The notes beneath the pieces are model-generated. The model ran no database searches. It was not told the origin of the DNA and saw nothing but the letters and a program-made list of their open reading frames with translations. 64,000 nt of DNA from Alphaproteobacteria bacterium (GTDB taxonomy: Bacteria > Pseudomonadota > Alphaproteobacteria > Rickettsiales > UBA8987), in NCBI GenBank assembly GCA_030429625.1, contig JAUIFA010000001.1:97306-161305 (forward strand), given 5' to 3'. Positions 1 to 64,000 of this stretch are shown here, one piece after another. Both the position numbers and the translations under genes were made by a program. Within the stretch, counting starts at the first letter, position 1. Each line of letters begins with the position of its first letter.

Positions 1-1
1 T

Positions 2-1708
2 ATTCCATTGGACGATAAAGCCACGTTTGAAATGTTGGGGCGGGGAGAGTCAACCGGTGTGTTCCAGATGGAGTCGGCCGGCATGCGCGACGCATTGCGT
101 AAGATGAAGCCGGACACGATTGAGGATCTGATTGCTTTGATTTCTTTATACCGCCCAGGACCAATGGAAAACATCCCCACCTACATCGCCCGTAAACATG
201 GCCGAGAAAGGCCTGATTACCTGCATCCAAAGCTTGAGCCCTGTTTGAAAGAAACTTTTGGGGTAATCATCTATCAAGAACAGGTGATGGAAATTGCTAA
301 GGTGCTGGCAGGGTATAGTCTTGGCGGAGCGGATTTGTTACGTCGTGCGATGGGCAAGAAGATTGCTTCAGAGATGGATCAACAGCGCGCTCTCTTTATG
401 GAAGGGGCAAAAAAAAACGGAGTGGACCCCAAACAGGCTGGAAAGATTTTTGATTTGGTGGCCAAATTTGCCGGTTATGGTTTTAATAAGTCCCACGCTG
501 CGGCCTATGCCTGGATTGGCTATCAAACCGCCTATTTAAAAGCCAATTATCCGGTGGAATTTTTGGCCGGATCAATGAACATCGACATCGGCGATACGGA
601 TAAGCTCAGTATTTTTGCCCGCGAAGCGGCATATAATAAAATTACACTTTTACAGCCAGACATCAATAAATCTGTGGCTGAATTTGGAGTTGAGGCTACA
701 GAAGATGGTGCCAATGCCATACGTTACGGCCTAGCCGGATTAAAAGGGGTAGGCAAAGAAGCTATGGATCTTATGGTGGCGGAGCGTACCAGTGGCAAAG
801 AATTCAGTGATATTTTTGACATGGCACGCCGATGCGGTAATAAAATAATTAACAAGCGACAGATTGAAAGTCTTGCCAAAGCCGGAGCGTTTGATGGGTT
901 TGGCCTCTCACGCAGAGCTGTGTTTGAGGGCGCGCCCTCTCTGGTTCGCTACAGTCAGATGATTGCAGAAGAAAAACAATCCAACCAAAGCAATTTGTTT
1001 GGTGGAGCTACGGAAGATACCAGCATTACCACATCAGGCATTTTACCTGAGTTGGAGGAGTGGGAAGACGCAGAAAAATACCAACAAGAATATCATGCCG
1101 TAGGGTTTTATCTCACGGGTCATCCATTGGAGGCCTATCGTAAGGAAATTATCAATATTCCTACGCTTATATATGCCAACCAAATGGAAGAAAAAATTTC
1201 TATGGACGGTGGAAAATATAAAATATGTGCCATTACCACAGCGATTACCATGCGCTCTTCCAAAAGGGGACGCTTTGCGTACTTGCATGTGTCGGACCCA
1301 ACGGGAGATGTGGAACTTTCAATCTTTGATGAAAAAACAATTGATGAAAATATTGAGAATTTTAACAATGGGGTTCCCTTGTTGCTTTCGGTGGATGCCC
1401 GCAGAGATGAAGGCGGAATCCGATTGCAGGTAGACAATATTGAAATTCTTGATAAGTATCTGAAAAACAAGAAAATATCTATATCTTTAGACATTAATGA
1501 AGGAGCAAAAATAACCGGGAAAGATCTGATGCAGATCAGTAGTCTCATTGAAAATAATGACAAAGGCAGGGCACAGATTGCCTTTGTGTATGTTACGGAT
1601 GCCCATATCAAAACCACTGTAAAATTACCCGGATATTACACGTTGCCAGCGGAATATGAGTCGGCCTTCAGTGCGATAGAATACGTAAAGTCGGTTGTAA
1701 TAAACTAA
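2..1708 (+). CDS. dnaE: DNA polymerase III alpha subunit, C-terminal ~566 aa (5' end cut by window edge)
   Basis: The frame is open to the window start. Translation reads IPLDDKATFEMLGRGESTGVFQMESAGMRD, LISLYRPGPM and GYGFNKSHAAAYA, followed by an OB-fold-like tail. These are classic DnaE motifs. Confidence 0.93.
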   Translation: MPLDDKATFEMLGRGESTGVFQMESAGMRDALRKMKPDTIEDLIALISLYRPGPMENIPTYIARKHGRERPDYLHPKLEPCLKETFGVIIYQEQVMEIAKVLAGYSLGGADLLRRAMGKKIASEMDQQRALFMEGAKKNGVDPKQAGKIFDLVAKFAGYGFNKSHAAAYAWIGYQTAYLKANYPVEFLAGSMNIDIGDTDKLSIFAREAAYNKITLLQPDINKSVAEFGVEATEDGANAIRYGLAGLKGVGKEAMDLMVAERTSGKEFSDIFDMARRCGNKIINKRQIESLAKAGAFDGFGLSRRAVFEGAPSLVRYSQMIAEEKQSNQSNLFGGATEDTSITTSGILPELEEWEDAEKYQQEYHAVGFYLTGHPLEAYRKEIINIPTLIYANQMEEKISMDGGKYKICAITTAITMRSSKRGRFAYLHVSDPTGDVELSIFDEKTIDENIENFNNGVPLLLSVDARRDEGGIRLQVDNIEILDKYLKNKKISISLDINEGAKITGKDLMQISSLIENNDKGRAQIAFVYVTDAHIKTTVKLPGYYTLPAEYESAFSAIEYVKSVVIN

Positions 1709-1848
1709 CGATATACTGTAGCTATGGTATACTCAGTCACGCTATCTATATAATTTCTAGACAATTTTAAACATTTATATTATACCTTTAACCTGATATG
1801 AATTTTACTCGTGAAGAGACCCATTAAGAACTACGTGTGTTTATATAT

Positions 1849-4683
1849 ATGAAGAAATTATTTATTTTTGCTTTTACAGCTGCCCTATTTTTATTGTCTT
1901 ATAAACCAGCCTTGGCTGATTCTACCCCTGTCCCTCTGCCTCCCTTGCCCGGTTTTGCTTCTGTAGAAGAAGCACAGCAACTTTCCGAGAGTGTAGAAAA
2001 GGAAGAAAAAGCAGAGATGCCAAAACTTGAAGATCTTCCAGAATTTGCTGACGTTGAAGAAGAAAATACCTCTGAAGATTTGCCAACGCTTGAGGATTTA
2101 CCAGAATTTGATGAGGCGGGAACAGATGAGGTGGATCATGAGGGAGCAAACACCCTTGTTGAGGACGCATTAGGCGTATTAAAAAGCAGTACCATCAAGT
2201 CCGCTCATGCGGATGCTGAACCGTCAAACGACATTGATGAAGAGGTAACAACCGAATCAATATTAGAAATGGCTGACGATGTGCTTCAGGCAAGCAAAGA
2301 TTCGGTGAGAGAAAATATTTCAGAAATTGAGCAAACCGATATGTCAGATTTGTCTATTGAGATGGATATGGATGAAGAAGAGTCTGACATGGAAGGGGAA
2401 TTGCTGTCTGAGGAAATCATTCAGGCTCAGGAAGAGTTGCCCGCGCTTGAAGCTGAGATTGAGATGGCCGAAGACGATGTGCCAGTATTGCAGCTTGAAG
2501 AAAGTGTGGATACGGCGGAGCAAGACGTTGTGGCCGTGGCAGAAGAAGTGGAAGAAGAAATCCAGGACATAGTCTCCCAAGATTCAGTGGAAGAAGCTGA
2601 GGTAATGGATTTAGACATGGAAGACATGGATATTACTTCTGAAGAGCTGGAAACACAGGCATTTGAAGAATTTGATGATAAGGCAGAAGAATTTTCAGAC
2701 ATGGAAGACATGGATGAGGAGGAAGCCCTACCATCCCTAGAACAAGAGCTGGATATGGCGGAAGAGGGCGATATAGATGGTCTTGATGATATGCCAGAGG
2801 CTGAACTTGTGGAGTCAGAACCAATTTCCGATATAAACCACACGCTTGTTCAAGATATTCCCGCAGAGCTTCCAGACATGCAGGTGCCTGAGGTTGAGAG
2901 CGGTACAGACAATGCGGAAGATTTGTTTGCGCAAGAAATTTTAGATTTGCCAGAGTCTCCTGTTGAAACGGCTAAGGACATGCCAGAATCAGAAGCGCTG
3001 GAAGTAACCGTAGAAAAACAAGATATTGAAGATTTGTCCAAGGCATTTGGAGCCGATGAAAAGGAACAGGCAGAGCTTGAGGCACTGTTTGCGGAAGAGG
3101 GCTTGCCGGCTCCAGACATTAAAGAAGTAAAAGCCGCAGTTCAGGAAGAAATAGCACAGGACGATACCGATTGGGCAATTAGCAGCTGGTCTTTAAACGA
3201 ACTTTCTAGCAAGGAAAAGCGTGATCAAGACGTCGCCGAGTTAGTAAATAAACGTAAAAACGCGCTTGCCAAAGACAATGACTTCGTTGTGCCAAACTTT
3301 ATGTATAAGAGGGCATACAACAAATCAAATTCTCACCTGCCAAAGGCAATTTACCAAAGTGACCTTGATAGACAAATGGTCATGGCCGCCGCCAAAGGTG
3401 ATATGGCGGGTGTGCGCTCTCTACTTAATTCTGGCGTGTCTGTAAATTCGGTGGACAATAATGGCAACAGCGCGTTGATGCTTGCTGTGGCAAATAACCA
3501 TAAAGATCTTGTGAATCTTTTGATTCTAAGAGGAGCCGACATCAATGTGGCAAACAATGAAGGTGTGACAGCCCTGCATGTGGCTATTGATAAAAACAAG
3601 CCTTATTTTGTCAACATTCTTTTGTATAAAGGTGCGGATGTAAATGTTGCTAGTGCCAATGGTACGACGGCGCTGATGCGTGCGATTATGGCAAACAATG
3701 ATGTGGTATTTAACACATTGGTTGACAATGGTGCGAACATAAGAGCAACAACAAGGAATGACGTTACAGCATTGCACACAGCGGCGCAGCTTGGGCAGGT
3801 GCAAATGGTTGAACGGTTGCTTAAAGAAGGTGCCGTGCCAAACGCTAAAACCAAAGATGGTTTTGTCCCCGAAGAACTTGCGGTGATAAATGGGCATTCG
3901 CAAATTGCCTCCACAATTGCCCTGTTTACTGCCGAGCTTATCAAGCAGCATCAGGCAGAATTGCTCAAAGAACATAAACAAATCAAACAAGAGCGGGAAG
4001 AGTTGGCACAGGCCATGTCCATGCCGTTTGATGGGGAAAGAAGATACAATCGGCTAAACAAGGCTGAGCAACATATCTGGGATCAGCGTTTGAGAAACTG
4101 GGTTAATGTGCAAAATAATTTTGATGATTTAAATTTAGAAGATAAAATACTCTGGAACGATCGCCGGAAAAAATTACAATCTATTTACGCTCAGCAGCTT
4201 TTTGCCTCTTTAACGGAGTTAGGTGCGGATCCGATTGCTATGGTATCGCATTGGGATGAATTTGAAAAATCTCTTCCACAGATCATTGAAGAGAAAAAAC
4301 AGCGCAAAGAACAAATGCTAAAACTTATATCGGATTGGAAGGCAACAGATGCGCAGTTTGACACAATGTCTTTTGAGGAGAGGGTCGCTGCCAACACCAA
4401 GCGCATACAAATGCTTGAGAAATTGTTGGGCGGTAAAGAGTCGGGTGAATTGTCTGATGTGTTCTTCGAATTGCCCATTGAAGAGCGTGAGCAATTACGC
4501 GCTTCCATGGCCAAATGGGATGTTTTTGAACGCACCATTGATGTGGAGGATCCCGAAGCACAATTTATCTCAAAATCCGCAGGGGTAGACTCTGTGCCTT
4601 CATCGCAAGACATTGATATGGAACAAATATTGATGGATAAGCAAGATCTGATGCAGCAAGACATTGAGTTTGACCAAAAATAA
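1849..4683 (+). CDS. Secreted ankyrin-repeat protein with a long acidic N-terminal region and a coiled-coil-like C-terminus
   Basis: ORF 1837..4683. The ATG at 1849 gives MKKLFIFAFTAALFLLSYKPALA, which looks like a Sec signal. About 450 aa are D/E-rich low complexity, including LEDLPEF twice (nt 2026-2047 and 2089-2110). Five to six ANK repeats lie around nt 3376-3915 (NGNSALMLAV..GADIN, EGVTALHVAI..GADVN, NGTTALMRAI, DVTALHTAAQLG). Confidence 0.85.
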   Translation: MKKLFIFAFTAALFLLSYKPALADSTPVPLPPLPGFASVEEAQQLSESVEKEEKAEMPKLEDLPEFADVEEENTSEDLPTLEDLPEFDEAGTDEVDHEGANTLVEDALGVLKSSTIKSAHADAEPSNDIDEEVTTESILEMADDVLQASKDSVRENISEIEQTDMSDLSIEMDMDEEESDMEGELLSEEIIQAQEELPALEAEIEMAEDDVPVLQLEESVDTAEQDVVAVAEEVEEEIQDIVSQDSVEEAEVMDLDMEDMDITSEELETQAFEEFDDKAEEFSDMEDMDEEEALPSLEQELDMAEEGDIDGLDDMPEAELVESEPISDINHTLVQDIPAELPDMQVPEVESGTDNAEDLFAQEILDLPESPVETAKDMPESEALEVTVEKQDIEDLSKAFGADEKEQAELEALFAEEGLPAPDIKEVKAAVQEEIAQDDTDWAISSWSLNELSSKEKRDQDVAELVNKRKNALAKDNDFVVPNFMYKRAYNKSNSHLPKAIYQSDLDRQMVMAAAKGDMAGVRSLLNSGVSVNSVDNNGNSALMLAVANNHKDLVNLLILRGADINVANNEGVTALHVAIDKNKPYFVNILLYKGADVNVASANGTTALMRAIMANNDVVFNTLVDNGANIRATTRNDVTALHTAAQLGQVQMVERLLKEGAVPNAKTKDGFVPEELAVINGHSQIASTIALFTAELIKQHQAELLKEHKQIKQEREELAQAMSMPFDGERRYNRLNKAEQHIWDQRLRNWVNVQNNFDDLNLEDKILWNDRRKKLQSIYAQQLFASLTELGADPIAMVSHWDEFEKSLPQIIEEKKQRKEQMLKLISDWKATDAQFDTMSFEERVAANTKRIQMLEKLLGGKESGELSDVFFELPIEEREQLRASMAKWDVFERTIDVEDPEAQFISKSAGVDSVPSSQDIDMEQILMDKQDLMQQDIEFDQK

Positions 4684-4762
4684 ATTTCTCTAAGTATATC
4701 CTTGAAATTTAATCGGATCTGGCTAATAAACTATCATCGTTTAAAATTCAGGAGAGAAATTC

Positions 4763-6478
4763 ATGTCGGACACATTCGATAAATCAAAATTACCAAGCAG
4801 ACATGTCACCGAAGGGCCGGAACGTGCCCCCCATCGTTCGTATTATTACGCCATGGGGATGACGGAGGCACAAATCCATCAGCCATTGGTGGGGGTGGTC
4901 AGTACGTGGAACGAAGCCGCCCCATGTAATATTGCGCTACAGCGTCAGGCACAGGTAGCCAAAAAAGGCGTGTGGGCGGCCGGTGGTACTCCGCGTGAAT
5001 TTACAACCATTACGGTGACCGATGGTATTGCCATGGGGCATCAGGGCATGAAATCCTCTCTGGTCAGCCGTGAGGTGATTGCCGATTCAACCGAATTGAC
5101 TGTGCGTGGGCATTGTTATGACGCTTTGGTTGGCCTTGCCGGCTGTGATAAATCCCTACCCGGCTTGATGATGGCCATGTGCCGTTTGAACATTCCTTCG
5201 GTCTTTATGTATGGTGGCTCTATTCTGCCGGGAAAATATAAAGGTAAAGACGTGACAGTGGTAGACGTATTTGAGGGCGTGGGCAAATATGAGGCAGGCA
5301 ATATGGACGCATCAGAATTGCATGATCTTGAACAAGTGGCTTGCCCATCTTCTGGATCTTGCGGGGGTCAGTTTACCGCCAACACGATGGCCTGTGTGAG
5401 CGAAGCCATTGGCTTGGCGTTGCCAGGGTCTGCCGGTGCGCCAGCGCCCTATGAAACACGGGACGATTATGCGTTTGAATCAGGCAAAGCGGTGATGGAA
5501 TTGATCAAAACTGGCCTGCGCCCACGCGATATTGTGACCCGTAAAGCGTTGGAAAATGCGGCGCGTGTGGTGGCGGCCACAGGTGGTTCTACTAATGCGG
5601 GGTTACATTTGCCCGCCATTGCCAGCGAATGTGGTATTGAATTTACTTTGGCAGATGTGGGAGAGATTTTCCGCTCGACTCCTTATATCTCTGATTTAAA
5701 ACCCGGCGGCAAATACGTGGCCAAAGACATGTACGACATTGGTGGTGTTCAGGTGGTGATTAAAGAGCTTCTTAAGGCGGGTTATATCCATGGCGATTGT
5801 ATCACGGTGACCGGCAAAACCATTGCGGAGAATTGTGCCGATGCACGAGATGCCGATGGTAAAGTGGTTTATTCCGTTAAGAACTGTTTATCAGAAACCG
5901 GCGGAGTGGTGACGTTGAAAGGCAATTTGGCGCCGGAAGGTTGTATTGTGAAGATTGCTGGTATGAGTCGCCTTCGCCATGAAGGTCCGGCTCGAGTTTT
6001 CGATTGTGAAGAAGATGCGTTTGAAGCGGTTAAAAAGCAGGATTACAAAGAGGGCGATGTAATCGTCATCCGTTATGAAGGGCCAAAGGGTGGGCCGGGT
6101 ATGCGTGAGATGTTATCTACCACTGCCGCTTTGGCCGGTCAGGGTATGAGTAATGTTGCCTTGATCACTGATGGGCGTTTTTCCGGTGGAACACGTGGCT
6201 TCTGCATTGGCCATGTGGGACCTGAAGCGGCCGATGGCGGTCCGATTGCCTTGCTTAAAGACGGTGACATGATTACACTCGATGCGACAAAGGGGGAGAT
6301 ATCGGTTGCGCTTTCGGATGCTGAGCTTGCTGACCGTAAGAAGGCTTGGAAGCCAAGACTCAACGAGTATCAATCCGGCACATTGTGGAAATATGCCAAC
6401 TCGGTAGGGCCAGCGTATAAAGGGGCGTTGACGCATCCTGGGGCTAAGTCAGAAGTTAAGCAATATAAAGATATATAA
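4763..6478 (+). CDS. ilvD: Dihydroxy-acid dehydratase
   Basis: 571 aa. The motif pattern matches the IlvD/Edd family ([36 protein letters not shown]). An AGGAG-like RBS precedes the ATG. Confidence 0.93.
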
Positions 6479-6479
6479 A

Positions 6480-7226
6480 ATGAATAAAACCGCACAGTCT
6501 GCTAGTATCGATGAGCAAGAGGTTAAAAAATTCTCTGCCATGGCGGATCAATGGTGGGACGAAGAGGGCAAGTTTAAACCGCTCCATAAATTTAATCCGG
6601 TGCGCATTGCCTATATTCGTGACCATTTGTGCCAGCATTTTGGCCGTGATACCATGCAGGATAAGCCCCTTAATGGACTCAAGATTCTAGATGTAGGCTG
6701 TGGAGGTGGGCTACTTTCTGTACCGCTCTCACGCCTTGGTGCAAAGGTCATGGGCATTGATGCCAGCCAAACGAACATTTGCGTTGCCCAGACTCATGCT
6801 AAGGACAATGATCTTAAAATTGACTATCAGTGTATTTCGGCAGAAGAGCTTGCGGCAAAAGGTAAAAAATTTGATGTCGTTTTAAATATGGAGGTGTTGG
6901 AGCATGTAGCGGATGTGCCGGGATTTTTACAGGCTTCCTCCCAGTTGGTGGCATCGGGAGGTGTGATGTTTGCGGCCACGCTTAACCGTACTGCCAAAAG
7001 CTACGCTTTTGCGATTATTGGTGCAGAATATGTGTTAAACTGGTTGCCGCGCGGCACGCATGATTGGAAAAAATTCTTAAAACCCCATGAAATAGATAAG
7101 GTCACATCCTTACACGGTTTAAAGCTGCATGAAATGGTCGGGGTCGGCTATAACCCACTTAACGACAGTTGGAAGCTGAGCAACGACATTTCTATCAACT
7201 ACATGATGCTTTTTATAAAAGAATGA
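6480..7226 (+). CDS. ubiG: Ubiquinone biosynthesis O-methyltransferase
   Basis: 248 aa. N-terminus has FSAMADQWWDEEGKFKPLH, the SAM motif is ILDVGCGGGLLS, and MEVLEHV follows. The gene starts 1 nt after the ilvD stop. Confidence 0.85.
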   Translation: MNKTAQSASIDEQEVKKFSAMADQWWDEEGKFKPLHKFNPVRIAYIRDHLCQHFGRDTMQDKPLNGLKILDVGCGGGLLSVPLSRLGAKVMGIDASQTNICVAQTHAKDNDLKIDYQCISAEELAAKGKKFDVVLNMEVLEHVADVPGFLQASSQLVASGGVMFAATLNRTAKSYAFAIIGAEYVLNWLPRGTHDWKKFLKPHEIDKVTSLHGLKLHEMVGVGYNPLNDSWKLSNDISINYMMLFIKE

Positions 7227-7229
7227 GGG

Positions 7230-7850
7230 TCATTTTTCCGCAGGTTTGTCTGCCGCACCGATAATAGGCTGTTTCTCAACTTTATTTTCTTCCTCCACCA
7301 CAGCCTCATTGTTTATCACAGGCATGGATTCAGGAATGGTTTCTTTTATGTTGCGGACAAATTTGATGGCCGGTTGCCACATTTTGTCTTTAATAGAGCC
7401 TACCAGATTATGCATCACGTCTTCATCGAGCTTTAATACGCGGATACCTTCGCGTTCATCAATCATATTATCGGTTGAAACACTGTGATTAATGATGGCT
7501 GGGCGTTTTTTAATGATTGGTGCGTACAAGGTTAGATTATCGTCCTCTAGCGTGTAGTAGAACATGGCTTGTGCATCTGGGCCTTTTAGAAGAAGAAATT
7601 TATAACCGTCCCATGTTAGGGTCTTCATGTCGGTTTGAGACACACGATCGCCTTTGACCGGATCAATCTGTATCAATTTATCGTCGTCACGGACAATAAG
7701 AAATTGTTCCTTGCGTACCGGCTCTTTGTACCACTGCCCAGGAAAATCACTGTCTACTTCAGCCCTGTCCCACATTGCTCCAAAATCTTCCACCAGCAAA
7801 CAGCTGCTTAAGCAGACAATAAGAACTGATAACATAGCCAATAAACGCAT
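7230..7850 (-). CDS. Hypothetical lipoprotein, translationally coupled to atpC
   Basis: MRLLAMLSVLIVCLSSC has a signal peptide and a lipobox-like LSSC. Its ATG overlaps the atpC stop (TAATG at 7848-7852). I recognise no family. Confidence 0.5.
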   Translation of the reverse strand: MRLLAMLSVLIVCLSSCLLVEDFGAMWDRAEVDSDFPGQWYKEPVRKEQFLIVRDDDKLIQIDPVKGDRVSQTDMKTLTWDGYKFLLLKGPDAQAMFYYTLEDDNLTLYAPIIKKRPAIINHSVSTDNMIDEREGIRVLKLDEDVMHNLVGSIKDKMWQPAIKFVRNIKETIPESMPVINNEAVVEEENKVEKQPIIGAADKPAEK

Positions 7851-8242
7851 TATTTACAAAGCTCCACAAGTTTTTCAATGTTTTTAATTTCTTCTTCAAA
7901 CGCTTCTTTTTCGGGCTCAGAAATTGACGCTGCAAGTTTATCCTTAGTTACGGATAACAAAGCCTTTGCTTCAGATTTTGAGAATTTATCAAGGTCAAAC
8001 GCATCGGTCGCCAAAATAGTGCAACGATCACCAGTGACTTCAGCAAAGCCACCCGTAACAAAGATTTGCCCACTGATTGTGTCTTTCTCATACAGGCTGA
8101 TAACCCCTGGACAGAGCGTTGAGATAAGGTTTGAATGCGCCTCTAAAACCCCAAATTCTCCTTCGGAACCTGGAATTACAGCCATGGTCACCTCTTCAGA
8201 AGAGACTACTTTTTCAGGTGTTACAAGATCAACTGTTAGCAT
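7850..8242 (-). CDS. atpC: F1 ATP synthase epsilon subunit
   Basis: 130 aa. Opens VDLVTPEKVVSSEEVTMAVIPGSEGEFGVL and lies directly downstream of atpD. Confidence 0.9.
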   Translation of the reverse strand: MLTVDLVTPEKVVSSEEVTMAVIPGSEGEFGVLEAHSNLISTLCPGVISLYEKDTISGQIFVTGGFAEVTGDRCTILATDAFDLDKFSKSEAKALLSVTKDKLAASISEPEKEAFEEEIKNIEKLVELCK

Positions 8243-8269
8243 GTTTTATCCTTATCCAACAACAAATGT

Positions 8270-9715
<1,446 letters not shown>

Positions 9716-9744
9716 TTACTCCACTTTTTTACTTTCTTAATCCA

Positions 9745-10311
9745 TTAAAAGGATTTTGTTTCTTTCATTAATTCATTATTTGTTTTGTCTGATTCCATAA
9801 ACATTACTCTAAAATCTTCGAAATCTTTTCGAAGTATGTATAAAAAGAACCAGTAAGCAGCACCAATATTAACGCATAGAATAACTAAGAGGGCAATAAT
9901 AGGGCCTAGTCCAACGCTAATCAAAGCGCCTGCCACAAAGGTTGCTGCAAGATTGGCGGCAATGTTTCTCCATTGCCATGCCCACCATAGTCGTCTGACC
10001 CGAGAAAGCGTTAAGCCTCTGTTATCGGTTGAATCTGCTGAAATGATATAAGGCACGCCTCTTTTGGAGAAAAAGACTTTGTTAAGAAAAAACTGCTTAA
10101 AATAATAATAAGAAGCCCAAATTACACCAATCCCAGCAATGATCTCTTTATAAGCCTTTGACGTTATTGGATTGATTCCTGTAATTTTAAAAACTATTGC
10201 ACAAACAATATTTATGGCAATACCAATTAAAAGAATCCGCCAGAATATTCCCCACCAAATAGCAGTTGCCCTGATGTCCTCATGTTGTAATGATTGATTT
10301 TCAGTCATCAT
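9745..10311 (-). CDS. Four-TM membrane protein of unknown function inserted between atpG and atpD (internal two-fold repeat)
   Basis: 188 aa. Its ATG overlaps the atpG TGA (ATGA at 10308-10311). There are four hydrophobic segments. The two halves resemble each other: AIWWGIFWRILLIG...YYYFKQFFLNK versus RLWWAWQWRNIAAN...YWFFLYILRK. The gene is AT-rich relative to atpD. Confidence 0.6.
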   Translation of the reverse strand: MMTENQSLQHEDIRATAIWWGIFWRILLIGIAINIVCAIVFKITGINPITSKAYKEIIAGIGVIWASYYYFKQFFLNKVFFSKRGVPYIISADSTDNRGLTLSRVRRLWWAWQWRNIAANLAATFVAGALISVGLGPIIALLVILCVNIGAAYWFFLYILRKDFEDFRVMFMESDKTNNELMKETKSF

Positions 10312-11210
10312 ACACTCTCCGCCCCAGCAATAATTTCAATAAGCTCAGTGGTGATCGCAGCCTGACGGGAGCGGTTATACTGAAGCGTCAAATCGTTAAT
10401 CATTTCACCGGCATTGCGAGTGGCATTGTCCATCGCCGTCATCCGTGAGCCTTGTTCCGAAGCCGAATTTTCCAGAATTGCATGGAAAATTTGTACCGCA
10501 ACGTTGCGTGGCAATAATTCTTCGAGAACGGCCTCCTCTCCCGGTTCATAATCATAGGAGGACTGCACATCAGAGGCAGAATGTTCTTTATCTAAATTTC
10601 CAATTTCAAGGGGAATAAGCTGTTGAAACGTAACTTCTTGGGTCAGCGCATTGATAAATTTATTATACACGATGGAACAAGAATCAATTTCTTCCGATTG
10701 GAATAAGTCGATCACATGAACGGCCAGTTTCTCTGCATCGTCAAAGTCATAGCTGGCTCTATTGTCCGTTTTGGCTTTGTAACAGATCAGGCTTTCGTAA
10801 CCAAAACGAAGCTGCTCCAGCCCTTTCCGGCCAAAAGTAATGAGTTTTACCTTTTTGCCTTGGCTCTGTAAGGCAGCGATTTTGTGTTTGGTTGCTTTGA
10901 CAATAGAACTGTTGAAGCCACCACAAAGTCCCTTGTCCGCCGTAGCAACGATAATCAGGTGGGTTTTGTCCACAAGGTTTTGTTGTTCATCACGGTGACC
11001 AGAAAGCAGCTTGGGCGCTGTATCCACGCATATGGCAGCCGCTAGAGTTGATAGCATACGTTCCATTTTTTCCGTATAAGGGCGTGCACGTTCAGCACGT
11101 TCCTGAGCCTGGCGCAACTTACTGGCGGCAACCATCTGCATCGCCCGCGTAATTTTACGCGTGGATTTTACACTGTCGATGCGGTTCTTAAGTTCTTTTA
11201 AGTTCGACAC
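10308..11210 (-). CDS. atpG: F1 ATP synthase gamma subunit
   Basis: 300 aa. Starts MSNLKELKNRIDSVKSTRKITRAMQMVAASKLR and ends ITTELIEIIAGAESV. Confidence 0.93.
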   Translation of the reverse strand: MSNLKELKNRIDSVKSTRKITRAMQMVAASKLRQAQERAERARPYTEKMERMLSTLAAAICVDTAPKLLSGHRDEQQNLVDKTHLIIVATADKGLCGGFNSSIVKATKHKIAALQSQGKKVKLITFGRKGLEQLRFGYESLICYKAKTDNRASYDFDDAEKLAVHVIDLFQSEEIDSCSIVYNKFINALTQEVTFQQLIPLEIGNLDKEHSASDVQSSYDYEPGEEAVLEELLPRNVAVQIFHAILENSASEQGSRMTAMDNATRNAGEMINDLTLQYNRSRQAAITTELIEIIAGAESV

Positions 11211-11219
11211 GTTTTACAC

Positions 11220-12755
11220 CTAGCCTTTGACAAATACTTTTACGAGTTTTTTAAGAATATCATGCAGTTTGCCTTCAATATCCTTATCCAACACCTTCTT
11301 CGTGCGGATTGCATCCAACAAGTCAGCATGGCTGTCATGAATTTCACGCAATAAATTGGCTTCAAAATCCGTTACGTCCTCTGCTGGAATCGTGTCCAGA
11401 TAGCCATTAACACCGGCAAAGATAGCAATGGTCTGCTCCTCAAATTTAAGAGGAGAATATTGATCTTGTTTCAACACTTCTACCAAACGTGCGCCACGGT
11501 TAAGCAATTGTTGTGTCGCCGCATCAAGGTCAGAGCCAAATTGGGCAAATGCTTCCATCTCACGATATTGTGCCAGTTCCAGCTTGATAGGCCCGGCGAC
11601 TTGCTTCATCGCTTTTACTTGTGCCGCAGAACCCACACGGGATACGGATAGACCCACATTAACGGCCGGACGAATCCCCTTATAGAACAAGTTTGTTTCA
11701 AGGAAGATCTGTCCGTCTGTGATTGAAATCACGTTCGTTGGGATATACGCCGAAACATCACCACCTTGTGTTTCAATAATCGGTAGCGCGGTCAAAGAGC
11801 CAGCCCCTAACGCATCAGAAAGTTTTGCAGCACGTTCAAGCAAACGTGAATGCAGATAGAACACATCACCCGGATAAGCTTCACGCCCCGGTGGACGACG
11901 TAGCAACAACGACATTTCACGATAGGCCACCGCATGCTTAGAGAGATCGTCATAGGTGATCAGCGCATGCATGGAGTTATCACGGAAATACTCACCCATG
12001 GTACAGCCGGTATAAGGAGCAAGGAACTGCAATGGAGCTGCTTCAGAAGCCGTAGCCGCAACAATAATTGAATATTTTAGCGCACCTTCTTCTTCAAGCT
12101 TCTTAGCAATCTGCGCTACAGTAGAACGTTTTTGACCAATACACACATAGATGCAATAGATCTTATCTTCTTCATTATCACCATCATGTGCTGCACGTTG
12201 GTTGAGCATTGCGTCAATGGCAATAGCGGTTTTCCCAGTTTGCCTATCACCAATGATCAACTCCCGCTGACCACGTCCAATCGGGATCAAACCATCAATG
12301 GCCTTAATACCGGTTTGCACAGGCTGATGCACCGACTTACGGGCAATGATCCCCGGTGCTTTGGTTTCTACTGCTTTATAAGTCACGTTTTTTAAAGGGC
12401 CTTTGCCGTCAATTGGGTTACCAAGTGCGTCCACCACACGGCCAAGCAAACCTTTGCCGGTAGGTACTTCAACAATTTTACCCGTACGCTTAACAACATC
12501 ACCTTCTTTGACATCTTTAGAGCTTCCGAACAATACTACGCCGACATTGTCTTCTTCAAGGTTGAGCGCCATTCCCACAGCGCCACCAGGAAATTCAAGC
12601 ATCTCACCGGCTTGAGCTTGATCCAGCCCATGTACCGTAGCAATACCATCACCCACTGACACCACATGGCCAATTTCTTTAAGTTCACTCTCGCTAGAAA
12701 AATCAGCGATTTGTTTCTTCAGAATACCTGAAATTTCCGAAGCTCGGATTTCCAT
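11220..12755 (-). CDS. atpA: F1 ATP synthase alpha subunit
   Basis: 511 aa. Walker A is [20 protein letters not shown] and [21 protein letters not shown] are also present. Confidence 0.97.
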
Positions 12756-12799
12756 AATAACTTCCTTTCTTAAATAGTTTTAAAACCAGAGAACCAAGG

Positions 12800-13360
12800 T
12801 CAACTGGCATTTTTTAAATATAGTTTCGTGCTCTCAAGCTTTCCAGAGAGAGAGCAATCGAGCATTTGTGAACCAATCGTAACAATCAGACCACCCAAAA
12901 TAGAGTCATCGACTTCTTCTTCCAGCAAGACAATCTTGCCGGTATTTTTAGAAAGCAACGATGTAATTTCTTTTAGTTCAGACTTCTTCAGAGCTTTTGC
13001 AGACGTGACGGTAGCTTTAACCTCGCCTTTGCTTTGGGACATAATTTCATCATAGGCAGTCACTATCTCGCGCATAATACTCAAACGTCCATTGGCACCG
13101 AGCACCACACAAAATTTGTGCGTAAGTTCTGAAATTTTAATTTTTGCAAAAATAGCAAGCGCGGCATTAGCAACCTGATCTTTGGGCAATATAGGGCTTT
13201 GAAGAACGGAGGAAAATTCTTCTGAAGAGTAGATTATATCGTCGATGGCGTTTAAATCTTTAGCAACTTCCTCAATTTTTTTGCCGTCATGAGCCAGATC
13301 GAACAACGCTTGGGCGTAACGGCGGGCAATGAGTGCCTTGCTAAACTGTTTCTTTGCCAT
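12800..13360 (-). CDS. atpH: F1 ATP synthase delta (OSCP) subunit
   Basis: 186 aa. Contains ARRYAQALFDLA and ILGGLIVTIGSQMLDCSLSGKL. It is the first gene of the atpHAGDC operon. Confidence 0.85.
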   Translation of the reverse strand: MAKKQFSKALIARRYAQALFDLAHDGKKIEEVAKDLNAIDDIIYSSEEFSSVLQSPILPKDQVANAALAIFAKIKISELTHKFCVVLGANGRLSIMREIVTAYDEIMSQSKGEVKATVTSAKALKKSELKEITSLLSKNTGKIVLLEEEVDDSILGGLIVTIGSQMLDCSLSGKLESTKLYLKNAS

Positions 13361-13548
13361 AGTGACGATCTCTTATAATTTTTTGCTCAAACAAAGGGAG
13401 AATCTACACATTCACACTAGGCAAAATATGAATTTCTGGCTCTCCACTCAAAAATATGGGGCATGTCTAGCATATGAATTTTATGCTGGCAAGAGTAAGA
13501 ATGAACTGTTTGGAAAAAAAATGCAATTAGCGGAGTAAGAACACACAT

Positions 13549-14184
13549 TTACCAACTTGCAGACGCATGGTTTCGTTGGTCTGATTCTTCGTCAAAGTTA
13601 TTTATTTTTTTACCGTCAGGCAGGTGATTATTTATCTCTGAGATGATATCATTGCGCAGATCTTCTATTTGTGTAGGCAACTTTGCACCGGTGATGTTTG
13701 AGGCCACCCCCAGCCGTTCAATTACCTTTTTCCCACCTGCTCCAAAGCCAAGTCCATAGGTATTTTCTAAATTGGCAAAGTTAAAATTCGCGCCGTCAAT
13801 TTTTGTGTTGTATAATTTGGTGAAGGACAAATCTGCTTTTCTAAAATCACAATATTGTACATTCGCACCATCAAGCTGAACATCGGTGAGATTGGAATTT
13901 GTAAAGATAGTATGTTCGGCAGTGACCCCACTCAAGACAACTTTTGATAAATCATAATTTGAAAAGTCTCGTCCGGAAATATTAGAGTTGGTCATGTCAA
14001 TGCACAAATCCTTCTGACCCTTGGAGAAGCTGGCCATTCTTGTAAGCCGTGTGAAGAGTTCACGTACTTTAGACTTACGCATGTCCACATTACGCAAATC
14101 TAAATCCCTAAGGTCGAGTACCCCGTTGACAAAGGAATCCTCCATACGAATAAGGAATTGTGTTGTGGTAATTGTTTGTAACAT
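13549..14184 (-). CDS. Pentapeptide-repeat protein
   Basis: 211 aa. Consecutive A(D/N)LxX-type pentads run from about residue 65 to 135, for example NISGRDFSNYDLSKVVLSGV, TNSNLTDVQLDGANVQYCDFRKADLSFTKL and GANFNFANLEN. Confidence 0.75.
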   Translation of the reverse strand: MLQTITTTQFLIRMEDSFVNGVLDLRDLDLRNVDMRKSKVRELFTRLTRMASFSKGQKDLCIDMTNSNISGRDFSNYDLSKVVLSGVTAEHTIFTNSNLTDVQLDGANVQYCDFRKADLSFTKLYNTKIDGANFNFANLENTYGLGFGAGGKKVIERLGVASNITGAKLPTQIEDLRNDIISEINNHLPDGKKINNFDEESDQRNHASASW

Positions 14185-14319
14185 CTACATGACCTTACAG
14201 AATTTAGATTTAAATATGCCCCTTACCAAAACAATATAACACCATAAGGTGCAAAAATAAATACCGTATCTGTGTTTACTGTGATATTATTTAAATATTA
14301 ATATCTTAGGTAAAGATTT

Positions 14320-16068
14320 ATGGTAGAAACACCACACATATCACACATTGCCGCCAGCGGAAGTGGTGGGGGCAACAATCCATCAGGAGCCAGCAGTCAA
14401 ACCACAGTTTTAAAAATACCATCTGGGCTGGAAAATCTGCAACCGGGTCGGGTGGTAGAGGCGGTGGTTGTCGGAAAAGATATGCATCAAAACACCCAAC
14501 TGCATGTCAAGCAAGGCACTCAATTGGACGAGTTGACCGTTTCGAGCAAACTGCATTTACCAAAACAAAGCAGCCTGTTAATCAAGATTCTGGAAAACGC
14601 AGTAGGCAAGGACGGTCATGCGCATTTTAGAGCGCAAATACTTTCTGTGGATGGGAAAGAGCCAAATTTACCAAAAACAACAAACGGTGAAACCATAAAA
14701 TATTCTGACATCTTAAGGGCGGTTTTGCCCAGCGGGGGTGGCACAGGAAAACCATCGCCTATAATTCCAAATCCGTCCGAAGAGGTAACGGTAGTCAATG
14801 TTTCTAAGGGGGCAGTTCTGGGGGCGGTGGTGGTCAAACCTAGCCCTCAGTCCTCACAATATTTACCCCAATCATCTTTGGCCAATGCTGCAGTAAAAGC
14901 CTATGGCGGGGAAGCAACCTCTCTTAAAGAATTTGATCAGGTGCAATTAAAGGTCATATCGTATAAGACAGATGGAGAAGTGGGTTTTAAGCCGTCTAAT
15001 GCGACAACGAGCAACACAACAAAAGACGTGAGTTACAGTGCGTATCAAAAAGCCGGGGCGGAAGGCACGTATACAAAACCGTCAGGGGAAGGAATTTCAA
15101 CCAAAGAAGCGGTTTCAGCATTTGCCAATCGTAATGCAGGGACACAAGCGCAAAATTCATCATTGATGGAACAATCAGGCAAAGTTTTTACGGCCAAAGT
15201 TATCGGAATAGAAAAATCCGGAGAGGCGGTATTGTCAAGTCCTTTAGGAACATTGACATTGTCTTCTGCTGTAAAATTAGCGCCGGGAAGCACACTAAAT
15301 CTGGAGGTGATTTCTCATATGTTAAAATCAGAAATGGCCGAAGGCGCGCAGACAGATCAGAAATTTATTACCAACAATTACAAACAGGCTTTTTCCGGAG
15401 AAAATTCCCCATTGCATGGGTTGTTTAAACAGCTGCAATCCATTCAGGGTAGAGATGGTGGAATTATTCGGGATATTTTCCCCAGCAATAATAATCAGGC
15501 AGCGGCCAAATTATTGTGGTTTTTGTTCAACATACAAGGCGGCAGTGCTGCGGGCTGGATAGGGAAAGACAACACACAGATATTGGCCAAGTCCGACCAG
15601 AAAGACATCCTAAAGAAATTGGAAAACACGTTTTCTAATATGAGAAAATTATACAATGAAACCAATCAGGCAGGGTGGCATACGGCCATCTTTCCGTTTT
15701 ACGATGGCGAGGATCTTCAATTTGGCAGGTTCTATTCCAGACAGGATGAGTCTGACAAAACCAAAGGCAATGATGTTCGGTTTCTTGTTGAACTTGAGCT
15801 AGACAATTTGGGGGAATTCCAATTGGACGGATTCATCAAAGAGAAGCCGTCAAAAGACAACATATACGGCAAACAGTTTGATCTTTACGTGCGTTATAAG
15901 AATGAGATTGATGGTGGAATGGAAAAAGAAATCAGAGAACTATTTGAGGCCTCTTTAGGTGCTTCCGGCCTACGGGGGCAGATCATTTTTGAACGTGTAA
16001 AAAACTTTCCCATCCATCCGGATGAGGAGGTGGAATTGAGTGAAGATAGCGGTGAGATTATAGTTTAG
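14320..16068 (+). CDS. Hypothetical 582-aa protein with a C-terminal region reminiscent of the FliK hook-length-control C-terminal domain
   Basis: The N-terminal two thirds are S/T/G/Q/P-rich. The C-terminus (DVRFLVELELDNLGEFQLDGFI...FDLYVRY...EIRELFEASLGASGL) matches my recollection of the Flg_hook/FliK-C pattern. No flagellar genes lie nearby. Confidence 0.35.
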   Translation: MVETPHISHIAASGSGGGNNPSGASSQTTVLKIPSGLENLQPGRVVEAVVVGKDMHQNTQLHVKQGTQLDELTVSSKLHLPKQSSLLIKILENAVGKDGHAHFRAQILSVDGKEPNLPKTTNGETIKYSDILRAVLPSGGGTGKPSPIIPNPSEEVTVVNVSKGAVLGAVVVKPSPQSSQYLPQSSLANAAVKAYGGEATSLKEFDQVQLKVISYKTDGEVGFKPSNATTSNTTKDVSYSAYQKAGAEGTYTKPSGEGISTKEAVSAFANRNAGTQAQNSSLMEQSGKVFTAKVIGIEKSGEAVLSSPLGTLTLSSAVKLAPGSTLNLEVISHMLKSEMAEGAQTDQKFITNNYKQAFSGENSPLHGLFKQLQSIQGRDGGIIRDIFPSNNNQAAAKLLWFLFNIQGGSAAGWIGKDNTQILAKSDQKDILKKLENTFSNMRKLYNETNQAGWHTAIFPFYDGEDLQFGRFYSRQDESDKTKGNDVRFLVELELDNLGEFQLDGFIKEKPSKDNIYGKQFDLYVRYKNEIDGGMEKEIRELFEASLGASGLRGQIIFERVKNFPIHPDEEVELSEDSGEIIV

Positions 16069-16280
16069 CCGATAAATCCAGTAGAAGTTACGCACATTGA
16101 ACTATCGTGCCAAACCATGGTGGGACTTGTCTTGTTTTATAAGGATATTTTGCTATTAAATAAACCGGTTTAATAAGAGAAAATATTTATAGAACAGATA
16201 GTTATAATTATCAGCTATGTTTAATAATATTTTCTATTTTTATGAAAGCAAAAAACGCTTAATATAGAAAGAGATAGCTT

Positions 16281-16301
16281 TTGTCCACAAAGTTATCCAC
16301 A
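16281..16301 (+). promoter_or_regulatory. Two tandem DnaA-box-like 9-mers upstream of uvrC
   Basis: TTGTCCACA (16281-89) has one mismatch and TTATCCACA (16293-301) is a perfect consensus. They are in the same orientation with starts 12 nt apart, and they lie 44-64 nt upstream of the uvrC ATG in a 276-nt AT-rich spacer. Confidence 0.45.
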
Positions 16302-16344
16302 AGCAATGCTTTAAAATAATTTTAATAGATAGTATACATCCCCT

Positions 16345-18195
16345 ATGACCATATCCTCCATATCACCCCCGAAATCATCCCCAGGAAATGGGGTTGAGGT
16401 GATCCGTGAAAATTTAAAAACCATGCCAGAACAGCCAGGCGTGTATCAAATGTTTGATGCTAAAAACAATGTGCTTTATGTGGGCAAAGCAAAGAATCTG
16501 AAGAAGCGTCTTATCAGCTACACGCACGTAAACAAATTGGTGTATCGTATCAGCCAAATGGTGATGAATACGGCGAAGTTGGAAATTATCGCCACAAAAA
16601 CAGAGGCTGAAGCATTGATTCTTGAGGCCAATTTGATCAAGGAACATAAGCCCAAATACAATATTCTGCTTAAGGACGACAAATCATTTCCTTACATAAT
16701 GATTGATAAAGAGCACGATTTCCCACGTATTTCAAAACATCGTGGCGCGAAGAAAAAGGAGGCCATTTATTTTGGCCCCTTTGCCGACACGGCAAGTGTG
16801 AATCAGGCCATTTCCACATTGCAGAAAGTCTTTTTGTTGCGCCCCTGTTCCGATAATATACTTAAGAACGCGTTGCGTCCCTGTATGGAATATCAGATAA
16901 AGCGTTGCAGTGCGCCCTGTGTGAAGAAAATATCAAAGGAAGAATATGCGGAGCTTGTCGCTCAGGTAGAAAATTTTCTTCAAGGCAAAGACGATCAGGT
17001 CAAACATTACTTAACACAGCAGATGTTAGAGACCAGCAAGGCCATGGATTATGAAAAAGCAGCATTGTACCGTGACCGCATTCAAGCGCTGTCGATTATA
17101 CATTCTCAGCAACACAGCAACATCAAGACATTTTTAGACGCGGACATATTGGCCGTATGTCAGCAGGAAAATAACAGCGTGGTGCAAATTATGTTTGTGC
17201 GTGGGGGGCAGATTTTAGGCAGCAAAGCCTATTTCCCAACACAGACAGAAGGGCATTCCGTAGCGGACATATTGGAAGCGTTCATGGTACGGTTTTACCA
17301 AAGCAATACTCCGCCACCCGACATTATAATCAGCGAAGATATTTATGCCAAAAGACTGCTGGAGGAGATTCTTTCAGAAAATTCCGATCGAAAAATAAAG
17401 ATCACTTTCCCCAAGAAGGGGGAAAAAAGGACAATCATTGAAACGGTGCTAGAAAATGCAAAAACATCTTTGCGGCGCAACATTCAGCAGGCGACTAATG
17501 AACGAGATTTGATGGAAAAACTGGCAAAGAAATTTGAAATAGGCTCGACGATAAAGAGGATAGATATTTTTGATAACAGCCATATTTTTGGTAAAAGTGC
17601 TGTGGGTGCAATGGTGGTGGCAACACAAGATGGGTTTGACAAACATGCGTACAGGAAATTCAATGTCGATTCAGGAAGTAAGGTAACCGGAGGCGATGAT
17701 TTCTACATGATGGAGCAAGTGCTAAAGCGTAGATATTCAAAAATGGAAGAAGGAAATCGACCGGATGTGATAATCATCGACGGTGGGGCTGGCCATTTGA
17801 CAGTGGCAAAGCAGGTGCTGGAAGATCTGGGCATTGACATTCCTTTACTATGCATTGCCAAAGGTCCTGATCGTAATGCAGGTAGGGAGGATTATTATCT
17901 GGTTGGACAAGAGCCGTTTAAATTACCAAAAGACGATGAGGTCGGTTATTATTTGCAGCGTCTGCGTGACGAAGCCCATCGATTTGCTATCTCAACGCAT
18001 CGCGCCAAAAGAAGTAAGGATACCATAAAATCTGAGCTGGATACAATCCCTGGTATTGGTGCCAGTAGAAAAAAAGCTCTGTTGCACCACTTTGGTTCAG
18101 TTAAGGCAATTGCGTCTTCGCCGGAGAAGGAGCTACTTAAAGTAGAGGGCGTGAGTAAAAGTATAGCAAAAATCATATATAATTACTTTCATTAG
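16345..18195 (+). CDS. uvrC: Excinuclease ABC subunit C
   Basis: 616 aa. The GIY-YIG region is PGVYQMFDAKNNVLYVGKAKNLKKRL. The C-terminal (HhH)2 region is IPGIGASRKKALLHHFGSVKAI. Confidence 0.95.
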   Translation: MTISSISPPKSSPGNGVEVIRENLKTMPEQPGVYQMFDAKNNVLYVGKAKNLKKRLISYTHVNKLVYRISQMVMNTAKLEIIATKTEAEALILEANLIKEHKPKYNILLKDDKSFPYIMIDKEHDFPRISKHRGAKKKEAIYFGPFADTASVNQAISTLQKVFLLRPCSDNILKNALRPCMEYQIKRCSAPCVKKISKEEYAELVAQVENFLQGKDDQVKHYLTQQMLETSKAMDYEKAALYRDRIQALSIIHSQQHSNIKTFLDADILAVCQQENNSVVQIMFVRGGQILGSKAYFPTQTEGHSVADILEAFMVRFYQSNTPPPDIIISEDIYAKRLLEEILSENSDRKIKITFPKKGEKRTIIETVLENAKTSLRRNIQQATNERDLMEKLAKKFEIGSTIKRIDIFDNSHIFGKSAVGAMVVATQDGFDKHAYRKFNVDSGSKVTGGDDFYMMEQVLKRRYSKMEEGNRPDVIIIDGGAGHLTVAKQVLEDLGIDIPLLCIAKGPDRNAGREDYYLVGQEPFKLPKDDEVGYYLQRLRDEAHRFAISTHRAKRSKDTIKSELDTIPGIGASRKKALLHHFGSVKAIASSPEKELLKVEGVSKSIAKIIYNYFH

Positions 18196-18467
18196 GGCGT
18201 AATGCAGTTCATGGTTGTTCTTAATCTACCTATGGGCGACAAGAGTAAATAAATACAATTTATCTGTTGGGTAATAATAATATATGTGGTATTCTCAAGG
18301 GGTATTTTTATACTATTTGTAGATTTTTTAATTGTTTTATAAAGAATGGAAGTATCGGATTAAATTATTTATTAATTGTTAACATTTTCACTGGAATATT
18401 AAAAAACTTCAGATTATAATCCACTCTGCAAAGTTGAATTGTTTAACCAAGCTAGGTTTTTTAACAC

Positions 18468-19094
18468 GTGAGAAAAAATACTCTTAGTACTGTAACCAAT
18501 CTCCATACTTCCAAAGATAAATCGTCGGATGCGAGCGATAAGAAGGCTGAGGAGACTGCTATGGATGTTACGGCACTGATGAATTTGCTGGACAATAACC
18601 TTAATAATAAGACAAATTCTTCTAAGTCAGAAAATATTGCAGCGCAAAAACCAAAGAAGAAAGAAGTGCCGAAGAAGATTGATTTTTCTGACATAAGGGA
18701 AACCCTTGAAATCAGTGAAACAAAAGTGGCGGACAACATAAACGAGCCTATTTTTTCTCCCAATCCGATGAAATATTTTTCTATGGCCGCCATTGTGGTT
18801 ACAACAATATGTCTGTTCTTTGGCATGCTGTATGTGGTTGATAACAAAGCCGATGAGTGGTTTATTAAAGCGTCTGGACAAAAGGACGGAAAAAATGAAG
18901 GTCTTCTTTCGTCTGCCGCAACAAATAAAACCATGGCAAAACGTCTGGCCAATGACAAAAAATTAGCTGAAAATACCAAAAATGTAAATGGGGGTGACTT
19001 TGGCAAAATTTCTCCTTCTTCCGGTGGGGAGATGGACTATTCGGATAAGGTTGAGCTTCTTAGGTTGCTAAGCAAAAAATCTGTGAAAAATTAA
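18468..19094 (+). CDS. Hypothetical K/N/S-rich protein with one central TM segment
   Basis: GTG start, 208 aa, with the hydrophobic stretch YFSMAAIVVTTICLFFGMLYVV. It is preferred over the antisense ORF 18461..19006, whose F/S-rich translation looks like a mirror artefact. Confidence 0.45.
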   Translation: MRKNTLSTVTNLHTSKDKSSDASDKKAEETAMDVTALMNLLDNNLNNKTNSSKSENIAAQKPKKKEVPKKIDFSDIRETLEISETKVADNINEPIFSPNPMKYFSMAAIVVTTICLFFGMLYVVDNKADEWFIKASGQKDGKNEGLLSSAATNKTMAKRLANDKKLAENTKNVNGGDFGKISPSSGGEMDYSDKVELLRLLSKKSVKN

Positions 19095-19118
19095 ATCTAC
19101 ATCAAACAGGAAAATATC

Positions 19119-20207
19119 GTGAAAAGATTTATTATTATCGGTCTTGTTTTATCATTACTGCCTATGGTCATGACTTCGGCATATGCTTTTGGCGAGGATC
19201 AGGTTGCCGTTGCTAGCGATCAGGTGAAAACATTGGAAGAGGATACGCCCAGCCTTATGATTGGTAATAATGGTCAAAACATATTGGGGATGGTCACCGG
19301 CTCACCAACGGGCACATATTATCGTTTTGGGTATGATATAAAAGACGCAATCAAAAACAGCGGCGTAGAAATTAATGTGAAAGAATCTAAAGGATCCATT
19401 ACTAATATCCGTCGTATTGGTAGCAATGAAAACGCGGCTTTTGGCATTGTACAGTCGGATGTGCTTGGTTTTTTAAGCCGATCAGCACAACCTGAATCGA
19501 AAAAATTGGCGGAAAATTTGCGTATGGTTTTCCCCTTTTATCAGGAAGAGGTCCACATCATTGCCAATAATTCTGTGAAAACATTTTCTGACCTTAACAA
19601 AAAGACCGTTGTGGTGGGGCAAAGTGGCAGCGGGAGCTGGCTTACTGCGATGAATATGTTTAGCATTACAGGCTATCGCCCTTCAAAAATACGACGTCTT
19701 TCTCCGGAAGAAGGAATGAAAGCGGTTTTAACGGGTGAGGCCGATGCCATGATTTTTGTTGCGGGAAAGCCAGTGACCTTGTTCGAAACATTGGGTGAGC
19801 TTTCAAACAATCCCAAATATGCAGACATTGTAGAAAATGTGCATCTGGTTCCCGTCAGCGACGGCCGCCTCCTTAAAGAATACGCACAATCCATAATTAC
19901 ACCTGAAGATTATAACATTGTGAAAGAGGATATTCCAACCATTGCGGTGACAGCGGTGTTGGTATCGTATGATTTTTCTGATGTAGAAAGCAACTATTCC
20001 CGTGAGCGTTGCAACGACATTAAGCGATTTAGCGCTGCCCTGACAGAAAATATCGCTGCGTTAAGAAAAACCGGTCATCCCAAATGGAAAGAAGTGGATT
20101 TGGATGCAGAAATTGGCGTGTGGAAGCGTGATAAATGTTCGGCCATGTCAAGTACGTCCGTTGAGTTAGAAAATGAGTTCTTAAATGAACTTGAAATTCA
20201 ATGGTAA
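19119..20207 (+). CDS. Periplasmic solute-binding protein, TAXI-family TRAP receptor-like
   Basis: Signal peptide MKRFIIIGLVLSLLPMVMTSAYA. GSPTGTYYRFGYDI and AAFGIVQSDV resemble TAXI/NMT1-like binding proteins. No permease gene is adjacent. Confidence 0.55.
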   Translation: MKRFIIIGLVLSLLPMVMTSAYAFGEDQVAVASDQVKTLEEDTPSLMIGNNGQNILGMVTGSPTGTYYRFGYDIKDAIKNSGVEINVKESKGSITNIRRIGSNENAAFGIVQSDVLGFLSRSAQPESKKLAENLRMVFPFYQEEVHIIANNSVKTFSDLNKKTVVVGQSGSGSWLTAMNMFSITGYRPSKIRRLSPEEGMKAVLTGEADAMIFVAGKPVTLFETLGELSNNPKYADIVENVHLVPVSDGRLLKEYAQSIITPEDYNIVKEDIPTIAVTAVLVSYDFSDVESNYSRERCNDIKRFSAALTENIAALRKTGHPKWKEVDLDAEIGVWKRDKCSAMSSTSVELENEFLNELEIQW

Positions 20208-20259
20208 GAAATTTATTCTGACAGTGCTTGATTAACAGTCTTTTGGTGGAAGGTGGAAG

Positions 20260-20829
20260 ATGATGCTCAGAAAGATACCAAATATTCTGACATTCTCACG
20301 GATTGTTGTTATCCCTTTTCTTGTGGCCTCATTTTATATTAATGATTTCTTCCCTGATCTAGATGTGCGTATGGCTCACTGGGTGGCGGCGGGTTTGTTT
20401 GCTTTGGCCAGTGTAACGGATTTTTTTGACGGCTATCTGGCGCGTGCGTGGAAGGTGGAATCACAGTTGGGCAAGCTGTTAGACCCCATTGCAGACAAAC
20501 TAATTGTGGCCACCGCCATCATCTTACTGGTGCATTTTGATCGTGCGGATGTCATTGCGTCGTTGATTATCCTCTGTCGCGAAATTGCTATTTCTGGCCT
20601 GCGTGAATTCTTAGCACAAACCAACATCAGTGTGCCGGTCAGCAAGTTGGCCAAGGTAAAGACAGTCTTCCAGATGTTGGCCATTTTCTTATTGATTCTG
20701 GGGACAAAAGGCACGGGAGAGGAGCTCACCAAAACCATTGGCAATGTTTTCCTCTGGATCGCAGCCTTGTTGACCATCGTAACGGCTTATGCCTACATTA
20801 AAACCGGCTTAAAGCATATTCAAGACTAA
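20260..20829 (+). CDS. pgsA: CDP-diacylglycerol--glycerol-3-phosphate 3-phosphatidyltransferase
   Basis: 189 aa. The CDP-alcohol phosphatidyltransferase motif is DFFDGYLARAWKVESQLGKLLDPIADKL. Confidence 0.9.
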   Translation: MMLRKIPNILTFSRIVVIPFLVASFYINDFFPDLDVRMAHWVAAGLFALASVTDFFDGYLARAWKVESQLGKLLDPIADKLIVATAIILLVHFDRADVIASLIILCREIAISGLREFLAQTNISVPVSKLAKVKTVFQMLAIFLLILGTKGTGEELTKTIGNVFLWIAALLTIVTAYAYIKTGLKHIQD

Positions 20830-20841
20830 AACCCAAAGCAC

Positions 20842-21519
20842 CTAGCTGGCATTAGCAAGGCCACGCAAGACCCTATTTCCTATGTTCTTACACACGGTAA
20901 AATTGGCTTCGGTTTTTTCACGAATCTCATCAATGGTAGTGTCCGGTGCATGGTCTACTAATACCAATCCTTTGTTGGTAATATCAAACACCGCCAGCTC
21001 AGTAATAACTCGATCCACTACTTTTTTCCCAGTTAAGGGAAGGTTACAGTGCTTCAAAATTTTAGGTGAGCCATCTTTGGCCGTATGGGTTTGCAATACC
21101 ACGACGCGTTTTACACCCGCAACCAAATCCATCGCCCCGCCAGGGCCTTTGACCATTTTGCCGGGAATCATCCAATTGGCCAGATCACCTTCTTCTGAGA
21201 CTTCCAATGCCCCTAAGATAGAAAGATCAATATGGCCACCGCGGATCATGCCAAAAGACGTTGCACCATCAAAATAACTGCTGTCTGGCAGTTCAGTGAT
21301 GGTTTGTTTTCCGGCATTGATCAAATCCGCATCAACTTCGTCTTCCGTTGGGAAAGGCCCCATGCCTAACATACCGTTTTCTGATTGTAAGGTAACATTG
21401 CATCCTTCTGGGATATAGTTTGCCACCAGTGTGGGCATGCCAATACCAAGATTGACATAGCAGCCATCGAAAAATTCGGTGGCAGCAATTTTACACATAT
21501 CTTCTTTTGACCAAACCAT
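20842..21519 (-). CDS. scoB: 3-oxoacid CoA-transferase subunit B
   Basis: 225 aa. Contains LQSENGMLG and GGAMDLV and pairs with the upstream A subunit. Confidence 0.9.
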
Positions 21520-21531
21520 GCTGTGTCTCCC

Positions 21532-22233
21532 TTATGCTGCGTCTCTGGTGGTGCGCTGCTCAATGCGCTTCTGATAATCTTTGCCCACAAAAAGCCGTTG
21601 CACAAAGATGCTTGGCGTGTGGATATTATCTGCTTCCAGTTCGCCTTCTTCCACCAGCTCTTCGACTTCTACAATAGTAGTTTTAGCGGCGGTGGCCATA
21701 ATCGGGTTAAAATTGCGTGCGGTTTTACGATAGACTACGTTGCCAGATTTATCCGCTTTCCATGCTTTGACAATGGCAATGTCGGCAAACAAGCCGGTTT
21801 CCATAACATAGTTATCCCCATTAAATTCACGGGTCTCTTTGTCTTCGGCTAACACGGTGCCGTAGGCGGTTTTGGTATAAAAAGCAGGAATGCCCGCTCC
21901 GCCGGCACGAATACGTTCGGCCAACGTGCCTTGTGGATTAAGTTCCAATTCAAGATCGCCATCGAGATATTGTTTTTCAAAAATCTTATTTTCTCCTACA
22001 TAAGAGGAAATCATTTTTTTGATCTGGCGGGTTTGCAACATTATGCCAAGACCAAAGTCATCAATACCGCAATTATTGCTGATAATTGTCAGGCCTTTTA
22101 CACCCGAATCACAAATGGCTTGAATGGAGTTTTCGGGAATTCCACACAAGCCAAAACCACCGGCCATAATGGTCATGTCATTCTCTAATAGCCCTTCTAG
22201 AGCAGACACCGCATCGTCATAGATTGTAACCAT
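21532..22233 (-). CDS. scoA: 3-oxoacid CoA-transferase subunit A
   Basis: 233 aa. Contains GGFGLCGIPE, ELNPQGTLAERIRAGGAGIPAFYT and ADKSGNVVY. Confidence 0.9.
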   Translation of the reverse strand: MVTIYDDAVSALEGLLENDMTIMAGGFGLCGIPENSIQAICDSGVKGLTIISNNCGIDDFGLGIMLQTRQIKKMISSYVGENKIFEKQYLDGDLELELNPQGTLAERIRAGGAGIPAFYTKTAYGTVLAEDKETREFNGDNYVMETGLFADIAIVKAWKADKSGNVVYRKTARNFNPIMATAAKTTIVEVEELVEEGELEADNIHTPSIFVQRLFVGKDYQKRIEQRTTRDAA

Positions 22234-22244
22234 CTCATTTCCTT

Positions 22245-23135
22245 CTAACTGCGTACTAAATCAGAATAATCTTGCATCATTTGGCGGGTAATGTCACCAA
22301 CTTTAAACTCAAAATTTCCCAACTCGCACTCTATGGAGCCGATCGGGGTTACCTCAGCGGCGGAACCGGTGAGGAATGCTTGGCTGGCCTTGGCCAGTTC
22401 TTCAGGCTGGATGTGGCGTTCCACTACGTTAATTCCACGCTTCTTAGCCAACTCAATGACGGTTCTGCGTGTGATACCATCCAAAAAACAATCCGGAGTC
22501 GGGGTATGTAGTTCTCCGTCCATGACCATAAAGAAATTTGCACCAGTGGCTTCGGCGATGTAGCCGCGATAATCAAGCATTAGCGCGTCATCAAACCCTT
22601 CGTCCATCACCTTATTTTTGCTTAGGGTACAAATCATATACAATCCGGCAGCCTTGGCGTGTACTGGCTCGGTTTCTGGGGAGGGGCGTTTCCATGGGGC
22701 AAAGGTAAGTTTGAGACCCTTCATCAGCGCTTCTTCACCGAAATATTTAGGCATTTCCCATGCGCAAATGGCGGTGTGGATGGAGGAACGGTCAGTGCGG
22801 ATGGCCATTTGTTCTGACCCGCGCCATGCTACTGGGCGGATATATCCGTCTGTGATGTTGTTTTTTGCGGCAATGTCGATGGTAGCCTGATTGAGTTCTT
22901 CAACCGAATAAGGAATAGTAAATCCCAGCATGTTGGCAGAATCGTGCAATCGTTGGGTATGTTCTGTGAGCTTAAAAATATTGCCATTATAGATCCGCGT
23001 CCCTTCAAACACGCATGAGCCATAATGCAGGCCATGATTCAACACATGAATCTTTGCATCACGCCAATCAACCGTTTTGCCGTTATACCAGATGTAACCG
23101 TCTCTGTCGTCAAAGGAAGGAGGGAGCGTTGTCAT
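22245..23135 (-). CDS. ilvE: Branched-chain amino acid aminotransferase
   Basis: 296 aa. Contains HGLHYGSCVFEGTRIY, KAAGLY and GITRRTVIELA, the class IV aminotransferase pattern. Confidence 0.9.
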   Translation of the reverse strand: MTTLPPSFDDRDGYIWYNGKTVDWRDAKIHVLNHGLHYGSCVFEGTRIYNGNIFKLTEHTQRLHDSANMLGFTIPYSVEELNQATIDIAAKNNITDGYIRPVAWRGSEQMAIRTDRSSIHTAICAWEMPKYFGEEALMKGLKLTFAPWKRPSPETEPVHAKAAGLYMICTLSKNKVMDEGFDDALMLDYRGYIAEATGANFFMVMDGELHTPTPDCFLDGITRRTVIELAKKRGINVVERHIQPEELAKASQAFLTGSAAEVTPIGSIECELGNFEFKVGDITRQMMQDYSDLVRS

Positions 23136-23188
23136 AATAGTGTTTTCCTCTTTTATAAAATCAGGTTGTGTATTATATAACGTATGTT

Positions 23189-23884
23189 ATGGAAGTCAAA
23201 GCACATATTTTAATTATCGACGACGATAAAAGGCTACGTTTGTTGTTGGAACAGTTTCTCAGTAAAGAGGGTTTTACCAGTAGCTCTGTGGCCAACACCG
23301 CTGAGGCACGTAACATATTACAGTCGGAAAATATTGATATTATCATTCTTGATGTGATGATGCCTGGACAAAATGGGGTAGAATTTGTCCAGCAATTGCG
23401 CAAAGAGCAGAAGGTTCTGCCGGTTCTTTTACTTACCGCAATGGACGATGTTGAAGACCGCATTACCGGTTTGCAGAGTGGAGCAGACGACTATCTAACC
23501 AAACCGTTTGAGCCGCGTGAATTATGCTTGCGGGTGGAAAATTTGTTGCGCCGACACCAGAATTTTATCCAGAAAAAATCCAATATTGTTAGGTTTGGAA
23601 CATTTTCTTACCATACGGACAGTCATGAATTGTACAAAGACGGTGAAAATCAGGACATCCCCCTCAGCAGCAATGAACAGGCATTGATGGATATGTTGGC
23701 CGCTGCCCTTAATCAGCCAGTCAGCCGTGAAGCACTCTCAGCCCAGTTAAACAATATCTCTGAACGTTCGGTTGATGTGCAGATTACCCGTTTGCGCCGT
23801 AAGATTGAAGACGATCCCAAAAACGCCAAATATTTGCGTACTATGCGCGGGCAGGGCTATGCACTCAAAGGTGATGTTGGTTGA
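23189..23884 (+). CDS. OmpR/PhoB-family response regulator
   Basis: The ATG at 23189 gives MEVKAHILIIDDD. The receiver domain has DIIILDVMMPG and DDYLTKPF. The winged-helix end is VDVQITRLRRKIE...LRTMRGQGYAL. The ORF-track start at 23168 is a GTG extension. Confidence 0.85.
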   Translation: MEVKAHILIIDDDKRLRLLLEQFLSKEGFTSSSVANTAEARNILQSENIDIIILDVMMPGQNGVEFVQQLRKEQKVLPVLLLTAMDDVEDRITGLQSGADDYLTKPFEPRELCLRVENLLRRHQNFIQKKSNIVRFGTFSYHTDSHELYKDGENQDIPLSSNEQALMDMLAAALNQPVSREALSAQLNNISERSVDVQITRLRRKIEDDPKNAKYLRTMRGQGYALKGDVG

Positions 23885-23908
23885 AGAAGTGCGCGGAAAA
23901 CAACCATC

Positions 23909-24730
23909 CTACAAAAATTCTTTGTCATGCTTGAGTGATGCCAGACTGGTACGGGTTTTCTGGATTTGCTCAGTGTCAATCTCCGCAAGGATTGTGCCCT
24001 CTTTTTCTCCGCCATCGGCCAATATTTCACCCCAAGGGCTAACAATTAGGGAGTGACCATAGGTGTTTCTGCCGCCAGGATGTTCCCCCGTTTGAGCAGC
24101 GGCAAACACAAAACAGCCATTTTCAATGGCGCGGGCGCGCACCAGTACTTCCCAATGAGCGCGGCCAGTTAAGCGGACAAAAGCCGCAGGTATAGAAAGA
24201 AAATCAGCGCCGGATTGGGCAAGGTGACGGTACAAATGTGGAAAACGGACATCGTAACACACGGACATACCTAATTTTCCCCAAGGGAGTGCAGCGATTC
24301 TACAATTTTCACCGGCGAGATAACTGTCTGATTCACGATAGCGCTTGCCGTTGGGAAGATCCGCATCGTAAAGGTGAATTTTATCGTAGTAAGAGGAAAT
24401 TTTTCCTGTGGGCGCAATCAGGTAAGAGCGATTATAAAGTTTCTGACTGTCGGCATAAGGTTTGATGGCCAATGACCCAATGGAAAGATATACCTGTTTC
24501 TCGGCGGCAAATTTTTGGAAGGATTTTAGAGCAGGATGGCTTTCCTCTGTATAAGAATTGGCCAGTAGATTGGTATTATTTTCTGCCATGAAAGCGACAC
24601 ATTCAGGGGTAAAAATAATGTCTGCACCTTGATATTTTGCTTCAGACATCAACTCACATGCCCGAGCAATATTATCGTCGAGATTATTCTGGCTGTTGAT
24701 TTGAACACAGGCTGCCTTAAAAATAGTCAT
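23909..24730 (-). CDS. Carbon-nitrogen hydrolase (nitrilase superfamily)
   Basis: 273 aa. Contains FTPE, the active-site Cys context GMSVCYDVRFP, and HWEVLVRARAIENGCFV. Confidence 0.85.
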   Translation of the reverse strand: MTIFKAACVQINSQNNLDDNIARACELMSEAKYQGADIIFTPECVAFMAENNTNLLANSYTEESHPALKSFQKFAAEKQVYLSIGSLAIKPYADSQKLYNRSYLIAPTGKISSYYDKIHLYDADLPNGKRYRESDSYLAGENCRIAALPWGKLGMSVCYDVRFPHLYRHLAQSGADFLSIPAAFVRLTGRAHWEVLVRARAIENGCFVFAAAQTGEHPGGRNTYGHSLIVSPWGEILADGGEKEGTILAEIDTEQIQKTRTSLASLKHDKEFL

Positions 24731-24731
24731 G

Positions 24732-25457
24732 TTACAATTGTACCGTTTTTGCTAAGGTTAGGATATAAATATTTTCCACCCCTTCTTTTTTGAGTATTTT
24801 GCTGCATTCGTTGAGCGTTGAACCGGTGGTCACTACATCGTCTACCAGTAAAACTGACGTACCAGGAATCACATCGGCATATTTGTTATTTATGGCAAAA
24901 CAGCCTTTGACATTTTCCTTGCGCTTTTTTGCGCTAAGGCTGGCTTGTGGCGGAGTATGTTTGGTTCTTTTTAACATGTCTGGTACAAATTTAGCGTTAC
25001 AGTCTTTGCTGATCTGTTTTGCCAAGAGAGCAGATTGATTGAATTTTCGTTGCAGCAATCGTTTTTTATGAATGGGGACAGGAATAATATAATCCACCTC
25101 GTCCACATTGGCTCGGTTAGCATTGACCATTAATTTTGCCAGATAAGATGCAACCAGAGTGTTGTCGCCATATTTAAATCGGGTAATAAGTTTTGAACTA
25201 TGTTCGTCATAAATAATGGCAGAGGAGGATTGGTTAAATATGGGTGGGGCGGCGGTGCATTGGGCACAAAGCGGCGAATCTTCATCAATATATTCTAGCG
25301 GAAAGGAACAGATACGGCAGGCATTAGAATTCAGAAAGCGAATATTGCCCCAGCAGACATGGCAAAGATTTCCGTAATCTTTTATGACGGTAGCACAGCC
25401 GACACAGCGTGGTGGAAAGAGAATGTCAGAGAGTATTTCTAGCGGTTTTCTTAGCAT
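24732..25457 (-). CDS. ComF-family phosphoribosyltransferase-like protein
   Basis: 241 aa. The N-terminus has a Cys-rich zinc-finger pattern (CVGC..CHVC..CRIC..CAQC). The PRT motif is VLLVDDVVTTGSTL. Confidence 0.8.
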   Translation of the reverse strand: MLRKPLEILSDILFPPRCVGCATVIKDYGNLCHVCWGNIRFLNSNACRICSFPLEYIDEDSPLCAQCTAAPPIFNQSSSAIIYDEHSSKLITRFKYGDNTLVASYLAKLMVNANRANVDEVDYIIPVPIHKKRLLQRKFNQSALLAKQISKDCNAKFVPDMLKRTKHTPPQASLSAKKRKENVKGCFAINNKYADVIPGTSVLLVDDVVTTGSTLNECSKILKKEGVENIYILTLAKTVQL

Positions 25458-26304
25458 TTTTTACAACATGGTAAGTGGCATATAAAGTGCTGATCATGAT
25501 GAAGGCGGTGCCTATAAGTGTCCATGTATCAATGATTTCATCAAACACGACATAACCGATAATAGCAATAAAAATGATACGAGTAAAATCATATGGTGTT
25601 AAAAGAGTCATGTCTGCATTGGCCACCGCATTGCCTAAAGAAATCTGTGCCACCGCCACGCTCATCCCCAACCCTAAACAAAGCGGCAAATGTTCCAATG
25701 TTGGGTTGTGCCAGCTCCATAATGCGCCGGGTAGTGTCACTGGAATGGTAAGCAACAAACTATAAAAGGCAATAAAAACAGGGTTTAGTTTTTTGGTCAT
25801 CATTTTAAGGATAGAATTGACTGTTGCCCAGATAATGGCCGAAGCCACGGCGCATAAACTGTACGCATTAAAGGCCTCAGTTCCCGGGCGCAATACCACC
25901 AGCATGCCTATGAAACCCAGCCCCAAAGCAAGCCAGCGTTTTCCATCACTGGCTTCTTTAAAAATCACAATACCGATAATTGATGCGATGATGGGCGACA
26001 TAAAGGTGATGGAGGTAGCCACCGCAATGGGAATATGTGCCAGTGCGGTATAGAACAAGGCCAAACCAATGTAACTTAAACAGGTGCGGAACAGCAAAAC
26101 CGGAAGATGTTGTTTTTGCAAAAGTGGCGGGCGGTGCTTCAACAGCCACGGAATAAAAAACGGTAAGGCAGAAATTGCACGCAGGAAATTGATCTGCAGG
26201 GCGCTGAAATCTGTGGTCAGTAAACGAGCAAAAACCGACATGATACAGATGGCCAGACAGAAAACCAACATCCACAGTATGCCAACGGTTTGGGTACTAT
26301 TCAT
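25426..26304 (-). CDS. EamA/DMT-family transporter (paralog 1 of 4)
   Basis: Ten-TM pattern. The ATG at 26304 (MNSTQTVGILWML) overlaps the upstream paralog's stop by 8 nt (ATGAATAG). The ORF-track start at 26391 is an upstream extension. Confidence 0.8.
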   Translation of the reverse strand: MNSTQTVGILWMLVFCLAICIMSVFARLLTTDFSALQINFLRAISALPFFIPWLLKHRPPLLQKQHLPVLLFRTCLSYIGLALFYTALAHIPIAVATSITFMSPIIASIIGIVIFKEASDGKRWLALGLGFIGMLVVLRPGTEAFNAYSLCAVASAIIWATVNSILKMMTKKLNPVFIAFYSLLLTIPVTLPGALWSWHNPTLEHLPLCLGLGMSVAVAQISLGNAVANADMTLLTPYDFTRIIFIAIIGYVVFDEIIDTWTLIGTAFIMISTLYATYHVVKNAKKTARNTL

Positions 26305-27202
26305 ATTGACCAACTTCTGCCGATTTTGCATGATACAGTGCGTAAAGTACGCTTGAGAGAATAATGATTCCCCCAGCAATAGTCCACACATCCACTATTT
26401 CATCAAAAAAGAAATAGGCAAAGACTGAGGTGTATATTAGGGTGGAAAAACTGATAGGAAGGACCACAGTAATGGGGGCTTTAGAAAAGGCCTTGGTTAC
26501 GGCATATTGTTGGCCAAACACAAAAACCCCCATCAACAAACATAATTTCCATTGATAGAGGGTGGGCTCAAGCCACACGTAAGTTGCCAAGGGCAATGCA
26601 AGTAAGCCGGTTAAAAACACCATATAGAACGTGATGGTGGAAGGGTTTTGGTTGGCAGTCAGCCGTTTGATTAAAATACCGCATGTGGCAAAACAACTGC
26701 AAGCAATGGCAATGAGTATGGTTGCCAAATACACATGACCCCGATTGTTTCCTGCTAGGCTAGAATCGTCTATGCCCGGGTGGATGACTGTCAGTACGCC
26801 AATAAGTCCAGCAACAAAGGCAATTTTTCGGTGGATGCTACTGTGCTCACGTAAGATAACCACTGCCGCGGTATATAAAAATAAAGGTGTCATATAAGAC
26901 AAAGCCGTGTGAATAGGTAAGGGGATAAGTGAAATAGCATAAAATGACAAAGACCAGCCCACACATTCTAAAACAGCGCGTAGCACATAGGCTTTATAGT
27001 GAGCAGTTTGTAGCACAATTTTTTTCTTCATTAAATAGGGCAAGAAAAGTGCCGTAGCAAAGACATTGCTGAAGAAAACAATTTGAAATGGATGCATATG
27101 ACTTTCGGTTAGAAAGCGGATGATAACAAAATTACATGCACCCAATAAGGTCATCACCACCATCCAGAACACACCGTGAGAGATATCGCTATAATGCTTC
27201 AT
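26297..27202 (-). CDS. EamA/DMT-family transporter (paralog 2 of 4)
   Basis: 301 aa, about 10 TM segments, similar to its neighbours. Overlaps the upstream paralog by 14 nt. Confidence 0.8.
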   Translation of the reverse strand: MKHYSDISHGVFWMVVMTLLGACNFVIIRFLTESHMHPFQIVFFSNVFATALFLPYLMKKKIVLQTAHYKAYVLRAVLECVGWSLSFYAISLIPLPIHTALSYMTPLFLYTAAVVILREHSSIHRKIAFVAGLIGVLTVIHPGIDDSSLAGNNRGHVYLATILIAIACSCFATCGILIKRLTANQNPSTITFYMVFLTGLLALPLATYVWLEPTLYQWKLCLLMGVFVFGQQYAVTKAFSKAPITVVLPISFSTLIYTSVFAYFFFDEIVDVWTIAGGIIILSSVLYALYHAKSAEVGQYE

Positions 27203-28073
27203 GCGTGCCTTTTAACCGCTTTGATTCACCGCGCATAGCAAAAACTGCTCCCACAAGAATAATGATTGAACCAATGACGGTCATCATTGTGGTTTTTTCC
27301 TCCAAGAAGATCGCACCCAAAATGACCACAAACAGTAGACGGGTAAACTGAAACGGCATCACAATCACCGCTTCGGTATATTCGTAGGCTTTAGACATGG
27401 AATATAGCGCAATATTCCAACACACCGCCACCAGAATTGCCCACAATAATTGGGTGTTGGTTGGCATCTGCCAATAGAAAAAAGCAATGGGCATGGAAAT
27501 TGCTCCCATAAACAGTTTGGTATAAAGAGAAATGGTATTGGCACTGTCCGTACGAGTGAGCATTTTGACGCTGATATGCGCCCCTCCATAAAGTGCCGCG
27601 CCGGTCAGAACAGCCAAAGATGCTGCATTAAAATGGACACTGCCAGGCTGAATGACCACTAAGGCACCGACAAATCCTATGGCTAACGCAAAGATACGAA
27701 CAAAAGTGGCTTGTTCTTTAAAACATAAAAGGGCAATGATTACCCCAAACAAAGGAGAAGTGAAAAAGATAGCCGATACGTCGGCCATGGTCATCTGGGT
27801 GAGCCCATAAACAAAAAGAATGTAAGAACTTGTCCCTGTGATGCCGCGCAGTAAATAGGTTTTCCAGCGAGTGGTTTTTGGCAAGGTAAAGCCAGAACGC
27901 TGTAGCCAAGAGGAACTCATAATCAGGGCAAATAAATGCACCATAGCACACACCATATAAGGGTTTATCCCTTCGGCAGCTTTACGTGAAGCCAGAGTAA
28001 TAATGGCCATCATAAAGCAGTGAATTACCATCCAAATGATGCCTTGCAGGCTGCTATGTAAATGTTTGATCAC
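27189..28073 (-). CDS. EamA/DMT-family transporter (paralog 3 of 4)
   Basis: 294 aa. LQGIIWMV and VMPFQFTRLLF match paralog 4 (LQAIIWMV, VMPFEFTALIF). Confidence 0.8.
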   Translation of the reverse strand: MIKHLHSSLQGIIWMVIHCFMMAIITLASRKAAEGINPYMVCAMVHLFALIMSSSWLQRSGFTLPKTTRWKTYLLRGITGTSSYILFVYGLTQMTMADVSAIFFTSPLFGVIIALLCFKEQATFVRIFALAIGFVGALVVIQPGSVHFNAASLAVLTGAALYGGAHISVKMLTRTDSANTISLYTKLFMGAISMPIAFFYWQMPTNTQLLWAILVAVCWNIALYSMSKAYEYTEAVIVMPFQFTRLLFVVILGAIFLEEKTTMMTVIGSIIILVGAVFAMRGESKRLKGTHEAL

Positions 28074-28938
28074 GACGTTTCATTTCCTTATGCAGGGCAA
28101 TAGAAGTTCCGGATAATACTATAATAGCACCTATAATAGTCCATTTATTTATAATTTCATCAAAGATAAAATAGGCCAAGAATGTAGTAAAGATCAGGGC
28201 GGTAAATTCGAACGGCATCACTACCGCAAGATCTACTTTTCTAAAGGCGTTAGCAATGGCGATGAATAAGAAGTTAGACACTTGTGCGGCAAGGATTAGC
28301 CAGAGAACATCATTAAGGCTGGGTGTTTGCCAATAATAAACCATAAAAGGAATACAAAAAAAGAACATAAACAGCCAAGTAAAGAACACGGTGGTGATAT
28401 TATCCTCGTCTACAATAATTTTTTTATAGAAGATTACCGATACGGCATAAAGGAAATTTGCGGCCAATGATGCAATGGCACCAATGTGGAAGTCATCCGT
28501 ACCGGGCCGGATGATGATCATTGCCCCGACAAATCCAATAAAGAGGGCAACAAGCTGTGTATTATTCAGTTTTTCTTTTAGAAAGATGACCGCTAGAAGG
28601 ACGGTAAATAATGGGGCAGTATAGTCAAGAGCTACGGCTTGAGTCAGCGGAATAACTGAAATACCATAGACCCATAAAAACATCGATAGCATTCCCGCAA
28701 TAGCACGGTAGTTGTGCAATTTAGCTATTTTTGTACGCGGGAAGGAAAAATGTCCTCTGTCTTTGATAACAATCCACAACAAGATAAGCACGATGGCAAA
28801 TAAATTACGCAGACTCACAATCACATAAGGATTGAGTGTTTCAGACAAATGGCGGATGATGGCGCTTAAGAGTGAAAACCAGAAACAGCTAATGACCATC
28901 CAAATAATGGCTTGTAAGTTGTTCGAGAGCTTATGCAT
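28054..28938 (-). CDS. EamA/DMT-family transporter (paralog 4 of 4)
   Basis: 294 aa, about 10 TM segments. Overlaps exoD by 8 nt and paralog 3 by 20 nt. Confidence 0.8.
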   Translation of the reverse strand: MHKLSNNLQAIIWMVISCFWFSLLSAIIRHLSETLNPYVIVSLRNLFAIVLILLWIVIKDRGHFSFPRTKIAKLHNYRAIAGMLSMFLWVYGISVIPLTQAVALDYTAPLFTVLLAVIFLKEKLNNTQLVALFIGFVGAMIIIRPGTDDFHIGAIASLAANFLYAVSVIFYKKIIVDEDNITTVFFTWLFMFFFCIPFMVYYWQTPSLNDVLWLILAAQVSNFLFIAIANAFRKVDLAVVMPFEFTALIFTTFLAYFIFDEIINKWTIIGAIIVLSGTSIALHKEMKRRDQTFT

Positions 28939-29584
28939 AATGGAGCAGGTGTATCAGAGGAGAGTTGCCGGCAAACATGTTCATCACCGCTTCTCCGCCA
29001 TAAATCAGAATCAGTGTGGTGATGGCACAGCCTACAAAACCCACAATAATCCCCACAATGATGGTGATTCCGTCCTTGCCAAGAAGCCCCAATGACATAA
29101 TTAAAATGCCATAACCGGGGGGGAGGTTGGTAAGTGGCAAGGGTACGGCAATGGACACAGCGCAGATAAATGCAACAATGCCAATAATTCGTTCGCCCGT
29201 TTCTGTAGCGGCAAAGTGCATTCTAGGTTTGAGGAGTTTTTCAATTTTTCGTAAAATAGGATTGGCTCGTTCAATCATTTTTGCCAGACCATGGCGGCGG
29301 ATCTCCCTGCGTTCTAGCCATTTGGGTAGCCATGGCGTGTCCATCCCCATAATCATTTGAATGGAAAAAATAAACAACGGAATGGAAAAAAACGTAGTGT
29401 AGCCTGGAGGTACAGGGATAGGAATACATAAGGGCAGGGAGGCAATGGCCATTAACACGCCAAACCCTCGCTCGTGTAACGCATTTTTCAGTTGCTCAAC
29501 GGTAATCATGTCATGCTGATGTTCTTCCACTACCTTTTCAAGTAAGGCAGAAGTAGTGCGGGCATGTTGTTTTTCATCATTCAT
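28931..29584 (-). CDS. exoD: ExoD-family exopolysaccharide synthesis membrane protein
   Basis: 217 aa. ERGFGVLMAIASLPLCIPIPVPPGYTT is typical of ExoD. Confidence 0.75.
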   Translation of the reverse strand: MNDEKQHARTTSALLEKVVEEHQHDMITVEQLKNALHERGFGVLMAIASLPLCIPIPVPPGYTTFFSIPLFIFSIQMIMGMDTPWLPKWLERREIRRHGLAKMIERANPILRKIEKLLKPRMHFAATETGERIIGIVAFICAVSIAVPLPLTNLPPGYGILIMSLGLLGKDGITIIVGIIVGFVGCAITTLILIYGGEAVMNMFAGNSPLIHLLHYA

Positions 29585-29626
29585 ATAAGGGATTCCAAAC
29601 CATCAATGAAACCAAATATAACACAG

Positions 29627-30508
29627 TTATAATGCTGGCTCATCAAGATTATGTGCTCGACAAAAGGAAATTAAAGTGTTGCGTAGCAAGCAGGCAATGG
29701 TCATCGGCCCCACCCCACCGGGAACGGGGGTAATCGCACCGGCAATGTTAACCACATTGTCAAAATCCACATCCCCAACCAGTCGGCTCTTTCCGTTTTC
29801 TTCAATGCGGTTGATGCCCACATCAATGATGGCAGCACCTTCTTTGACCCAATCGGCTTTGACCATACGCGGGTGGCCAATGGCAGCAACCAGAATATCA
29901 GCACGCTTACAAATGTCTTCAATGTTTCGGGTTTTGGAATGGACGGTCGTAACCGTACAATTCTCTGCCAGAAGAAGGGAGGCCATCGGTTTTCCCACAA
30001 TGTTGGAACGCCCCAGCACAACCGCATTCAAGCCTGACAGGTCACCCAGCGTGTCTTTGAGAAGTATAATACAGCCAAGCGGCGTGCACGGAACCATTGC
30101 ATTCTGACCCGTTACAAGCCGACCGGTGTTAATCACATGAAAACCATCAACATCCTTATCGGGAGAGATGGCTTCAATCACCGCATTTTCATTGATGTGT
30201 TTTGGCAAAGGCAATTGCACCAAAATGCCATTGACTGTAGGGTCTTGATTTAGCTCCTCCACTTTGGTGATCAATTCTGTTTCGGAAATGGTGTCCGGCA
30301 TTTTAAATTCAAAGGATTCCATACCGCATTCAACGGTTTGCTTGCCTTTATTACGTACGTAAACCTCACTGGCCGGATCTTCTCCCACCAAGATAACCGC
30401 AAGACCGGGTTTTTTACCTGTGGTGGTTGTTACTTTTTTTACCTCCGTAGCTACTTTTTCACGTAAGCTAGCAGCAAAGGCTTTTCCGTCAATAATTTTG
30501 GCCGTCAT
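29627..30508 (-). CDS. folD: Bifunctional methylenetetrahydrofolate dehydrogenase/cyclohydrolase
   Basis: The ATG at 30508 gives [19 protein letters not shown]. Later motifs include [20 protein letters not shown] and GGVGPMT. The ORF-track N-terminal extension overlaps the FNR gene and is rejected. Confidence 0.93.
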
Positions 30509-30512
30509 AATG

Positions 30513-31514
30513 CTACACTCCTTTGCTGGTGGAATATTCAAAATGGAACGGTTCATCATGCACAAAAGGATAGGCCGCTTTGGCTGCCAGTGCGGCTTCG
30601 CTAAATCCGCATACGATGAGCTTGAGCTTGTTGTCGTAATGGTTAATATCGCCCACGGCAAAAATGCCCTCAATGTTGGTTGCCAAAGTAGTAGGGTGCA
30701 CATCAATGTGATTTAAATGGATGTTAAGCCCCCAACTAGCAATGGGACCCAGCTCCATCGCCAAACCGTAAAAAGGCAAAAGATAATCGGCTTTAAGCTC
30801 TTTTTCATTGCCCTGCAAATCTTTGACAATCACTGTTTCCAACTGCCCATTCTTGCCCTTGAGATTGTCCAACTGATAAGGAATCACCAATTCAATTTTG
30901 CCTACTTCGGCCAAGGCATGTAATTTGTCAGAGCTGTCCGGTGCACAGCGGAATTTTGGACGACGATGTACCAGTTTGACTGTCTTAGCAAGCTCGGCCA
31001 AAGACAGTGCCCAGTCTACTGCGCTGTCCCCACCGCCAGCAATGACCACATCTTTGTCGCGGTAAATCTCTTTTTTCTGTACCATATACGCCACGCTGCC
31101 TGTGGACTCATAGGCTTCTAACCCTTCAATGGGCGGACGGTTTGGCCCAAAAGCTCCGCATCCCGCGGCAATGATAATGGCTTTGGATTCAATAATCACG
31201 CCGTTGGACGTGGTGGAAACCCACACATCTCCCTGTTTTTCTACTTTTACCAATTGTTGCCCTAGATGATAGGTTGGGTTAAAAGGTTCGGCCTGCTTGT
31301 GCAGGCTAGCAATCAGCTCTTCGGCAGAAATGGCCGGAAAGCCGGGAATGTCATAAATCGGTTTTTCTGGATAGAGCGCGGTACATTGGCCCCCGACATA
31401 ATCAAGAGCGTCTACCACATGGGCACGCATTTTCATCATGCCACATTCAAAGATGGTAAACAGGCCAACCGGTCCAGCGCCAATAATCACAATGTCTGTT
31501 TGGTGTTTTGTCAT
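30513..31514 (-). CDS. Ferredoxin--NADP(+) reductase, thioredoxin-reductase-like type
   Basis: 333 aa. Contains [33 protein letters not shown] and [11 protein letters not shown]. Confidence 0.85.
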
Positions 31515-31603
31515 GGTCGCTATTTATAAGCGAGAACAATATTTTGTGCAAGCGGCTTATATAAGCGGTGGACATATATTTCTTCTTCCATTAGAAGTAA
31601 AAT

Positions 31604-32020
31604 ATGATGCAAAGCTGTACCGTTACATTGTCGTTTTCTGCGGCTAAAAGATTGCCGGATTTTGATGGTAACTGCAAACATGTTCATGGCTATGGTCATA
31701 AAATAGAAGTAACCTTTGCTCCAAAAGGTTCGGATGGAGATTTGGTGGTTGATTTTTATAAGGTCAAGAATGTGCTGGGGCAATGGATAGACGGGCATTG
31801 GGATCACACGATTTTGTTGCATGAAAAGGATAAATCTTTAGGAAATTTAATCGCTCAACATACCGGTCAGACCCCCTTTTATTTTGATACGAGTCCTACG
31901 GCAGAAAACCTTGCTAAATTTTTATGCACACAGATCTGTCCAGAGTTATTGCCTCAGGTGATATGCATCAAAGTTAGAGTCTACGATAATCCGGAAGTGT
32001 GGGCGGAATTCTCTGTTTAA
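31604..32020 (+). CDS. queD: 6-carboxy-5,6,7,8-tetrahydropterin synthase
   Basis: 138 aa. FSAAKRLP..C..VHGYGHKIEVTF and DHTILL match the PTPS/QueD pattern. Confidence 0.75.
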   Translation: MMQSCTVTLSFSAAKRLPDFDGNCKHVHGYGHKIEVTFAPKGSDGDLVVDFYKVKNVLGQWIDGHWDHTILLHEKDKSLGNLIAQHTGQTPFYFDTSPTAENLAKFLCTQICPELLPQVICIKVRVYDNPEVWAEFSV

Positions 32021-32358
32021 TTAAAAGCAAACATATTTTGCATAATGTCACAAATTTCCTGAGCTTTTATTTGGTTTAAGGTAGTGACTTTATTAAGCAA
32101 ACGCTTTTTATCAATAGTGCGCATTTGATCCAACGCCAGCTGATATTGCCCGTATTCAATGTTGATAGGCACTCGAAACGGCGCAGCACGGCCAATGTGA
32201 CGTACCGGAGCAACCGTGACGGTTTTAAGCTGATTGTTTAGCTCATTGGGGGAAATGACAACGCACGGTTCAGGGCGGCGAATCTCGGTTGAATCCAGAG
32301 AAGTAACCGACACCATAAATACATCAAAACGCTCAATGGGGATAGACATATTACACAT
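32017..32358 (-). CDS. MazF/PemK-family toxin
   Basis: 113 aa. FDVFMV..EIRRPEPCVVISP..TVTVAPV and DQMRTIDKKRL fit the PemK-like pattern. The alternative ATG at 32349 overlaps the antitoxin stop. Confidence 0.75.
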   Translation of the reverse strand: MCNMSIPIERFDVFMVSVTSLDSTEIRRPEPCVVISPNELNNQLKTVTVAPVRHIGRAAPFRVPINIEYGQYQLALDQMRTIDKKRLLNKVTTLNQIKAQEICDIMQNMFAFN

Positions 32359-32587
32359 CCTCCTCGTTATTGATATCGTCAGGAATATGCAGCTGTTCTT
32401 TTTGGGTTAGCATCAGTTGCTTGGCAGCCTCCTCCCAGTTTCTTCGGGTCTGAGTGACCGGGGTGATAACCAAAGATTTGCCTTTAACCTTCATCTCAAC
32501 CATGTCAGATATTCCGCACTCTTTAAGTACTTTAGATGGAATCCGAACACCTTTTGAGTTGCCGATGGCGATGACTTTTGCTTTCAT
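32351..32587 (-). CDS. AbrB/MazE/SpoVT-family antitoxin
   Basis: 78 aa. MKAKVIAIGNSKGVRIPSKVLKECGI is a swapped-hairpin AbrB-type N-terminus and the tail is acidic. The gene lies immediately upstream of the toxin. Confidence 0.7.
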   Translation of the reverse strand: MKAKVIAIGNSKGVRIPSKVLKECGISDMVEMKVKGKSLVITPVTQTRRNWEEAAKQLMLTQKEQLHIPDDINNEEDV

Positions 32588-32664
32588 AATACATACCTTA
32601 TACGCTAGGTAATATTTTATAAGATAATCTTTTTAAAGAGTCAATAAAAGTTATTACGATGTGA

Positions 32665-33393
32665 TTACAAATCTTTGAGAGGAATAATTTTCCCCTGATC
32701 AAAAGTAAGGATACGATCGGTTTGTTTTGCCAACTCATGATTGTGAGTGACCAAGAACATGGACAGTCCTTTTTCCACCACATATTCCACCAACACATCA
32801 AAGACATGCTTGGCGGTTTTGGGGTCAAGATTGCCCGTAGGTTCGTCCGCCAGTAATAAGGTAGGCTCGTTTGCCAAGGCACGGGCGATGGCGGTGCGTT
32901 GCTGTTCTCCGCCAGAGAGCTGAGACGGGCGATGATCCAGCCTTTTTCCTAAACCAAGCTTCTGTAATAATTTACTGGCAAACATACTTGCCTGAGCCAT
33001 TGGTACACCCGCAATGAGCTGAGGCATCATCACATTCTCCAAGGTGGAGAATTCACTTAACAAATGGTGATACTGGTAAATAAAGCCAATATTATGCCGA
33101 CGGATGGAGGCAGCCTTATCGTCTTTCAGGTTGGTGCAGTCAACATCGTTGATGGTGACGCTTCCGCTGTCTGCCGTATCAAGCAGGCCGGCAATGTGCA
33201 ACAAGGTGGATTTCCCACAGCCACTTTCTCCCACCAAAGACACCATTTCTCCCTTATAGACTTCCAGTGAGGCGTTGTTGAGAATATCAAGAGTGACATC
33301 TCCCTGATGATATTGTTTGCAAACGTCATCAAGTGATAACACCATGCGTGCCCCACGGATATTATCAGAAGTAGGTTGTTTTGGACTATTCAT
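32665..33393 (-). CDS. lolD: Lipoprotein-releasing ABC transporter ATP-binding protein
   Basis: The ATG at 33393 overlaps the lolC/E stop by 8 nt. Walker A is GESGCGKST, the signature is LSGGEQQR and Walker B is [12 protein letters not shown]. Confidence 0.88.
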
Positions 33394-34624
33394 TGTGCAA
33401 GCCCTCCACCGGAGAAATACGCGAAGCACGCCATGACGGATATAAGGTGGCCAACAGGCTCAAGCTAAGTGAAAGAATTACAACGCCATAAACATCACTG
33501 TTTTCAACATTTGCCGGCAATTGTGAGAGGAAATACACTTCCGCCGGGAAAAATTCGCTGTGGCTTAATTCCTGCAGCACTTCACGAATGGATTCAATGT
33601 TTAGCGCAAAACCCAATCCTAGCAAATAACCTAGGAATGTACCAAGAAAACCAATGGAGGCACCACAGAGAATAAAAATCCGCATGATAGAGCCACGTGT
33701 GGCGCCGATGGTGCGTAAGATAGCGATTTCTTTGTTCTTTCCGGTGACCAACATCACCATGCCGGAAATAATATTAAAGGCAGCAATAACGATAATTAAG
33801 GTAAGGATCAGGAACATCACATTGCGTTCAACCTTCAAAGAGCTAAAAAACGAACTGTTGGCGGCTTTCCAGTCCACCATATAATAATCGCTACTCAAAC
33901 GTGCCTTTATCTCATCTTTTACTGTCTCGATGTCTTTAGGGGTGCGTAAATCCACTTCAATGGAAGTAGCCGCTTCTTTGCTTCTGAAATAAATCTGCGC
34001 AGATTCAATGGGCATGAAAATGGTGGAACTGTCATACTCAAACATGCCTACTTCAAAAATTCCGGCGATGGTATAGTCTTTTACACGGGGAATGTCACCA
34101 AAGAAGGTGGTAGAGGATTTAGGCGAAATAAGACGAATCTGATCACCAGGTACCAAATGCATGTTGCGTGCCATGCGTGCGCCAATAAGTACAGAGTGAT
34201 TGTCCTGCCAGAAATCTCCGTAAAGTATGTTATCGGCCACCAGTTCTTTGTTTTTCAAATCATTAAGCTCCATCCCTCGTACCATGGCGCCGGTATGTTT
34301 GTCGTTGGCGGTGGCCAATACCTGTCCTTGTACCATAGGCGAGGCATTATGTATGCCCGGTAGGCTTTTTAAATTGTCCGTCAGCCGTTGATAGTCTGTG
34401 ATTTGTCCCTGAGAGTGCATGATGGAAATATGAGAATTAATGCCCAGAATCCGCTTTAGAAGCTCTTCATGAAAGCCGTTCATCACCGACATCACCACGA
34501 TCAATGTGGCCACGCCCAACATAATTCCCAGAAATGAAAAGCCAGCAATGATCGAGACAAATCCCTCCTCTTTGCGTGAACGCAAGTAACGGAAGGCAAT
34601 CATTCTTTCAAATTTATTAAACAT
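33386..34624 (-). CDS. Lipoprotein-releasing ABC transporter permease (LolC/LolE family)
   Basis: The ATG at 34624 gives MFNKFERMIAFRYLRSRKEEGF. The fold is MacB-like: a TM segment, a large periplasmic domain, then three TM segments. An alternative start lies at 34660. Confidence 0.85.
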   Translation of the reverse strand: MFNKFERMIAFRYLRSRKEEGFVSIIAGFSFLGIMLGVATLIVVMSVMNGFHEELLKRILGINSHISIMHSQGQITDYQRLTDNLKSLPGIHNASPMVQGQVLATANDKHTGAMVRGMELNDLKNKELVADNILYGDFWQDNHSVLIGARMARNMHLVPGDQIRLISPKSSTTFFGDIPRVKDYTIAGIFEVGMFEYDSSTIFMPIESAQIYFRSKEAATSIEVDLRTPKDIETVKDEIKARLSSDYYMVDWKAANSSFFSSLKVERNVMFLILTLIIVIAAFNIISGMVMLVTGKNKEIAILRTIGATRGSIMRIFILCGASIGFLGTFLGYLLGLGFALNIESIREVLQELSHSEFFPAEVYFLSQLPANVENSDVYGVVILSLSLSLLATLYPSWRASRISPVEGLHNE

Positions 34625-34723
34625 AGATGGCGTTTCTTCTTTAATATTTAATGGGTGCAATTACGCTAATTGTAATGATCAATGCCATAATCAATATACA
34701 GGTTTTTTTATGTCTGTGAATAT

Positions 34724-35029
34724 TTAATTGGCCAGCCAGACCGTAATATACAGAATAATCGGGCTGAGGGAAAGAATCATACAAATGACAGGAAAGACAT
34801 AAGATGCTAGGGATTTATTGGCGATGATTTCCCACCAATACACAAAGGTGGCAATGGCAAAGAAACAAGCAAGCGGTCCAATCACCACCATAAAAAGTGG
34901 TACTCCCGCCCAAGATTCCCAAGAAATTTTAGCAATGATGGTGGCCCACAGATAATAGGTCACCGGTATGGCATAGGCCATGATGAGAAAGAGTGCCGCC
35001 AAGGTGACTTTGATGGAGTTACGTAACAT
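34724..35029 (-). CDS. Small three-TM membrane protein of unknown function
   Basis: 101 aa and very hydrophobic. The start overlaps the proS 3' end by 11 nt. Confidence 0.5.
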
Positions 35030-36290
35030 ATGCTATTACTTTATCCAGAGGCACATCCTGTTTTTCTCCGGTTTTACGATTCTTTAATTCAACATTTCCC
35101 TGTTCAAGCGAGCGCGGGCCAACGGCAATTTGCCAAGGTGTGCCGATTAAATCCTGCGTGGCGAATTTACTGCCTGCCGATTCTTTACGATCGTCGTAGA
35201 GTGTCTCAATTCCAGCTTCACAGAGATGGGCATACAAAGCTTCACAGGCTTTGTCGCACGCCTCATGTCCGGATTTCACATTGATAATCGCCGCTTGGAA
35301 AGGTGCTACCGACTCCGGCCATATGATGCCGTTCTCATCGTGACTGGCTTCAATAATTGCCCCAACAAGGCGGGAAACGCCAATACCGTAACAACCCATT
35401 TTCACGGTAGTGCTCTTGCCGTCTGCACCCATCACTTCGGCCTTCATGGCGGCGGAATATTTGTCGCCCAGATAAAAGATATGCCCGACTTCAATCCCAC
35501 GGGCGGATTTTACGTCGCTAGGAGCTTGGGCGGGATCGTGCATTTCATCGGCCGCCGAATACAGAGAGCGTAGGGTAGGGATGTCCAGCTCGTCTGTGTC
35601 CACCAGTTCTTCAAATTTTGGATCGTAGAATATCTCACTTTCTCCGGTATTGGCGATGACCTGAAATTCATGGCTCATATCGCCGCCAATGGCACCGGTG
35701 TCCGCCTTAAACGGGATAGCTTTTAAGCCCAAACGCTTAAATATTTTAAAATAAGCGCGATACATAGTGTCGTAGGACTCTTTGGCAGATTTTTCATCAA
35801 TATCAAAGCTGTAAGCGTCTTTCATCAAGAACTCACGTCCACGCATCACGCCAAAACGCGGGCGGATTTCATCACGGAATTTCCACTGGATGTGGTAGAG
35901 ATTTAGCGGTAGTTCTTTGTAACTACGTACGTTATTGCGGAAAATATCGGTGATCACTTCCTCATTTGTCGGGCCATAAATAAGCTGATTGTTGTGTCGA
36001 TCGGTGACAATCAACGTCTCCTTGCCGTAATCGCCACGTCCGGACTCCGCCCACAACGAAGCTGGTTGCATGGTGGGCATCAGTAATTCCACTGCACCCG
36101 CCTTGTTCATCTCTTCACGCACGATATTTTCTACCTTCTTTAATACGTTTAGCCCCAATGGCAGCCAGTTATAGATGCCGCTGGAAAGCTGACGAATCAT
36201 CCCCGCACGCAGCATTAGCTGATGGGAAATGATGGTGGCCTCGGAAGGGGTTTCCTTTAAAACCGGTAAAAGATAGTGTGATAGTCGCAT
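35019..36290 (-). CDS. proS: Prolyl-tRNA synthetase (short form without INS editing domain)
   Basis: 423 aa. Contains [18 protein letters not shown] and the class II motifs [25 protein letters not shown] and [10 protein letters not shown]. Confidence 0.93.
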
Positions 36291-36366
36291 ATTATTCCTT
36301 GTGATATAATCATCTTAGCAATATATAGGTTGCTTACAAATCTAATGAAACGGCAACGATAATACA

Positions 36367-36789
36367 ATGCAAATAATTGAATGTAAAACGAAAGAACAGA
36401 TAAAAGAGACTTATAAAGTCGCCAGTCAGCATTATAATCTCGGTGAAGCCGAATATATGGCAAATATGGAAGAGATGATGCAGGCAGGGGATTATCGTTG
36501 CATTGCTGCGGTAAATGACCAAGGTGAATATCTTTCTATATTAGGATTTCGGGTGGGCAGACGTCTTTATTGTGGCAAGTTCTTCCATCTGGATAATTTG
36601 ATTGTCGGCAAAGATCATCGTCGCGAAGGTCTGGCCGAAAAGATGGTAGATTGGGCGCGCGATGAAGCCAGAAGGTTGGGGTGTAACTCGATCCTTGCCG
36701 ATACGTATGTGGAAAATTATCCCGCGCATAAGCTCTTTATGAAAGAGGGTCTACACATCCGTGGCTATCACATGCGCGAGATTCTTTAA
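36367..36789 (+). CDS. GNAT-family N-acetyltransferase
   Basis: 140 aa. LIVGKDHRREGLAEKMVDWARDEARRLGC is a motif A-like Q/RxxGxG/A region. Confidence 0.7.
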   Translation: MQIIECKTKEQIKETYKVASQHYNLGEAEYMANMEEMMQAGDYRCIAAVNDQGEYLSILGFRVGRRLYCGKFFHLDNLIVGKDHRREGLAEKMVDWARDEARRLGCNSILADTYVENYPAHKLFMKEGLHIRGYHMREIL

Positions 36790-36810
36790 GTCGTGCCTTT
36801 GTCGGGCAGG

Positions 36811-37542
36811 CTAAAAACCAGCAGGAATATCAGGCTTAAAGGGAATTGAAGGTAATTCAATAGCTGGGGCGATTTCTTTAAAGAAATCATCATTCATATT
36901 CTCAAATAAATATTCTAAATCCTTATCCCGCTTATACTGATACTTCCCATTGTCAAAGTCCATTAGTTCCGTAACCATTGCTTTCCAATCGTGGTTTAAA
37001 ACAGTATTAAAGAATCGAGGGGTCGACCTATCCCAATTGAGACTGTACTGGAGAGCAACAGAGGCAACGATTGTTTGAATGTGTGGTGACAGGTCTCCGA
37101 ACTGTTTTGCGCCCTTAGGAATGTTTGCATTGTAAATATTTTCTATGGTTTCTCCAAGATATTTAAAAAACAACTTATCTATAAGATTATATTCTGATTT
37201 TGTTAATGTAAGCGGTTCAATATAACTATATATTTGGGCCAATTGTCCTTTTTTACCTAAATAGGGCTTCAGCTTTTCTTTAATGTCTTCGGGAATGCCC
37301 ATTTTATCAAGACTGCTCTCATTATATTTACCCAAATCAAATAGATCAGCTATTACCACACCCGCATCCACGGTTAGGTTTCCAGTATAGTTATAGATAG
37401 TTACGCCCGCATACTGTCCTCTGGCTTTAATGTGTAACAATTGACTGCTTTTATCATCGGAAATGGTTTGGGCGTTAATGCTACTACTAATCAAAAAAAC
37501 CAGCAGGAATAGCAGGCTTGGAAGGGATATGTGCAATTTCAT
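36811..37542 (-). CDS. Secreted pesticin-C-terminal-like (T4-lysozyme-fold) muramidase homolog, possibly non-canonical
   Basis: Signal peptide MKLHISLPSLLFLLVFLISSSINA. GVVIADLFDLG, LKPYLGKKG, FGDLSPHIQTIVASVALQYS, TPRFF, DWKAMVTEL and KRDKDLEYL match my recollection of the pesticin-like muramidase family. There is no Glu between the signal peptide and the G-V-x-I-A motif. Confidence 0.55.
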   Translation of the reverse strand: MKLHISLPSLLFLLVFLISSSINAQTISDDKSSQLLHIKARGQYAGVTIYNYTGNLTVDAGVVIADLFDLGKYNESSLDKMGIPEDIKEKLKPYLGKKGQLAQIYSYIEPLTLTKSEYNLIDKLFFKYLGETIENIYNANIPKGAKQFGDLSPHIQTIVASVALQYSLNWDRSTPRFFNTVLNHDWKAMVTELMDFDNGKYQYKRDKDLEYLFENMNDDFFKEIAPAIELPSIPFKPDIPAGF

Positions 37543-37544
37543 TT

Positions 37545-37583
37545 TATAAATATTGTTTGTCCCTGAAGATTAGGGTAATTATT
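37545..37583. repeat. Anchor repeat, degenerate copy 1 (34/39 identical to copy 2)
   Basis: tataaatattgtttGtcccTgaAGattAgggtaattatt. It lies between the muramidase-like gene ATG (37542) and the ATG at 37588. Confidence 0.75.
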
Positions 37584-37587
37584 TTTC

Positions 37588-38073
37588 ATGCGTACAAAAG
37601 ATTTTATAAAATCATTATCATATAGTAAAATAGTATTTTTATTACTCTTTACGGCTCCTGCTGTTGCATCGGCATTTATAATACAAGAACAATTGGATGA
37701 TTCAGATTTAAACGAACGCATAATACCGTTGCTTATGCTTATTTCCTATCTATTCTTTATAATCTCAATGCTAAATTATTTTATATACAGGAAAAGCGGG
37801 AGAATATCGGCTGTTGTGCCAGTTATAATAAACTTTATTGCGATAGGCAGCTTTGGAATTATGCTCAACATGCCCGCTGTTTTCATTATTCCATTCTTAT
37901 TTGTTGCTGGAGTGTGGGAGATTTTTGAGAAGAAATTTTTAGTTGCTGCGGTTTATATTTTGTTGTTCCTTGCAACCATAACCCCTTTTGTATTTGTATG
38001 GCAGACTGGACTTGAAATGGAGAAACGTTCTGAGGGGATGAAAGACCAAGTTCAAGACCAATCAGAACACTAA
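37588..38073 (+). CDS. Multi-pass membrane protein, immunity-like candidate (paralogous N-terminus with 38288..38923)
   Basis: 161 aa with about five hydrophobic segments. MRTKDFIKSLSYSKIVFLLLF parallels MKIKDCIKSLTFSEIILYLLL in the neighbour. Degenerate anchor copy 1 lies directly upstream. Confidence 0.5.
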   Translation: MRTKDFIKSLSYSKIVFLLLFTAPAVASAFIIQEQLDDSDLNERIIPLLMLISYLFFIISMLNYFIYRKSGRISAVVPVIINFIAIGSFGIMLNMPAVFIIPFLFVAGVWEIFEKKFLVAAVYILLFLATITPFVFVWQTGLEMEKRSEGMKDQVQDQSEH

Positions 38074-38278
38074 TTGCATCGTCTTTCTCACCTTTTATTT
38101 TCTTCCACATGCCCCCATTTAAAGTTTCTGATATTATACCAACAAACGCAACACCTGCATTTACAAGACTCAACCATTCATAGGTAAAACCACAGGCTAA
38201 ACCTACAAACCCATAATGTATGTTGCCCCAAATATCGGTGTTATATAAATATTGTTTATCCCCGAGTATTGGGGTAAT
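38042..38278 (-). pseudogene. Start-less orphan cassette encoding the C-terminal half of the toxin domain
   Basis: My reverse-strand translation is ITPILGDKQYLYNTDIWGNIHYGFVGLACGFTYEWLSLVNAG...KDDAISVLIGLELGL. It aligns to residues 186-~275 of the 327-aa protein. There is no in-frame ATG/GTG/TTG before 38173 and no internal stop. Confidence 0.6.
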
Positions 38279-38279
38279 T
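38243..38279. repeat. Anchor repeat copy 2 (exact 37-mer)
   Basis: atataaatattgtttatccccgagtattggggtaatt is identical to 39296-39332. It heads the orphan cassette on the minus strand and ends 8 nt before the ATG at 38288 on the plus strand. Confidence 0.9.
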
Positions 38280-38287
38280 ATTGTGTT

Positions 38288-38923
38288 ATGAAGATAAAAG
38301 ATTGTATAAAATCATTAACTTTTTCTGAGATAATTCTCTATCTGCTGTTAGCTACTATACTGCCACTATTAGAATGGAACGGAGTTTCATTTGTAAGTAT
38401 TATCGTGACAATATTGGTACTAATATACACTATCATATTTGCCCCAATATATTTTATAACATACGTGTGGAGGAAAAAGTTCAAGGCATTACTTCCTTTG
38501 TTTAAAGGAATTCTAATGCTTCTTTACATGTTGTCGGTTGTTGCCACTGTGTACCGGCACTATGAAGAGAAAGTTTTTAACGAAAAATATAATGATTATA
38601 TGGAAGTGGTAAATATATTTAAATCAGGATCATGGCCATATGAAGTGATTGAAACTACTGCCGAAGAAAAATCTAGGGGGCATTATGATAAGTATGTTTT
38701 GCCTACTAAATACCATCATCTAGCAAAACCTTACTGGGTTAATAATCCTAAAAGAAAACTGCATGTTATTGAAGGTAATATAGCGAATCCAAATAGTGAA
38801 ATAGAGTTTTCTGTTGAATCTCATTACGATGAAGCATGGGTGGTTTATACTCCTATTAAAGGGTGTGGTATATATCAACCATGCAAAAAAGACCACTGGT
38901 ACTTATTGCACACTCCTAGATAG
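38288..38923 (+). CDS. Membrane protein (3-4 TM segments plus a ~110-aa soluble C-terminal domain), immunity-like candidate
   Basis: The ATG at 38288 gives MKIKDCIKSL. The ORF-track TTG start at 38252 lies inside the 37-nt anchor. The 3' end overlaps the convergent toxin gene by 21 nt. Confidence 0.5.
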   Translation: MKIKDCIKSLTFSEIILYLLLATILPLLEWNGVSFVSIIVTILVLIYTIIFAPIYFITYVWRKKFKALLPLFKGILMLLYMLSVVATVYRHYEEKVFNEKYNDYMEVVNIFKSGSWPYEVIETTAEEKSRGHYDKYVLPTKYHHLAKPYWVNNPKRKLHVIEGNIANPNSEIEFSVESHYDEAWVVYTPIKGCGIYQPCKKDHWYLLHTPR

Positions 38924-39886
38924 CAATTTTGCGATATTTGAACTTTTGACCTTTAAGTTTTGAGGGCGTAATTTTACAGACCCAGCACTCCATAATGCTC
39001 TGGTGGTGTATATCGCTATATGTAATGCTTGCTTTGATAGTGAATTGCTATTTTGCTCCCATAGACCAATTCCTGCTAATACACTAATTTCATCATCTTT
39101 TGCAGCAATGGCATGCCCTTTCACTTTACCAAATATATTGCCAAAATCTATCTCTCCCTTATAAAGATCTGCAGCTATGCCAATACCTGAACTAACAATC
39201 TCTACCGCAGTATTACCTAGAAGTAAGAATTCTTTTGTAAACCCACAAGCCAGCCCAACATAACCAAAATGAATATTTGACCAAATGTCATAATAATATA
39301 AATATTGTTTATCCCCGAGTATTGGGGTAATTGGTACAAAATCTCCATTCTTTTTCCATGCAGGAATAAACAATGCTTTAAATTTATCATTCTTCTTATG
39401 ATCCCACTTGCCTCCAGACTTAACTAATTCTATAAACTTTAGATTTGCCTGTGTAAAATAAGATAGAGACTCTGCTTCTAACAGTGCTCGTCTTTTATAA
39501 TCAATCTCACCTATAGATTTTATTATCAAATTGTCAGATTGAGCATTCAATTCCCTTATTTCCTGTGCTTCGGGGCCATTAGCATTTTTGTTCATTTCTG
39601 CGGTCATAAAATTTAGGACACGATCGTATGCGTCGTAATTAAACAGATATTCGTGTTTTAACTCTTCATTTTCATTCACGGTTTTTGCCTGATTATTAGA
39701 TAGGCGTTCTTTTCTTATGGGGTTAAGAAAATCGGCAAAAAGATTGCGATTGCCTTCAAGCGATGCCTGTTTTTTCTCAGGCGTGATCTCAGGGAAAAGA
39801 TGCGCCACTTGTTCGAAAGCAAAGGCAAGAGATTCTTGCGCCAGCCCGATTGTTATGGGTCTAATGATTTCATTTGGTTTTGGCAT
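38903..39886 (-). CDS. Polymorphic-toxin-like protein: unknown N-terminal ~160 aa plus a C-terminal Ntox44-like (polymorphic toxin type 44) domain
   Basis: 327 aa. GGKWDHKKN...DIWSNIHFGYVGLACGF...AKDDEISVLAGIGLW resembles my recollection of the type-44 toxin pattern (WDxK, NIH[FY]G[FY]VG, DD). No signal peptide is present. The ATG lies 2 nt after the tail-tube gene stop. Confidence 0.5.
   Translation of the reverse strand: MPKPNEIIRPITIGLAQESLAFAFEQVAHLFPEITPEKKQASLEGNRNLFADFLNPIRKERLSNNQAKTVNENEELKHEYLFNYDAYDRVLNFMTAEMNKNANGPEAQEIRELNAQSDNLIIKSIGEIDYKRRALLEAESLSYFTQANLKFIELVKSGGKWDHKKNDKFKALFIPAWKKNGDFVPITPILGDKQYLYYYDIWSNIHFGYVGLACGFTKEFLLLGNTAVEIVSSGIGIAADLYKGEIDFGNIFGKVKGHAIAAKDDEISVLAGIGLWEQNSNSLSKQALHIAIYTTRALWSAGSVKLRPQNLKVKSSNIAKLLSRSVQ
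39296..39332. repeat. Anchor repeat copy 3 (exact 37-mer) inside the 327-aa toxin-like gene
   Basis: On the minus strand it encodes ITPILGDKQYLY, residues 186-197 of the 327-aa protein. Confidence 0.9.
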
Positions 39887-39888
39887 GA

Positions 39889-40302
39889 TTATGCCTCCGT
39901 GTAGAGGATTTCGCCGCTACTTTCGAGAGAAATACTGTAGCTTTCAGCATTCTTAATGGCGCCGGAGCGATTATAATCCATCACCTTAAATGTACCAGAG
40001 AGCACGTCACCGCTACCAAAGTGAATCTCAAAACTTGTCAATTTATTGGTGAATGCGGCAATACGTAATTGGTTTTCAGTCGTTGATCCCATATACCTGC
40101 CGCTGGCATCAATGGTGATAGAGCGTTGTCCCTCATTATCAATGATATCACGCCATTGACCAGACAAAATGTTAGTTGAATCAATTATTTTTGTACTAAA
40201 ACTAAAATCCATGTTTAGTAATCCGCCGACCAGAGAGAAACTCTCCGGATCGCCACCATCGCCAATATGTAATGTTACCTCAGAACCTTTTTGTGCCGCC
40301 AT
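39889..40302 (-). CDS. Phage/GTA major tail (tube) protein homolog, TP901-1 family, solitary
   Basis: 137 aa. The pattern MAAQKGSEV...GGL...WRDII...ASGRYMG...F...G.F.V..Y...G...AESYSISLESSG and the length match my recollection of the RcGTA g9-type tube protein. Confidence 0.65.
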   Translation of the reverse strand: MAAQKGSEVTLHIGDGGDPESFSLVGGLLNMDFSFSTKIIDSTNILSGQWRDIIDNEGQRSITIDASGRYMGSTTENQLRIAAFTNKLTSFEIHFGSGDVLSGTFKVMDYNRSGAIKNAESYSISLESSGEILYTEA

Positions 40303-40365
40303 GCTGCCCTCCGTTGTTTTTTCTCAGGCAGGATAGGGTCAAATGTGAAAAGGCGGAAGGGGGCT

Positions 40366-40992
40366 TTAGGCAGATAAAGCCTGCGCGATCTTCTCAGCGG
40401 TGATGCTGCCCTGGCGCAGAATGTTGGGGGTGGCGGTGGTGCAATCCACCACGGTGGACGAAATGCCAATATCACACTGCCCGCCATCTATGATTATAGC
40501 AACCGGTTTTTGCAGGGTTAAAGCGGCTGAGGTAGCATCAATACAAGGCTGTTCATCCGAAATGTTTGCACTGCTTATGGCAATAGGTCTGCCAAATTCG
40601 GCAAGAAAATCCGAGATGATCGGATGGTCAGCCACCCTTATGCCGATAGTATCGCGGCCGCAGAAAATAGGCTCGCATAATCCGGCGTCATCTCTGCGCT
40701 CGATGATGATGGTCAGCGCCCCCGGCCAAAAAGCATGTGCCAGCTTCAGCGCGTTATTGTTAAATATACCGAGCTGCTGTGCTTGAGTAAGGTCCTTTGT
40801 CATAATCTGCAGAGGTTTGGTATCAGGCCGTTTTTTGGCGTTGAACAGTGACTTTACAGCCGCTTCATTCGTCGGGTCGGCCGCAATGCCATAAACGGTT
40901 TCGGTGGGCAGAATAACCAACTGTGCATCTTTTAATAAAGCTGCGGCCTTGGCTCGCACGCGATCAGAGTATGTGACGATTAGGTTTTCCAT
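40366..40992 (-). CDS. tsaC: L-threonylcarbamoyladenylate synthase (YrdC/TsaC type)
   Basis: 208 aa. Contains VILPTETVYGIAADP, KKRPDTKPL and SSANISDEQP. Confidence 0.85.
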   Translation of the reverse strand: MENLIVTYSDRVRAKAAALLKDAQLVILPTETVYGIAADPTNEAAVKSLFNAKKRPDTKPLQIMTKDLTQAQQLGIFNNNALKLAHAFWPGALTIIIERRDDAGLCEPIFCGRDTIGIRVADHPIISDFLAEFGRPIAISSANISDEQPCIDATSAALTLQKPVAIIIDGGQCDIGISSTVVDCTTATPNILRQGSITAEKIAQALSA

Positions 40993-41047
40993 AAGGGGGA
41001 TATATAGTCTTATGGGGCAAAAAGTATAGAAAAAATTAATGATCGCC

Positions 41048-41076
41048 CTTGATAGTACATAATATTCTGCCTATAT
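41048..41076 (+). promoter_or_regulatory. Putative sigma-32 (RpoH) heat-shock promoter of lon
   Basis: CTTG (41048-41051), an 18-nt spacer, then CCTATAT (41070-41076). This fits the alphaproteobacterial heat-shock consensus CTTG-N17/18-CYTATNT and ends 27 nt before the lon ATG. Confidence 0.45.
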
Positions 41077-41103
41077 TAAACATATCATCAGCTGGAGAGG
41101 TCT

Positions 41104-43539
41104 ATGGCAGAAACGGGAGACAAAAAATCAAAGGTAACGTGTGATGCGGAGTTATACCCTGTCTTACCACTTCGAGATATTGTGGTTTTCCCAGGAATGA
41201 TTGTGCCGCTTTTTGTAGGCCGGGATCGTTCTATTAGCGCTTTAGAAGACAGCGTTAAGAATAATAGCAAACTTGTTTTGGTCACTCAGAAAGACGCGGT
41301 GCAGGACTCTCCGTCCTCAGAAGATATATACCGTGTTGGGGTGTTGGCCAATGTGTTGCAGATGCTCCGCCTTCCTGACGGAACGGTCAAAGTTCTTGTT
41401 GAAGGGAGTGGCAGGGTAGAGATTAATTGCTTTATTGAGGCCGAAAAATATCTGGAGGCGGATATTACCCAGATAGAAGAAAATGCCAATGATGAACAAT
41501 CGGTTGAGGCGCTTGTGCGGTCGACGGTTTCCTCTTTTTCTCAATACGTAAAGCTAAACAAAAAAGTACCACCAGAAATTTTTGAAAGTGTTAAACAGAT
41601 TGAAGACCCTTCCCAGTTGGTGGATACAATTGCGTCGCACATCACATTAAAAATTACAGAGAAGCAGGACATTCTTGAAACCAGTGAGCTGGATACGCGT
41701 CTGGAAAAAGTCTATTCTTATATGGAAAGGGAAGCCAGCGTACTTTCAACGGAAAAGAAAATCCGCTCTCGTGTGCGCAATCAGATGGAAAAAACCCAGA
41801 AAGAATATTATCTCAACGAACAAATGCGCGCCATTCAGAAAGAGCTTGGCGACAATGAAGAAGCGGTTGATGAGCTGGCAGAAATCAAAAAAAATATTGA
41901 GACCGTAAAATTATCTAAAGAGGCAAAAGAAAAAGCCCTTTCTGAGCTTAAAAAACTTAGATCAATGGGGCCTATGTCAGCCGAAGCGACAGTGGTGCGT
42001 AATTACCTTGATTGGGTTTTGACCATTCCTTGGAAGAAACGCTCTAAGGTAAATCTTGATTTAGACAATGCCCAAAAGATCTTGGATCGTGACCATGCGG
42101 GTCTTGAAAAGGTCAAAGAGCGTATCATTGAATATCTTGCGGTACAAAAACGTACCAAGTCTACCAAGAGTCAGATATTGTGTTTGGTAGGCCCCCCGGG
42201 TGTGGGTAAGACTTCTCTGGCCAAATCCATCGCGCAGGCAACAGGCAGAAACTTTGTCCGTCTCTCGCTTGGTGGGGTGCGGGATGAGTCCGAAATCCGT
42301 GGGCATCGTCGGACCTATATAGGCTCTATGCCGGGTAAGATTGTTCAATCAATGAAAAAGGCCAAAACGTCTAACCCGCTTTTCCTTCTGGATGAGGTAG
42401 AAAAGATGGGGCAGGACTTTAGAGGAGATCCCGCCGCTGCGTTGCTGGAAGTGTTAGATCCCGAACAAAATAATAGTTTTAACGATCATTATCTGGAAGT
42501 GGATTATGACCTTTCGGATGTGATGTTTATCACCACGGCCAACACGTTAAACATGCCGCGCCCTCTGCTTGATAGGATGGAAATCATCCGTATTTCTGGT
42601 TATACTGAGTTAGAAAAAATCAACATTGCTAAAAAACATCTTATCCCAAAACAGATTAAAGAGCATGGTTTGAAAAAAGGGGAATGGTCTATTACTGATC
42701 CGGCACTTAAAAAACTTATTGCCTGTTACACGCGCGAATCAGGGGTGCGTAATTTGGAGCGTGAACTTTCAAAATTAACCCGTAAAGCGGTCACAGAAAT
42801 TGTAAGAAAGAATGTTAAATCAGTAAAAGTCACGCCAAGCAATTTAAAAAAATATGCGGGGATTGAACGCTTTGAACATAATGTAGCGGAGAAAGATGAC
42901 CATATTGGTGTGACTACCGGTCTGGCCTATACGGAAGTGGGTGGCGATTTATTGCCCATTGAAGCAGTGTTGATCCCTGGTGGTAAAGGGCGCATTACCT
43001 TGACAGGCAAACTCGGTGATGTGATGCAGGAGTCGGCACAGGCGGCATGGAGTTACATTCGTTCTCGCTCGCATGACTTTGGTATCCGTACCGAAAAATA
43101 CCTTAACAACGACATTCACCTTCACGTGCCGGAAGGCGCAACACCAAAAGACGGGCCTTCTGCAGGTGCGGCAATGTGTGTGACTATCGTTTCCGCTTTG
43201 GTTGGTATTCCAGTACGCAAAGACATTGCTATGACCGGTGAGATCTCTCTGCGTGGTATGGTCATGCCCATTGGGGGTTTAAAGGAAAAACTGCTCGCGG
43301 CCTTAAGGGGGGACATCAAAACAGTGTTGATTCCTGAAAAGAACATTAAAGATCTGGAAGAAATTCCCGATGTGGTGAAAAAGGGATTGGACATTGTCTC
43401 GGTATCTTCAGTGGACGAAGTACTGGCACATGCGTTGACCAAAAAGCTTGAACCATTAAGTTGGGAGGAGAGTCAAAAAGATCTTTCCTCTATTGCCCGG
43501 GTGACAGAAGAGGGTGATAAAGATGTGGTTACGCATTAA
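41104..43539 (+). CDS. lon: ATP-dependent Lon protease
   Basis: 811 aa. Walker A is GPPGVGKTS. The catalytic Ser context is PKDGPSAGAAM and KEKLLAALRG is also present. Confidence 0.97.
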   Translation: MAETGDKKSKVTCDAELYPVLPLRDIVVFPGMIVPLFVGRDRSISALEDSVKNNSKLVLVTQKDAVQDSPSSEDIYRVGVLANVLQMLRLPDGTVKVLVEGSGRVEINCFIEAEKYLEADITQIEENANDEQSVEALVRSTVSSFSQYVKLNKKVPPEIFESVKQIEDPSQLVDTIASHITLKITEKQDILETSELDTRLEKVYSYMEREASVLSTEKKIRSRVRNQMEKTQKEYYLNEQMRAIQKELGDNEEAVDELAEIKKNIETVKLSKEAKEKALSELKKLRSMGPMSAEATVVRNYLDWVLTIPWKKRSKVNLDLDNAQKILDRDHAGLEKVKERIIEYLAVQKRTKSTKSQILCLVGPPGVGKTSLAKSIAQATGRNFVRLSLGGVRDESEIRGHRRTYIGSMPGKIVQSMKKAKTSNPLFLLDEVEKMGQDFRGDPAAALLEVLDPEQNNSFNDHYLEVDYDLSDVMFITTANTLNMPRPLLDRMEIIRISGYTELEKINIAKKHLIPKQIKEHGLKKGEWSITDPALKKLIACYTRESGVRNLERELSKLTRKAVTEIVRKNVKSVKVTPSNLKKYAGIERFEHNVAEKDDHIGVTTGLAYTEVGGDLLPIEAVLIPGGKGRITLTGKLGDVMQESAQAAWSYIRSRSHDFGIRTEKYLNNDIHLHVPEGATPKDGPSAGAAMCVTIVSALVGIPVRKDIAMTGEISLRGMVMPIGGLKEKLLAALRGDIKTVLIPEKNIKDLEEIPDVVKKGLDIVSVSSVDEVLAHALTKKLEPLSWEESQKDLSSIARVTEEGDKDVVTH

Positions 43540-43674
43540 TCGTTTTCTTAAAAACATGAGGTAAATTTTTTGCTGATGGGACAAGATATGTTCCAATCAA
43601 CAGCTTTTTATGCCCTTCATTATTTTTCCTAGTAAAAAGTTTGGTTTTGGCTTTAGCTGTGGCTTCTGGGCAAA

Positions 43675-43690
43675 TTAATATTTAATTAAC
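43675..43690 (+). promoter_or_regulatory. Sequence matching the CtrA-box consensus TTAA-N7-TTAAC
   Basis: TTAA (43675-78), tatttaa, then TTAAC (43686-90), within the 404-nt lon-hupB spacer. Chance occurrence is plausible in AT-rich DNA. Confidence 0.3.
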
Positions 43691-43943
43691 CACTATTTCT
43701 CGGCTTTTGTCATAAAAATGTAAAAAAAGCAGTTTTTTTACAGAAATAGGCATTTTTTTCCTTGTGTTTTTGTTTTGAAAGCGCAAGGATAGCTTCGACA
43801 GTCCTTAATTGATAAAGGTTTGCTGGGAGATGGGAATTTAATAAATTGGCTTAGTCATAAGTTTTTACTATTTTCTTACTTCCATAATGATCGTAAAGAG
43901 TTAAGGTACTTTTATTAACTTTATGCTATTGGGAGAATTGATA

Positions 43944-44219
43944 GTGAATAAGAATGAACTTGTTGAAGCAGTGGCTTCTAAAATTGATGGTACTAAAGCT
44001 GATGCATCTCGTGCAATTGATGCAGTTTTTGACTCAATCTCTGGTGAACTTGCCTCTGGTGGTGAAGTTCGTCTAGTAAATTTCGGTACGTTCCTTGTTG
44101 CAAACCGTAAGGCAACAACAGGTCGCAACCCACGCACAGGCGAGCCTATTAAGATCGCTGCTTCTAAAAGTCCTAAATTCCGCGCTGGAAAAATCCTTAA
44201 AGAAGCAGTAAACAAATAA
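43944..44219 (+). CDS. hupB: HU-family DNA-binding protein
   Basis: The GTG at 43944 follows GGGAGA and gives (M)NKNELVEAVASKI. Later motifs are GFGTF-like NFGTFLV and RNPRTGEPI. An alternative ATG lies at 43923. Confidence 0.9.
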   Translation: MNKNELVEAVASKIDGTKADASRAIDAVFDSISGELASGGEVRLVNFGTFLVANRKATTGRNPRTGEPIKIAASKSPKFRAGKILKEAVNK

Positions 44220-44243
44220 TTAGTATCATTTGTTTTTTGAAGA

Positions 44244-44269
44244 GGGCAGCCAAAAGGCTGCCCTTTTTT
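44244..44269 (+). terminator. Rho-independent terminator after hupB
   Basis: Hairpin GGGCAGCC-AAAA-GGCTGCCC followed by TTTTTT. Confidence 0.8.
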
Positions 44270-44379
44270 GTTTTGTCTTACTTGCGCAGTTTATCTGTTA
44301 TGTCTTTATGTAAGCGGGCTTCTTTTTTCGCTTGCAATTGTCCTTCATATAGATTAGTAAATCCTCTTCCTTCCCCAAG

Positions 44380-44456
44380 GGGCGGTTAGCTCAGCTGGCT
44401 AGAGCATCTGGTTTACACCCAGAGGGTCGGGGGTTCGAATCCCTCACCGCCCACCA
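44380..44456 (+). tRNA. tRNA-Val (anticodon TAC), CCA encoded
   Basis: I folded the cloverleaf by hand. Acceptor GGGCGGT/ACCGCCC, D arm GCTC..GAGC, anticodon stem TCTGG/CCAGA with loop TTTACAC, T arm GGGGG-TTCGAAT-CCCTC. Total length 77 nt. Confidence 0.93.
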
Positions 44457-44577
44457 TTTAGAATTAAAAATGATCTTTAATGTTTTTAATCTCTTATATA
44501 ATCACAATACTTTCTTTTCCATCTTCAATCCATTATACCTGATAATGCTAGGTTTATAATTCGTTCAGTGGTGTGGG

Positions 44578-45990
44578 ATGCAGTTTACGTCATCGGTTTT
44601 TGTGGTTTTCTTTGTGGGAGTGTTTGCGCTGTATTGGCTTTTGCCCACGATCCTAAACCCGCAGAATTCACAGGCAAAAAAGAACATCCAAAACATCATT
44701 CTTCTTACCTCCAGCTATGTGTTTTATGGCTGGGTGCATCCGTGGTTTTGCTTTTTGCTGGCCACCTCCACGATGATCGATTTTCTTTGTGCTCAGAAGA
44801 TACATGATGACCGAAGCAACAGTAAAAAATGGCTGGTACTCAGTTTGGTGACCAATCTTGGTATGTTAGGGTTCTTTAAATATGCCAATTTCTTTATTGA
44901 TAATGTGACGCTTGTCTTAAGCGCTCTTGGGTTGTCGCTTGATCCGATTGTCCTTGAAATACTATTGCCGGTAGGGATTTCGTTTTATACCTTTCAGAGT
45001 ATGAGCTATACGATTGATATCTATCGCAAGGAACAAGAGCCGCATAAGAGCCTAGTGGAATTTGCGCTGTTTGTGTCGTTCTTCCCACAGTTGGTGGCAG
45101 GGCCGATTGAGCGCGCCCGGCACATCCTGCCGCAAATTACGGTAGCACGCCAATGGAACTGGGATTTGTTTAATGAGGCGTGGTCGTTGATTATTCGCGG
45201 CTATTTCAAAAAGTTGTTTATCGCTAATGGGGTGTCGTTTTACGTGGATAAAATCTTTGCCCACCCCAACCCTTCTGTTGCGCTGGTAACGGTGGGGACG
45301 GTCGGCTTTGCCATACAGATATACGCAGATTTCTCTGCCTATACCGACATTGCGCGCGGGACTGCCAGACTCTTTGGCGTACGGCTGATGGAAAACTTTA
45401 AATCTCCCTATTTGGCCATTTCGCCTTCGGATTTCTGGCGGCGGTGGCATATTTCCTTTTCCAGTTGGATTAAGGATTATGTTTATATTTCTTTCGGTGG
45501 CTCACGGGTGAAAACACGGTTGCAGTTTTTGCTGGTGGTGCTGGCGACTTTTGGCCTCAGCGGGCTTTGGCACGGGGCGCAGTGGCATTATGTGATTTGG
45601 GGTCTGTACCATGCGGTGATCCTGTTCGTGTATCATGCGCTGGGGATGGGCGGAAAATGGCGGGCAACCAGCTTGCCGACCATCGCGCTTTCATGGTTGG
45701 TGATGTTGGGGCTGAGCCTGTTTGGCTGGCTTATTTTCCGTACGCCTAGCATGGAGTGGCTGTCACAGATTGCATGGGCGCAGGACAATGCTCAGTATGT
45801 GGTGGCGGTGGCCTACATCACATGGATTGCGTTATATACGCTGCCGTTTTTTATTTTTTTGGTAGCAGAGAGGATCTTGCCCAATTCGCGCCTGAGCAAT
45901 GCAGTGATTAACGGGTTGGAATTGGCCATATTATTATACATGCCCATCATTGATGTGGTGAGCGACGAATTTATTTACTTTCAGTTTTGA
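44578..45990 (+). CDS. MBOAT-family membrane O-acyltransferase (AlgI/DltB-like)
   Basis: 470 aa. Contains FWRRWHISFSSWIKDYVYISFGGSR and GLWHGAQWHYVIWGLYHA, including the conserved His. Confidence 0.88.
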   Translation: MQFTSSVFVVFFVGVFALYWLLPTILNPQNSQAKKNIQNIILLTSSYVFYGWVHPWFCFLLATSTMIDFLCAQKIHDDRSNSKKWLVLSLVTNLGMLGFFKYANFFIDNVTLVLSALGLSLDPIVLEILLPVGISFYTFQSMSYTIDIYRKEQEPHKSLVEFALFVSFFPQLVAGPIERARHILPQITVARQWNWDLFNEAWSLIIRGYFKKLFIANGVSFYVDKIFAHPNPSVALVTVGTVGFAIQIYADFSAYTDIARGTARLFGVRLMENFKSPYLAISPSDFWRRWHISFSSWIKDYVYISFGGSRVKTRLQFLLVVLATFGLSGLWHGAQWHYVIWGLYHAVILFVYHALGMGGKWRATSLPTIALSWLVMLGLSLFGWLIFRTPSMEWLSQIAWAQDNAQYVVAVAYITWIALYTLPFFIFLVAERILPNSRLSNAVINGLELAILLYMPIIDVVSDEFIYFQF

Positions 45991-45994
45991 TGAT

Positions 45995-47044
45995 ATGCAA
46001 AGAATGATAGAACACATACGTTATCCGCTTATCACACTGGCCGTGTTGGGACTGTTCTGTCTACCTCTGGTCTTTGACGTACAAGATTTCTATTTACGTT
46101 TTCAGCCGAGCATGGTGGATGTCAACCGACAGGCACTAAACAAGCTAGAGCCGGAAGTTTTGTTTGTGGGCAATTCTATGGTCTATGACAATATTGACCT
46201 TGAAACTTTCCGTGATAACGTCTCATCTAAAACATTTACTATTACCTCTGCTGGTGCGCGCCCATCCTTTTGGTATCTGGTGTTAAAAAATCTGGTGATT
46301 ACGATACAAAATAAACCAAAATTGGTAATTATACCGTTTCGTGATGCGGAATGGATGGAAACCAAAATTGCCCGCTTTGGCCGGTATAAGAAATCGCTCG
46401 ACATAATGTCAAAACACAATGAACCACTGTTAAAGAAACTGACATATAACGAATCACCTCTTGGTATTGTCTCAGGCATCCTGACCTTTCGGCAGGAAAA
46501 CATCCATTATGACATTGAAGGTTATTTGTACAATTATGTGGTCAATGAATTGCTGGACGATGTGGCAGAGGTAAAACAATGTGCGTACCCCAACGGGTGT
46601 GAGCGTCCGCGTACCATCTCCGGACAAATTCGTCGGGTGATATATTGTACCTTCTCGCCAAAAGATAATTACCGTTATAGCGATGAATGTGCAGGCTTTG
46701 AACGGCCTGACGCAGTGGATTTTAACCAAGCAGTGGAAAATTCCTATTTACCGGAAATTATCAAAATTGCTCAAGAAAATAACATCATATTACTGTTGGT
46801 AAGGATGAAGGCCGCCGAAGACCTTGTGCCGAATACTCAGCCGCCGTCATTGAAGAAATATATCAAGGATTTCTCAGAATATTTAGAAGCAAATAAGATT
46901 GCATTTATTGATTTTTCCGACGAAGCGGCGTTAACAAAATACCATTATAAAGACATCAATGCCCACCTGACGCAGGAGGGGTCAAAACTTTTGACCCACC
47001 TGTTAGCAGAGCGTATAAAAGAACAAAAATTATTAGATCGGTAA
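45995..47044 (+). CDS. Membrane-anchored partner protein of the MBOAT enzyme (AlgJ/DltD-like role inferred)
   Basis: 349 aa with an N-terminal TM segment. VLFVGNSMVY is loosely SGNH-like. The gene starts 4 nt after the MBOAT gene. The call rests on position only. Confidence 0.3.
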   Translation: MQRMIEHIRYPLITLAVLGLFCLPLVFDVQDFYLRFQPSMVDVNRQALNKLEPEVLFVGNSMVYDNIDLETFRDNVSSKTFTITSAGARPSFWYLVLKNLVITIQNKPKLVIIPFRDAEWMETKIARFGRYKKSLDIMSKHNEPLLKKLTYNESPLGIVSGILTFRQENIHYDIEGYLYNYVVNELLDDVAEVKQCAYPNGCERPRTISGQIRRVIYCTFSPKDNYRYSDECAGFERPDAVDFNQAVENSYLPEIIKIAQENNIILLLVRMKAAEDLVPNTQPPSLKKYIKDFSEYLEANKIAFIDFSDEAALTKYHYKDINAHLTQEGSKLLTHLLAERIKEQKLLDR

Positions 47045-47048
47045 CTCC

Positions 47049-48707
47049 ATGGAAAAAGGCAATCACATACGCTATGAGATACAAGTTGCACTGATCATTG
47101 TGTTGGCGGTGATGTGCAATGTCATTGGTCTTGCCGACCAAGTGTTTTATGCCACCACGCCCTATCTGATCAATGACGACACACGCGCGCTCTTCCATTA
47201 TTATCGTTATGAAGATTCATCATTATTTGCCGATGATTACATCGCCAATTATCTGGCCAAAGGCTTTACGGATTTTGTCGGTTATGATTGGCTGATGAAA
47301 ACGGCGACTTCCTATTTCGGCCTCAATACAACCCTTGATGTTTTGCCTTTGTGTTTGGTGGCGTTTAGCGCAATGGCTCTGTCGTTTGTTCTGCTCAAGC
47401 TGGGCGGGAGGATGGCGTTGTTTATGGGGTTGATAAGCTTCTTTTCCTACAGTACGTTTTTTGAACGAATCAATTCCTCTATTCCCCATTCCTTTGCTTA
47501 CCCCATCATGCTTATCGCTATTGCGGCCTTGGTTTATGGCAATATGGGTTGGCTGATTGTGGCCTTGATATTGGCGGGGTTGTTTTATTCACCCATGACC
47601 CCGATCATCGGGTTAATGCTGGCGATTTATGTGCTGGTACTGCCTAAAAAATTCCAGTCAGAGAAAGTGCAGCAGCTCAATGTTTATGTAAGATGTTTGA
47701 TTCTTTTGGTGTGTGCTGCGGTAACGATGTATTTAATTTGGCCGACGCTGCCTTTTGGTGAAGACAGTGACTTTGGCCGTAGATTGTCCCTGCAGAATGA
47801 TCTGGCGCAATTTCCCGAACTGGATCCCAATGGAGGCAGAAATCCTTCTTCGGTGAGCAGCCCTGTTGTTTCTGCTTTGCAGCGCATTGTGGGCAATTTC
47901 ATCTATCCAGCAAAAATGTTGATCCTGCCGCTGCTGTCTTTCTTGATCATTACGTATTTCTTCTTTAACTCTAGGCTTAGCAGTGCGGGTTCACGCTTTG
48001 CGATATTTATTATCTCGGTAATTATCTGTGCCGTATTGGGGCATTATTTTATGCCTGCCTTTGTCTATCGTGCTCTATTATACACTTTGCCGCTCATCGC
48101 TTTAATCTTATTGCCAGTGGGGCTGTGCGACATCACTCATCGCCTGTGTAAAACTTCAAAAATTGCTACGGGGATATTGGCAGTGTTGACCCTTGTTCTG
48201 TCCTTTTCATTTGCAGAAAAAACCTTCCGCGGTACCGGTTATACCATACAAATAGATAAGAGCTACGCGCCGATTCTACAGACAATAGAGGATCTGCCAA
48301 AGAACGCATTGATTGCCGGTTTTCCCGGTTCATCGCAAGGGGTGATTGAAAATGTTCCATTTTTTGCCAAGCACAAAGCCTTTGTACTCTATGAGGCACA
48401 AGTGCCCTCTCATGAAGGCTTCACCCTTGAAATGCGTCAGCGGATGAACGCGCTGATTGATGCCTATTTTGCCACCGACATAAAAGATGTACTAGCTTTG
48501 CGTGATAAATGGGGGGTGGATTATCTTATCGTTAACACTGTATTCTACGACTATAGGCCAAGTTATTTTAAACCGTTTAATGACAAAATAGAAAAAATAT
48601 GGAAGGAGAACAAAGCAAAAAGCTTTATACTACCGACATTATTTGATACCGCATTAGAGGGAAGTAATGATACTATCAAAATCATTGATCTAAGACAAAT
48701 GGAATAA
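47049..48707 (+). CDS. Polytopic membrane protein (~12 TM segments) with a ~170-aa C-terminal soluble domain, possibly a GT-C-like glycosyltransferase or polymerase
   Basis: 552 aa. The call rests on topology read from hydrophobic runs. I recognise no diagnostic motif. Confidence 0.3.
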   Translation: MEKGNHIRYEIQVALIIVLAVMCNVIGLADQVFYATTPYLINDDTRALFHYYRYEDSSLFADDYIANYLAKGFTDFVGYDWLMKTATSYFGLNTTLDVLPLCLVAFSAMALSFVLLKLGGRMALFMGLISFFSYSTFFERINSSIPHSFAYPIMLIAIAALVYGNMGWLIVALILAGLFYSPMTPIIGLMLAIYVLVLPKKFQSEKVQQLNVYVRCLILLVCAAVTMYLIWPTLPFGEDSDFGRRLSLQNDLAQFPELDPNGGRNPSSVSSPVVSALQRIVGNFIYPAKMLILPLLSFLIITYFFFNSRLSSAGSRFAIFIISVIICAVLGHYFMPAFVYRALLYTLPLIALILLPVGLCDITHRLCKTSKIATGILAVLTLVLSFSFAEKTFRGTGYTIQIDKSYAPILQTIEDLPKNALIAGFPGSSQGVIENVPFFAKHKAFVLYEAQVPSHEGFTLEMRQRMNALIDAYFATDIKDVLALRDKWGVDYLIVNTVFYDYRPSYFKPFNDKIEKIWKENKAKSFILPTLFDTALEGSNDTIKIIDLRQME

Positions 48708-48717
48708 AGATAGCAAT

Positions 48718-49770
48718 ATGACTGAGAATTGGAAAAACATAAGCGTTAGGCCGGATATGAGCATCATTCAAACCATTGCGGTCATTGACAATGGTGGCAA
48801 GCGCCTCGCCCTTGTGGTGGATGAGAAGGGAAGACTGTGTGGAACAGTCACCGATGGGGACATACGCAGAGGACTACTGCGGAAGATTTCTTTGGAGGAT
48901 AAAATTAGCCAAGTGATGCAGACCCATCCGATTACCGGCGGGCAGGGGGAAAGCGACACGCAGTTAGTGGCCAAAAGCAAAACACACAGTATATTCGAAA
49001 TCCCGATTGTTGATTCTGAAGGCAAAATGGTTGATCTAAAAATATTCAGTACGGTAGATCAAAGGCCAAAATTAGACAATCCAGTGTGTATCATGGCCGG
49101 TGGTTTTGGCAAAAGGCTCATGCCTCATACAAAAGATTGCCCCAAGCCAATGCTTAATGTTGGGCAAGCGCCGTTACTGGAGAGTACAATAAAAAACTTA
49201 GCAGACAACGGTTTTCATAATATTTTTATCTCGGTCTATCATTTGTCCCAACAGATCATTGAACATTTGGGTGACGGTTCGCAATGGGATATTTCACTCC
49301 AATACTTACAGGAAGATAGCCCCTTGGGGACGGCGGGTGCATTGAGTCTTTTGCCGGAAACTCTGCCAGACTTACCGCTGATTGTCCTCAATGGTGATAT
49401 CTTAACCAAGCTAAATTTCAAAGAGCTGCTTGAGTTCCATAATCATTCAAACACCAGCGTTACCACTTGTGTGACGGAGTATGAGTTCCAAGTCCCCTAT
49501 GGTGTTATCAAACAAGAGGAAGGTCGCCTGACCGCCATTGAAGAAAAACCTTCACATAAATTCTTTGTCAATGCAGGGATATACGCTCTTAACAAAGAAA
49601 TTATTGCCAATATGGACAAGAACAAGGCGGTGGATATGCCTGTGGTACTGCAAAAATATATTAAGGAGAATCAGGTGGGCGTTTTCCCAATTCATGAATA
49701 TTGGCTCGACATTGGCAAGATAGACGATCTGGAAAAGGCGCAGAAAGATTTTATTGAGGAATTTAAATAA
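48718..49770 (+). CDS. CBS-domain-containing sugar-phosphate nucleotidyltransferase (PtmE-like)
   Basis: 350 aa. An N-terminal CBS pair is followed by the NTP-transferase motif IMAGGFGKRLMPHTKDCPKPML. Confidence 0.8.
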   Translation: MTENWKNISVRPDMSIIQTIAVIDNGGKRLALVVDEKGRLCGTVTDGDIRRGLLRKISLEDKISQVMQTHPITGGQGESDTQLVAKSKTHSIFEIPIVDSEGKMVDLKIFSTVDQRPKLDNPVCIMAGGFGKRLMPHTKDCPKPMLNVGQAPLLESTIKNLADNGFHNIFISVYHLSQQIIEHLGDGSQWDISLQYLQEDSPLGTAGALSLLPETLPDLPLIVLNGDILTKLNFKELLEFHNHSNTSVTTCVTEYEFQVPYGVIKQEEGRLTAIEEKPSHKFFVNAGIYALNKEIIANMDKNKAVDMPVVLQKYIKENQVGVFPIHEYWLDIGKIDDLEKAQKDFIEEFK

Positions 49771-50768
49771 TGGCGGAGTGCTACCTCATTATTGGTTTGG
49801 GAAGTATAGGCAGGCGGCATTTGCGCAATGTAAGAGCGTTGCGGCCAGAGGCAAAAATTGTACTTCTGAGGCGCGAAGAATCCCTTGCGGCAGACGAAGA
49901 TAAATTGGCCGATCATATTGTGACCAACATCAAATCGGCCATTGCACATCGGCCCATTGCCGCCATTATTTGTAATCCTGCGCCGTTTCATCTTTCGGTG
50001 GCCATGGATCTGGCTGAGGCTGGGATTCATCTTCTTATCGAAAAGCCGATTTCGCATAATTTGGCAAATGTTGATGGGCTGATTCATTATTGTAAAAAGA
50101 AAAAGCTAAAACTGCAAACCGCGTATGTGCTGCGCTATCATCCTTTAATCAAAATGCTAAAGAAAAAGTTCGACGAAAAACTAATAGGTCAGCCGATCAG
50201 TGCGGTGGTCGAATGTGGGCAATATCTACCGCAATGGCGACCAGAGCAGGACTATCGCCAATCGGTTTCGGCCAAGGCTGGTCTGGGGGGAGGGGTATTG
50301 TTGGAGCTTAGCCATGAGTTTGATTATTTACGTTATTTATTTGGCGAGGTACAATCGCTTTCTGCTCATTGTTTCAACAGTCACAGCCTTGAGATTGATG
50401 TGGAAGATGTGGCCGACCTAACTCTCAGATTTGCCAATACGTTTACCGCCAATGTGCATTTGGATTTTTTACAAACCAAGCTGCACAGAAGTTGTAAAAT
50501 CATGGGCGATAAGGGCATGTTGTACCTTGATTTAGCAGAGCAAACCCTCGATTTTTATGACAAAGAGGGGCAAAAAACCCCGCTTTCCCATCTTAAAGAC
50601 TATGACAGAAATACGATGTTTATTGCTGAGCTGGAAGATTTTTTAAACACGGTTGCTCAGAATTGCGACCCTACGATAACCGGATATGATGGGCTTCAAG
50701 CGGTTCGAATTGTTGAGGCCGCCAAACAATCCTCCAAAAATAAGAAGGAGGTCACTCTTGATGGTTGA
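49770..50768 (+). CDS. Gfo/Idh/MocA-family oxidoreductase
   Basis: 332 aa. The N-terminal Rossmann region is IIGLGSIGRRHLRN. EKP is present and the C-terminal alpha/beta domain follows. Confidence 0.75.
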   Translation: MAECYLIIGLGSIGRRHLRNVRALRPEAKIVLLRREESLAADEDKLADHIVTNIKSAIAHRPIAAIICNPAPFHLSVAMDLAEAGIHLLIEKPISHNLANVDGLIHYCKKKKLKLQTAYVLRYHPLIKMLKKKFDEKLIGQPISAVVECGQYLPQWRPEQDYRQSVSAKAGLGGGVLLELSHEFDYLRYLFGEVQSLSAHCFNSHSLEIDVEDVADLTLRFANTFTANVHLDFLQTKLHRSCKIMGDKGMLYLDLAEQTLDFYDKEGQKTPLSHLKDYDRNTMFIAELEDFLNTVAQNCDPTITGYDGLQAVRIVEAAKQSSKNKKEVTLDG

Positions 50769-51471
50769 TAAGAAGGCGATAGGATTTATTTTTGCTCGTG
50801 GCGGCTCCAAAGGGGTAAAGGGCAAAAATATAAAGTTGCTTAACGGCAAACCGTTAATCGCTTATTCCATTGAGTGCGCGTTAAGCTGCCCTTCCATCAG
50901 CAGGGTGATCGTTTCCACAGACAGTCAGGAGATTGTCGATATCGCAAAAAAATACGGTGCGGAAGTGCCCTTTATGCGCCCAAGCCAACTGGCGCAGGAC
51001 GATTCTCCTGAATGGCTCGCGTGGCAGCATGCCGTGCAATTTCTACAAGATCAGGGGCAAGAGTGTGATGTTTTTGTCAGTCTTCCGGCAACGTCTCCCT
51101 TGCGCAACGTAGAAGATGTGGAAGCCACCATTGCTTTGCTGGATGAGAAAACAGACGTGGTGGTCACCTGCACTCCGGCCAAACGTCACCCCAGCTTTAA
51201 CATGCTAAAAAAGAACGATGACGGTTATGTGAGTATAGTCATGCCGGTGGAGAAGGAAATTCATAACCGACAACAGGCCTCGGAGCTGTTCGATATGACC
51301 ACGGTAGCTTATGTCACCCGTCCGCAATATATTATCAATCACCAATCCTTGCTTGAAACCGGCGCGGTAAAAGCGCATAGTGTGCCGGAGGAAAGGGCGT
51401 TGGACATTGATACGATGTTTGATTTTAAAATAGCGCAACTTTTGATGGAAGCAAGCGATGCTGGAAAATAA
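50761..51471 (+). CDS. Acylneuraminate/nonulosonate cytidylyltransferase (NeuA/LegF-like)
   Basis: The ATG at 50761 gives MVDKKAIGFIFARGGSKGVKGKNIKLLNGKPLIAYSI. It overlaps the upstream stop by 8 nt. Confidence 0.85.
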   Translation: MVDKKAIGFIFARGGSKGVKGKNIKLLNGKPLIAYSIECALSCPSISRVIVSTDSQEIVDIAKKYGAEVPFMRPSQLAQDDSPEWLAWQHAVQFLQDQGQECDVFVSLPATSPLRNVEDVEATIALLDEKTDVVVTCTPAKRHPSFNMLKKNDDGYVSIVMPVEKEIHNRQQASELFDMTTVAYVTRPQYIINHQSLLETGAVKAHSVPEERALDIDTMFDFKIAQLLMEASDAGK

Positions 51472-52231
51472 AATAATTGTGATCACCGGTGGTGCCGGCC
51501 TCTTAGGTTCGGCGTTTGTGAAGGCGGTTCTTGCCAATAAGGGTAAGGCAATCATCGCGGATATCAATAGTGATAAAGGACAGGAATTAGAACAGAATTT
51601 GCACAAAGAATACGGCAAAGAATCCTGTGCCTATCGGAAGCTTGATGTAACGTCGAAAGACAGTGTGCAGCAGCTTATTGATCAGACAGAGGCAAAATAT
51701 GGTCATATTGATGCGTTGGTCAATGCGGCCTATGCACGCAATGCTTCCTTTGGAAAGGATTTCTTTGAGGTGGAACATGCCGATTTTTGCGACAATCTTT
51801 GCCTCCAGCTTGGCGGATATTTCTTAACCTCCCAACAATTTGCCACCTACTTTAAAGACAAGGGTAAGGGCGGAAACATCATCAATATCGCTTCTATTTA
51901 TGGGGTTGTTGCCCCGAAATTTGAGATTTACGAAGGCACAGAAATGACCTGCCCGATTGAGTATACGGCGGTGAAGTCGGCGTTGATTATGATGACCAGA
52001 ACCATGGCCAAGCGCTTTAAGGGCATGAATATTCGGGTCAATTCCATCAGTCCGGGTGGGATTCTAGACGGGCAAGACCCTAAGTTCTTAGCTGCCTACA
52101 AAGCACAATGCATCAGCAAAGGCATGCTCGATGTGAAGGACATTGAAGGCTGTTTGGTGTTCTTGCTTTCGGACCAATCACAATACATCAATGGTCAAAA
52201 CATAGTGGTGGACGACGGTTTCACGCTGTAA
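51458..52231 (+). CDS. Short-chain dehydrogenase/reductase (PtmA-like)
   Basis: 257 aa. Contains ITGGAGLLGSAF, NAAY and a YxxxK context (YTAVKSAL). Confidence 0.85.
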   Translation: MLENKIIVITGGAGLLGSAFVKAVLANKGKAIIADINSDKGQELEQNLHKEYGKESCAYRKLDVTSKDSVQQLIDQTEAKYGHIDALVNAAYARNASFGKDFFEVEHADFCDNLCLQLGGYFLTSQQFATYFKDKGKGGNIINIASIYGVVAPKFEIYEGTEMTCPIEYTAVKSALIMMTRTMAKRFKGMNIRVNSISPGGILDGQDPKFLAAYKAQCISKGMLDVKDIEGCLVFLLSDQSQYINGQNIVVDDGFTL

Positions 52232-53498
52232 GTAATGTTGCGATGGCGCGGTTTATGTTTTCTTTCATATCTTCTTCCGCAACGCCATATCCCGCGTCGT
52301 AATAGCGGTAATGTTCCTGCCATACGGGGTCTGTATAAAAAGCGTTGATTACCTCAAGATTAAGGGCATTCACATCTTCAATCTCCGGCACGATCTTATT
52401 CTTCACAAAGCCGTTTACGTCGTGTGAATATCCGTCCAGTCCGGCATAATACACCACCGGAACACCCTGTTTAAGCACTTCAAGATGCACGCTGCTGTTG
52501 CCGATAATAGCCAGATCCACCTTGCTGACATCCTCGTCGAGCCTAGTTCCTTTTGGTGAGATAGTAATACCACTCTTGCCTGCCAGCGTGGCAAAATCAG
52601 GCCGTACCAACTCCACCGGATGCGGACGAATTACGATAGCGGCCTCCTCGAATTTCTTTCTTATTTGGTGGAGGATCTTCTCAAGATTGGTCATATTGGT
52701 TTGCGCGGTGAGAAAAATCCCCACCGTCTTTATAGGACGATTGAGCTTTAAGGCAGTGGTTTTCCCCTCAACGCCGGAATAGACAATTTGTGTGCTGAAA
52801 TGTTCGTTATATTGACTGAGAATGTCCGAGGCATATTTTCCCGAAAGAATTGCCAGATCATAGTGCATATTCGAAGTGCTGTAATCTTCTGTTATATTAG
52901 CGTGGGGAACAAGGATAACAGGAATATTCATGTGTTTAGCGGCACAAATCAGTGCCATACTGTCCGAAGCGTAGGTGCTGGTGACCAACACGGCGCGTGG
53001 CGGACATTGCTCCATAATATGCAGAAATTTTATGTAATAGCCAAGATAGGCCGCAATCAGACAGGCAGGGATAAAATCCATTTGCCTGAAATGCATCATC
53101 AGCCGAAATATTTGGGTTATATTTTTATAGCGTAGCCCTATTTTATAGAAGTGAATGACGTTGGGCAGATACAAAATATTTTTATTAGAAATGGAGCTGT
53201 TTTCTAAAGTGTAATCGGCCAGAGAGTTTTTGATATAGTCCACTTTACTGTGCTCATTGGCCGTGGTGGAACAGGCTAAGATATCCCCACCTCCCTTCGC
53301 CTTCAAGTTAAGGATGGATTTCACAACATACAGTACCAGAATAAAGGTATAGAGCTTACTGCCTTTGAAGGATTCTATCCACTTTATGGCAAAACGCAGC
53401 ACCGGTTTCTTGGCCAATATTTCCGCGAACACCTTGATAGCAACCTCATGTGTTCTTACAGATTCTATATACCGTATCGCTTTTTTAATGTTTTTCAT
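52221..53498 (-). CDS. Hypothetical protein, possible GT-B/capsule-synthesis-like glycosyl (ulosonic acid) transferase
   Basis: 425 aa. The C-terminal IGNSSVHLEVLKQGVPVVYY loosely resembles nucleotide-sugar-binding halves of GT-B or KpsS-type enzymes. Evidence is weak. Confidence 0.3.
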   Translation of the reverse strand: MKNIKKAIRYIESVRTHEVAIKVFAEILAKKPVLRFAIKWIESFKGSKLYTFILVLYVVKSILNLKAKGGGDILACSTTANEHSKVDYIKNSLADYTLENSSISNKNILYLPNVIHFYKIGLRYKNITQIFRLMMHFRQMDFIPACLIAAYLGYYIKFLHIMEQCPPRAVLVTSTYASDSMALICAAKHMNIPVILVPHANITEDYSTSNMHYDLAILSGKYASDILSQYNEHFSTQIVYSGVEGKTTALKLNRPIKTVGIFLTAQTNMTNLEKILHQIRKKFEEAAIVIRPHPVELVRPDFATLAGKSGITISPKGTRLDEDVSKVDLAIIGNSSVHLEVLKQGVPVVYYAGLDGYSHDVNGFVKNKIVPEIEDVNALNLEVINAFYTDPVWQEHYRYYDAGYGVAEEDMKENINRAIATLLTA

Positions 53499-53506
53499 AA
53501 CTGGCT

Positions 53507-54121
53507 TTATAATTTAAGAAAATTTTTTATAATCTGTAACCCGGCAGCTCCGCTTTTCTCCGGATGAAATTGGGTGCCGTAAACATTATCTTTCCCAACA
53601 ACTGCCGTTACGTTTATGGCATCATAATCGTAATACGCCAAAAGATCTTCTTTGTTATTAGGGTTGGCAGAATAAGAATGGGTAAAATAAAATCTATCTG
53701 CTTGGGAAATGTGATGAAACAAATCATTATTGGTCATTATCTTCAATGATTTCCAGCCCACAAAAGGAATTTTATATTTTACACTATCGCTAATTTTGCA
53801 GACTCGTCCTCCAATTAAGCTGAGTCCTTTATTTAAACCAAATTCCTCGCTTTCATCCAGTAACATTTGCATGCCAACGCAGATGCCCAGATAGGGCCTT
53901 CTGGTGGCAGAAAATTCTAACAAGACATTCTTCAGACTTTTCTGTGCTAGGGTGGAGACGCAATCTTTAAACGCGCCAACGCCGGGGACAACTAGTCTTT
54001 GGGCGCAGAGTATATCGTTCGGGTTATCACTCACCAGCACATCGGCACCACAATGCTCAAACGCTCTTTTGACACTCAGTATGTTACCGATACCGTAATC
54101 TACTATTACAACTTTTTTCAT
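53507..54121 (-). CDS. HisH-like glutamine amidotransferase subunit (glycan acetamidino pathway paralog)
   Basis: 204 aa. Contains VVPGVGAF, GICVGMQML (catalytic Cys) and QFHPEKS. Confidence 0.88.
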   Translation of the reverse strand: MKKVVIVDYGIGNILSVKRAFEHCGADVLVSDNPNDILCAQRLVVPGVGAFKDCVSTLAQKSLKNVLLEFSATRRPYLGICVGMQMLLDESEEFGLNKGLSLIGGRVCKISDSVKYKIPFVGWKSLKIMTNNDLFHHISQADRFYFTHSYSANPNNKEDLLAYYDYDAINVTAVVGKDNVYGTQFHPEKSGAAGLQIIKNFLKL

Positions 54122-54128
54122 CTATTTC

Positions 54129-54911
54129 TTAAATTGTTATATTGTCCACACAGCGTATTTCAAAATTATTCTGGTTTATTGCCCATCGATGTATTTCGGA
54201 CAATTGTAGCGTATCGTAATGCAAAACATGCGCCATAGCAATGGCATCCACATGGCTTTGTGTAAGAGCCTCTTCTATGTCGTGTAAGGAGCCAATGCCT
54301 CCGCTGGCAATTATAGGGATTTGTACAACAGATGAAACCGCTTCTAAAAGCTCTATATCCATGCCTTTGGCCGTTCCTTCTTTATCAACGGAAGTCAATA
54401 ATATTTCTCCTGCTCCAAGAGACACGGCTATTTTTGCCCAGTGGATAACATCCATTGCGGTTTTTTCCCGCCCATTATCGTAATACACTTCCCATTTGTT
54501 ATAATCGGTTTTCTTAGCTTCTATGGATAGAACCATACATTGGGAACCAAAACGTTGGGAAACCTCCCTGATAAGCTCAGGATTTTTTACCGCCGCAGTG
54601 TTAATGGCCACTTTGTCAGCGCCATGGCTTAACGCGGCAGCCACATCCTCAACCGACCGGATGCCACCACCAACGGTGATGGGGATAAAAATATCTTTGG
54701 TAGCATCTTTAACAATATCTAAGAGTGAATTGCGTTCATAAAGCGAGGCAACGCAGTCCATATAGAGTATTTCATCAATACCTTGCGCATAATATTTTCT
54801 GGCAAAGTCATTCGGTTTGCCAAGTTTTCTTAACCCTTCAAGTTGGATCCCTTTTATTAAATTGTCACCCTTAACATCAAGACGGGCAATAAACCGTATG
54901 TTCCTTGTCAT
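54129..54911 (-). CDS. HisF-like cyclase subunit (glycan acetamidino pathway paralog)
   Basis: The ATG at 54911 gives MTRNIRFIARLDVKGDNLIKG. Later motifs are ITVGGGIRS, GADKVAINTAA and ASGGIG. Confidence 0.88.
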   Translation of the reverse strand: MTRNIRFIARLDVKGDNLIKGIQLEGLRKLGKPNDFARKYYAQGIDEILYMDCVASLYERNSLLDIVKDATKDIFIPITVGGGIRSVEDVAAALSHGADKVAINTAAVKNPELIREVSQRFGSQCMVLSIEAKKTDYNKWEVYYDNGREKTAMDVIHWAKIAVSLGAGEILLTSVDKEGTAKGMDIELLEAVSSVVQIPIIASGGIGSLHDIEEALTQSHVDAIAMAHVLHYDTLQLSEIHRWAINQNNFEIRCVDNITI

Positions 54912-54912
54912 A

Positions 54913-56181
54913 TTATGACCAAACAGTGTGCCGTAATTTCCACTGACCATTGTCTTTTTTCCATAGGTGAGGAGAACGAAATTTATCCTCCAGTTGGTGA
55001 AAATAGTCTTGCGTCATTATCGGGCTATCAAAACATTTATGAGCGATGGGAAATTCTTTTTCGTTGATGGACAAATATTGAAAGATTTCTTTCTCAAAAC
55101 GTGTTGGATATTCGCCATCAAATTTTTTAACCAATGCTACTCCTTCCTCACGGTCTATTTCCTCGTTTCTAATTTCTTGAGCAGCGTCATATGTCGCACG
55201 GCCAATGCCAAACTTTATGTAGGTGGTGTAATAATGATAATCATCAATTTTATCGTCAATGGAATTGTATTTTGAATAGGTGCCGGTGGTTCTTTCGGGA
55301 GAGGATTGGAATCCTCCATTCTCAACGGCATAATAATACGCTCCTTGCGGGTGCCATCTCAGATAATAACCCAGATAGTGAACCTCAATATGGTGCTTCT
55401 CACAGATATCCGGATTTATAGGCATATAGGGAATTAAATCCTGTGTATTAACGCCGTAACTCTCTTTTAATTCTAAAAGGGAAGTACCACCAAAATAGAT
55501 TTCTGAATCCTTAGCAGAGCTAAAATATTTAAAATCCCGTTTCGCGCTTTGTGTGTCTTGGATAGGGTTTCCATACTCCGCCTCATTTTCTCCATAGAAA
55601 ATAAGTTTAATATCATTTTGTGCCGCAATCTTTGGTGCAATCCCTTTTTGTCCAATAATAAAAGGCTGGAAAGGGTGGAACAGCCTCTCAACAGCCAGTC
55701 GGGTTAAAAGTCTGTGGATACGTCCATTGGGGGTTACTAAAATATTATCAAACCCGGCATTGATCCAAGCCTGAAAGTTTTTCCACCCCCAATCGGTATA
55801 AAGATGCGGTGCCCATGTCACGGTAAGAGGGTTCATTCCATATTTATACTTCAATACATGCGCCTGATAGAAGCTGTCTTTACCGCCAGAACCCGGTACA
55901 AGACAGTCATACGATCCGTCTTTGCTACGGTGTTTATCACAAAGCTCGATTAATTTCTTTTCTCTCTCATCCCAATCAATGTTCTTTTTGGCCTCCGCCA
56001 CCCGGCAGGCATCACAGACCCCATCTTCATCAAAATGGATGGTTTGTTTTTTACTTTCCCCAGTATGCTTTGTTTCAATATCGGAGTTAGGGCGTTGGTT
56101 TGAAATAACACATTTCTTACAAAATTTAATTTCCTGCGGAAGGCCGTAATATGTTTCATAATTCTTATTATTTTCAGTCAA
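54913..56181 (-). CDS. N-acetyl sugar amidotransferase (PP-loop; PseA/WbpG family)
   Basis: 422 aa. Has an N-terminal Cys cluster (CKKCVIS..CDACR) and the PP-loop SGGKDS in LVPGSGGKDSFYQ. Confidence 0.8.
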   Translation of the reverse strand: MTENNKNYETYYGLPQEIKFCKKCVISNQRPNSDIETKHTGESKKQTIHFDEDGVCDACRVAEAKKNIDWDEREKKLIELCDKHRSKDGSYDCLVPGSGGKDSFYQAHVLKYKYGMNPLTVTWAPHLYTDWGWKNFQAWINAGFDNILVTPNGRIHRLLTRLAVERLFHPFQPFIIGQKGIAPKIAAQNDIKLIFYGENEAEYGNPIQDTQSAKRDFKYFSSAKDSEIYFGGTSLLELKESYGVNTQDLIPYMPINPDICEKHHIEVHYLGYYLRWHPQGAYYYAVENGGFQSSPERTTGTYSKYNSIDDKIDDYHYYTTYIKFGIGRATYDAAQEIRNEEIDREEGVALVKKFDGEYPTRFEKEIFQYLSINEKEFPIAHKCFDSPIMTQDYFHQLEDKFRSPHLWKKDNGQWKLRHTVWS

Positions 56182-56234
56182 GATTCTTAATTCCTTTTTT
56201 AATACAAGTGTCTAACAAAGTATTTCTTAATGTA

Positions 56235-56906
56235 TTACGGTACATACTCAAATTTCATTCCATTTATTTCTATATATGCTCCGGGCGCATTAGGAAATGT
56301 AACGGCTTTCACTCTTCTCTTCATTTCTTCAGCAGACATAGTTAAATTTAGTTTGCACAGTTCGTTGAGCTCCTTTCTTTGATATGGTGGTCTTTCCCAT
56401 TTTTCACCGCAAGGAGTGAGCTCTTGGCCACTTATAATGATATCCATTATGTCATAAAACATATTCGAAATGTTTTCATAGCATCGTTGGGTAAGGGATA
56501 AAACACTATCGGCTTCATATATAGGAAACCGTTTAACCATTATAATGTCTCCGGTATCAACCTTTTGGTTCATCTGATGACAGGTAACCCCAAACTCTTT
56601 TTCTCCATTATAAATAGCAAAATTTGTACAGCCAATACCGGGATATTTAGGTGATCCAGGATGAAAATTTATACTATGTATTGATGCGTTATCTAATAAT
56701 TCTTTGGGGACAATCCATGGGCAGAGGTAAGATATTATATAATCCCCTTTCCATTGCATTAATTTATTTGGGAAAGGTTCACCTCTGCTGTTGAGGGATA
56801 TAGTACTATTAGGAAAATGATTTTTCACAAATTCAGAGGCTTTTAAACAGAGAGGATCTGCATCTTTTCCTAAAAATAATATTGATAAATCTTTTCTTGG
56901 TTTCAT
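56235..56906 (-). CDS. Formyltransferase-fold protein (sugar N-formyltransferase candidate)
   Basis: The ATG at 56906 gives MKPRKDLSILFLGKD. SINFHPGSPKYPG resembles the HxSLLPxxRG region of formyltransferases, and a Fmt-like GDYIISY pattern is present. Confidence 0.6.
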   Translation of the reverse strand: MKPRKDLSILFLGKDADPLCLKASEFVKNHFPNSTISLNSRGEPFPNKLMQWKGDYIISYLCPWIVPKELLDNASIHSINFHPGSPKYPGIGCTNFAIYNGEKEFGVTCHQMNQKVDTGDIIMVKRFPIYEADSVLSLTQRCYENISNMFYDIMDIIISGQELTPCGEKWERPPYQRKELNELCKLNLTMSAEEMKRRVKAVTFPNAPGAYIEINGMKFEYVP

Positions 56907-56907
56907 A

Positions 56908-57984
56908 TTACGACTCAATTTCTTGATCAATATCGATATTTTGGGAACACTCTTCACCCACATAATCCCAATACTTCATGGCGCTGATGCCGCTGCCGGG
57001 ACGTTTACAGGCCAGATTATCTTTGCTGTAGGTTTCACCTTTTTGTATGTCGCGGGCGGCAGTCAGGCTCCTTCTGGCAATGGCAATGTTCTTTATTTCA
57101 CTGGCCTGTGCCTCTTTTACGCCACTGCCCATGGCGGCTTCAACATCACGGATATGCTTGACCAAATGTATTAATTCTTCCGGCTCTAAAGAAGCCTTAT
57201 GGTCTGGCCCGGGAAGAGAGCAGTCTTTGGTAAAGTGTTTTTCAATCACCTGCGCCCCCATAGCCACCGCTGCAACGGGGATGTGGATGCCCAAGCTATG
57301 GTCGGAAAGCCCGACCGGATGGCCAAAAGCATCCGCTATGGTACGCATGGCGTTTAAATTTACATCCTCATAAGGGGTGGGATATTCGGTGGTACATTGC
57401 AGGATCGTGATGTGGCCATTTAAGATATTCTTACCCTCTTCCGTCTCGTAATAATCCAGACATTCTTGCAATGAGGAAGGTTCATCTCGCCCGCTCCAGC
57501 CATAAGAAAGAATAGCCAGCGCTTGTTCAATTTCGTGCAGATTGGCCATGCCGGTGGAAAGGATCAACGGCAGTCTAAACCGTGCTACACCATATAAATA
57601 GGGGGCGTTGGTGATTTCTCCGGAAGGGATTTTGATATAGGGAATGTCACATTCTTTCACCAGATATTCCAGATTCGCCAGATCAAACGCGGTGGACATA
57701 AAGAGGATATTTTTGGTTTTGGCATAATCGGCCAGCTCTTTAAAGTGCTCCCGAGGCAGCTCCAACCGTTTGACCATATCAAACTGGGACTCTTCTTTTC
57801 CGGTATTGGCTTTTTGATATTCGGCTTGTGGGGCATACACCGAAATAATTTCTTCGGTGGTAAAGGTCTGGAATTTTACTGCGTCTGCCTTTGCCTCGGC
57901 GGCAATATCAATCAACTCTTTGGCTAGCGACATATCGCCATTATGATTAACTCCGGCTTCGGCAATGATAAATGTACGTTCCAT
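56908..57984 (-). CDS. neuB: NeuB-family nonulosonic acid synthase (LegI/NeuB-like)
   Basis: 358 aa. Starts MERTFIIAEAGVNHNGDMSLAKELIDIAAEAKADAVKFQTF. Also has GLSDHS and a C-terminal SAF/antifreeze-like domain. Confidence 0.92.
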   Translation of the reverse strand: MERTFIIAEAGVNHNGDMSLAKELIDIAAEAKADAVKFQTFTTEEIISVYAPQAEYQKANTGKEESQFDMVKRLELPREHFKELADYAKTKNILFMSTAFDLANLEYLVKECDIPYIKIPSGEITNAPYLYGVARFRLPLILSTGMANLHEIEQALAILSYGWSGRDEPSSLQECLDYYETEEGKNILNGHITILQCTTEYPTPYEDVNLNAMRTIADAFGHPVGLSDHSLGIHIPVAAVAMGAQVIEKHFTKDCSLPGPDHKASLEPEELIHLVKHIRDVEAAMGSGVKEAQASEIKNIAIARRSLTAARDIQKGETYSKDNLACKRPGSGISAMKYWDYVGEECSQNIDIDQEIES

Positions 57985-57985
57985 G

Positions 57986-59143
57986 CTAACCTATCTTATA
58001 AAATGTTTTTTGCAGCAATGTTTGAGGATCATCGATTGCCGACAAAATAGCAACGATTTTTTCCGACGTGCCGCCCTCCCCATAAGGGCTAGTGATGGTG
58101 GTACGATCAAGGGCGTAGGCCTGCTCAAGGGCAGAGAGAATGCTTGATTCTTCCATAACACAATCGATCACATTATTGGGCTTTAAGCGGCCTTTCTGGC
58201 GATCGGCAATGTTGATAAAGGGCAGTTTAAAGGTCGGCGCTTCATACAACCCGCTCGAAGAATTTCCCAAAAAAACATCCACATATTTTAACGTGTTGAA
58301 AAACAGCTCCTTGCCCAACGACAGATGAAACACCACGTTGTTATGATCTTTGGCATAGTTTGAAAAGAGTTTATTAATCATTTTCCCGCCCGTGTCCGAA
58401 TTAGCGCCGGTGAGGACGATACCGGTATCTTTAAGCTGGCTGAGGGTGGAAAGGATTATTTTAGCATCCTGCTGTGGTGATCTGCTACTCAGTGTTTCAG
58501 GGTGATACGTCACCAATATATGTTTTTTACATCCATCATTTAGCCCGACTTCCTTTAGCCAGTTTTCTTTAGAAATATAGTTAACTTCGTTGATAACATC
58601 TAAGCTAGGTGAGCCTACCAGATGGACATTCTTAGGGTTTTCCCCCATTTGAATAAGGTTGTGATAAGAGGTTTGGTTAGTAGCAAAATGCACGTGTGAC
58701 ATTTTGGTAATCGCATGGCGCATCGCATCGTCAAACGCTCCTTCGCTGATGTCTCCGCCGCCAATATGCGCCACAGGGATTCTAGCAATGAGTGCGGCTT
58801 GTACGGCAGCCATAATCTCAAAGCGATCCCCCAAAACCAACAACATATCCGGACGTTTGGTGTCAAAAAAATCAGCCAGTTTGATCAATTCATTACCCAT
58901 AGACTTGGTGATGGAACATGCATCATTTTGGCTTTCTAACATCTCTATTTTGGCGGTGATGTTAAAACCATCCTGCTCAATCATTTGCACCGTATTGCCA
59001 TAATCCTGCGCCAGATGTTGGCCTGTCACAATGAGTTGTAAGCTCAGATCATCAGATTGCTCGATCAATCGCATCGGGTAATATAAATAGGAATAATCCG
59101 CCCGATTTCCCGTCACTACACAGATAGTTCTTTGGTTTGTCAT
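57986..59143 (-). CDS. neuC: UDP/GDP-N-acetylglucosamine-type 2-epimerase, hydrolysing (NeuC/LegG-like)
   Basis: 385 aa. Contains ICVVTGNRADY, VLGDRFE, HIGGGD and GNSSSG. Confidence 0.9.
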   Translation of the reverse strand: MTNQRTICVVTGNRADYSYLYYPMRLIEQSDDLSLQLIVTGQHLAQDYGNTVQMIEQDGFNITAKIEMLESQNDACSITKSMGNELIKLADFFDTKRPDMLLVLGDRFEIMAAVQAALIARIPVAHIGGGDISEGAFDDAMRHAITKMSHVHFATNQTSYHNLIQMGENPKNVHLVGSPSLDVINEVNYISKENWLKEVGLNDGCKKHILVTYHPETLSSRSPQQDAKIILSTLSQLKDTGIVLTGANSDTGGKMINKLFSNYAKDHNNVVFHLSLGKELFFNTLKYVDVFLGNSSSGLYEAPTFKLPFINIADRQKGRLKPNNVIDCVMEESSILSALEQAYALDRTTITSPYGEGGTSEKIVAILSAIDDPQTLLQKTFYKIG

Positions 59144-60711
59144 AAAGTTTGATCGCCGTATAAATATTTTTTCTTTATATATAGATTACATTTCTGCCCT
59201 TTACATCTGATTTGTGCCCTGTTGAGGTCTACCAAGCTTTTGATATAGGGAGAGGGCAGTGATGTAACTTCGATTTTATCTTTTGTAAGATCTATTATTG
59301 TCAGTGCTCTAAACTCAAAATGCTCCAATAGGTATAAATCCATATATTTAGGATTTTGTAACAGGAGGTCTTCTGGTACTTTAATTTTATATTCCAGATC
59401 GTTACTTCCTAGTTTTCTAGTCCTACTGGAATACCATTTTGTATCATTCCAGGCTCTTTGGGTTAGCCATGTTGTGGCATAATTATTTATTGCTATGGTA
59501 TTGTCTATATCCATTATGATGCCAACAACTCCTGGTAAAGGTTTTTCAATAGATTGTAGCCGTGAGATTATAATTTGTTCGTTAACCATTCTGTTCAAGA
59601 ATTGTATGAATTGGAATTGCTGAACTGAAAAGGATAATAAAATAAGGATTATACAATAAGAAAGCTGTAGCTTCTTGCCAAGAAGAGTGCTTGCAAACCC
59701 AAAAAAGACACAGACAATAGGAATGGCGGTAAAGCCATGGCGCTGTCCCCAGAAATAAAAAAGCAAGTCAGGAGAATTGCTTGTCAATATATAGGGTGAT
59801 GCTGCACAACCAAGCCAGAATAGAATCAAAAAAAGAATTTTGCCAGCCTGTCTATAATTTATACTGGGTAATTTCTTCTTAATTAAGATATGCGAAGAAA
59901 AGAAAATTAGAAATAAGGCTAATAATATAAAAAGCGGCAAAAGGAAATTTCGGAGGTGATATAAAAACTCAAAAAAATCAGGAAAAGAAATTTTATTATA
60001 ATTTTTATAATAGCCAGAAGGTGGGTAATAATGTTTGAAGATGAGCAGAGCCACCAAGCAGAATAGTCCTATGGTCAATAATATATAGGCTCGTTTGCGA
60101 AAATTAGAATTAGGTTGGGAAACAAAAACACACAATAGAGAAAGCCCAATGACAGAGGTTATATTGGAATAGAGTTGAAAGGAGACAATCAACAGAATTG
60201 TTGCTAAAAAAGCATAATAGTGGCTTCCGGTTAAAATTTTTCTAGCACTAAACAGGCAAAGCGCCACGCAACACACATGAAATATCAACACGCTCGATAC
60301 CAAAGTAACCCAATAAGGGAAAACAAACACCATGATAGAAGCGCCGTAAAAAGCAACCTTATCGTTAGGGAGAAGAAATTCCACAATGCGGGCAGTTTGT
60401 AAAGAGAGGGTAAATAAGGAAAGGACAATAAGGAAATCTTGTACCAGACCATCAGTGATAGACAATAATTGGGCAGTATGGCGTATCGCAATATAAAAAT
60501 AATATTGCAAAAACCACTGCGATTCAAAAAACCAAATCTTTAAACCGACAATATTATCAGTTCTTTGGGCGTAATCGATTATCACCCCATCCCAAAAGTC
60601 CCAATCAAAAAGCACAAAGATGGTAACATATATTCCACATAATAATGTACCAAAGATAAAATTATATTTTATTCGTGACGTGTTGTTTTCATGGGATTGT
60701 GCCACAAACAT
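59140..60711 (-). CDS. Very AT-rich polytopic membrane protein (~12 TM segments plus a ~150-aa C-terminal domain), candidate polymerase, ligase or GT-C-like enzyme
   Basis: The ATG at 60711 lies 2 nt after the aminotransferase stop. Hydrophobic runs extend to about residue 380. I recognise no motif. Confidence 0.3.
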   Translation of the reverse strand: MFVAQSHENNTSRIKYNFIFGTLLCGIYVTIFVLFDWDFWDGVIIDYAQRTDNIVGLKIWFFESQWFLQYYFYIAIRHTAQLLSITDGLVQDFLIVLSLFTLSLQTARIVEFLLPNDKVAFYGASIMVFVFPYWVTLVSSVLIFHVCCVALCLFSARKILTGSHYYAFLATILLIVSFQLYSNITSVIGLSLLCVFVSQPNSNFRKRAYILLTIGLFCLVALLIFKHYYPPSGYYKNYNKISFPDFFEFLYHLRNFLLPLFILLALFLIFFSSHILIKKKLPSINYRQAGKILFLILFWLGCAASPYILTSNSPDLLFYFWGQRHGFTAIPIVCVFFGFASTLLGKKLQLSYCIILILLSFSVQQFQFIQFLNRMVNEQIIISRLQSIEKPLPGVVGIIMDIDNTIAINNYATTWLTQRAWNDTKWYSSRTRKLGSNDLEYKIKVPEDLLLQNPKYMDLYLLEHFEFRALTIIDLTKDKIEVTSLPSPYIKSLVDLNRAQIRCKGQKCNLYIKKKYLYGDQTL

Positions 60712-60713
60712 CC

Positions 60714-61874
60714 TCAACCCTCCAACAATTTTTTGGTGATGCTGCTGGGCAGGCACACAATATGTTCATACGCCCAAAGCGTGTTGGACAAATCAGGGCT
60801 GCGCAAAGCATGGGTAAACATTCTACTCAGATGCATCGGTTGCCAGATGGGGCGAGCCATAATCTTATGATCATTTAAATATTTCAATGTGTTTTTGCAC
60901 TCTTCAGCCGAATCACAAGCAATGGCGTTTAACCAATAATTGGCCAAGGTTCCTTCGCGTTGTTTGAGGCTGTGCAGGCCATGCTTCTGGCAGAAATCGT
61001 GGTATTTCTCCGCCAGCAAGCGTTTGGCTTTCAAGATTTCTTTCACGTGCAATAATTGGGCATAAAGCAAGGCTGCGTTAAGGTTGGGCATCCGATAATT
61101 ATAGCCGATCTCATCATGTGCAATCATGTCACTGTTGTTGATCTTTGCGGTGGTGGAAAGATGCTTTGCCTGCTTTGCTATGGTTGGATTATTGGTGATC
61201 AACATACCCCCACCACCAGAAGTAATGATTTTGTTGCCATTAAAACTCAAAGCGGAGACGGTAGAATCCATACCGGCATGTTTGCCATGTTCATCATGGC
61301 TTCCCACGGCCTCAGCCGCGTCTTCGACCAACTTCAGACAATGTTTATCGCAGATGGTTTTTAACGCATCACTGCGGATAGAATGCCCCAGAATATAGAT
61401 TGGAAGGCAGGCCGACACGCGCCGTTTGGTTGTGTTTTCTACACATACGCCGTCGATTGTTTGGGTATTTTCTTCTAACCAGAGAGCTAATTTTTCGGGG
61501 GAAAGAGATAAGCTGTCTCGGTCAATATCCACAAACACCGGATCCGCATTACAATAAGAAATAGCATTACAGGTGGCCACAAAGCCAAGCGATTGAGTGA
61601 TAACCAGATCGTCTTTTTTTACCCCTGCACACAGCAAAGCAATATGCAATGCCGAGGTGCCATTAGACATTGCTACGGCATAAGCAACGCCAGTGAATTT
61701 GGCAATCTCTTGTTCGCATTTTTCCACAAAAGGCCCGATGGTTGACACCATAGTCGTATCAATGGCCTCGCATAACATGTTCTTTTCTTCACCAAAGAAA
61801 TACGGTTCATGCAGGGCAATCACTTCCTTATTTGGGTATATTGAGCGGATAAAGTCACACAAATCATTAGACAT
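60714..61874 (-). CDS. DegT/DnrJ/EryC1-family PLP aminotransferase (LegC-like)
   Basis: The ATG at 61874 gives MSNDLCDFIRSIYPNKEVIALHEPYF and overlaps the dehydratase stop by 8 nt. SFNGNKIITSGGGG is the Lys-PLP context. Confidence 0.88.
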   Translation of the reverse strand: MSNDLCDFIRSIYPNKEVIALHEPYFFGEEKNMLCEAIDTTMVSTIGPFVEKCEQEIAKFTGVAYAVAMSNGTSALHIALLCAGVKKDDLVITQSLGFVATCNAISYCNADPVFVDIDRDSLSLSPEKLALWLEENTQTIDGVCVENTTKRRVSACLPIYILGHSIRSDALKTICDKHCLKLVEDAAEAVGSHDEHGKHAGMDSTVSALSFNGNKIITSGGGGMLITNNPTIAKQAKHLSTTAKINNSDMIAHDEIGYNYRMPNLNAALLYAQLLHVKEILKAKRLLAEKYHDFCQKHGLHSLKQREGTLANYWLNAIACDSAEECKNTLKYLNDHKIMARPIWQPMHLSRMFTHALRSPDLSNTLWAYEHIVCLPSSITKKLLEG

Positions 61875-62850
61875 TATACACATCCGCCTTGTAGCGTTGT
61901 TTGTTTTCAGGCTTGGACAGCCATTCAATCGTTTTTTCTAGCCCTGCGCGCAGGTCATGTTGTGGATCAAAACCGGTGAGTTGTTTTAATGCGGTATTGT
62001 CGCACAATAAGCGATACACCTCGGAGGATTCTGGACGCAGACGTGCTTTATCGGTGGCGATGCGGATGTTTTTACCCATAATCTCCGCAATGAGTTCCAC
62101 CAAATTTTTAATAGAGATTTCCGCACCCGAGCCAATATTGACCACCTTGCCAACGGCTTTATCACAATTGGCCAGTAATTTTAGCCCGTTGCACGTATCG
62201 CTGACATAGGTAAAATCACGGGTAGAATCCAACATTCCAAGTTTAATTTCATCCTTGCCATCTAAAACCTGGGTGATGATGGTAGGGATCACCGCTCTGG
62301 CAGATTGTCTAGGGCCATAGCTGTTAAACGGGCGAGCAATGGTCACAGGCAAGTCAAACGAATGGTAAAAACTCATCGCAATGGCATCGGCCCCGATTTT
62401 AGAAGCACTGTAAGGCGATTGTGGCTGTAAAGCATGTTTTTCGTCAATCGGCACATATTGTGCTGTGCCATAGACTTCGCTGGTGGAGAGGTGAATCAGG
62501 CGCTTTACTTTATTGTCTTTTGCGGCTTGAGCGATGTTCAACGTTCCGCTAACATTGGTGTCTATGTAGCTTTGCGGAGCGGCATAGCTGTAAGGAATGG
62601 CGATCAGTGAAGCCAGATGGTAAATCACGTCAACGTCTTTGGCTAAATTCTGACAAAAATGCACATCACGTATGTCACCGCTAATAATCTCCAGATGTTT
62701 GTGATGGCGTAGTCCTTCAAGCCAGCCCAAAGAATTAAAGGAATTATAATAGGAAAGCGCCTTTACTTTATGCCCGTCATTGAGCAACGATTCCACAAGG
62801 TGCGAGCCGATAAATCCATCTGCGCCGGTGACTAATATTTTGTTGCCCAT
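61867..62850 (-). CDS. NAD-dependent nucleotide-sugar 4,6-dehydratase (LegB-like, extended SDR)
   Basis: 327 aa. Contains ILVTGADGFIGSHL, STSEVYG and YSASK. Confidence 0.85.
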   Translation of the reverse strand: MGNKILVTGADGFIGSHLVESLLNDGHKVKALSYYNSFNSLGWLEGLRHHKHLEIISGDIRDVHFCQNLAKDVDVIYHLASLIAIPYSYAAPQSYIDTNVSGTLNIAQAAKDNKVKRLIHLSTSEVYGTAQYVPIDEKHALQPQSPYSASKIGADAIAMSFYHSFDLPVTIARPFNSYGPRQSARAVIPTIITQVLDGKDEIKLGMLDSTRDFTYVSDTCNGLKLLANCDKAVGKVVNIGSGAEISIKNLVELIAEIMGKNIRIATDKARLRPESSEVYRLLCDNTALKQLTGFDPQHDLRAGLEKTIEWLSKPENKQRYKADVYNV

Positions 62851-62858
62851 ATTCTTCC

Positions 62859-64000
62859 CTAATCGTTGGTCATTGTGGCTCTAAATAATTTTCTCTTACG
62901 TAAGATGAGGATAATAACGCCACTGACAAACGCCGCTACCGTATAGGCAACGATTGTGGCATACGCAATTCCCACCGTACCAAACTCTTTTACAAAGAGA
63001 TAATTGAATATGATATTAAGCATAATCACAATAATAGTACAGAGTGAAATATAGCCCGTCTTCTTCACAAACATCAAATAGCCCAGATTGTGGGTGAAAT
63101 AGCCCTGTACCACTGCCGCTATCACCAGCCAATAGATATATTGGGTGGCTTGCAGGAAGGTGGCGTTCATCAGATAGGGAGCAACAAACAAGGACACAGC
63201 AATGAGAATGAATCCAATAATGGGCAGACCAACATAAAAAATCACAGTCCCGATCATTACAATTTTTCGCCCATGTTGGTCATGATTGCTGAGTAATTTA
63301 AACATCCACGGTAGCCAGGCAAAGATAAACGCGCCGGTGACAATCATGTTCAACACCGAACCAAACAGGGTAGCGATGGAATAAAATCCCGTATCTTCAA
63401 GGCTGACCATATGGGCAATAAAGAGTCGGTCGGTCAGGGGGATAATGACAGCGCCCAAAGCGGCAGGGAAATAGATAAGACCAAATTTAGCCAGAGTAGA
63501 AATATGGGCTTTGTCAATGTGGGGGAGGAAATGTAAGGGTAAATCCGGTTTAAAAATGACGATGGACAGGAGAAGTGATCCGGCAAGACCGGCTGCTGTT
63601 CCAAGGATTGCTGCGCTATATCCCGCGCCGGAAATGAGGAACGAAAGGCTCACTACGAGCGTGATGATCACTTGAAGAATCAGTGTTACTATTAGAGCCT
63701 TGCGGTCTTCTTTAAACTGGTAAATCGCGCGGACGATGTTGTGAACCGAATACAGAAACGCCACGACGATGATCGACCAGAGCCAATGTTGTGGGAAAAG
63801 AGTAATCTTAGCAAAAAATTCCGGTGCAATGAGAATGATAAGTAGGGCTGCAAGCGATAAAATAGTGGTTAAAAAAACTGCCGAACAGACAAAGCGTGCC
63901 AGATGATTGCCCTTTAGATCAGGAAAATGTATCTTTACAGCGTCGTCAAATTTAAGGCCGATAAACGGCATCACAAACGCATAGAGGCTGGTGAATAATG
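62859..64000 (-). CDS. Wzx-like polysaccharide flippase (MOP superfamily), N-terminus beyond window edge
   Basis: The frame stays open from 63974 to 64000 (..LFTSLYAFVMPFIG..). There are at least 10 TM segments and a basic C-terminal tail. Confidence 0.7.
   Translation of the reverse strand, partial: LFTSLYAFVMPFIGLKFDDAVKIHFPDLKGNHLARFVCSAVFLTTILSLAALLIILIAPEFFAKITLFPQHWLWSIIVVAFLYSVHNIVRAIYQFKEDRKALIVTLILQVIITLVVSLSFLISGAGYSAAILGTAAGLAGSLLLSIVIFKPDLPLHFLPHIDKAHISTLAKFGLIYFPAALGAVIIPLTDRLFIAHMVSLEDTGFYSIATLFGSVLNMIVTGAFIFAWLPWMFKLLSNHDQHGRKIVMIGTVIFYVGLPIIGFILIAVSLFVAPYLMNATFLQATQYIYWLVIAAVVQGYFTHNLGYLMFVKKTGYISLCTIIVIMLNIIFNYLFVKEFGTVGIAYATIVAYTVAAFVSGVIILILRKRKLFRATMTND

Follow-up and report, generated by a model that had tools for sequence, protein, structure and literature searches.

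A tail tube gene of the gene transfer agent type linked to an Ntox44 polymorphic toxin gene

Gene transfer agents (GTAs) are seen as devices for sharing DNA, and the selective advantage that they confer is still debated. Hcp-effector gene pairs are established, and Ntox44 has been transferred into corals. In RcGTA the tail tube gene g9 is part of the head-tail cluster and precedes g10 and g11. The tail channel holds a tape-measure trimer (g11) and a peptidoglycan peptidase (g14), both of which are ejected from it into the periplasm of the recipient cell (PMC7296036). Polymorphic toxins of the CDI and Rhs systems, like the locus described here, combine a constant N-terminal region with a variable, catalogued C-terminal toxin, and have adjoining protective genes (candidates in our locus) and downstream orphan cassettes with a short common junction and foreign composition (Zhang et al., 2012, PMC3482391). 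Ntox44 is catalogued among these toxins for T2SS, T6SS and T7SS, without an immunity family (PMC3482391); it is labelled a predicted RNase by Pfam and by the literature, in which we found neither a solved Ntox44 structure nor a tested activity.

We analysed a 64-kb window, the whole stretch of DNA considered here, in which a tube gene is followed by an Ntox44 toxin gene, in contrast to the g10 and g11 of RcGTA (Table 1). We explain the locus best as a polymorphic toxin-immunity array with a constant head made up of the GTA-type tube gene and the toxin's N-terminal ~85-115 residues. Among the papers searched, none connects a polymorphic toxin with a tail tube or GTA gene in this manner.

Table 1. 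Positions of the features discussed, in window coordinates.
Feature	Position	Strand	Basis
GTA-type tail tube protein (RcGTA g9-like, TP901-1-type), 137 aa	39889..40302	-	PF06199, PHROG 1407, 6TBA
Polymorphic toxin, 327 aa, without signal peptide or TM segment	38903..39886	-	PF15607 Ntox44
Toxin N-terminal region (residues 1 to ~84), lineage-specific, short helices	39635..39886	-	phmmer, GC3
Handle copy 1, encoding ITPILGDKQYLY (toxin residues 185-198)	39294..39335	-	repeat family D2
Candidate immunity protein for the resident toxin, 211 aa	38288..38923	+	3 TM segments and C-terminal domain
Orphan toxin C-terminal cassette, without start codon	37886..38278	-	tblastn, frame translation, repeats D1 and D2
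Candidate immunity protein for the orphan cassette, 161 aa, ~5 TM segments	37588..38073	+	repeat family D3
Handle copy 3, degenerate	37542..37583	-	repeat and frame analysis
Pesticin/T4-lysozyme-like muramidase-domain protein, 243 aa, Sec-type signal peptide	36811..37542	-	PF16754 E 1.5e-25, PHROG 24780
GNAT acetyltransferase	36367..36789	+	PF00583; GC3 0.43

The tube and toxin genes

An ORF check and a reading of the sequence found both ORFs, and the 2-nt gap between them, where the original prediction had placed them. On the minus strand the TAA of the tube gene (39891-39889) is followed by the letters tc (39888-39887) and then by the toxin ATG (39886-39884). The Shine-Dalgarno sequence of the toxin, GGAGG at 39898-39894, sits within the last tube codons, 7 nt ahead of the toxin ATG, and the tube gene has a GGAGG Shine-Dalgarno sequence of its own at 40312-40308. 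Upstream the tube gene is adjoined by tsaC, and downstream by the toxin gene, with which it forms an operon-like unit.

Profile, alignment and structure searches uphold the prediction that the smaller ORF encodes an RcGTA g9-like tube. PF06199 (Phage_tail_2) matches it with 77 bits against a cutoff of 23.8 (E 1.8e-21, profile positions 1-130 of 132), it matches PHROG 1407 (major tail protein), and the RcGTA tube Rcc01691 (PDB 6TBA), which is likewise 137 aa long and has the same fold, aligns with it end to end (1-135 to 1-135, E 1.5e-11 by phmmer; E 2.7e-36 by profile). A tube fold, whose absence would have refuted the prediction, was recovered by Foldseek, where the AF2 model (pLDDT 69) found 6TBA and 6TOA as its best matches (E 3e-6), followed by the monocin tube (E ~3e-5), lambda gpV and Hcp, whose chains (E ~5e-4) are alike at fold level only; the DSR2-tail tube complex was also among the fold matches. 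In NCBIfam the window tube did not match TIGR02126, the TP901-1 family equivalog (cutoff 37 bits), at E <= 0.01, and its sole match was NF047353, at 19 bits and under that model's cutoff of 27, whereas the tube of a related locus, L007, exceeds the TIGR02126 cutoff with 43.3 bits. The window tube thus belongs to the wider Pfam family, PF06199, as one of its diverged members.

The larger ORF was predicted to carry an Ntox44-type domain and no signal peptide, and both points were borne out: PF15607 covers residues 150-276 with 61.4 bits against a cutoff of 24 (E 1.2e-16), the DxK and (G/S)NxxxG motifs are present, and a scan for hydrophobic, TM or signal segments found none. Outside Ntox44, Pfam gives nothing at E <= 1, and we recognised no trafficking domain. 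The domain does not start at ~155, as had been proposed; we place its beginning near residue 85, because an EMNxNA motif at residues 97-102 is invariant in every aligned Ntox44 homolog. The AF2 model of the toxin (mean pLDDT 77) has no fold match in the PDB or BFVD.

Ahead of the toxin domain, the N-terminal region contains no domain that we could find, and matches to residues 1-125 are limited to 4 proteins among 1.84 billion in an exhaustive phmmer search, the N-terminal region itself occurring in 2-4 of them. It is conserved along with the tube gene and is a candidate region for association with the tube or tail. We also compared it with tail-assembly chaperone and tape-measure proteins by running hhalign against g10 and g11 alignments taken from comparison tube loci, which returned probabilities of 0.1% and 0.2%. 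We therefore reject the reading of the toxin N-terminus as a chaperone or tape measure; a match of the 327-aa protein to an ordinary tail-assembly protein would have refuted the original prediction.

As predicted, genes for a portal, capsid, terminase, tape measure or baseplate were not detected in the window's ORFs of at least 110 aa, using Pfam and, for ORFs without a Pfam match, PHROGs; nor did the window contain hub, megatron, terminator, fibre or head genes, prophage genes or a MuF domain, and its Pfam annotation included no T6SS or other secretion genes. The description of the tube as solitary holds for these 64 kb only, and in the relative L002 a g8-like tail-terminator gene lies directly upstream.

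Cassettes, candidate immunity genes and related loci

Three minus-strand cassettes, each opened by a 42-nt handle (ITPILGDKQYLY), are each convergent with a plus-strand gene, and two of the three plus-strand genes encode polytopic membrane proteins. Handle copy 1, inside the toxin gene, is our proposed recombination point for cassette swapping, and Logan contig L001 stops exactly at it. Handle copy 2 (38241-38282) opens the orphan cassette, which is 46% identical to toxin residues 186-315, and copy 3, read in the toxin frame, gives ITLIFRDKQYL and then a stop, and adjoins the ATG of the next ORF. That third slot holds the lysozyme-like ORF, which is flanked by 34-nt direct repeats (family D4) and whose membership in the toxin system is uncertain. 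The GNAT gene converges on it from the slot expected for an immunity gene, and is probably a mere flanking gene, since its composition is core-like.

The candidate immunity gene of the resident toxin (ATG at 38288; the ORF finder's start is a TTG at 38252) converges on the toxin gene and overlaps it by 21 nt. Over 192 aa its product is 42% identical (E 2e-50) to a homologous L002 protein whose gene adjoins an orphan fragment copying the C-terminal end of the window toxin. The first codons of the gene convergent with the orphan cassette are homologous to those of the resident toxin's partner. All seven candidate immunity proteins have 2-5 TM segments. In the window, L002 and L006, a convergent membrane-protein gene stands beside every toxin or orphan, and its type co-varies with the C-terminal end of the toxin. 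These proteins are the likely immunity proteins, a role that had been anticipated for the neighbouring membrane genes. The C-terminal part of the toxin and the convergent membrane-protein genes form exchangeable cassettes that share the 42-nt handle.

Composition and conservation both shift at toxin residue ~115. The pair had been placed in an AT-rich patch, and the patch is real (GC 0.32-0.37 across ~36800-39700, against 0.43-0.53 in the flanks), but GC3, at 0.41 in the tube gene, 0.38 in toxin codons 1-114 and 0.23-0.25 in codons 115-327, shows that it starts within the toxin and not at the tube. Identity between the window and L002 toxins is 56-80% over residues 26-100 and falls to 16-40% over residues 226-327; over residues 18-114 it is 67%, so that this stretch has diverged as much as the tube (68%). 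Since its composition and divergence equal those of the tube, the N-terminal region of the toxin does not belong to a foreign cassette, whereas the composition break marks the C-terminal cassettes as foreign. The tube and toxin residues 18-114 are both under purifying selection (pN 0.20-0.23 against pS 0.71-0.74; for the tubes of the window and L002, pN 0.20 and pS 0.74).

The pairing recurs outside the window, in two distant relatives. L002 has, in order, an IS fragment, the g8-like gene, a tube gene, a 310-aa Ntox44 toxin gene that begins 9 nt past the tube gene, and an immunity array, together with two orphan 3' fragments that are each paired with an immunity gene. L007 has an Ntox44 toxin gene, a convergent membrane gene and a tube gene (48% identity to the window tube), flanked on one side by an ACT-domain gene and on the other by a convergent gene that, read by eye, we take to be panB. 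The L007 toxin gene contains an in-frame TGA beside an intact tube gene, which argues that the tube is kept for its own sake. Across the tubes of the window, L002 and L007, 56 positions are invariant. The flanking genes differ in all three lineages, and the tube-toxin linkage persists in three lineages without other common synteny. The original prediction would have been refuted by an adjacency unique to this genome and a tube decaying in relatives; instead the pair is present in L002 and L007, where the tube gene is intact and purifying selection acts on it. A single ancestral insertion may be the origin of all three linked loci.

Other tube loci are organised differently. g10 and/or g11 directly follow the tube in 57 of the 61 other loci with at least 500 nt of downstream sequence, and Ntox44 occurs at none of 85 other tube loci (80 distinct). 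Among viral contigs we found no toxin relatives, and the tube relatives there lie in ordinary clusters. Conversely, in L006 a toxin gene of the same subfamily and its membrane gene are lodged between rplI and dnaB, and the 12.7 kb of L006 sequence contain no tube; the L006 toxin lacks the N-terminal region. Standalone Ntox44 proteins are numerous. Used as a query for other GTA genes of its lineage in a word-indexed search, the L002 g8-like protein matched itself alone.

Proposed delivery by a tail and its alternatives

The occurrence of a tube gene next to a swappable toxin gene and its candidate membrane immunity genes in three lineages suggests that a phage-like tail may deliver the toxin. 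From the gene linkage we tentatively propose that a GTA-derived tail, expressed together with the toxin, delivers it into the periplasm of neighbouring cells, a proposal that we judge to fall a little short of probable. The toxin would be produced jointly with the tube protein, and its N-terminal helical region would bind the GTA-derived non-contractile tail, making it an inner-tail passenger like g11 and g14, by whose route it would be ejected into the periplasm of a neighbour and attack the envelope there, while kin would be protected by the polytopic inner-membrane proteins. The remaining tail parts would come from elsewhere in the genome. The TM segments found in all candidate immunity proteins fit periplasmic delivery, and because the partners are always membrane-embedded, we argue that this Ntox44 subfamily may act on the envelope, contrary to its usual label of RNase.

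Some observations count against delivery. A tube protein by itself delivers nothing, and the window has no further tail gene. The folded toxin, at 37 kDa, is too large for the tube lumen unless extended, and its predicted-RNase label implies a cytoplasmic target. The order in L007 is toxin, immunity gene, tube, with the stop codon in the toxin and an intact tube, and both the tubeless L006 locus and the abundance of standalone Ntox44 proteins point the same way. These L006 and L007 arrangements are also what favours regarding the two genes as neighbours without a common function: a lone GTA g9, left as a one-gene small cluster of the sort met in reduced or rearranged alphaproteobacterial genomes, with an Ntox44 island that was inserted once downstream in an ancestor and borrows the tube promoter, an account that we find possible but doubtful. 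The foreign composition of the C-terminal cassettes agrees with it, as does the documented scatter of GTA genes in small clusters (PMC9254644). It would, however, require that the g10 and g11 genes so regular at other loci were lost while the toxin was kept across three contexts, and that the window tube lost g8 too; it also sits poorly with the tube-like composition and divergence of the toxin's N-terminal region and with a toxin ribosome-binding site inside the tube gene. That the toxin then leaves by a different route or by lysis seems to us rather unlikely, and a search of the toxin for an alternative export signal found none.

The missing tail genes could instead mean that the tube acts as a stand-alone, Hcp-like ring, a chaperone or carrier without a GTA particle that stabilises the toxin or passes it to another exporter. 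Hcp and siphophage tubes do share a fold, as the Hcp matches of our model illustrate, but the window has no secretion genes to receive such a toxin, the tube matches RcGTA g9 end to end, and in L007 it is intact next to a disrupted toxin; the g8-like tail terminator directly upstream of the L002 tube points to a real tail and further counts against a chaperone, which we consider improbable. MazE/PemK toxin-antitoxin genes elsewhere in the window, the fact that phage tubes trigger some defence systems, and the DSR2-tail tube complex among the fold matches would be in keeping with an intracellular toxin-antitoxin or abortive-infection module, in which a membrane protein restrains the toxin and the tube homolog serves as a phage decoy or sensor. 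PADLOC, however, matched none of six island proteins, by which we reject a known anti-phage defence system, and handle-sharing orphan cassettes with orphan immunity arrays typify secreted polymorphic toxins instead, so that we give such a module very little credence. It is just as hard to believe that both genes are functionless remnants of a dead prophage or GTA. The isolation of the tube gene, its score below the TIGR02126 cutoff and the in-frame stop of the L007 toxin are the marks of decay, and against them stand intact 137-aa tube ORFs in three lineages at 48-68% identity, pN far under pS, the invariant tube positions, the 67% conservation of the toxin's N-terminal region and good ribosome-binding sites on both genes.

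Returning to delivery by a tail, a bolder form of the proposal, which we regard as doubtful, is that an alphaproteobacterial lineage made a GTA or its tail into a toxin-injection device. The Ntox44 toxin might then replace or join the tape-measure and peptidase proteins within the non-contractile tail, though we think this rather unlikely, and the weapon would be diversified by its swappable cassettes and its membrane immunity genes. If the coupling is conserved, GTA-type tails would gain a second, antagonistic use, and a further predicted route of delivery would enter the catalogue of polymorphic toxins. Should tube and toxin be functionally unrelated, the locus is still a compact, clean case of cassettes swapped at a 42-nt junction, and its convergent toxin and immunity genes overlap in an unusual layout.

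Comparison with known systems

A whole RcGTA-like system has g8 upstream of the tube and g10 and g11 downstream; the window has neither, and L002 has a g8-like gene upstream but the toxin downstream. The catalogued trafficking domains of polymorphic toxins (PAAR, VgrG, Hcp, LXG/WXG, TPS, MuF and PVC) are absent from the window toxin, and its constant partner is the separate tube gene. The immunity genes of polymorphic toxin loci are co-directional and downstream, whereas the candidates here are convergent and overlap the 3' end of the toxin gene. MuF toxins resemble the locus in joining a polymorphic toxin to a phage structural module with adjacent immunity genes (candidates in our locus), and the particle is the presumed vehicle of their delivery (Jamet et al., 2017, PMC5576092); they are, however, fused to a head protein in a complete prophage, mostly in Firmicutes, whereas here the toxin is a separate gene and there is no prophage.

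F-type tailocins such as the Listeria monocin (MttP, PDB 8QHS/9J1J) have a TP901-1-like tube in a domesticated tail that is used for killing, and the monocin tube ranks second among the structural matches of the window tube. Monocin loci encode a whole tail and lysis genes, whereas the window shows the tube gene alone, and killing would reside in the cargo toxin; we know of no separate toxin cargo in monocin. F-type tailocins and eCIS both have a complete tail cluster that includes tape measure, baseplate and fibres but no head genes, with a sheath in eCIS, as against one tube gene in these 64 kb. T6SS Hcp-effector pairs and fusions are like the locus in setting a tube-fold ring protein beside a small toxin without a signal peptide, with immunity genes (candidates in our locus) near; here the ring protein belongs to PF06199 and not to the Hcp family, there are no T6SS genes in the window, and the GTA tail, unlike the T6SS, is non-contractile. 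If delivery by the tail is true, the locus would represent a GTA-derived, non-contractile counterpart to the delivery of Hcp effectors by the T6SS and to the payloads of eCIS.

The tube and toxin genes

Profile and structure searches support the original prediction that the 137-aa ORF is a tail-tube gene resembling g9 of the Rhodobacter capsulatus GTA (RcGTA). Its product matches the whole profile of Pfam Phage_tail_2 (PF06199; 77 bits, cutoff 23.8) and PHROG 1407 (major tail protein), and aligns with the solved 137-aa tail tube Rcc01691 (g9; 6TBA) from residues 1-135 to 1-135 (E 1.5e-11; E 2.7e-36 with a 10-sequence profile). The best Foldseek matches of its AF2 model (pLDDT 69) are RcGTA particle chains, followed by the tube of the Listeria F-type tailocin monocin and lambda gpV, with Hcp proteins lower. 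The tube falls below the NCBIfam equivalog TIGR02126 (TP901-1 family), which its relative at locus L007 passes, and so counts as a divergent representative of the broader family. Judged by homology, it is a PF06199 member and a clear RcGTA g9 homolog.

The 327-aa toxin matches Pfam Ntox44 (PF15607; 61 bits, cutoff 24) at residues 150-276, as expected of an Ntox44-type domain in the C-terminal half, but the module itself starts near residue 85, since the domain already takes in an EMNxNA motif (residues 97-102) that is invariant when the toxin is aligned to other Ntox44 proteins. In the AF2 model a largely helical core (residues 84-245 and 263-300) is confident and the N-terminal stretch of short helices is of low confidence; Foldseek found no relative of the model among solved or viral structures, and no hydrophobic segment was detected. 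Profile comparison ruled out a disguised chaperone or tape measure in the N-terminal region, and an ordinary tail-assembly protein is not borne out. The Ntox44 catalogue entry describes an all-alpha domain with DxK, GNxxxG and DxxxD motifs, exported by T2SS, T6SS or T7SS and listed without an immunity family (PMC3482391); its RNase activity is a prediction repeated in later papers, one of which terms the family poorly characterised.

Both ORFs sit where they had been placed, the 2-nt gap is seen in the sequence, and the layout reads as one translation unit. The pair had also been assigned to an AT-rich patch, which proved half right: the composition profile has a low-GC patch from ~36800 to 39700 (GC 0.32-0.37, against 0.43-0.53 in both flanks), but GC3 is 0.41 in the tube gene and 0.38 in toxin residues 1-114, dropping to 0.23-0.25 in residues 115-327 (0.29-0.32 in the membrane-protein genes of the island). 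This drop indicates that the foreign, exchangeable part starts inside the toxin gene, and that the tube and toxin N-terminus are resident. A 20-nt direct repeat (18/20 identical) also occurs in this region.

We annotated all window ORFs of at least 110 aa with Pfam (precomputed on matching contigs, or direct scans), and scanned those with no Pfam match against PHROGs. None is a portal, capsid, terminase, tape measure, hub or fibre gene, leaving the tube gene solitary among phage structural genes at this ORF size, as predicted. The window carries the housekeeping genes dnaE, ATP synthase, uvrC, proS, tsaC, lon and hupB, and one protein with many ankyrin repeats, a type typical of host-associated or intracellular bacteria.

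Features of the window and of two relative loci (L006 and L007, own coordinates)
Feature	Position	Strand	Remarks
Tube ORF	40302 to 39889	minus	137 aa; TAA at 39891-39889
Tube GGAGG	40312-40308	minus	tube gene's own
Toxin ORF	ATG at 39886	minus	327 aa; two bases (tc) separate tube TAA from ATG
Toxin GGAGG	39898-39894	minus	within last tube codons; 7 nt ahead of ATG
20-nt repeat, copy in toxin	39768-39787		N-terminal coding region (ITPEKKQ)
20-nt repeat, copy at tube	40315-40334		just upstream of tube RBS
Handle 1	39294-39335		42 nt
Handle 2	38241-38282		42 nt
Handle 3	37542-37583		42 nt; degenerate, carries stop
38288 gene	38288-38923	plus	3 TM segments + C-terminal domain; likely start ATG 38288
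Orphan cassette	38278-37928	minus	toxin residues 186-315, second copy
161-aa gene	37588-38073	plus	~5 TM segments
Overlap, orphan/161-aa gene	37886-38073		188 nt, convergent
Pesticin/lysozyme-like ORF	36811-37583 region		243 aa; signal peptide + PF16754
34-nt repeats	36813-36846; 37495-37528		direct, 85% identical; flank Pesticin-like ORF
Ankyrin protein	1837-4683		948 aa
EamA-family transporter paralogs	25426-28938		four in tandem, ends overlapping
MazE-like/PemK-like toxin-antitoxin pair	32017-32587		Pfam matches on matching contig L005
Nonulosonic-acid/polysaccharide cluster	50686-63974		NeuB, UDP-GlcNAc 2-epimerase, DegT aminotransferase, dehydratase, cytidylyltransferase, flippase
Large ORFs in that cluster	52221-53498; 54913-56181; 59140-60756		no Pfam or PHROG match
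L006	1914-3092		toxin and membrane-protein genes
L007	1805-3523		toxin, membrane-protein and tube genes
L007 toxin TGA	2072-2074

Exchangeable cassettes in the window and its relatives

On the minus strand, the island starts with the tube gene and toxin residues 1-185 and then reaches the first of three copies of a junction repeat (handle) located by repeat analysis, each opening a cassette. The C-terminal cassette after handle 1 converges, with a 21-nt overlap, on the 38288 gene, its candidate immunity gene. A tblastn search of the window with the toxin found the second copy of its residues 186-315 (46% identity), which has no start codon and opens exactly at ITPILGDKQYLY, identical to main-gene residues 186-197; this orphan cassette follows handle 2 and converges on the gene of a 161-aa membrane protein, with a far longer overlap than the resident pair. 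After handle 3 comes an ORF with a Pesticin/T4-lysozyme-like domain (E 1.5e-25), converging on a GNAT gene. The two membrane-protein genes also share repeated opening codons (family D3). In independent short-read (Logan) assemblies of the organism, L001 and L005 break at about handles 1 and 2 (38283-39304), the break at handle 1 being exact, as a repeat would lead one to expect; short-read assemblies will therefore tend to lose or misjoin the toxin/immunity segment.

The Pesticin-like ORF starts exactly where handle 3 ends. One frame of its 5' 34-nt repeat yields the signal peptide; the handle frame yields IPSKPAIPAGFF-stop, which duplicates the tail IPFKPDIPAGF at the C-terminus of the ORF itself. 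The ORF may be a repeat-bounded cassette or a case of overprinting.

Toxin residues 1-125 found only four matches among 1.84 billion representative proteins (exhaustive phmmer). On L002, a 3.9-kb metagenome contig, an IS fragment, a g8-like gene (Tail_completion_gp17) and a tube gene (68% identity) are followed after 9 nt by the gene of a 310-aa Ntox44 protein, a convergent small membrane-protein gene, and two more convergent membrane-protein genes, each preceded by a short orphan toxin 3'-end fragment. One fragment copies the C-end of the window toxin (SVKLRPKNLKVKSSNTAKLLSRS), and its partner is a 38288-gene homolog (42% identity over 192 aa, E 2e-50); the second duplicates the C-end of the toxin of L002 itself, and its partner is a paralog of the first L002 membrane protein. 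L006, between rplI and dnaB, pairs a toxin of the L002 C-end type with a convergent 107-aa membrane protein of matching type; this toxin, of the same subfamily as the window's, is without the latter's first ~55 residues, and there is no tube gene in the 12.7-kb sequence. At L007, flanked by an ACT-domain gene and a convergent putative panB (a by-eye reading of the translation), the toxin gene is followed by a convergent membrane-protein gene and an intact 137-aa tube (48% identity). In the L007 toxin a TGA falls precisely on the invariant Trp of KWDHK, and the genes beside it read normally under code 11; nonsense mutation, sequencing error and recoding might each explain the TGA. The L007 order, toxin-immunity-tube, is a circular permutation of tube-toxin-immunity in the window and L002, which, speculatively, fits a small unit moving via a circular intermediate.

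Across genomes toxin C-end type co-varies with membrane-protein type, the behaviour of cognate toxin/immunity pairs, and the seven candidate immunity proteins are without exception polytopic membrane proteins. We conclude that the locus is of the polymorphic toxin kind, with exchangeable cassettes of toxin C-termini and candidate immunity genes, and that a GTA-type tube gene belongs to its constant part.

Linkage of tube and toxin, and possible delivery

For comparison we collected 85 more loci, of which 80 are distinct, whose tube homologs are 27-40% identical; they come from genomes, metagenomes and viral contigs. Where at least 500 nt downstream were available, a homolog of g10 (chaperone) and/or g11 (tape measure) lies directly 3' of the tube at 57 of 61 loci; chaperone-like genes, other tail genes or an insertion ahead of g10 are found at the remaining four. 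Within the clade of the window tube, g10/g11 occur in none of three lineages, and toxin and membrane gene lie within 1 kb in all three, with different flanks in each: tsaC/proS (window), IS/g8 (L002) and ACT/putative panB (L007). The suggested survey for neighbouring toxin genes was positive for Ntox44 in all three lineages of this clade and negative for it at all 85 comparison loci (tblastn and HMM). Divergence is matched (tube 68% identity, toxin residues 18-114 67%), and for both pN is 0.20-0.23 against a pS of 0.71-0.74, with dS saturated. The adjacency is not unique to the window genome, and the tube gene, by its substitution pattern, is not decaying. In this small sample of three loci the tube kept the toxin while losing otherwise almost invariant neighbours, and the three may descend from one ancestral arrangement.

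As the best explanation we tentatively favour delivery: the toxin would be co-expressed with the tube protein, bound through its private N-terminal region to a GTA-derived tail, and ejected by that tail into neighbouring cells. Inside the RcGTA tail channel lie a trimeric tape measure and a single molecule of a peptidoglycan peptidase, and RcGTA ejects these inner-tail proteins and the DNA into the periplasm rather than the cytoplasm (PMC7296036), so by analogy a passenger in such a tail would reach the periplasm. Periplasmic arrival would fit the consistent inner-membrane partner proteins and, loosely, the muramidase in the third cassette slot, but sits poorly with the Ntox44 RNase label, itself only predicted.

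Set against delivery are the lack of any other visible tail gene in the window, the occurrence of the toxin subfamily away from a tube at L006, and, at L007, the retention of the tube next to a toxin that may be dead, with the genes in another order. A coincidental neighbourhood of tube and toxin would accommodate such loci and has to be taken seriously, but is on the unlikely side beside linkage in every clade lineage. That the tube serves the toxin as an Hcp-like chaperone, with Hcp proteins among its lower structural matches, we regard as improbable. An intracellular toxin-antitoxin or defence module is very improbable, and the toxin locus matches no known defence system; equally so is a decaying relic, with pN far below pS.

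The tube-toxin locus is well documented in sequence and conserved in relatives, and suggests an unforeseen role for GTA tails. That GTA genes can be scattered is already known (PMC9254644); no paper found in literature searches describes the coupling of a polymorphic toxin to a tube gene of GTA type, in keeping with the original prediction. The whole system is not assignable as a GTA because the GTA cluster context was looked for and is missing at the locus. Polymorphic toxin systems are matched in their defining features, with the immunity proteins as candidates, save that no recognised trafficking domain is present. The locus resembles, without being a member of, three known systems: T6SS Hcp-effector pairs, in combining a tube-fold protein with cargo; the phage-borne MuF polymorphic toxins, in tying a toxin to a virion protein; and F-type tailocins, in which a domesticated TP901-1-like tail is used for killing.
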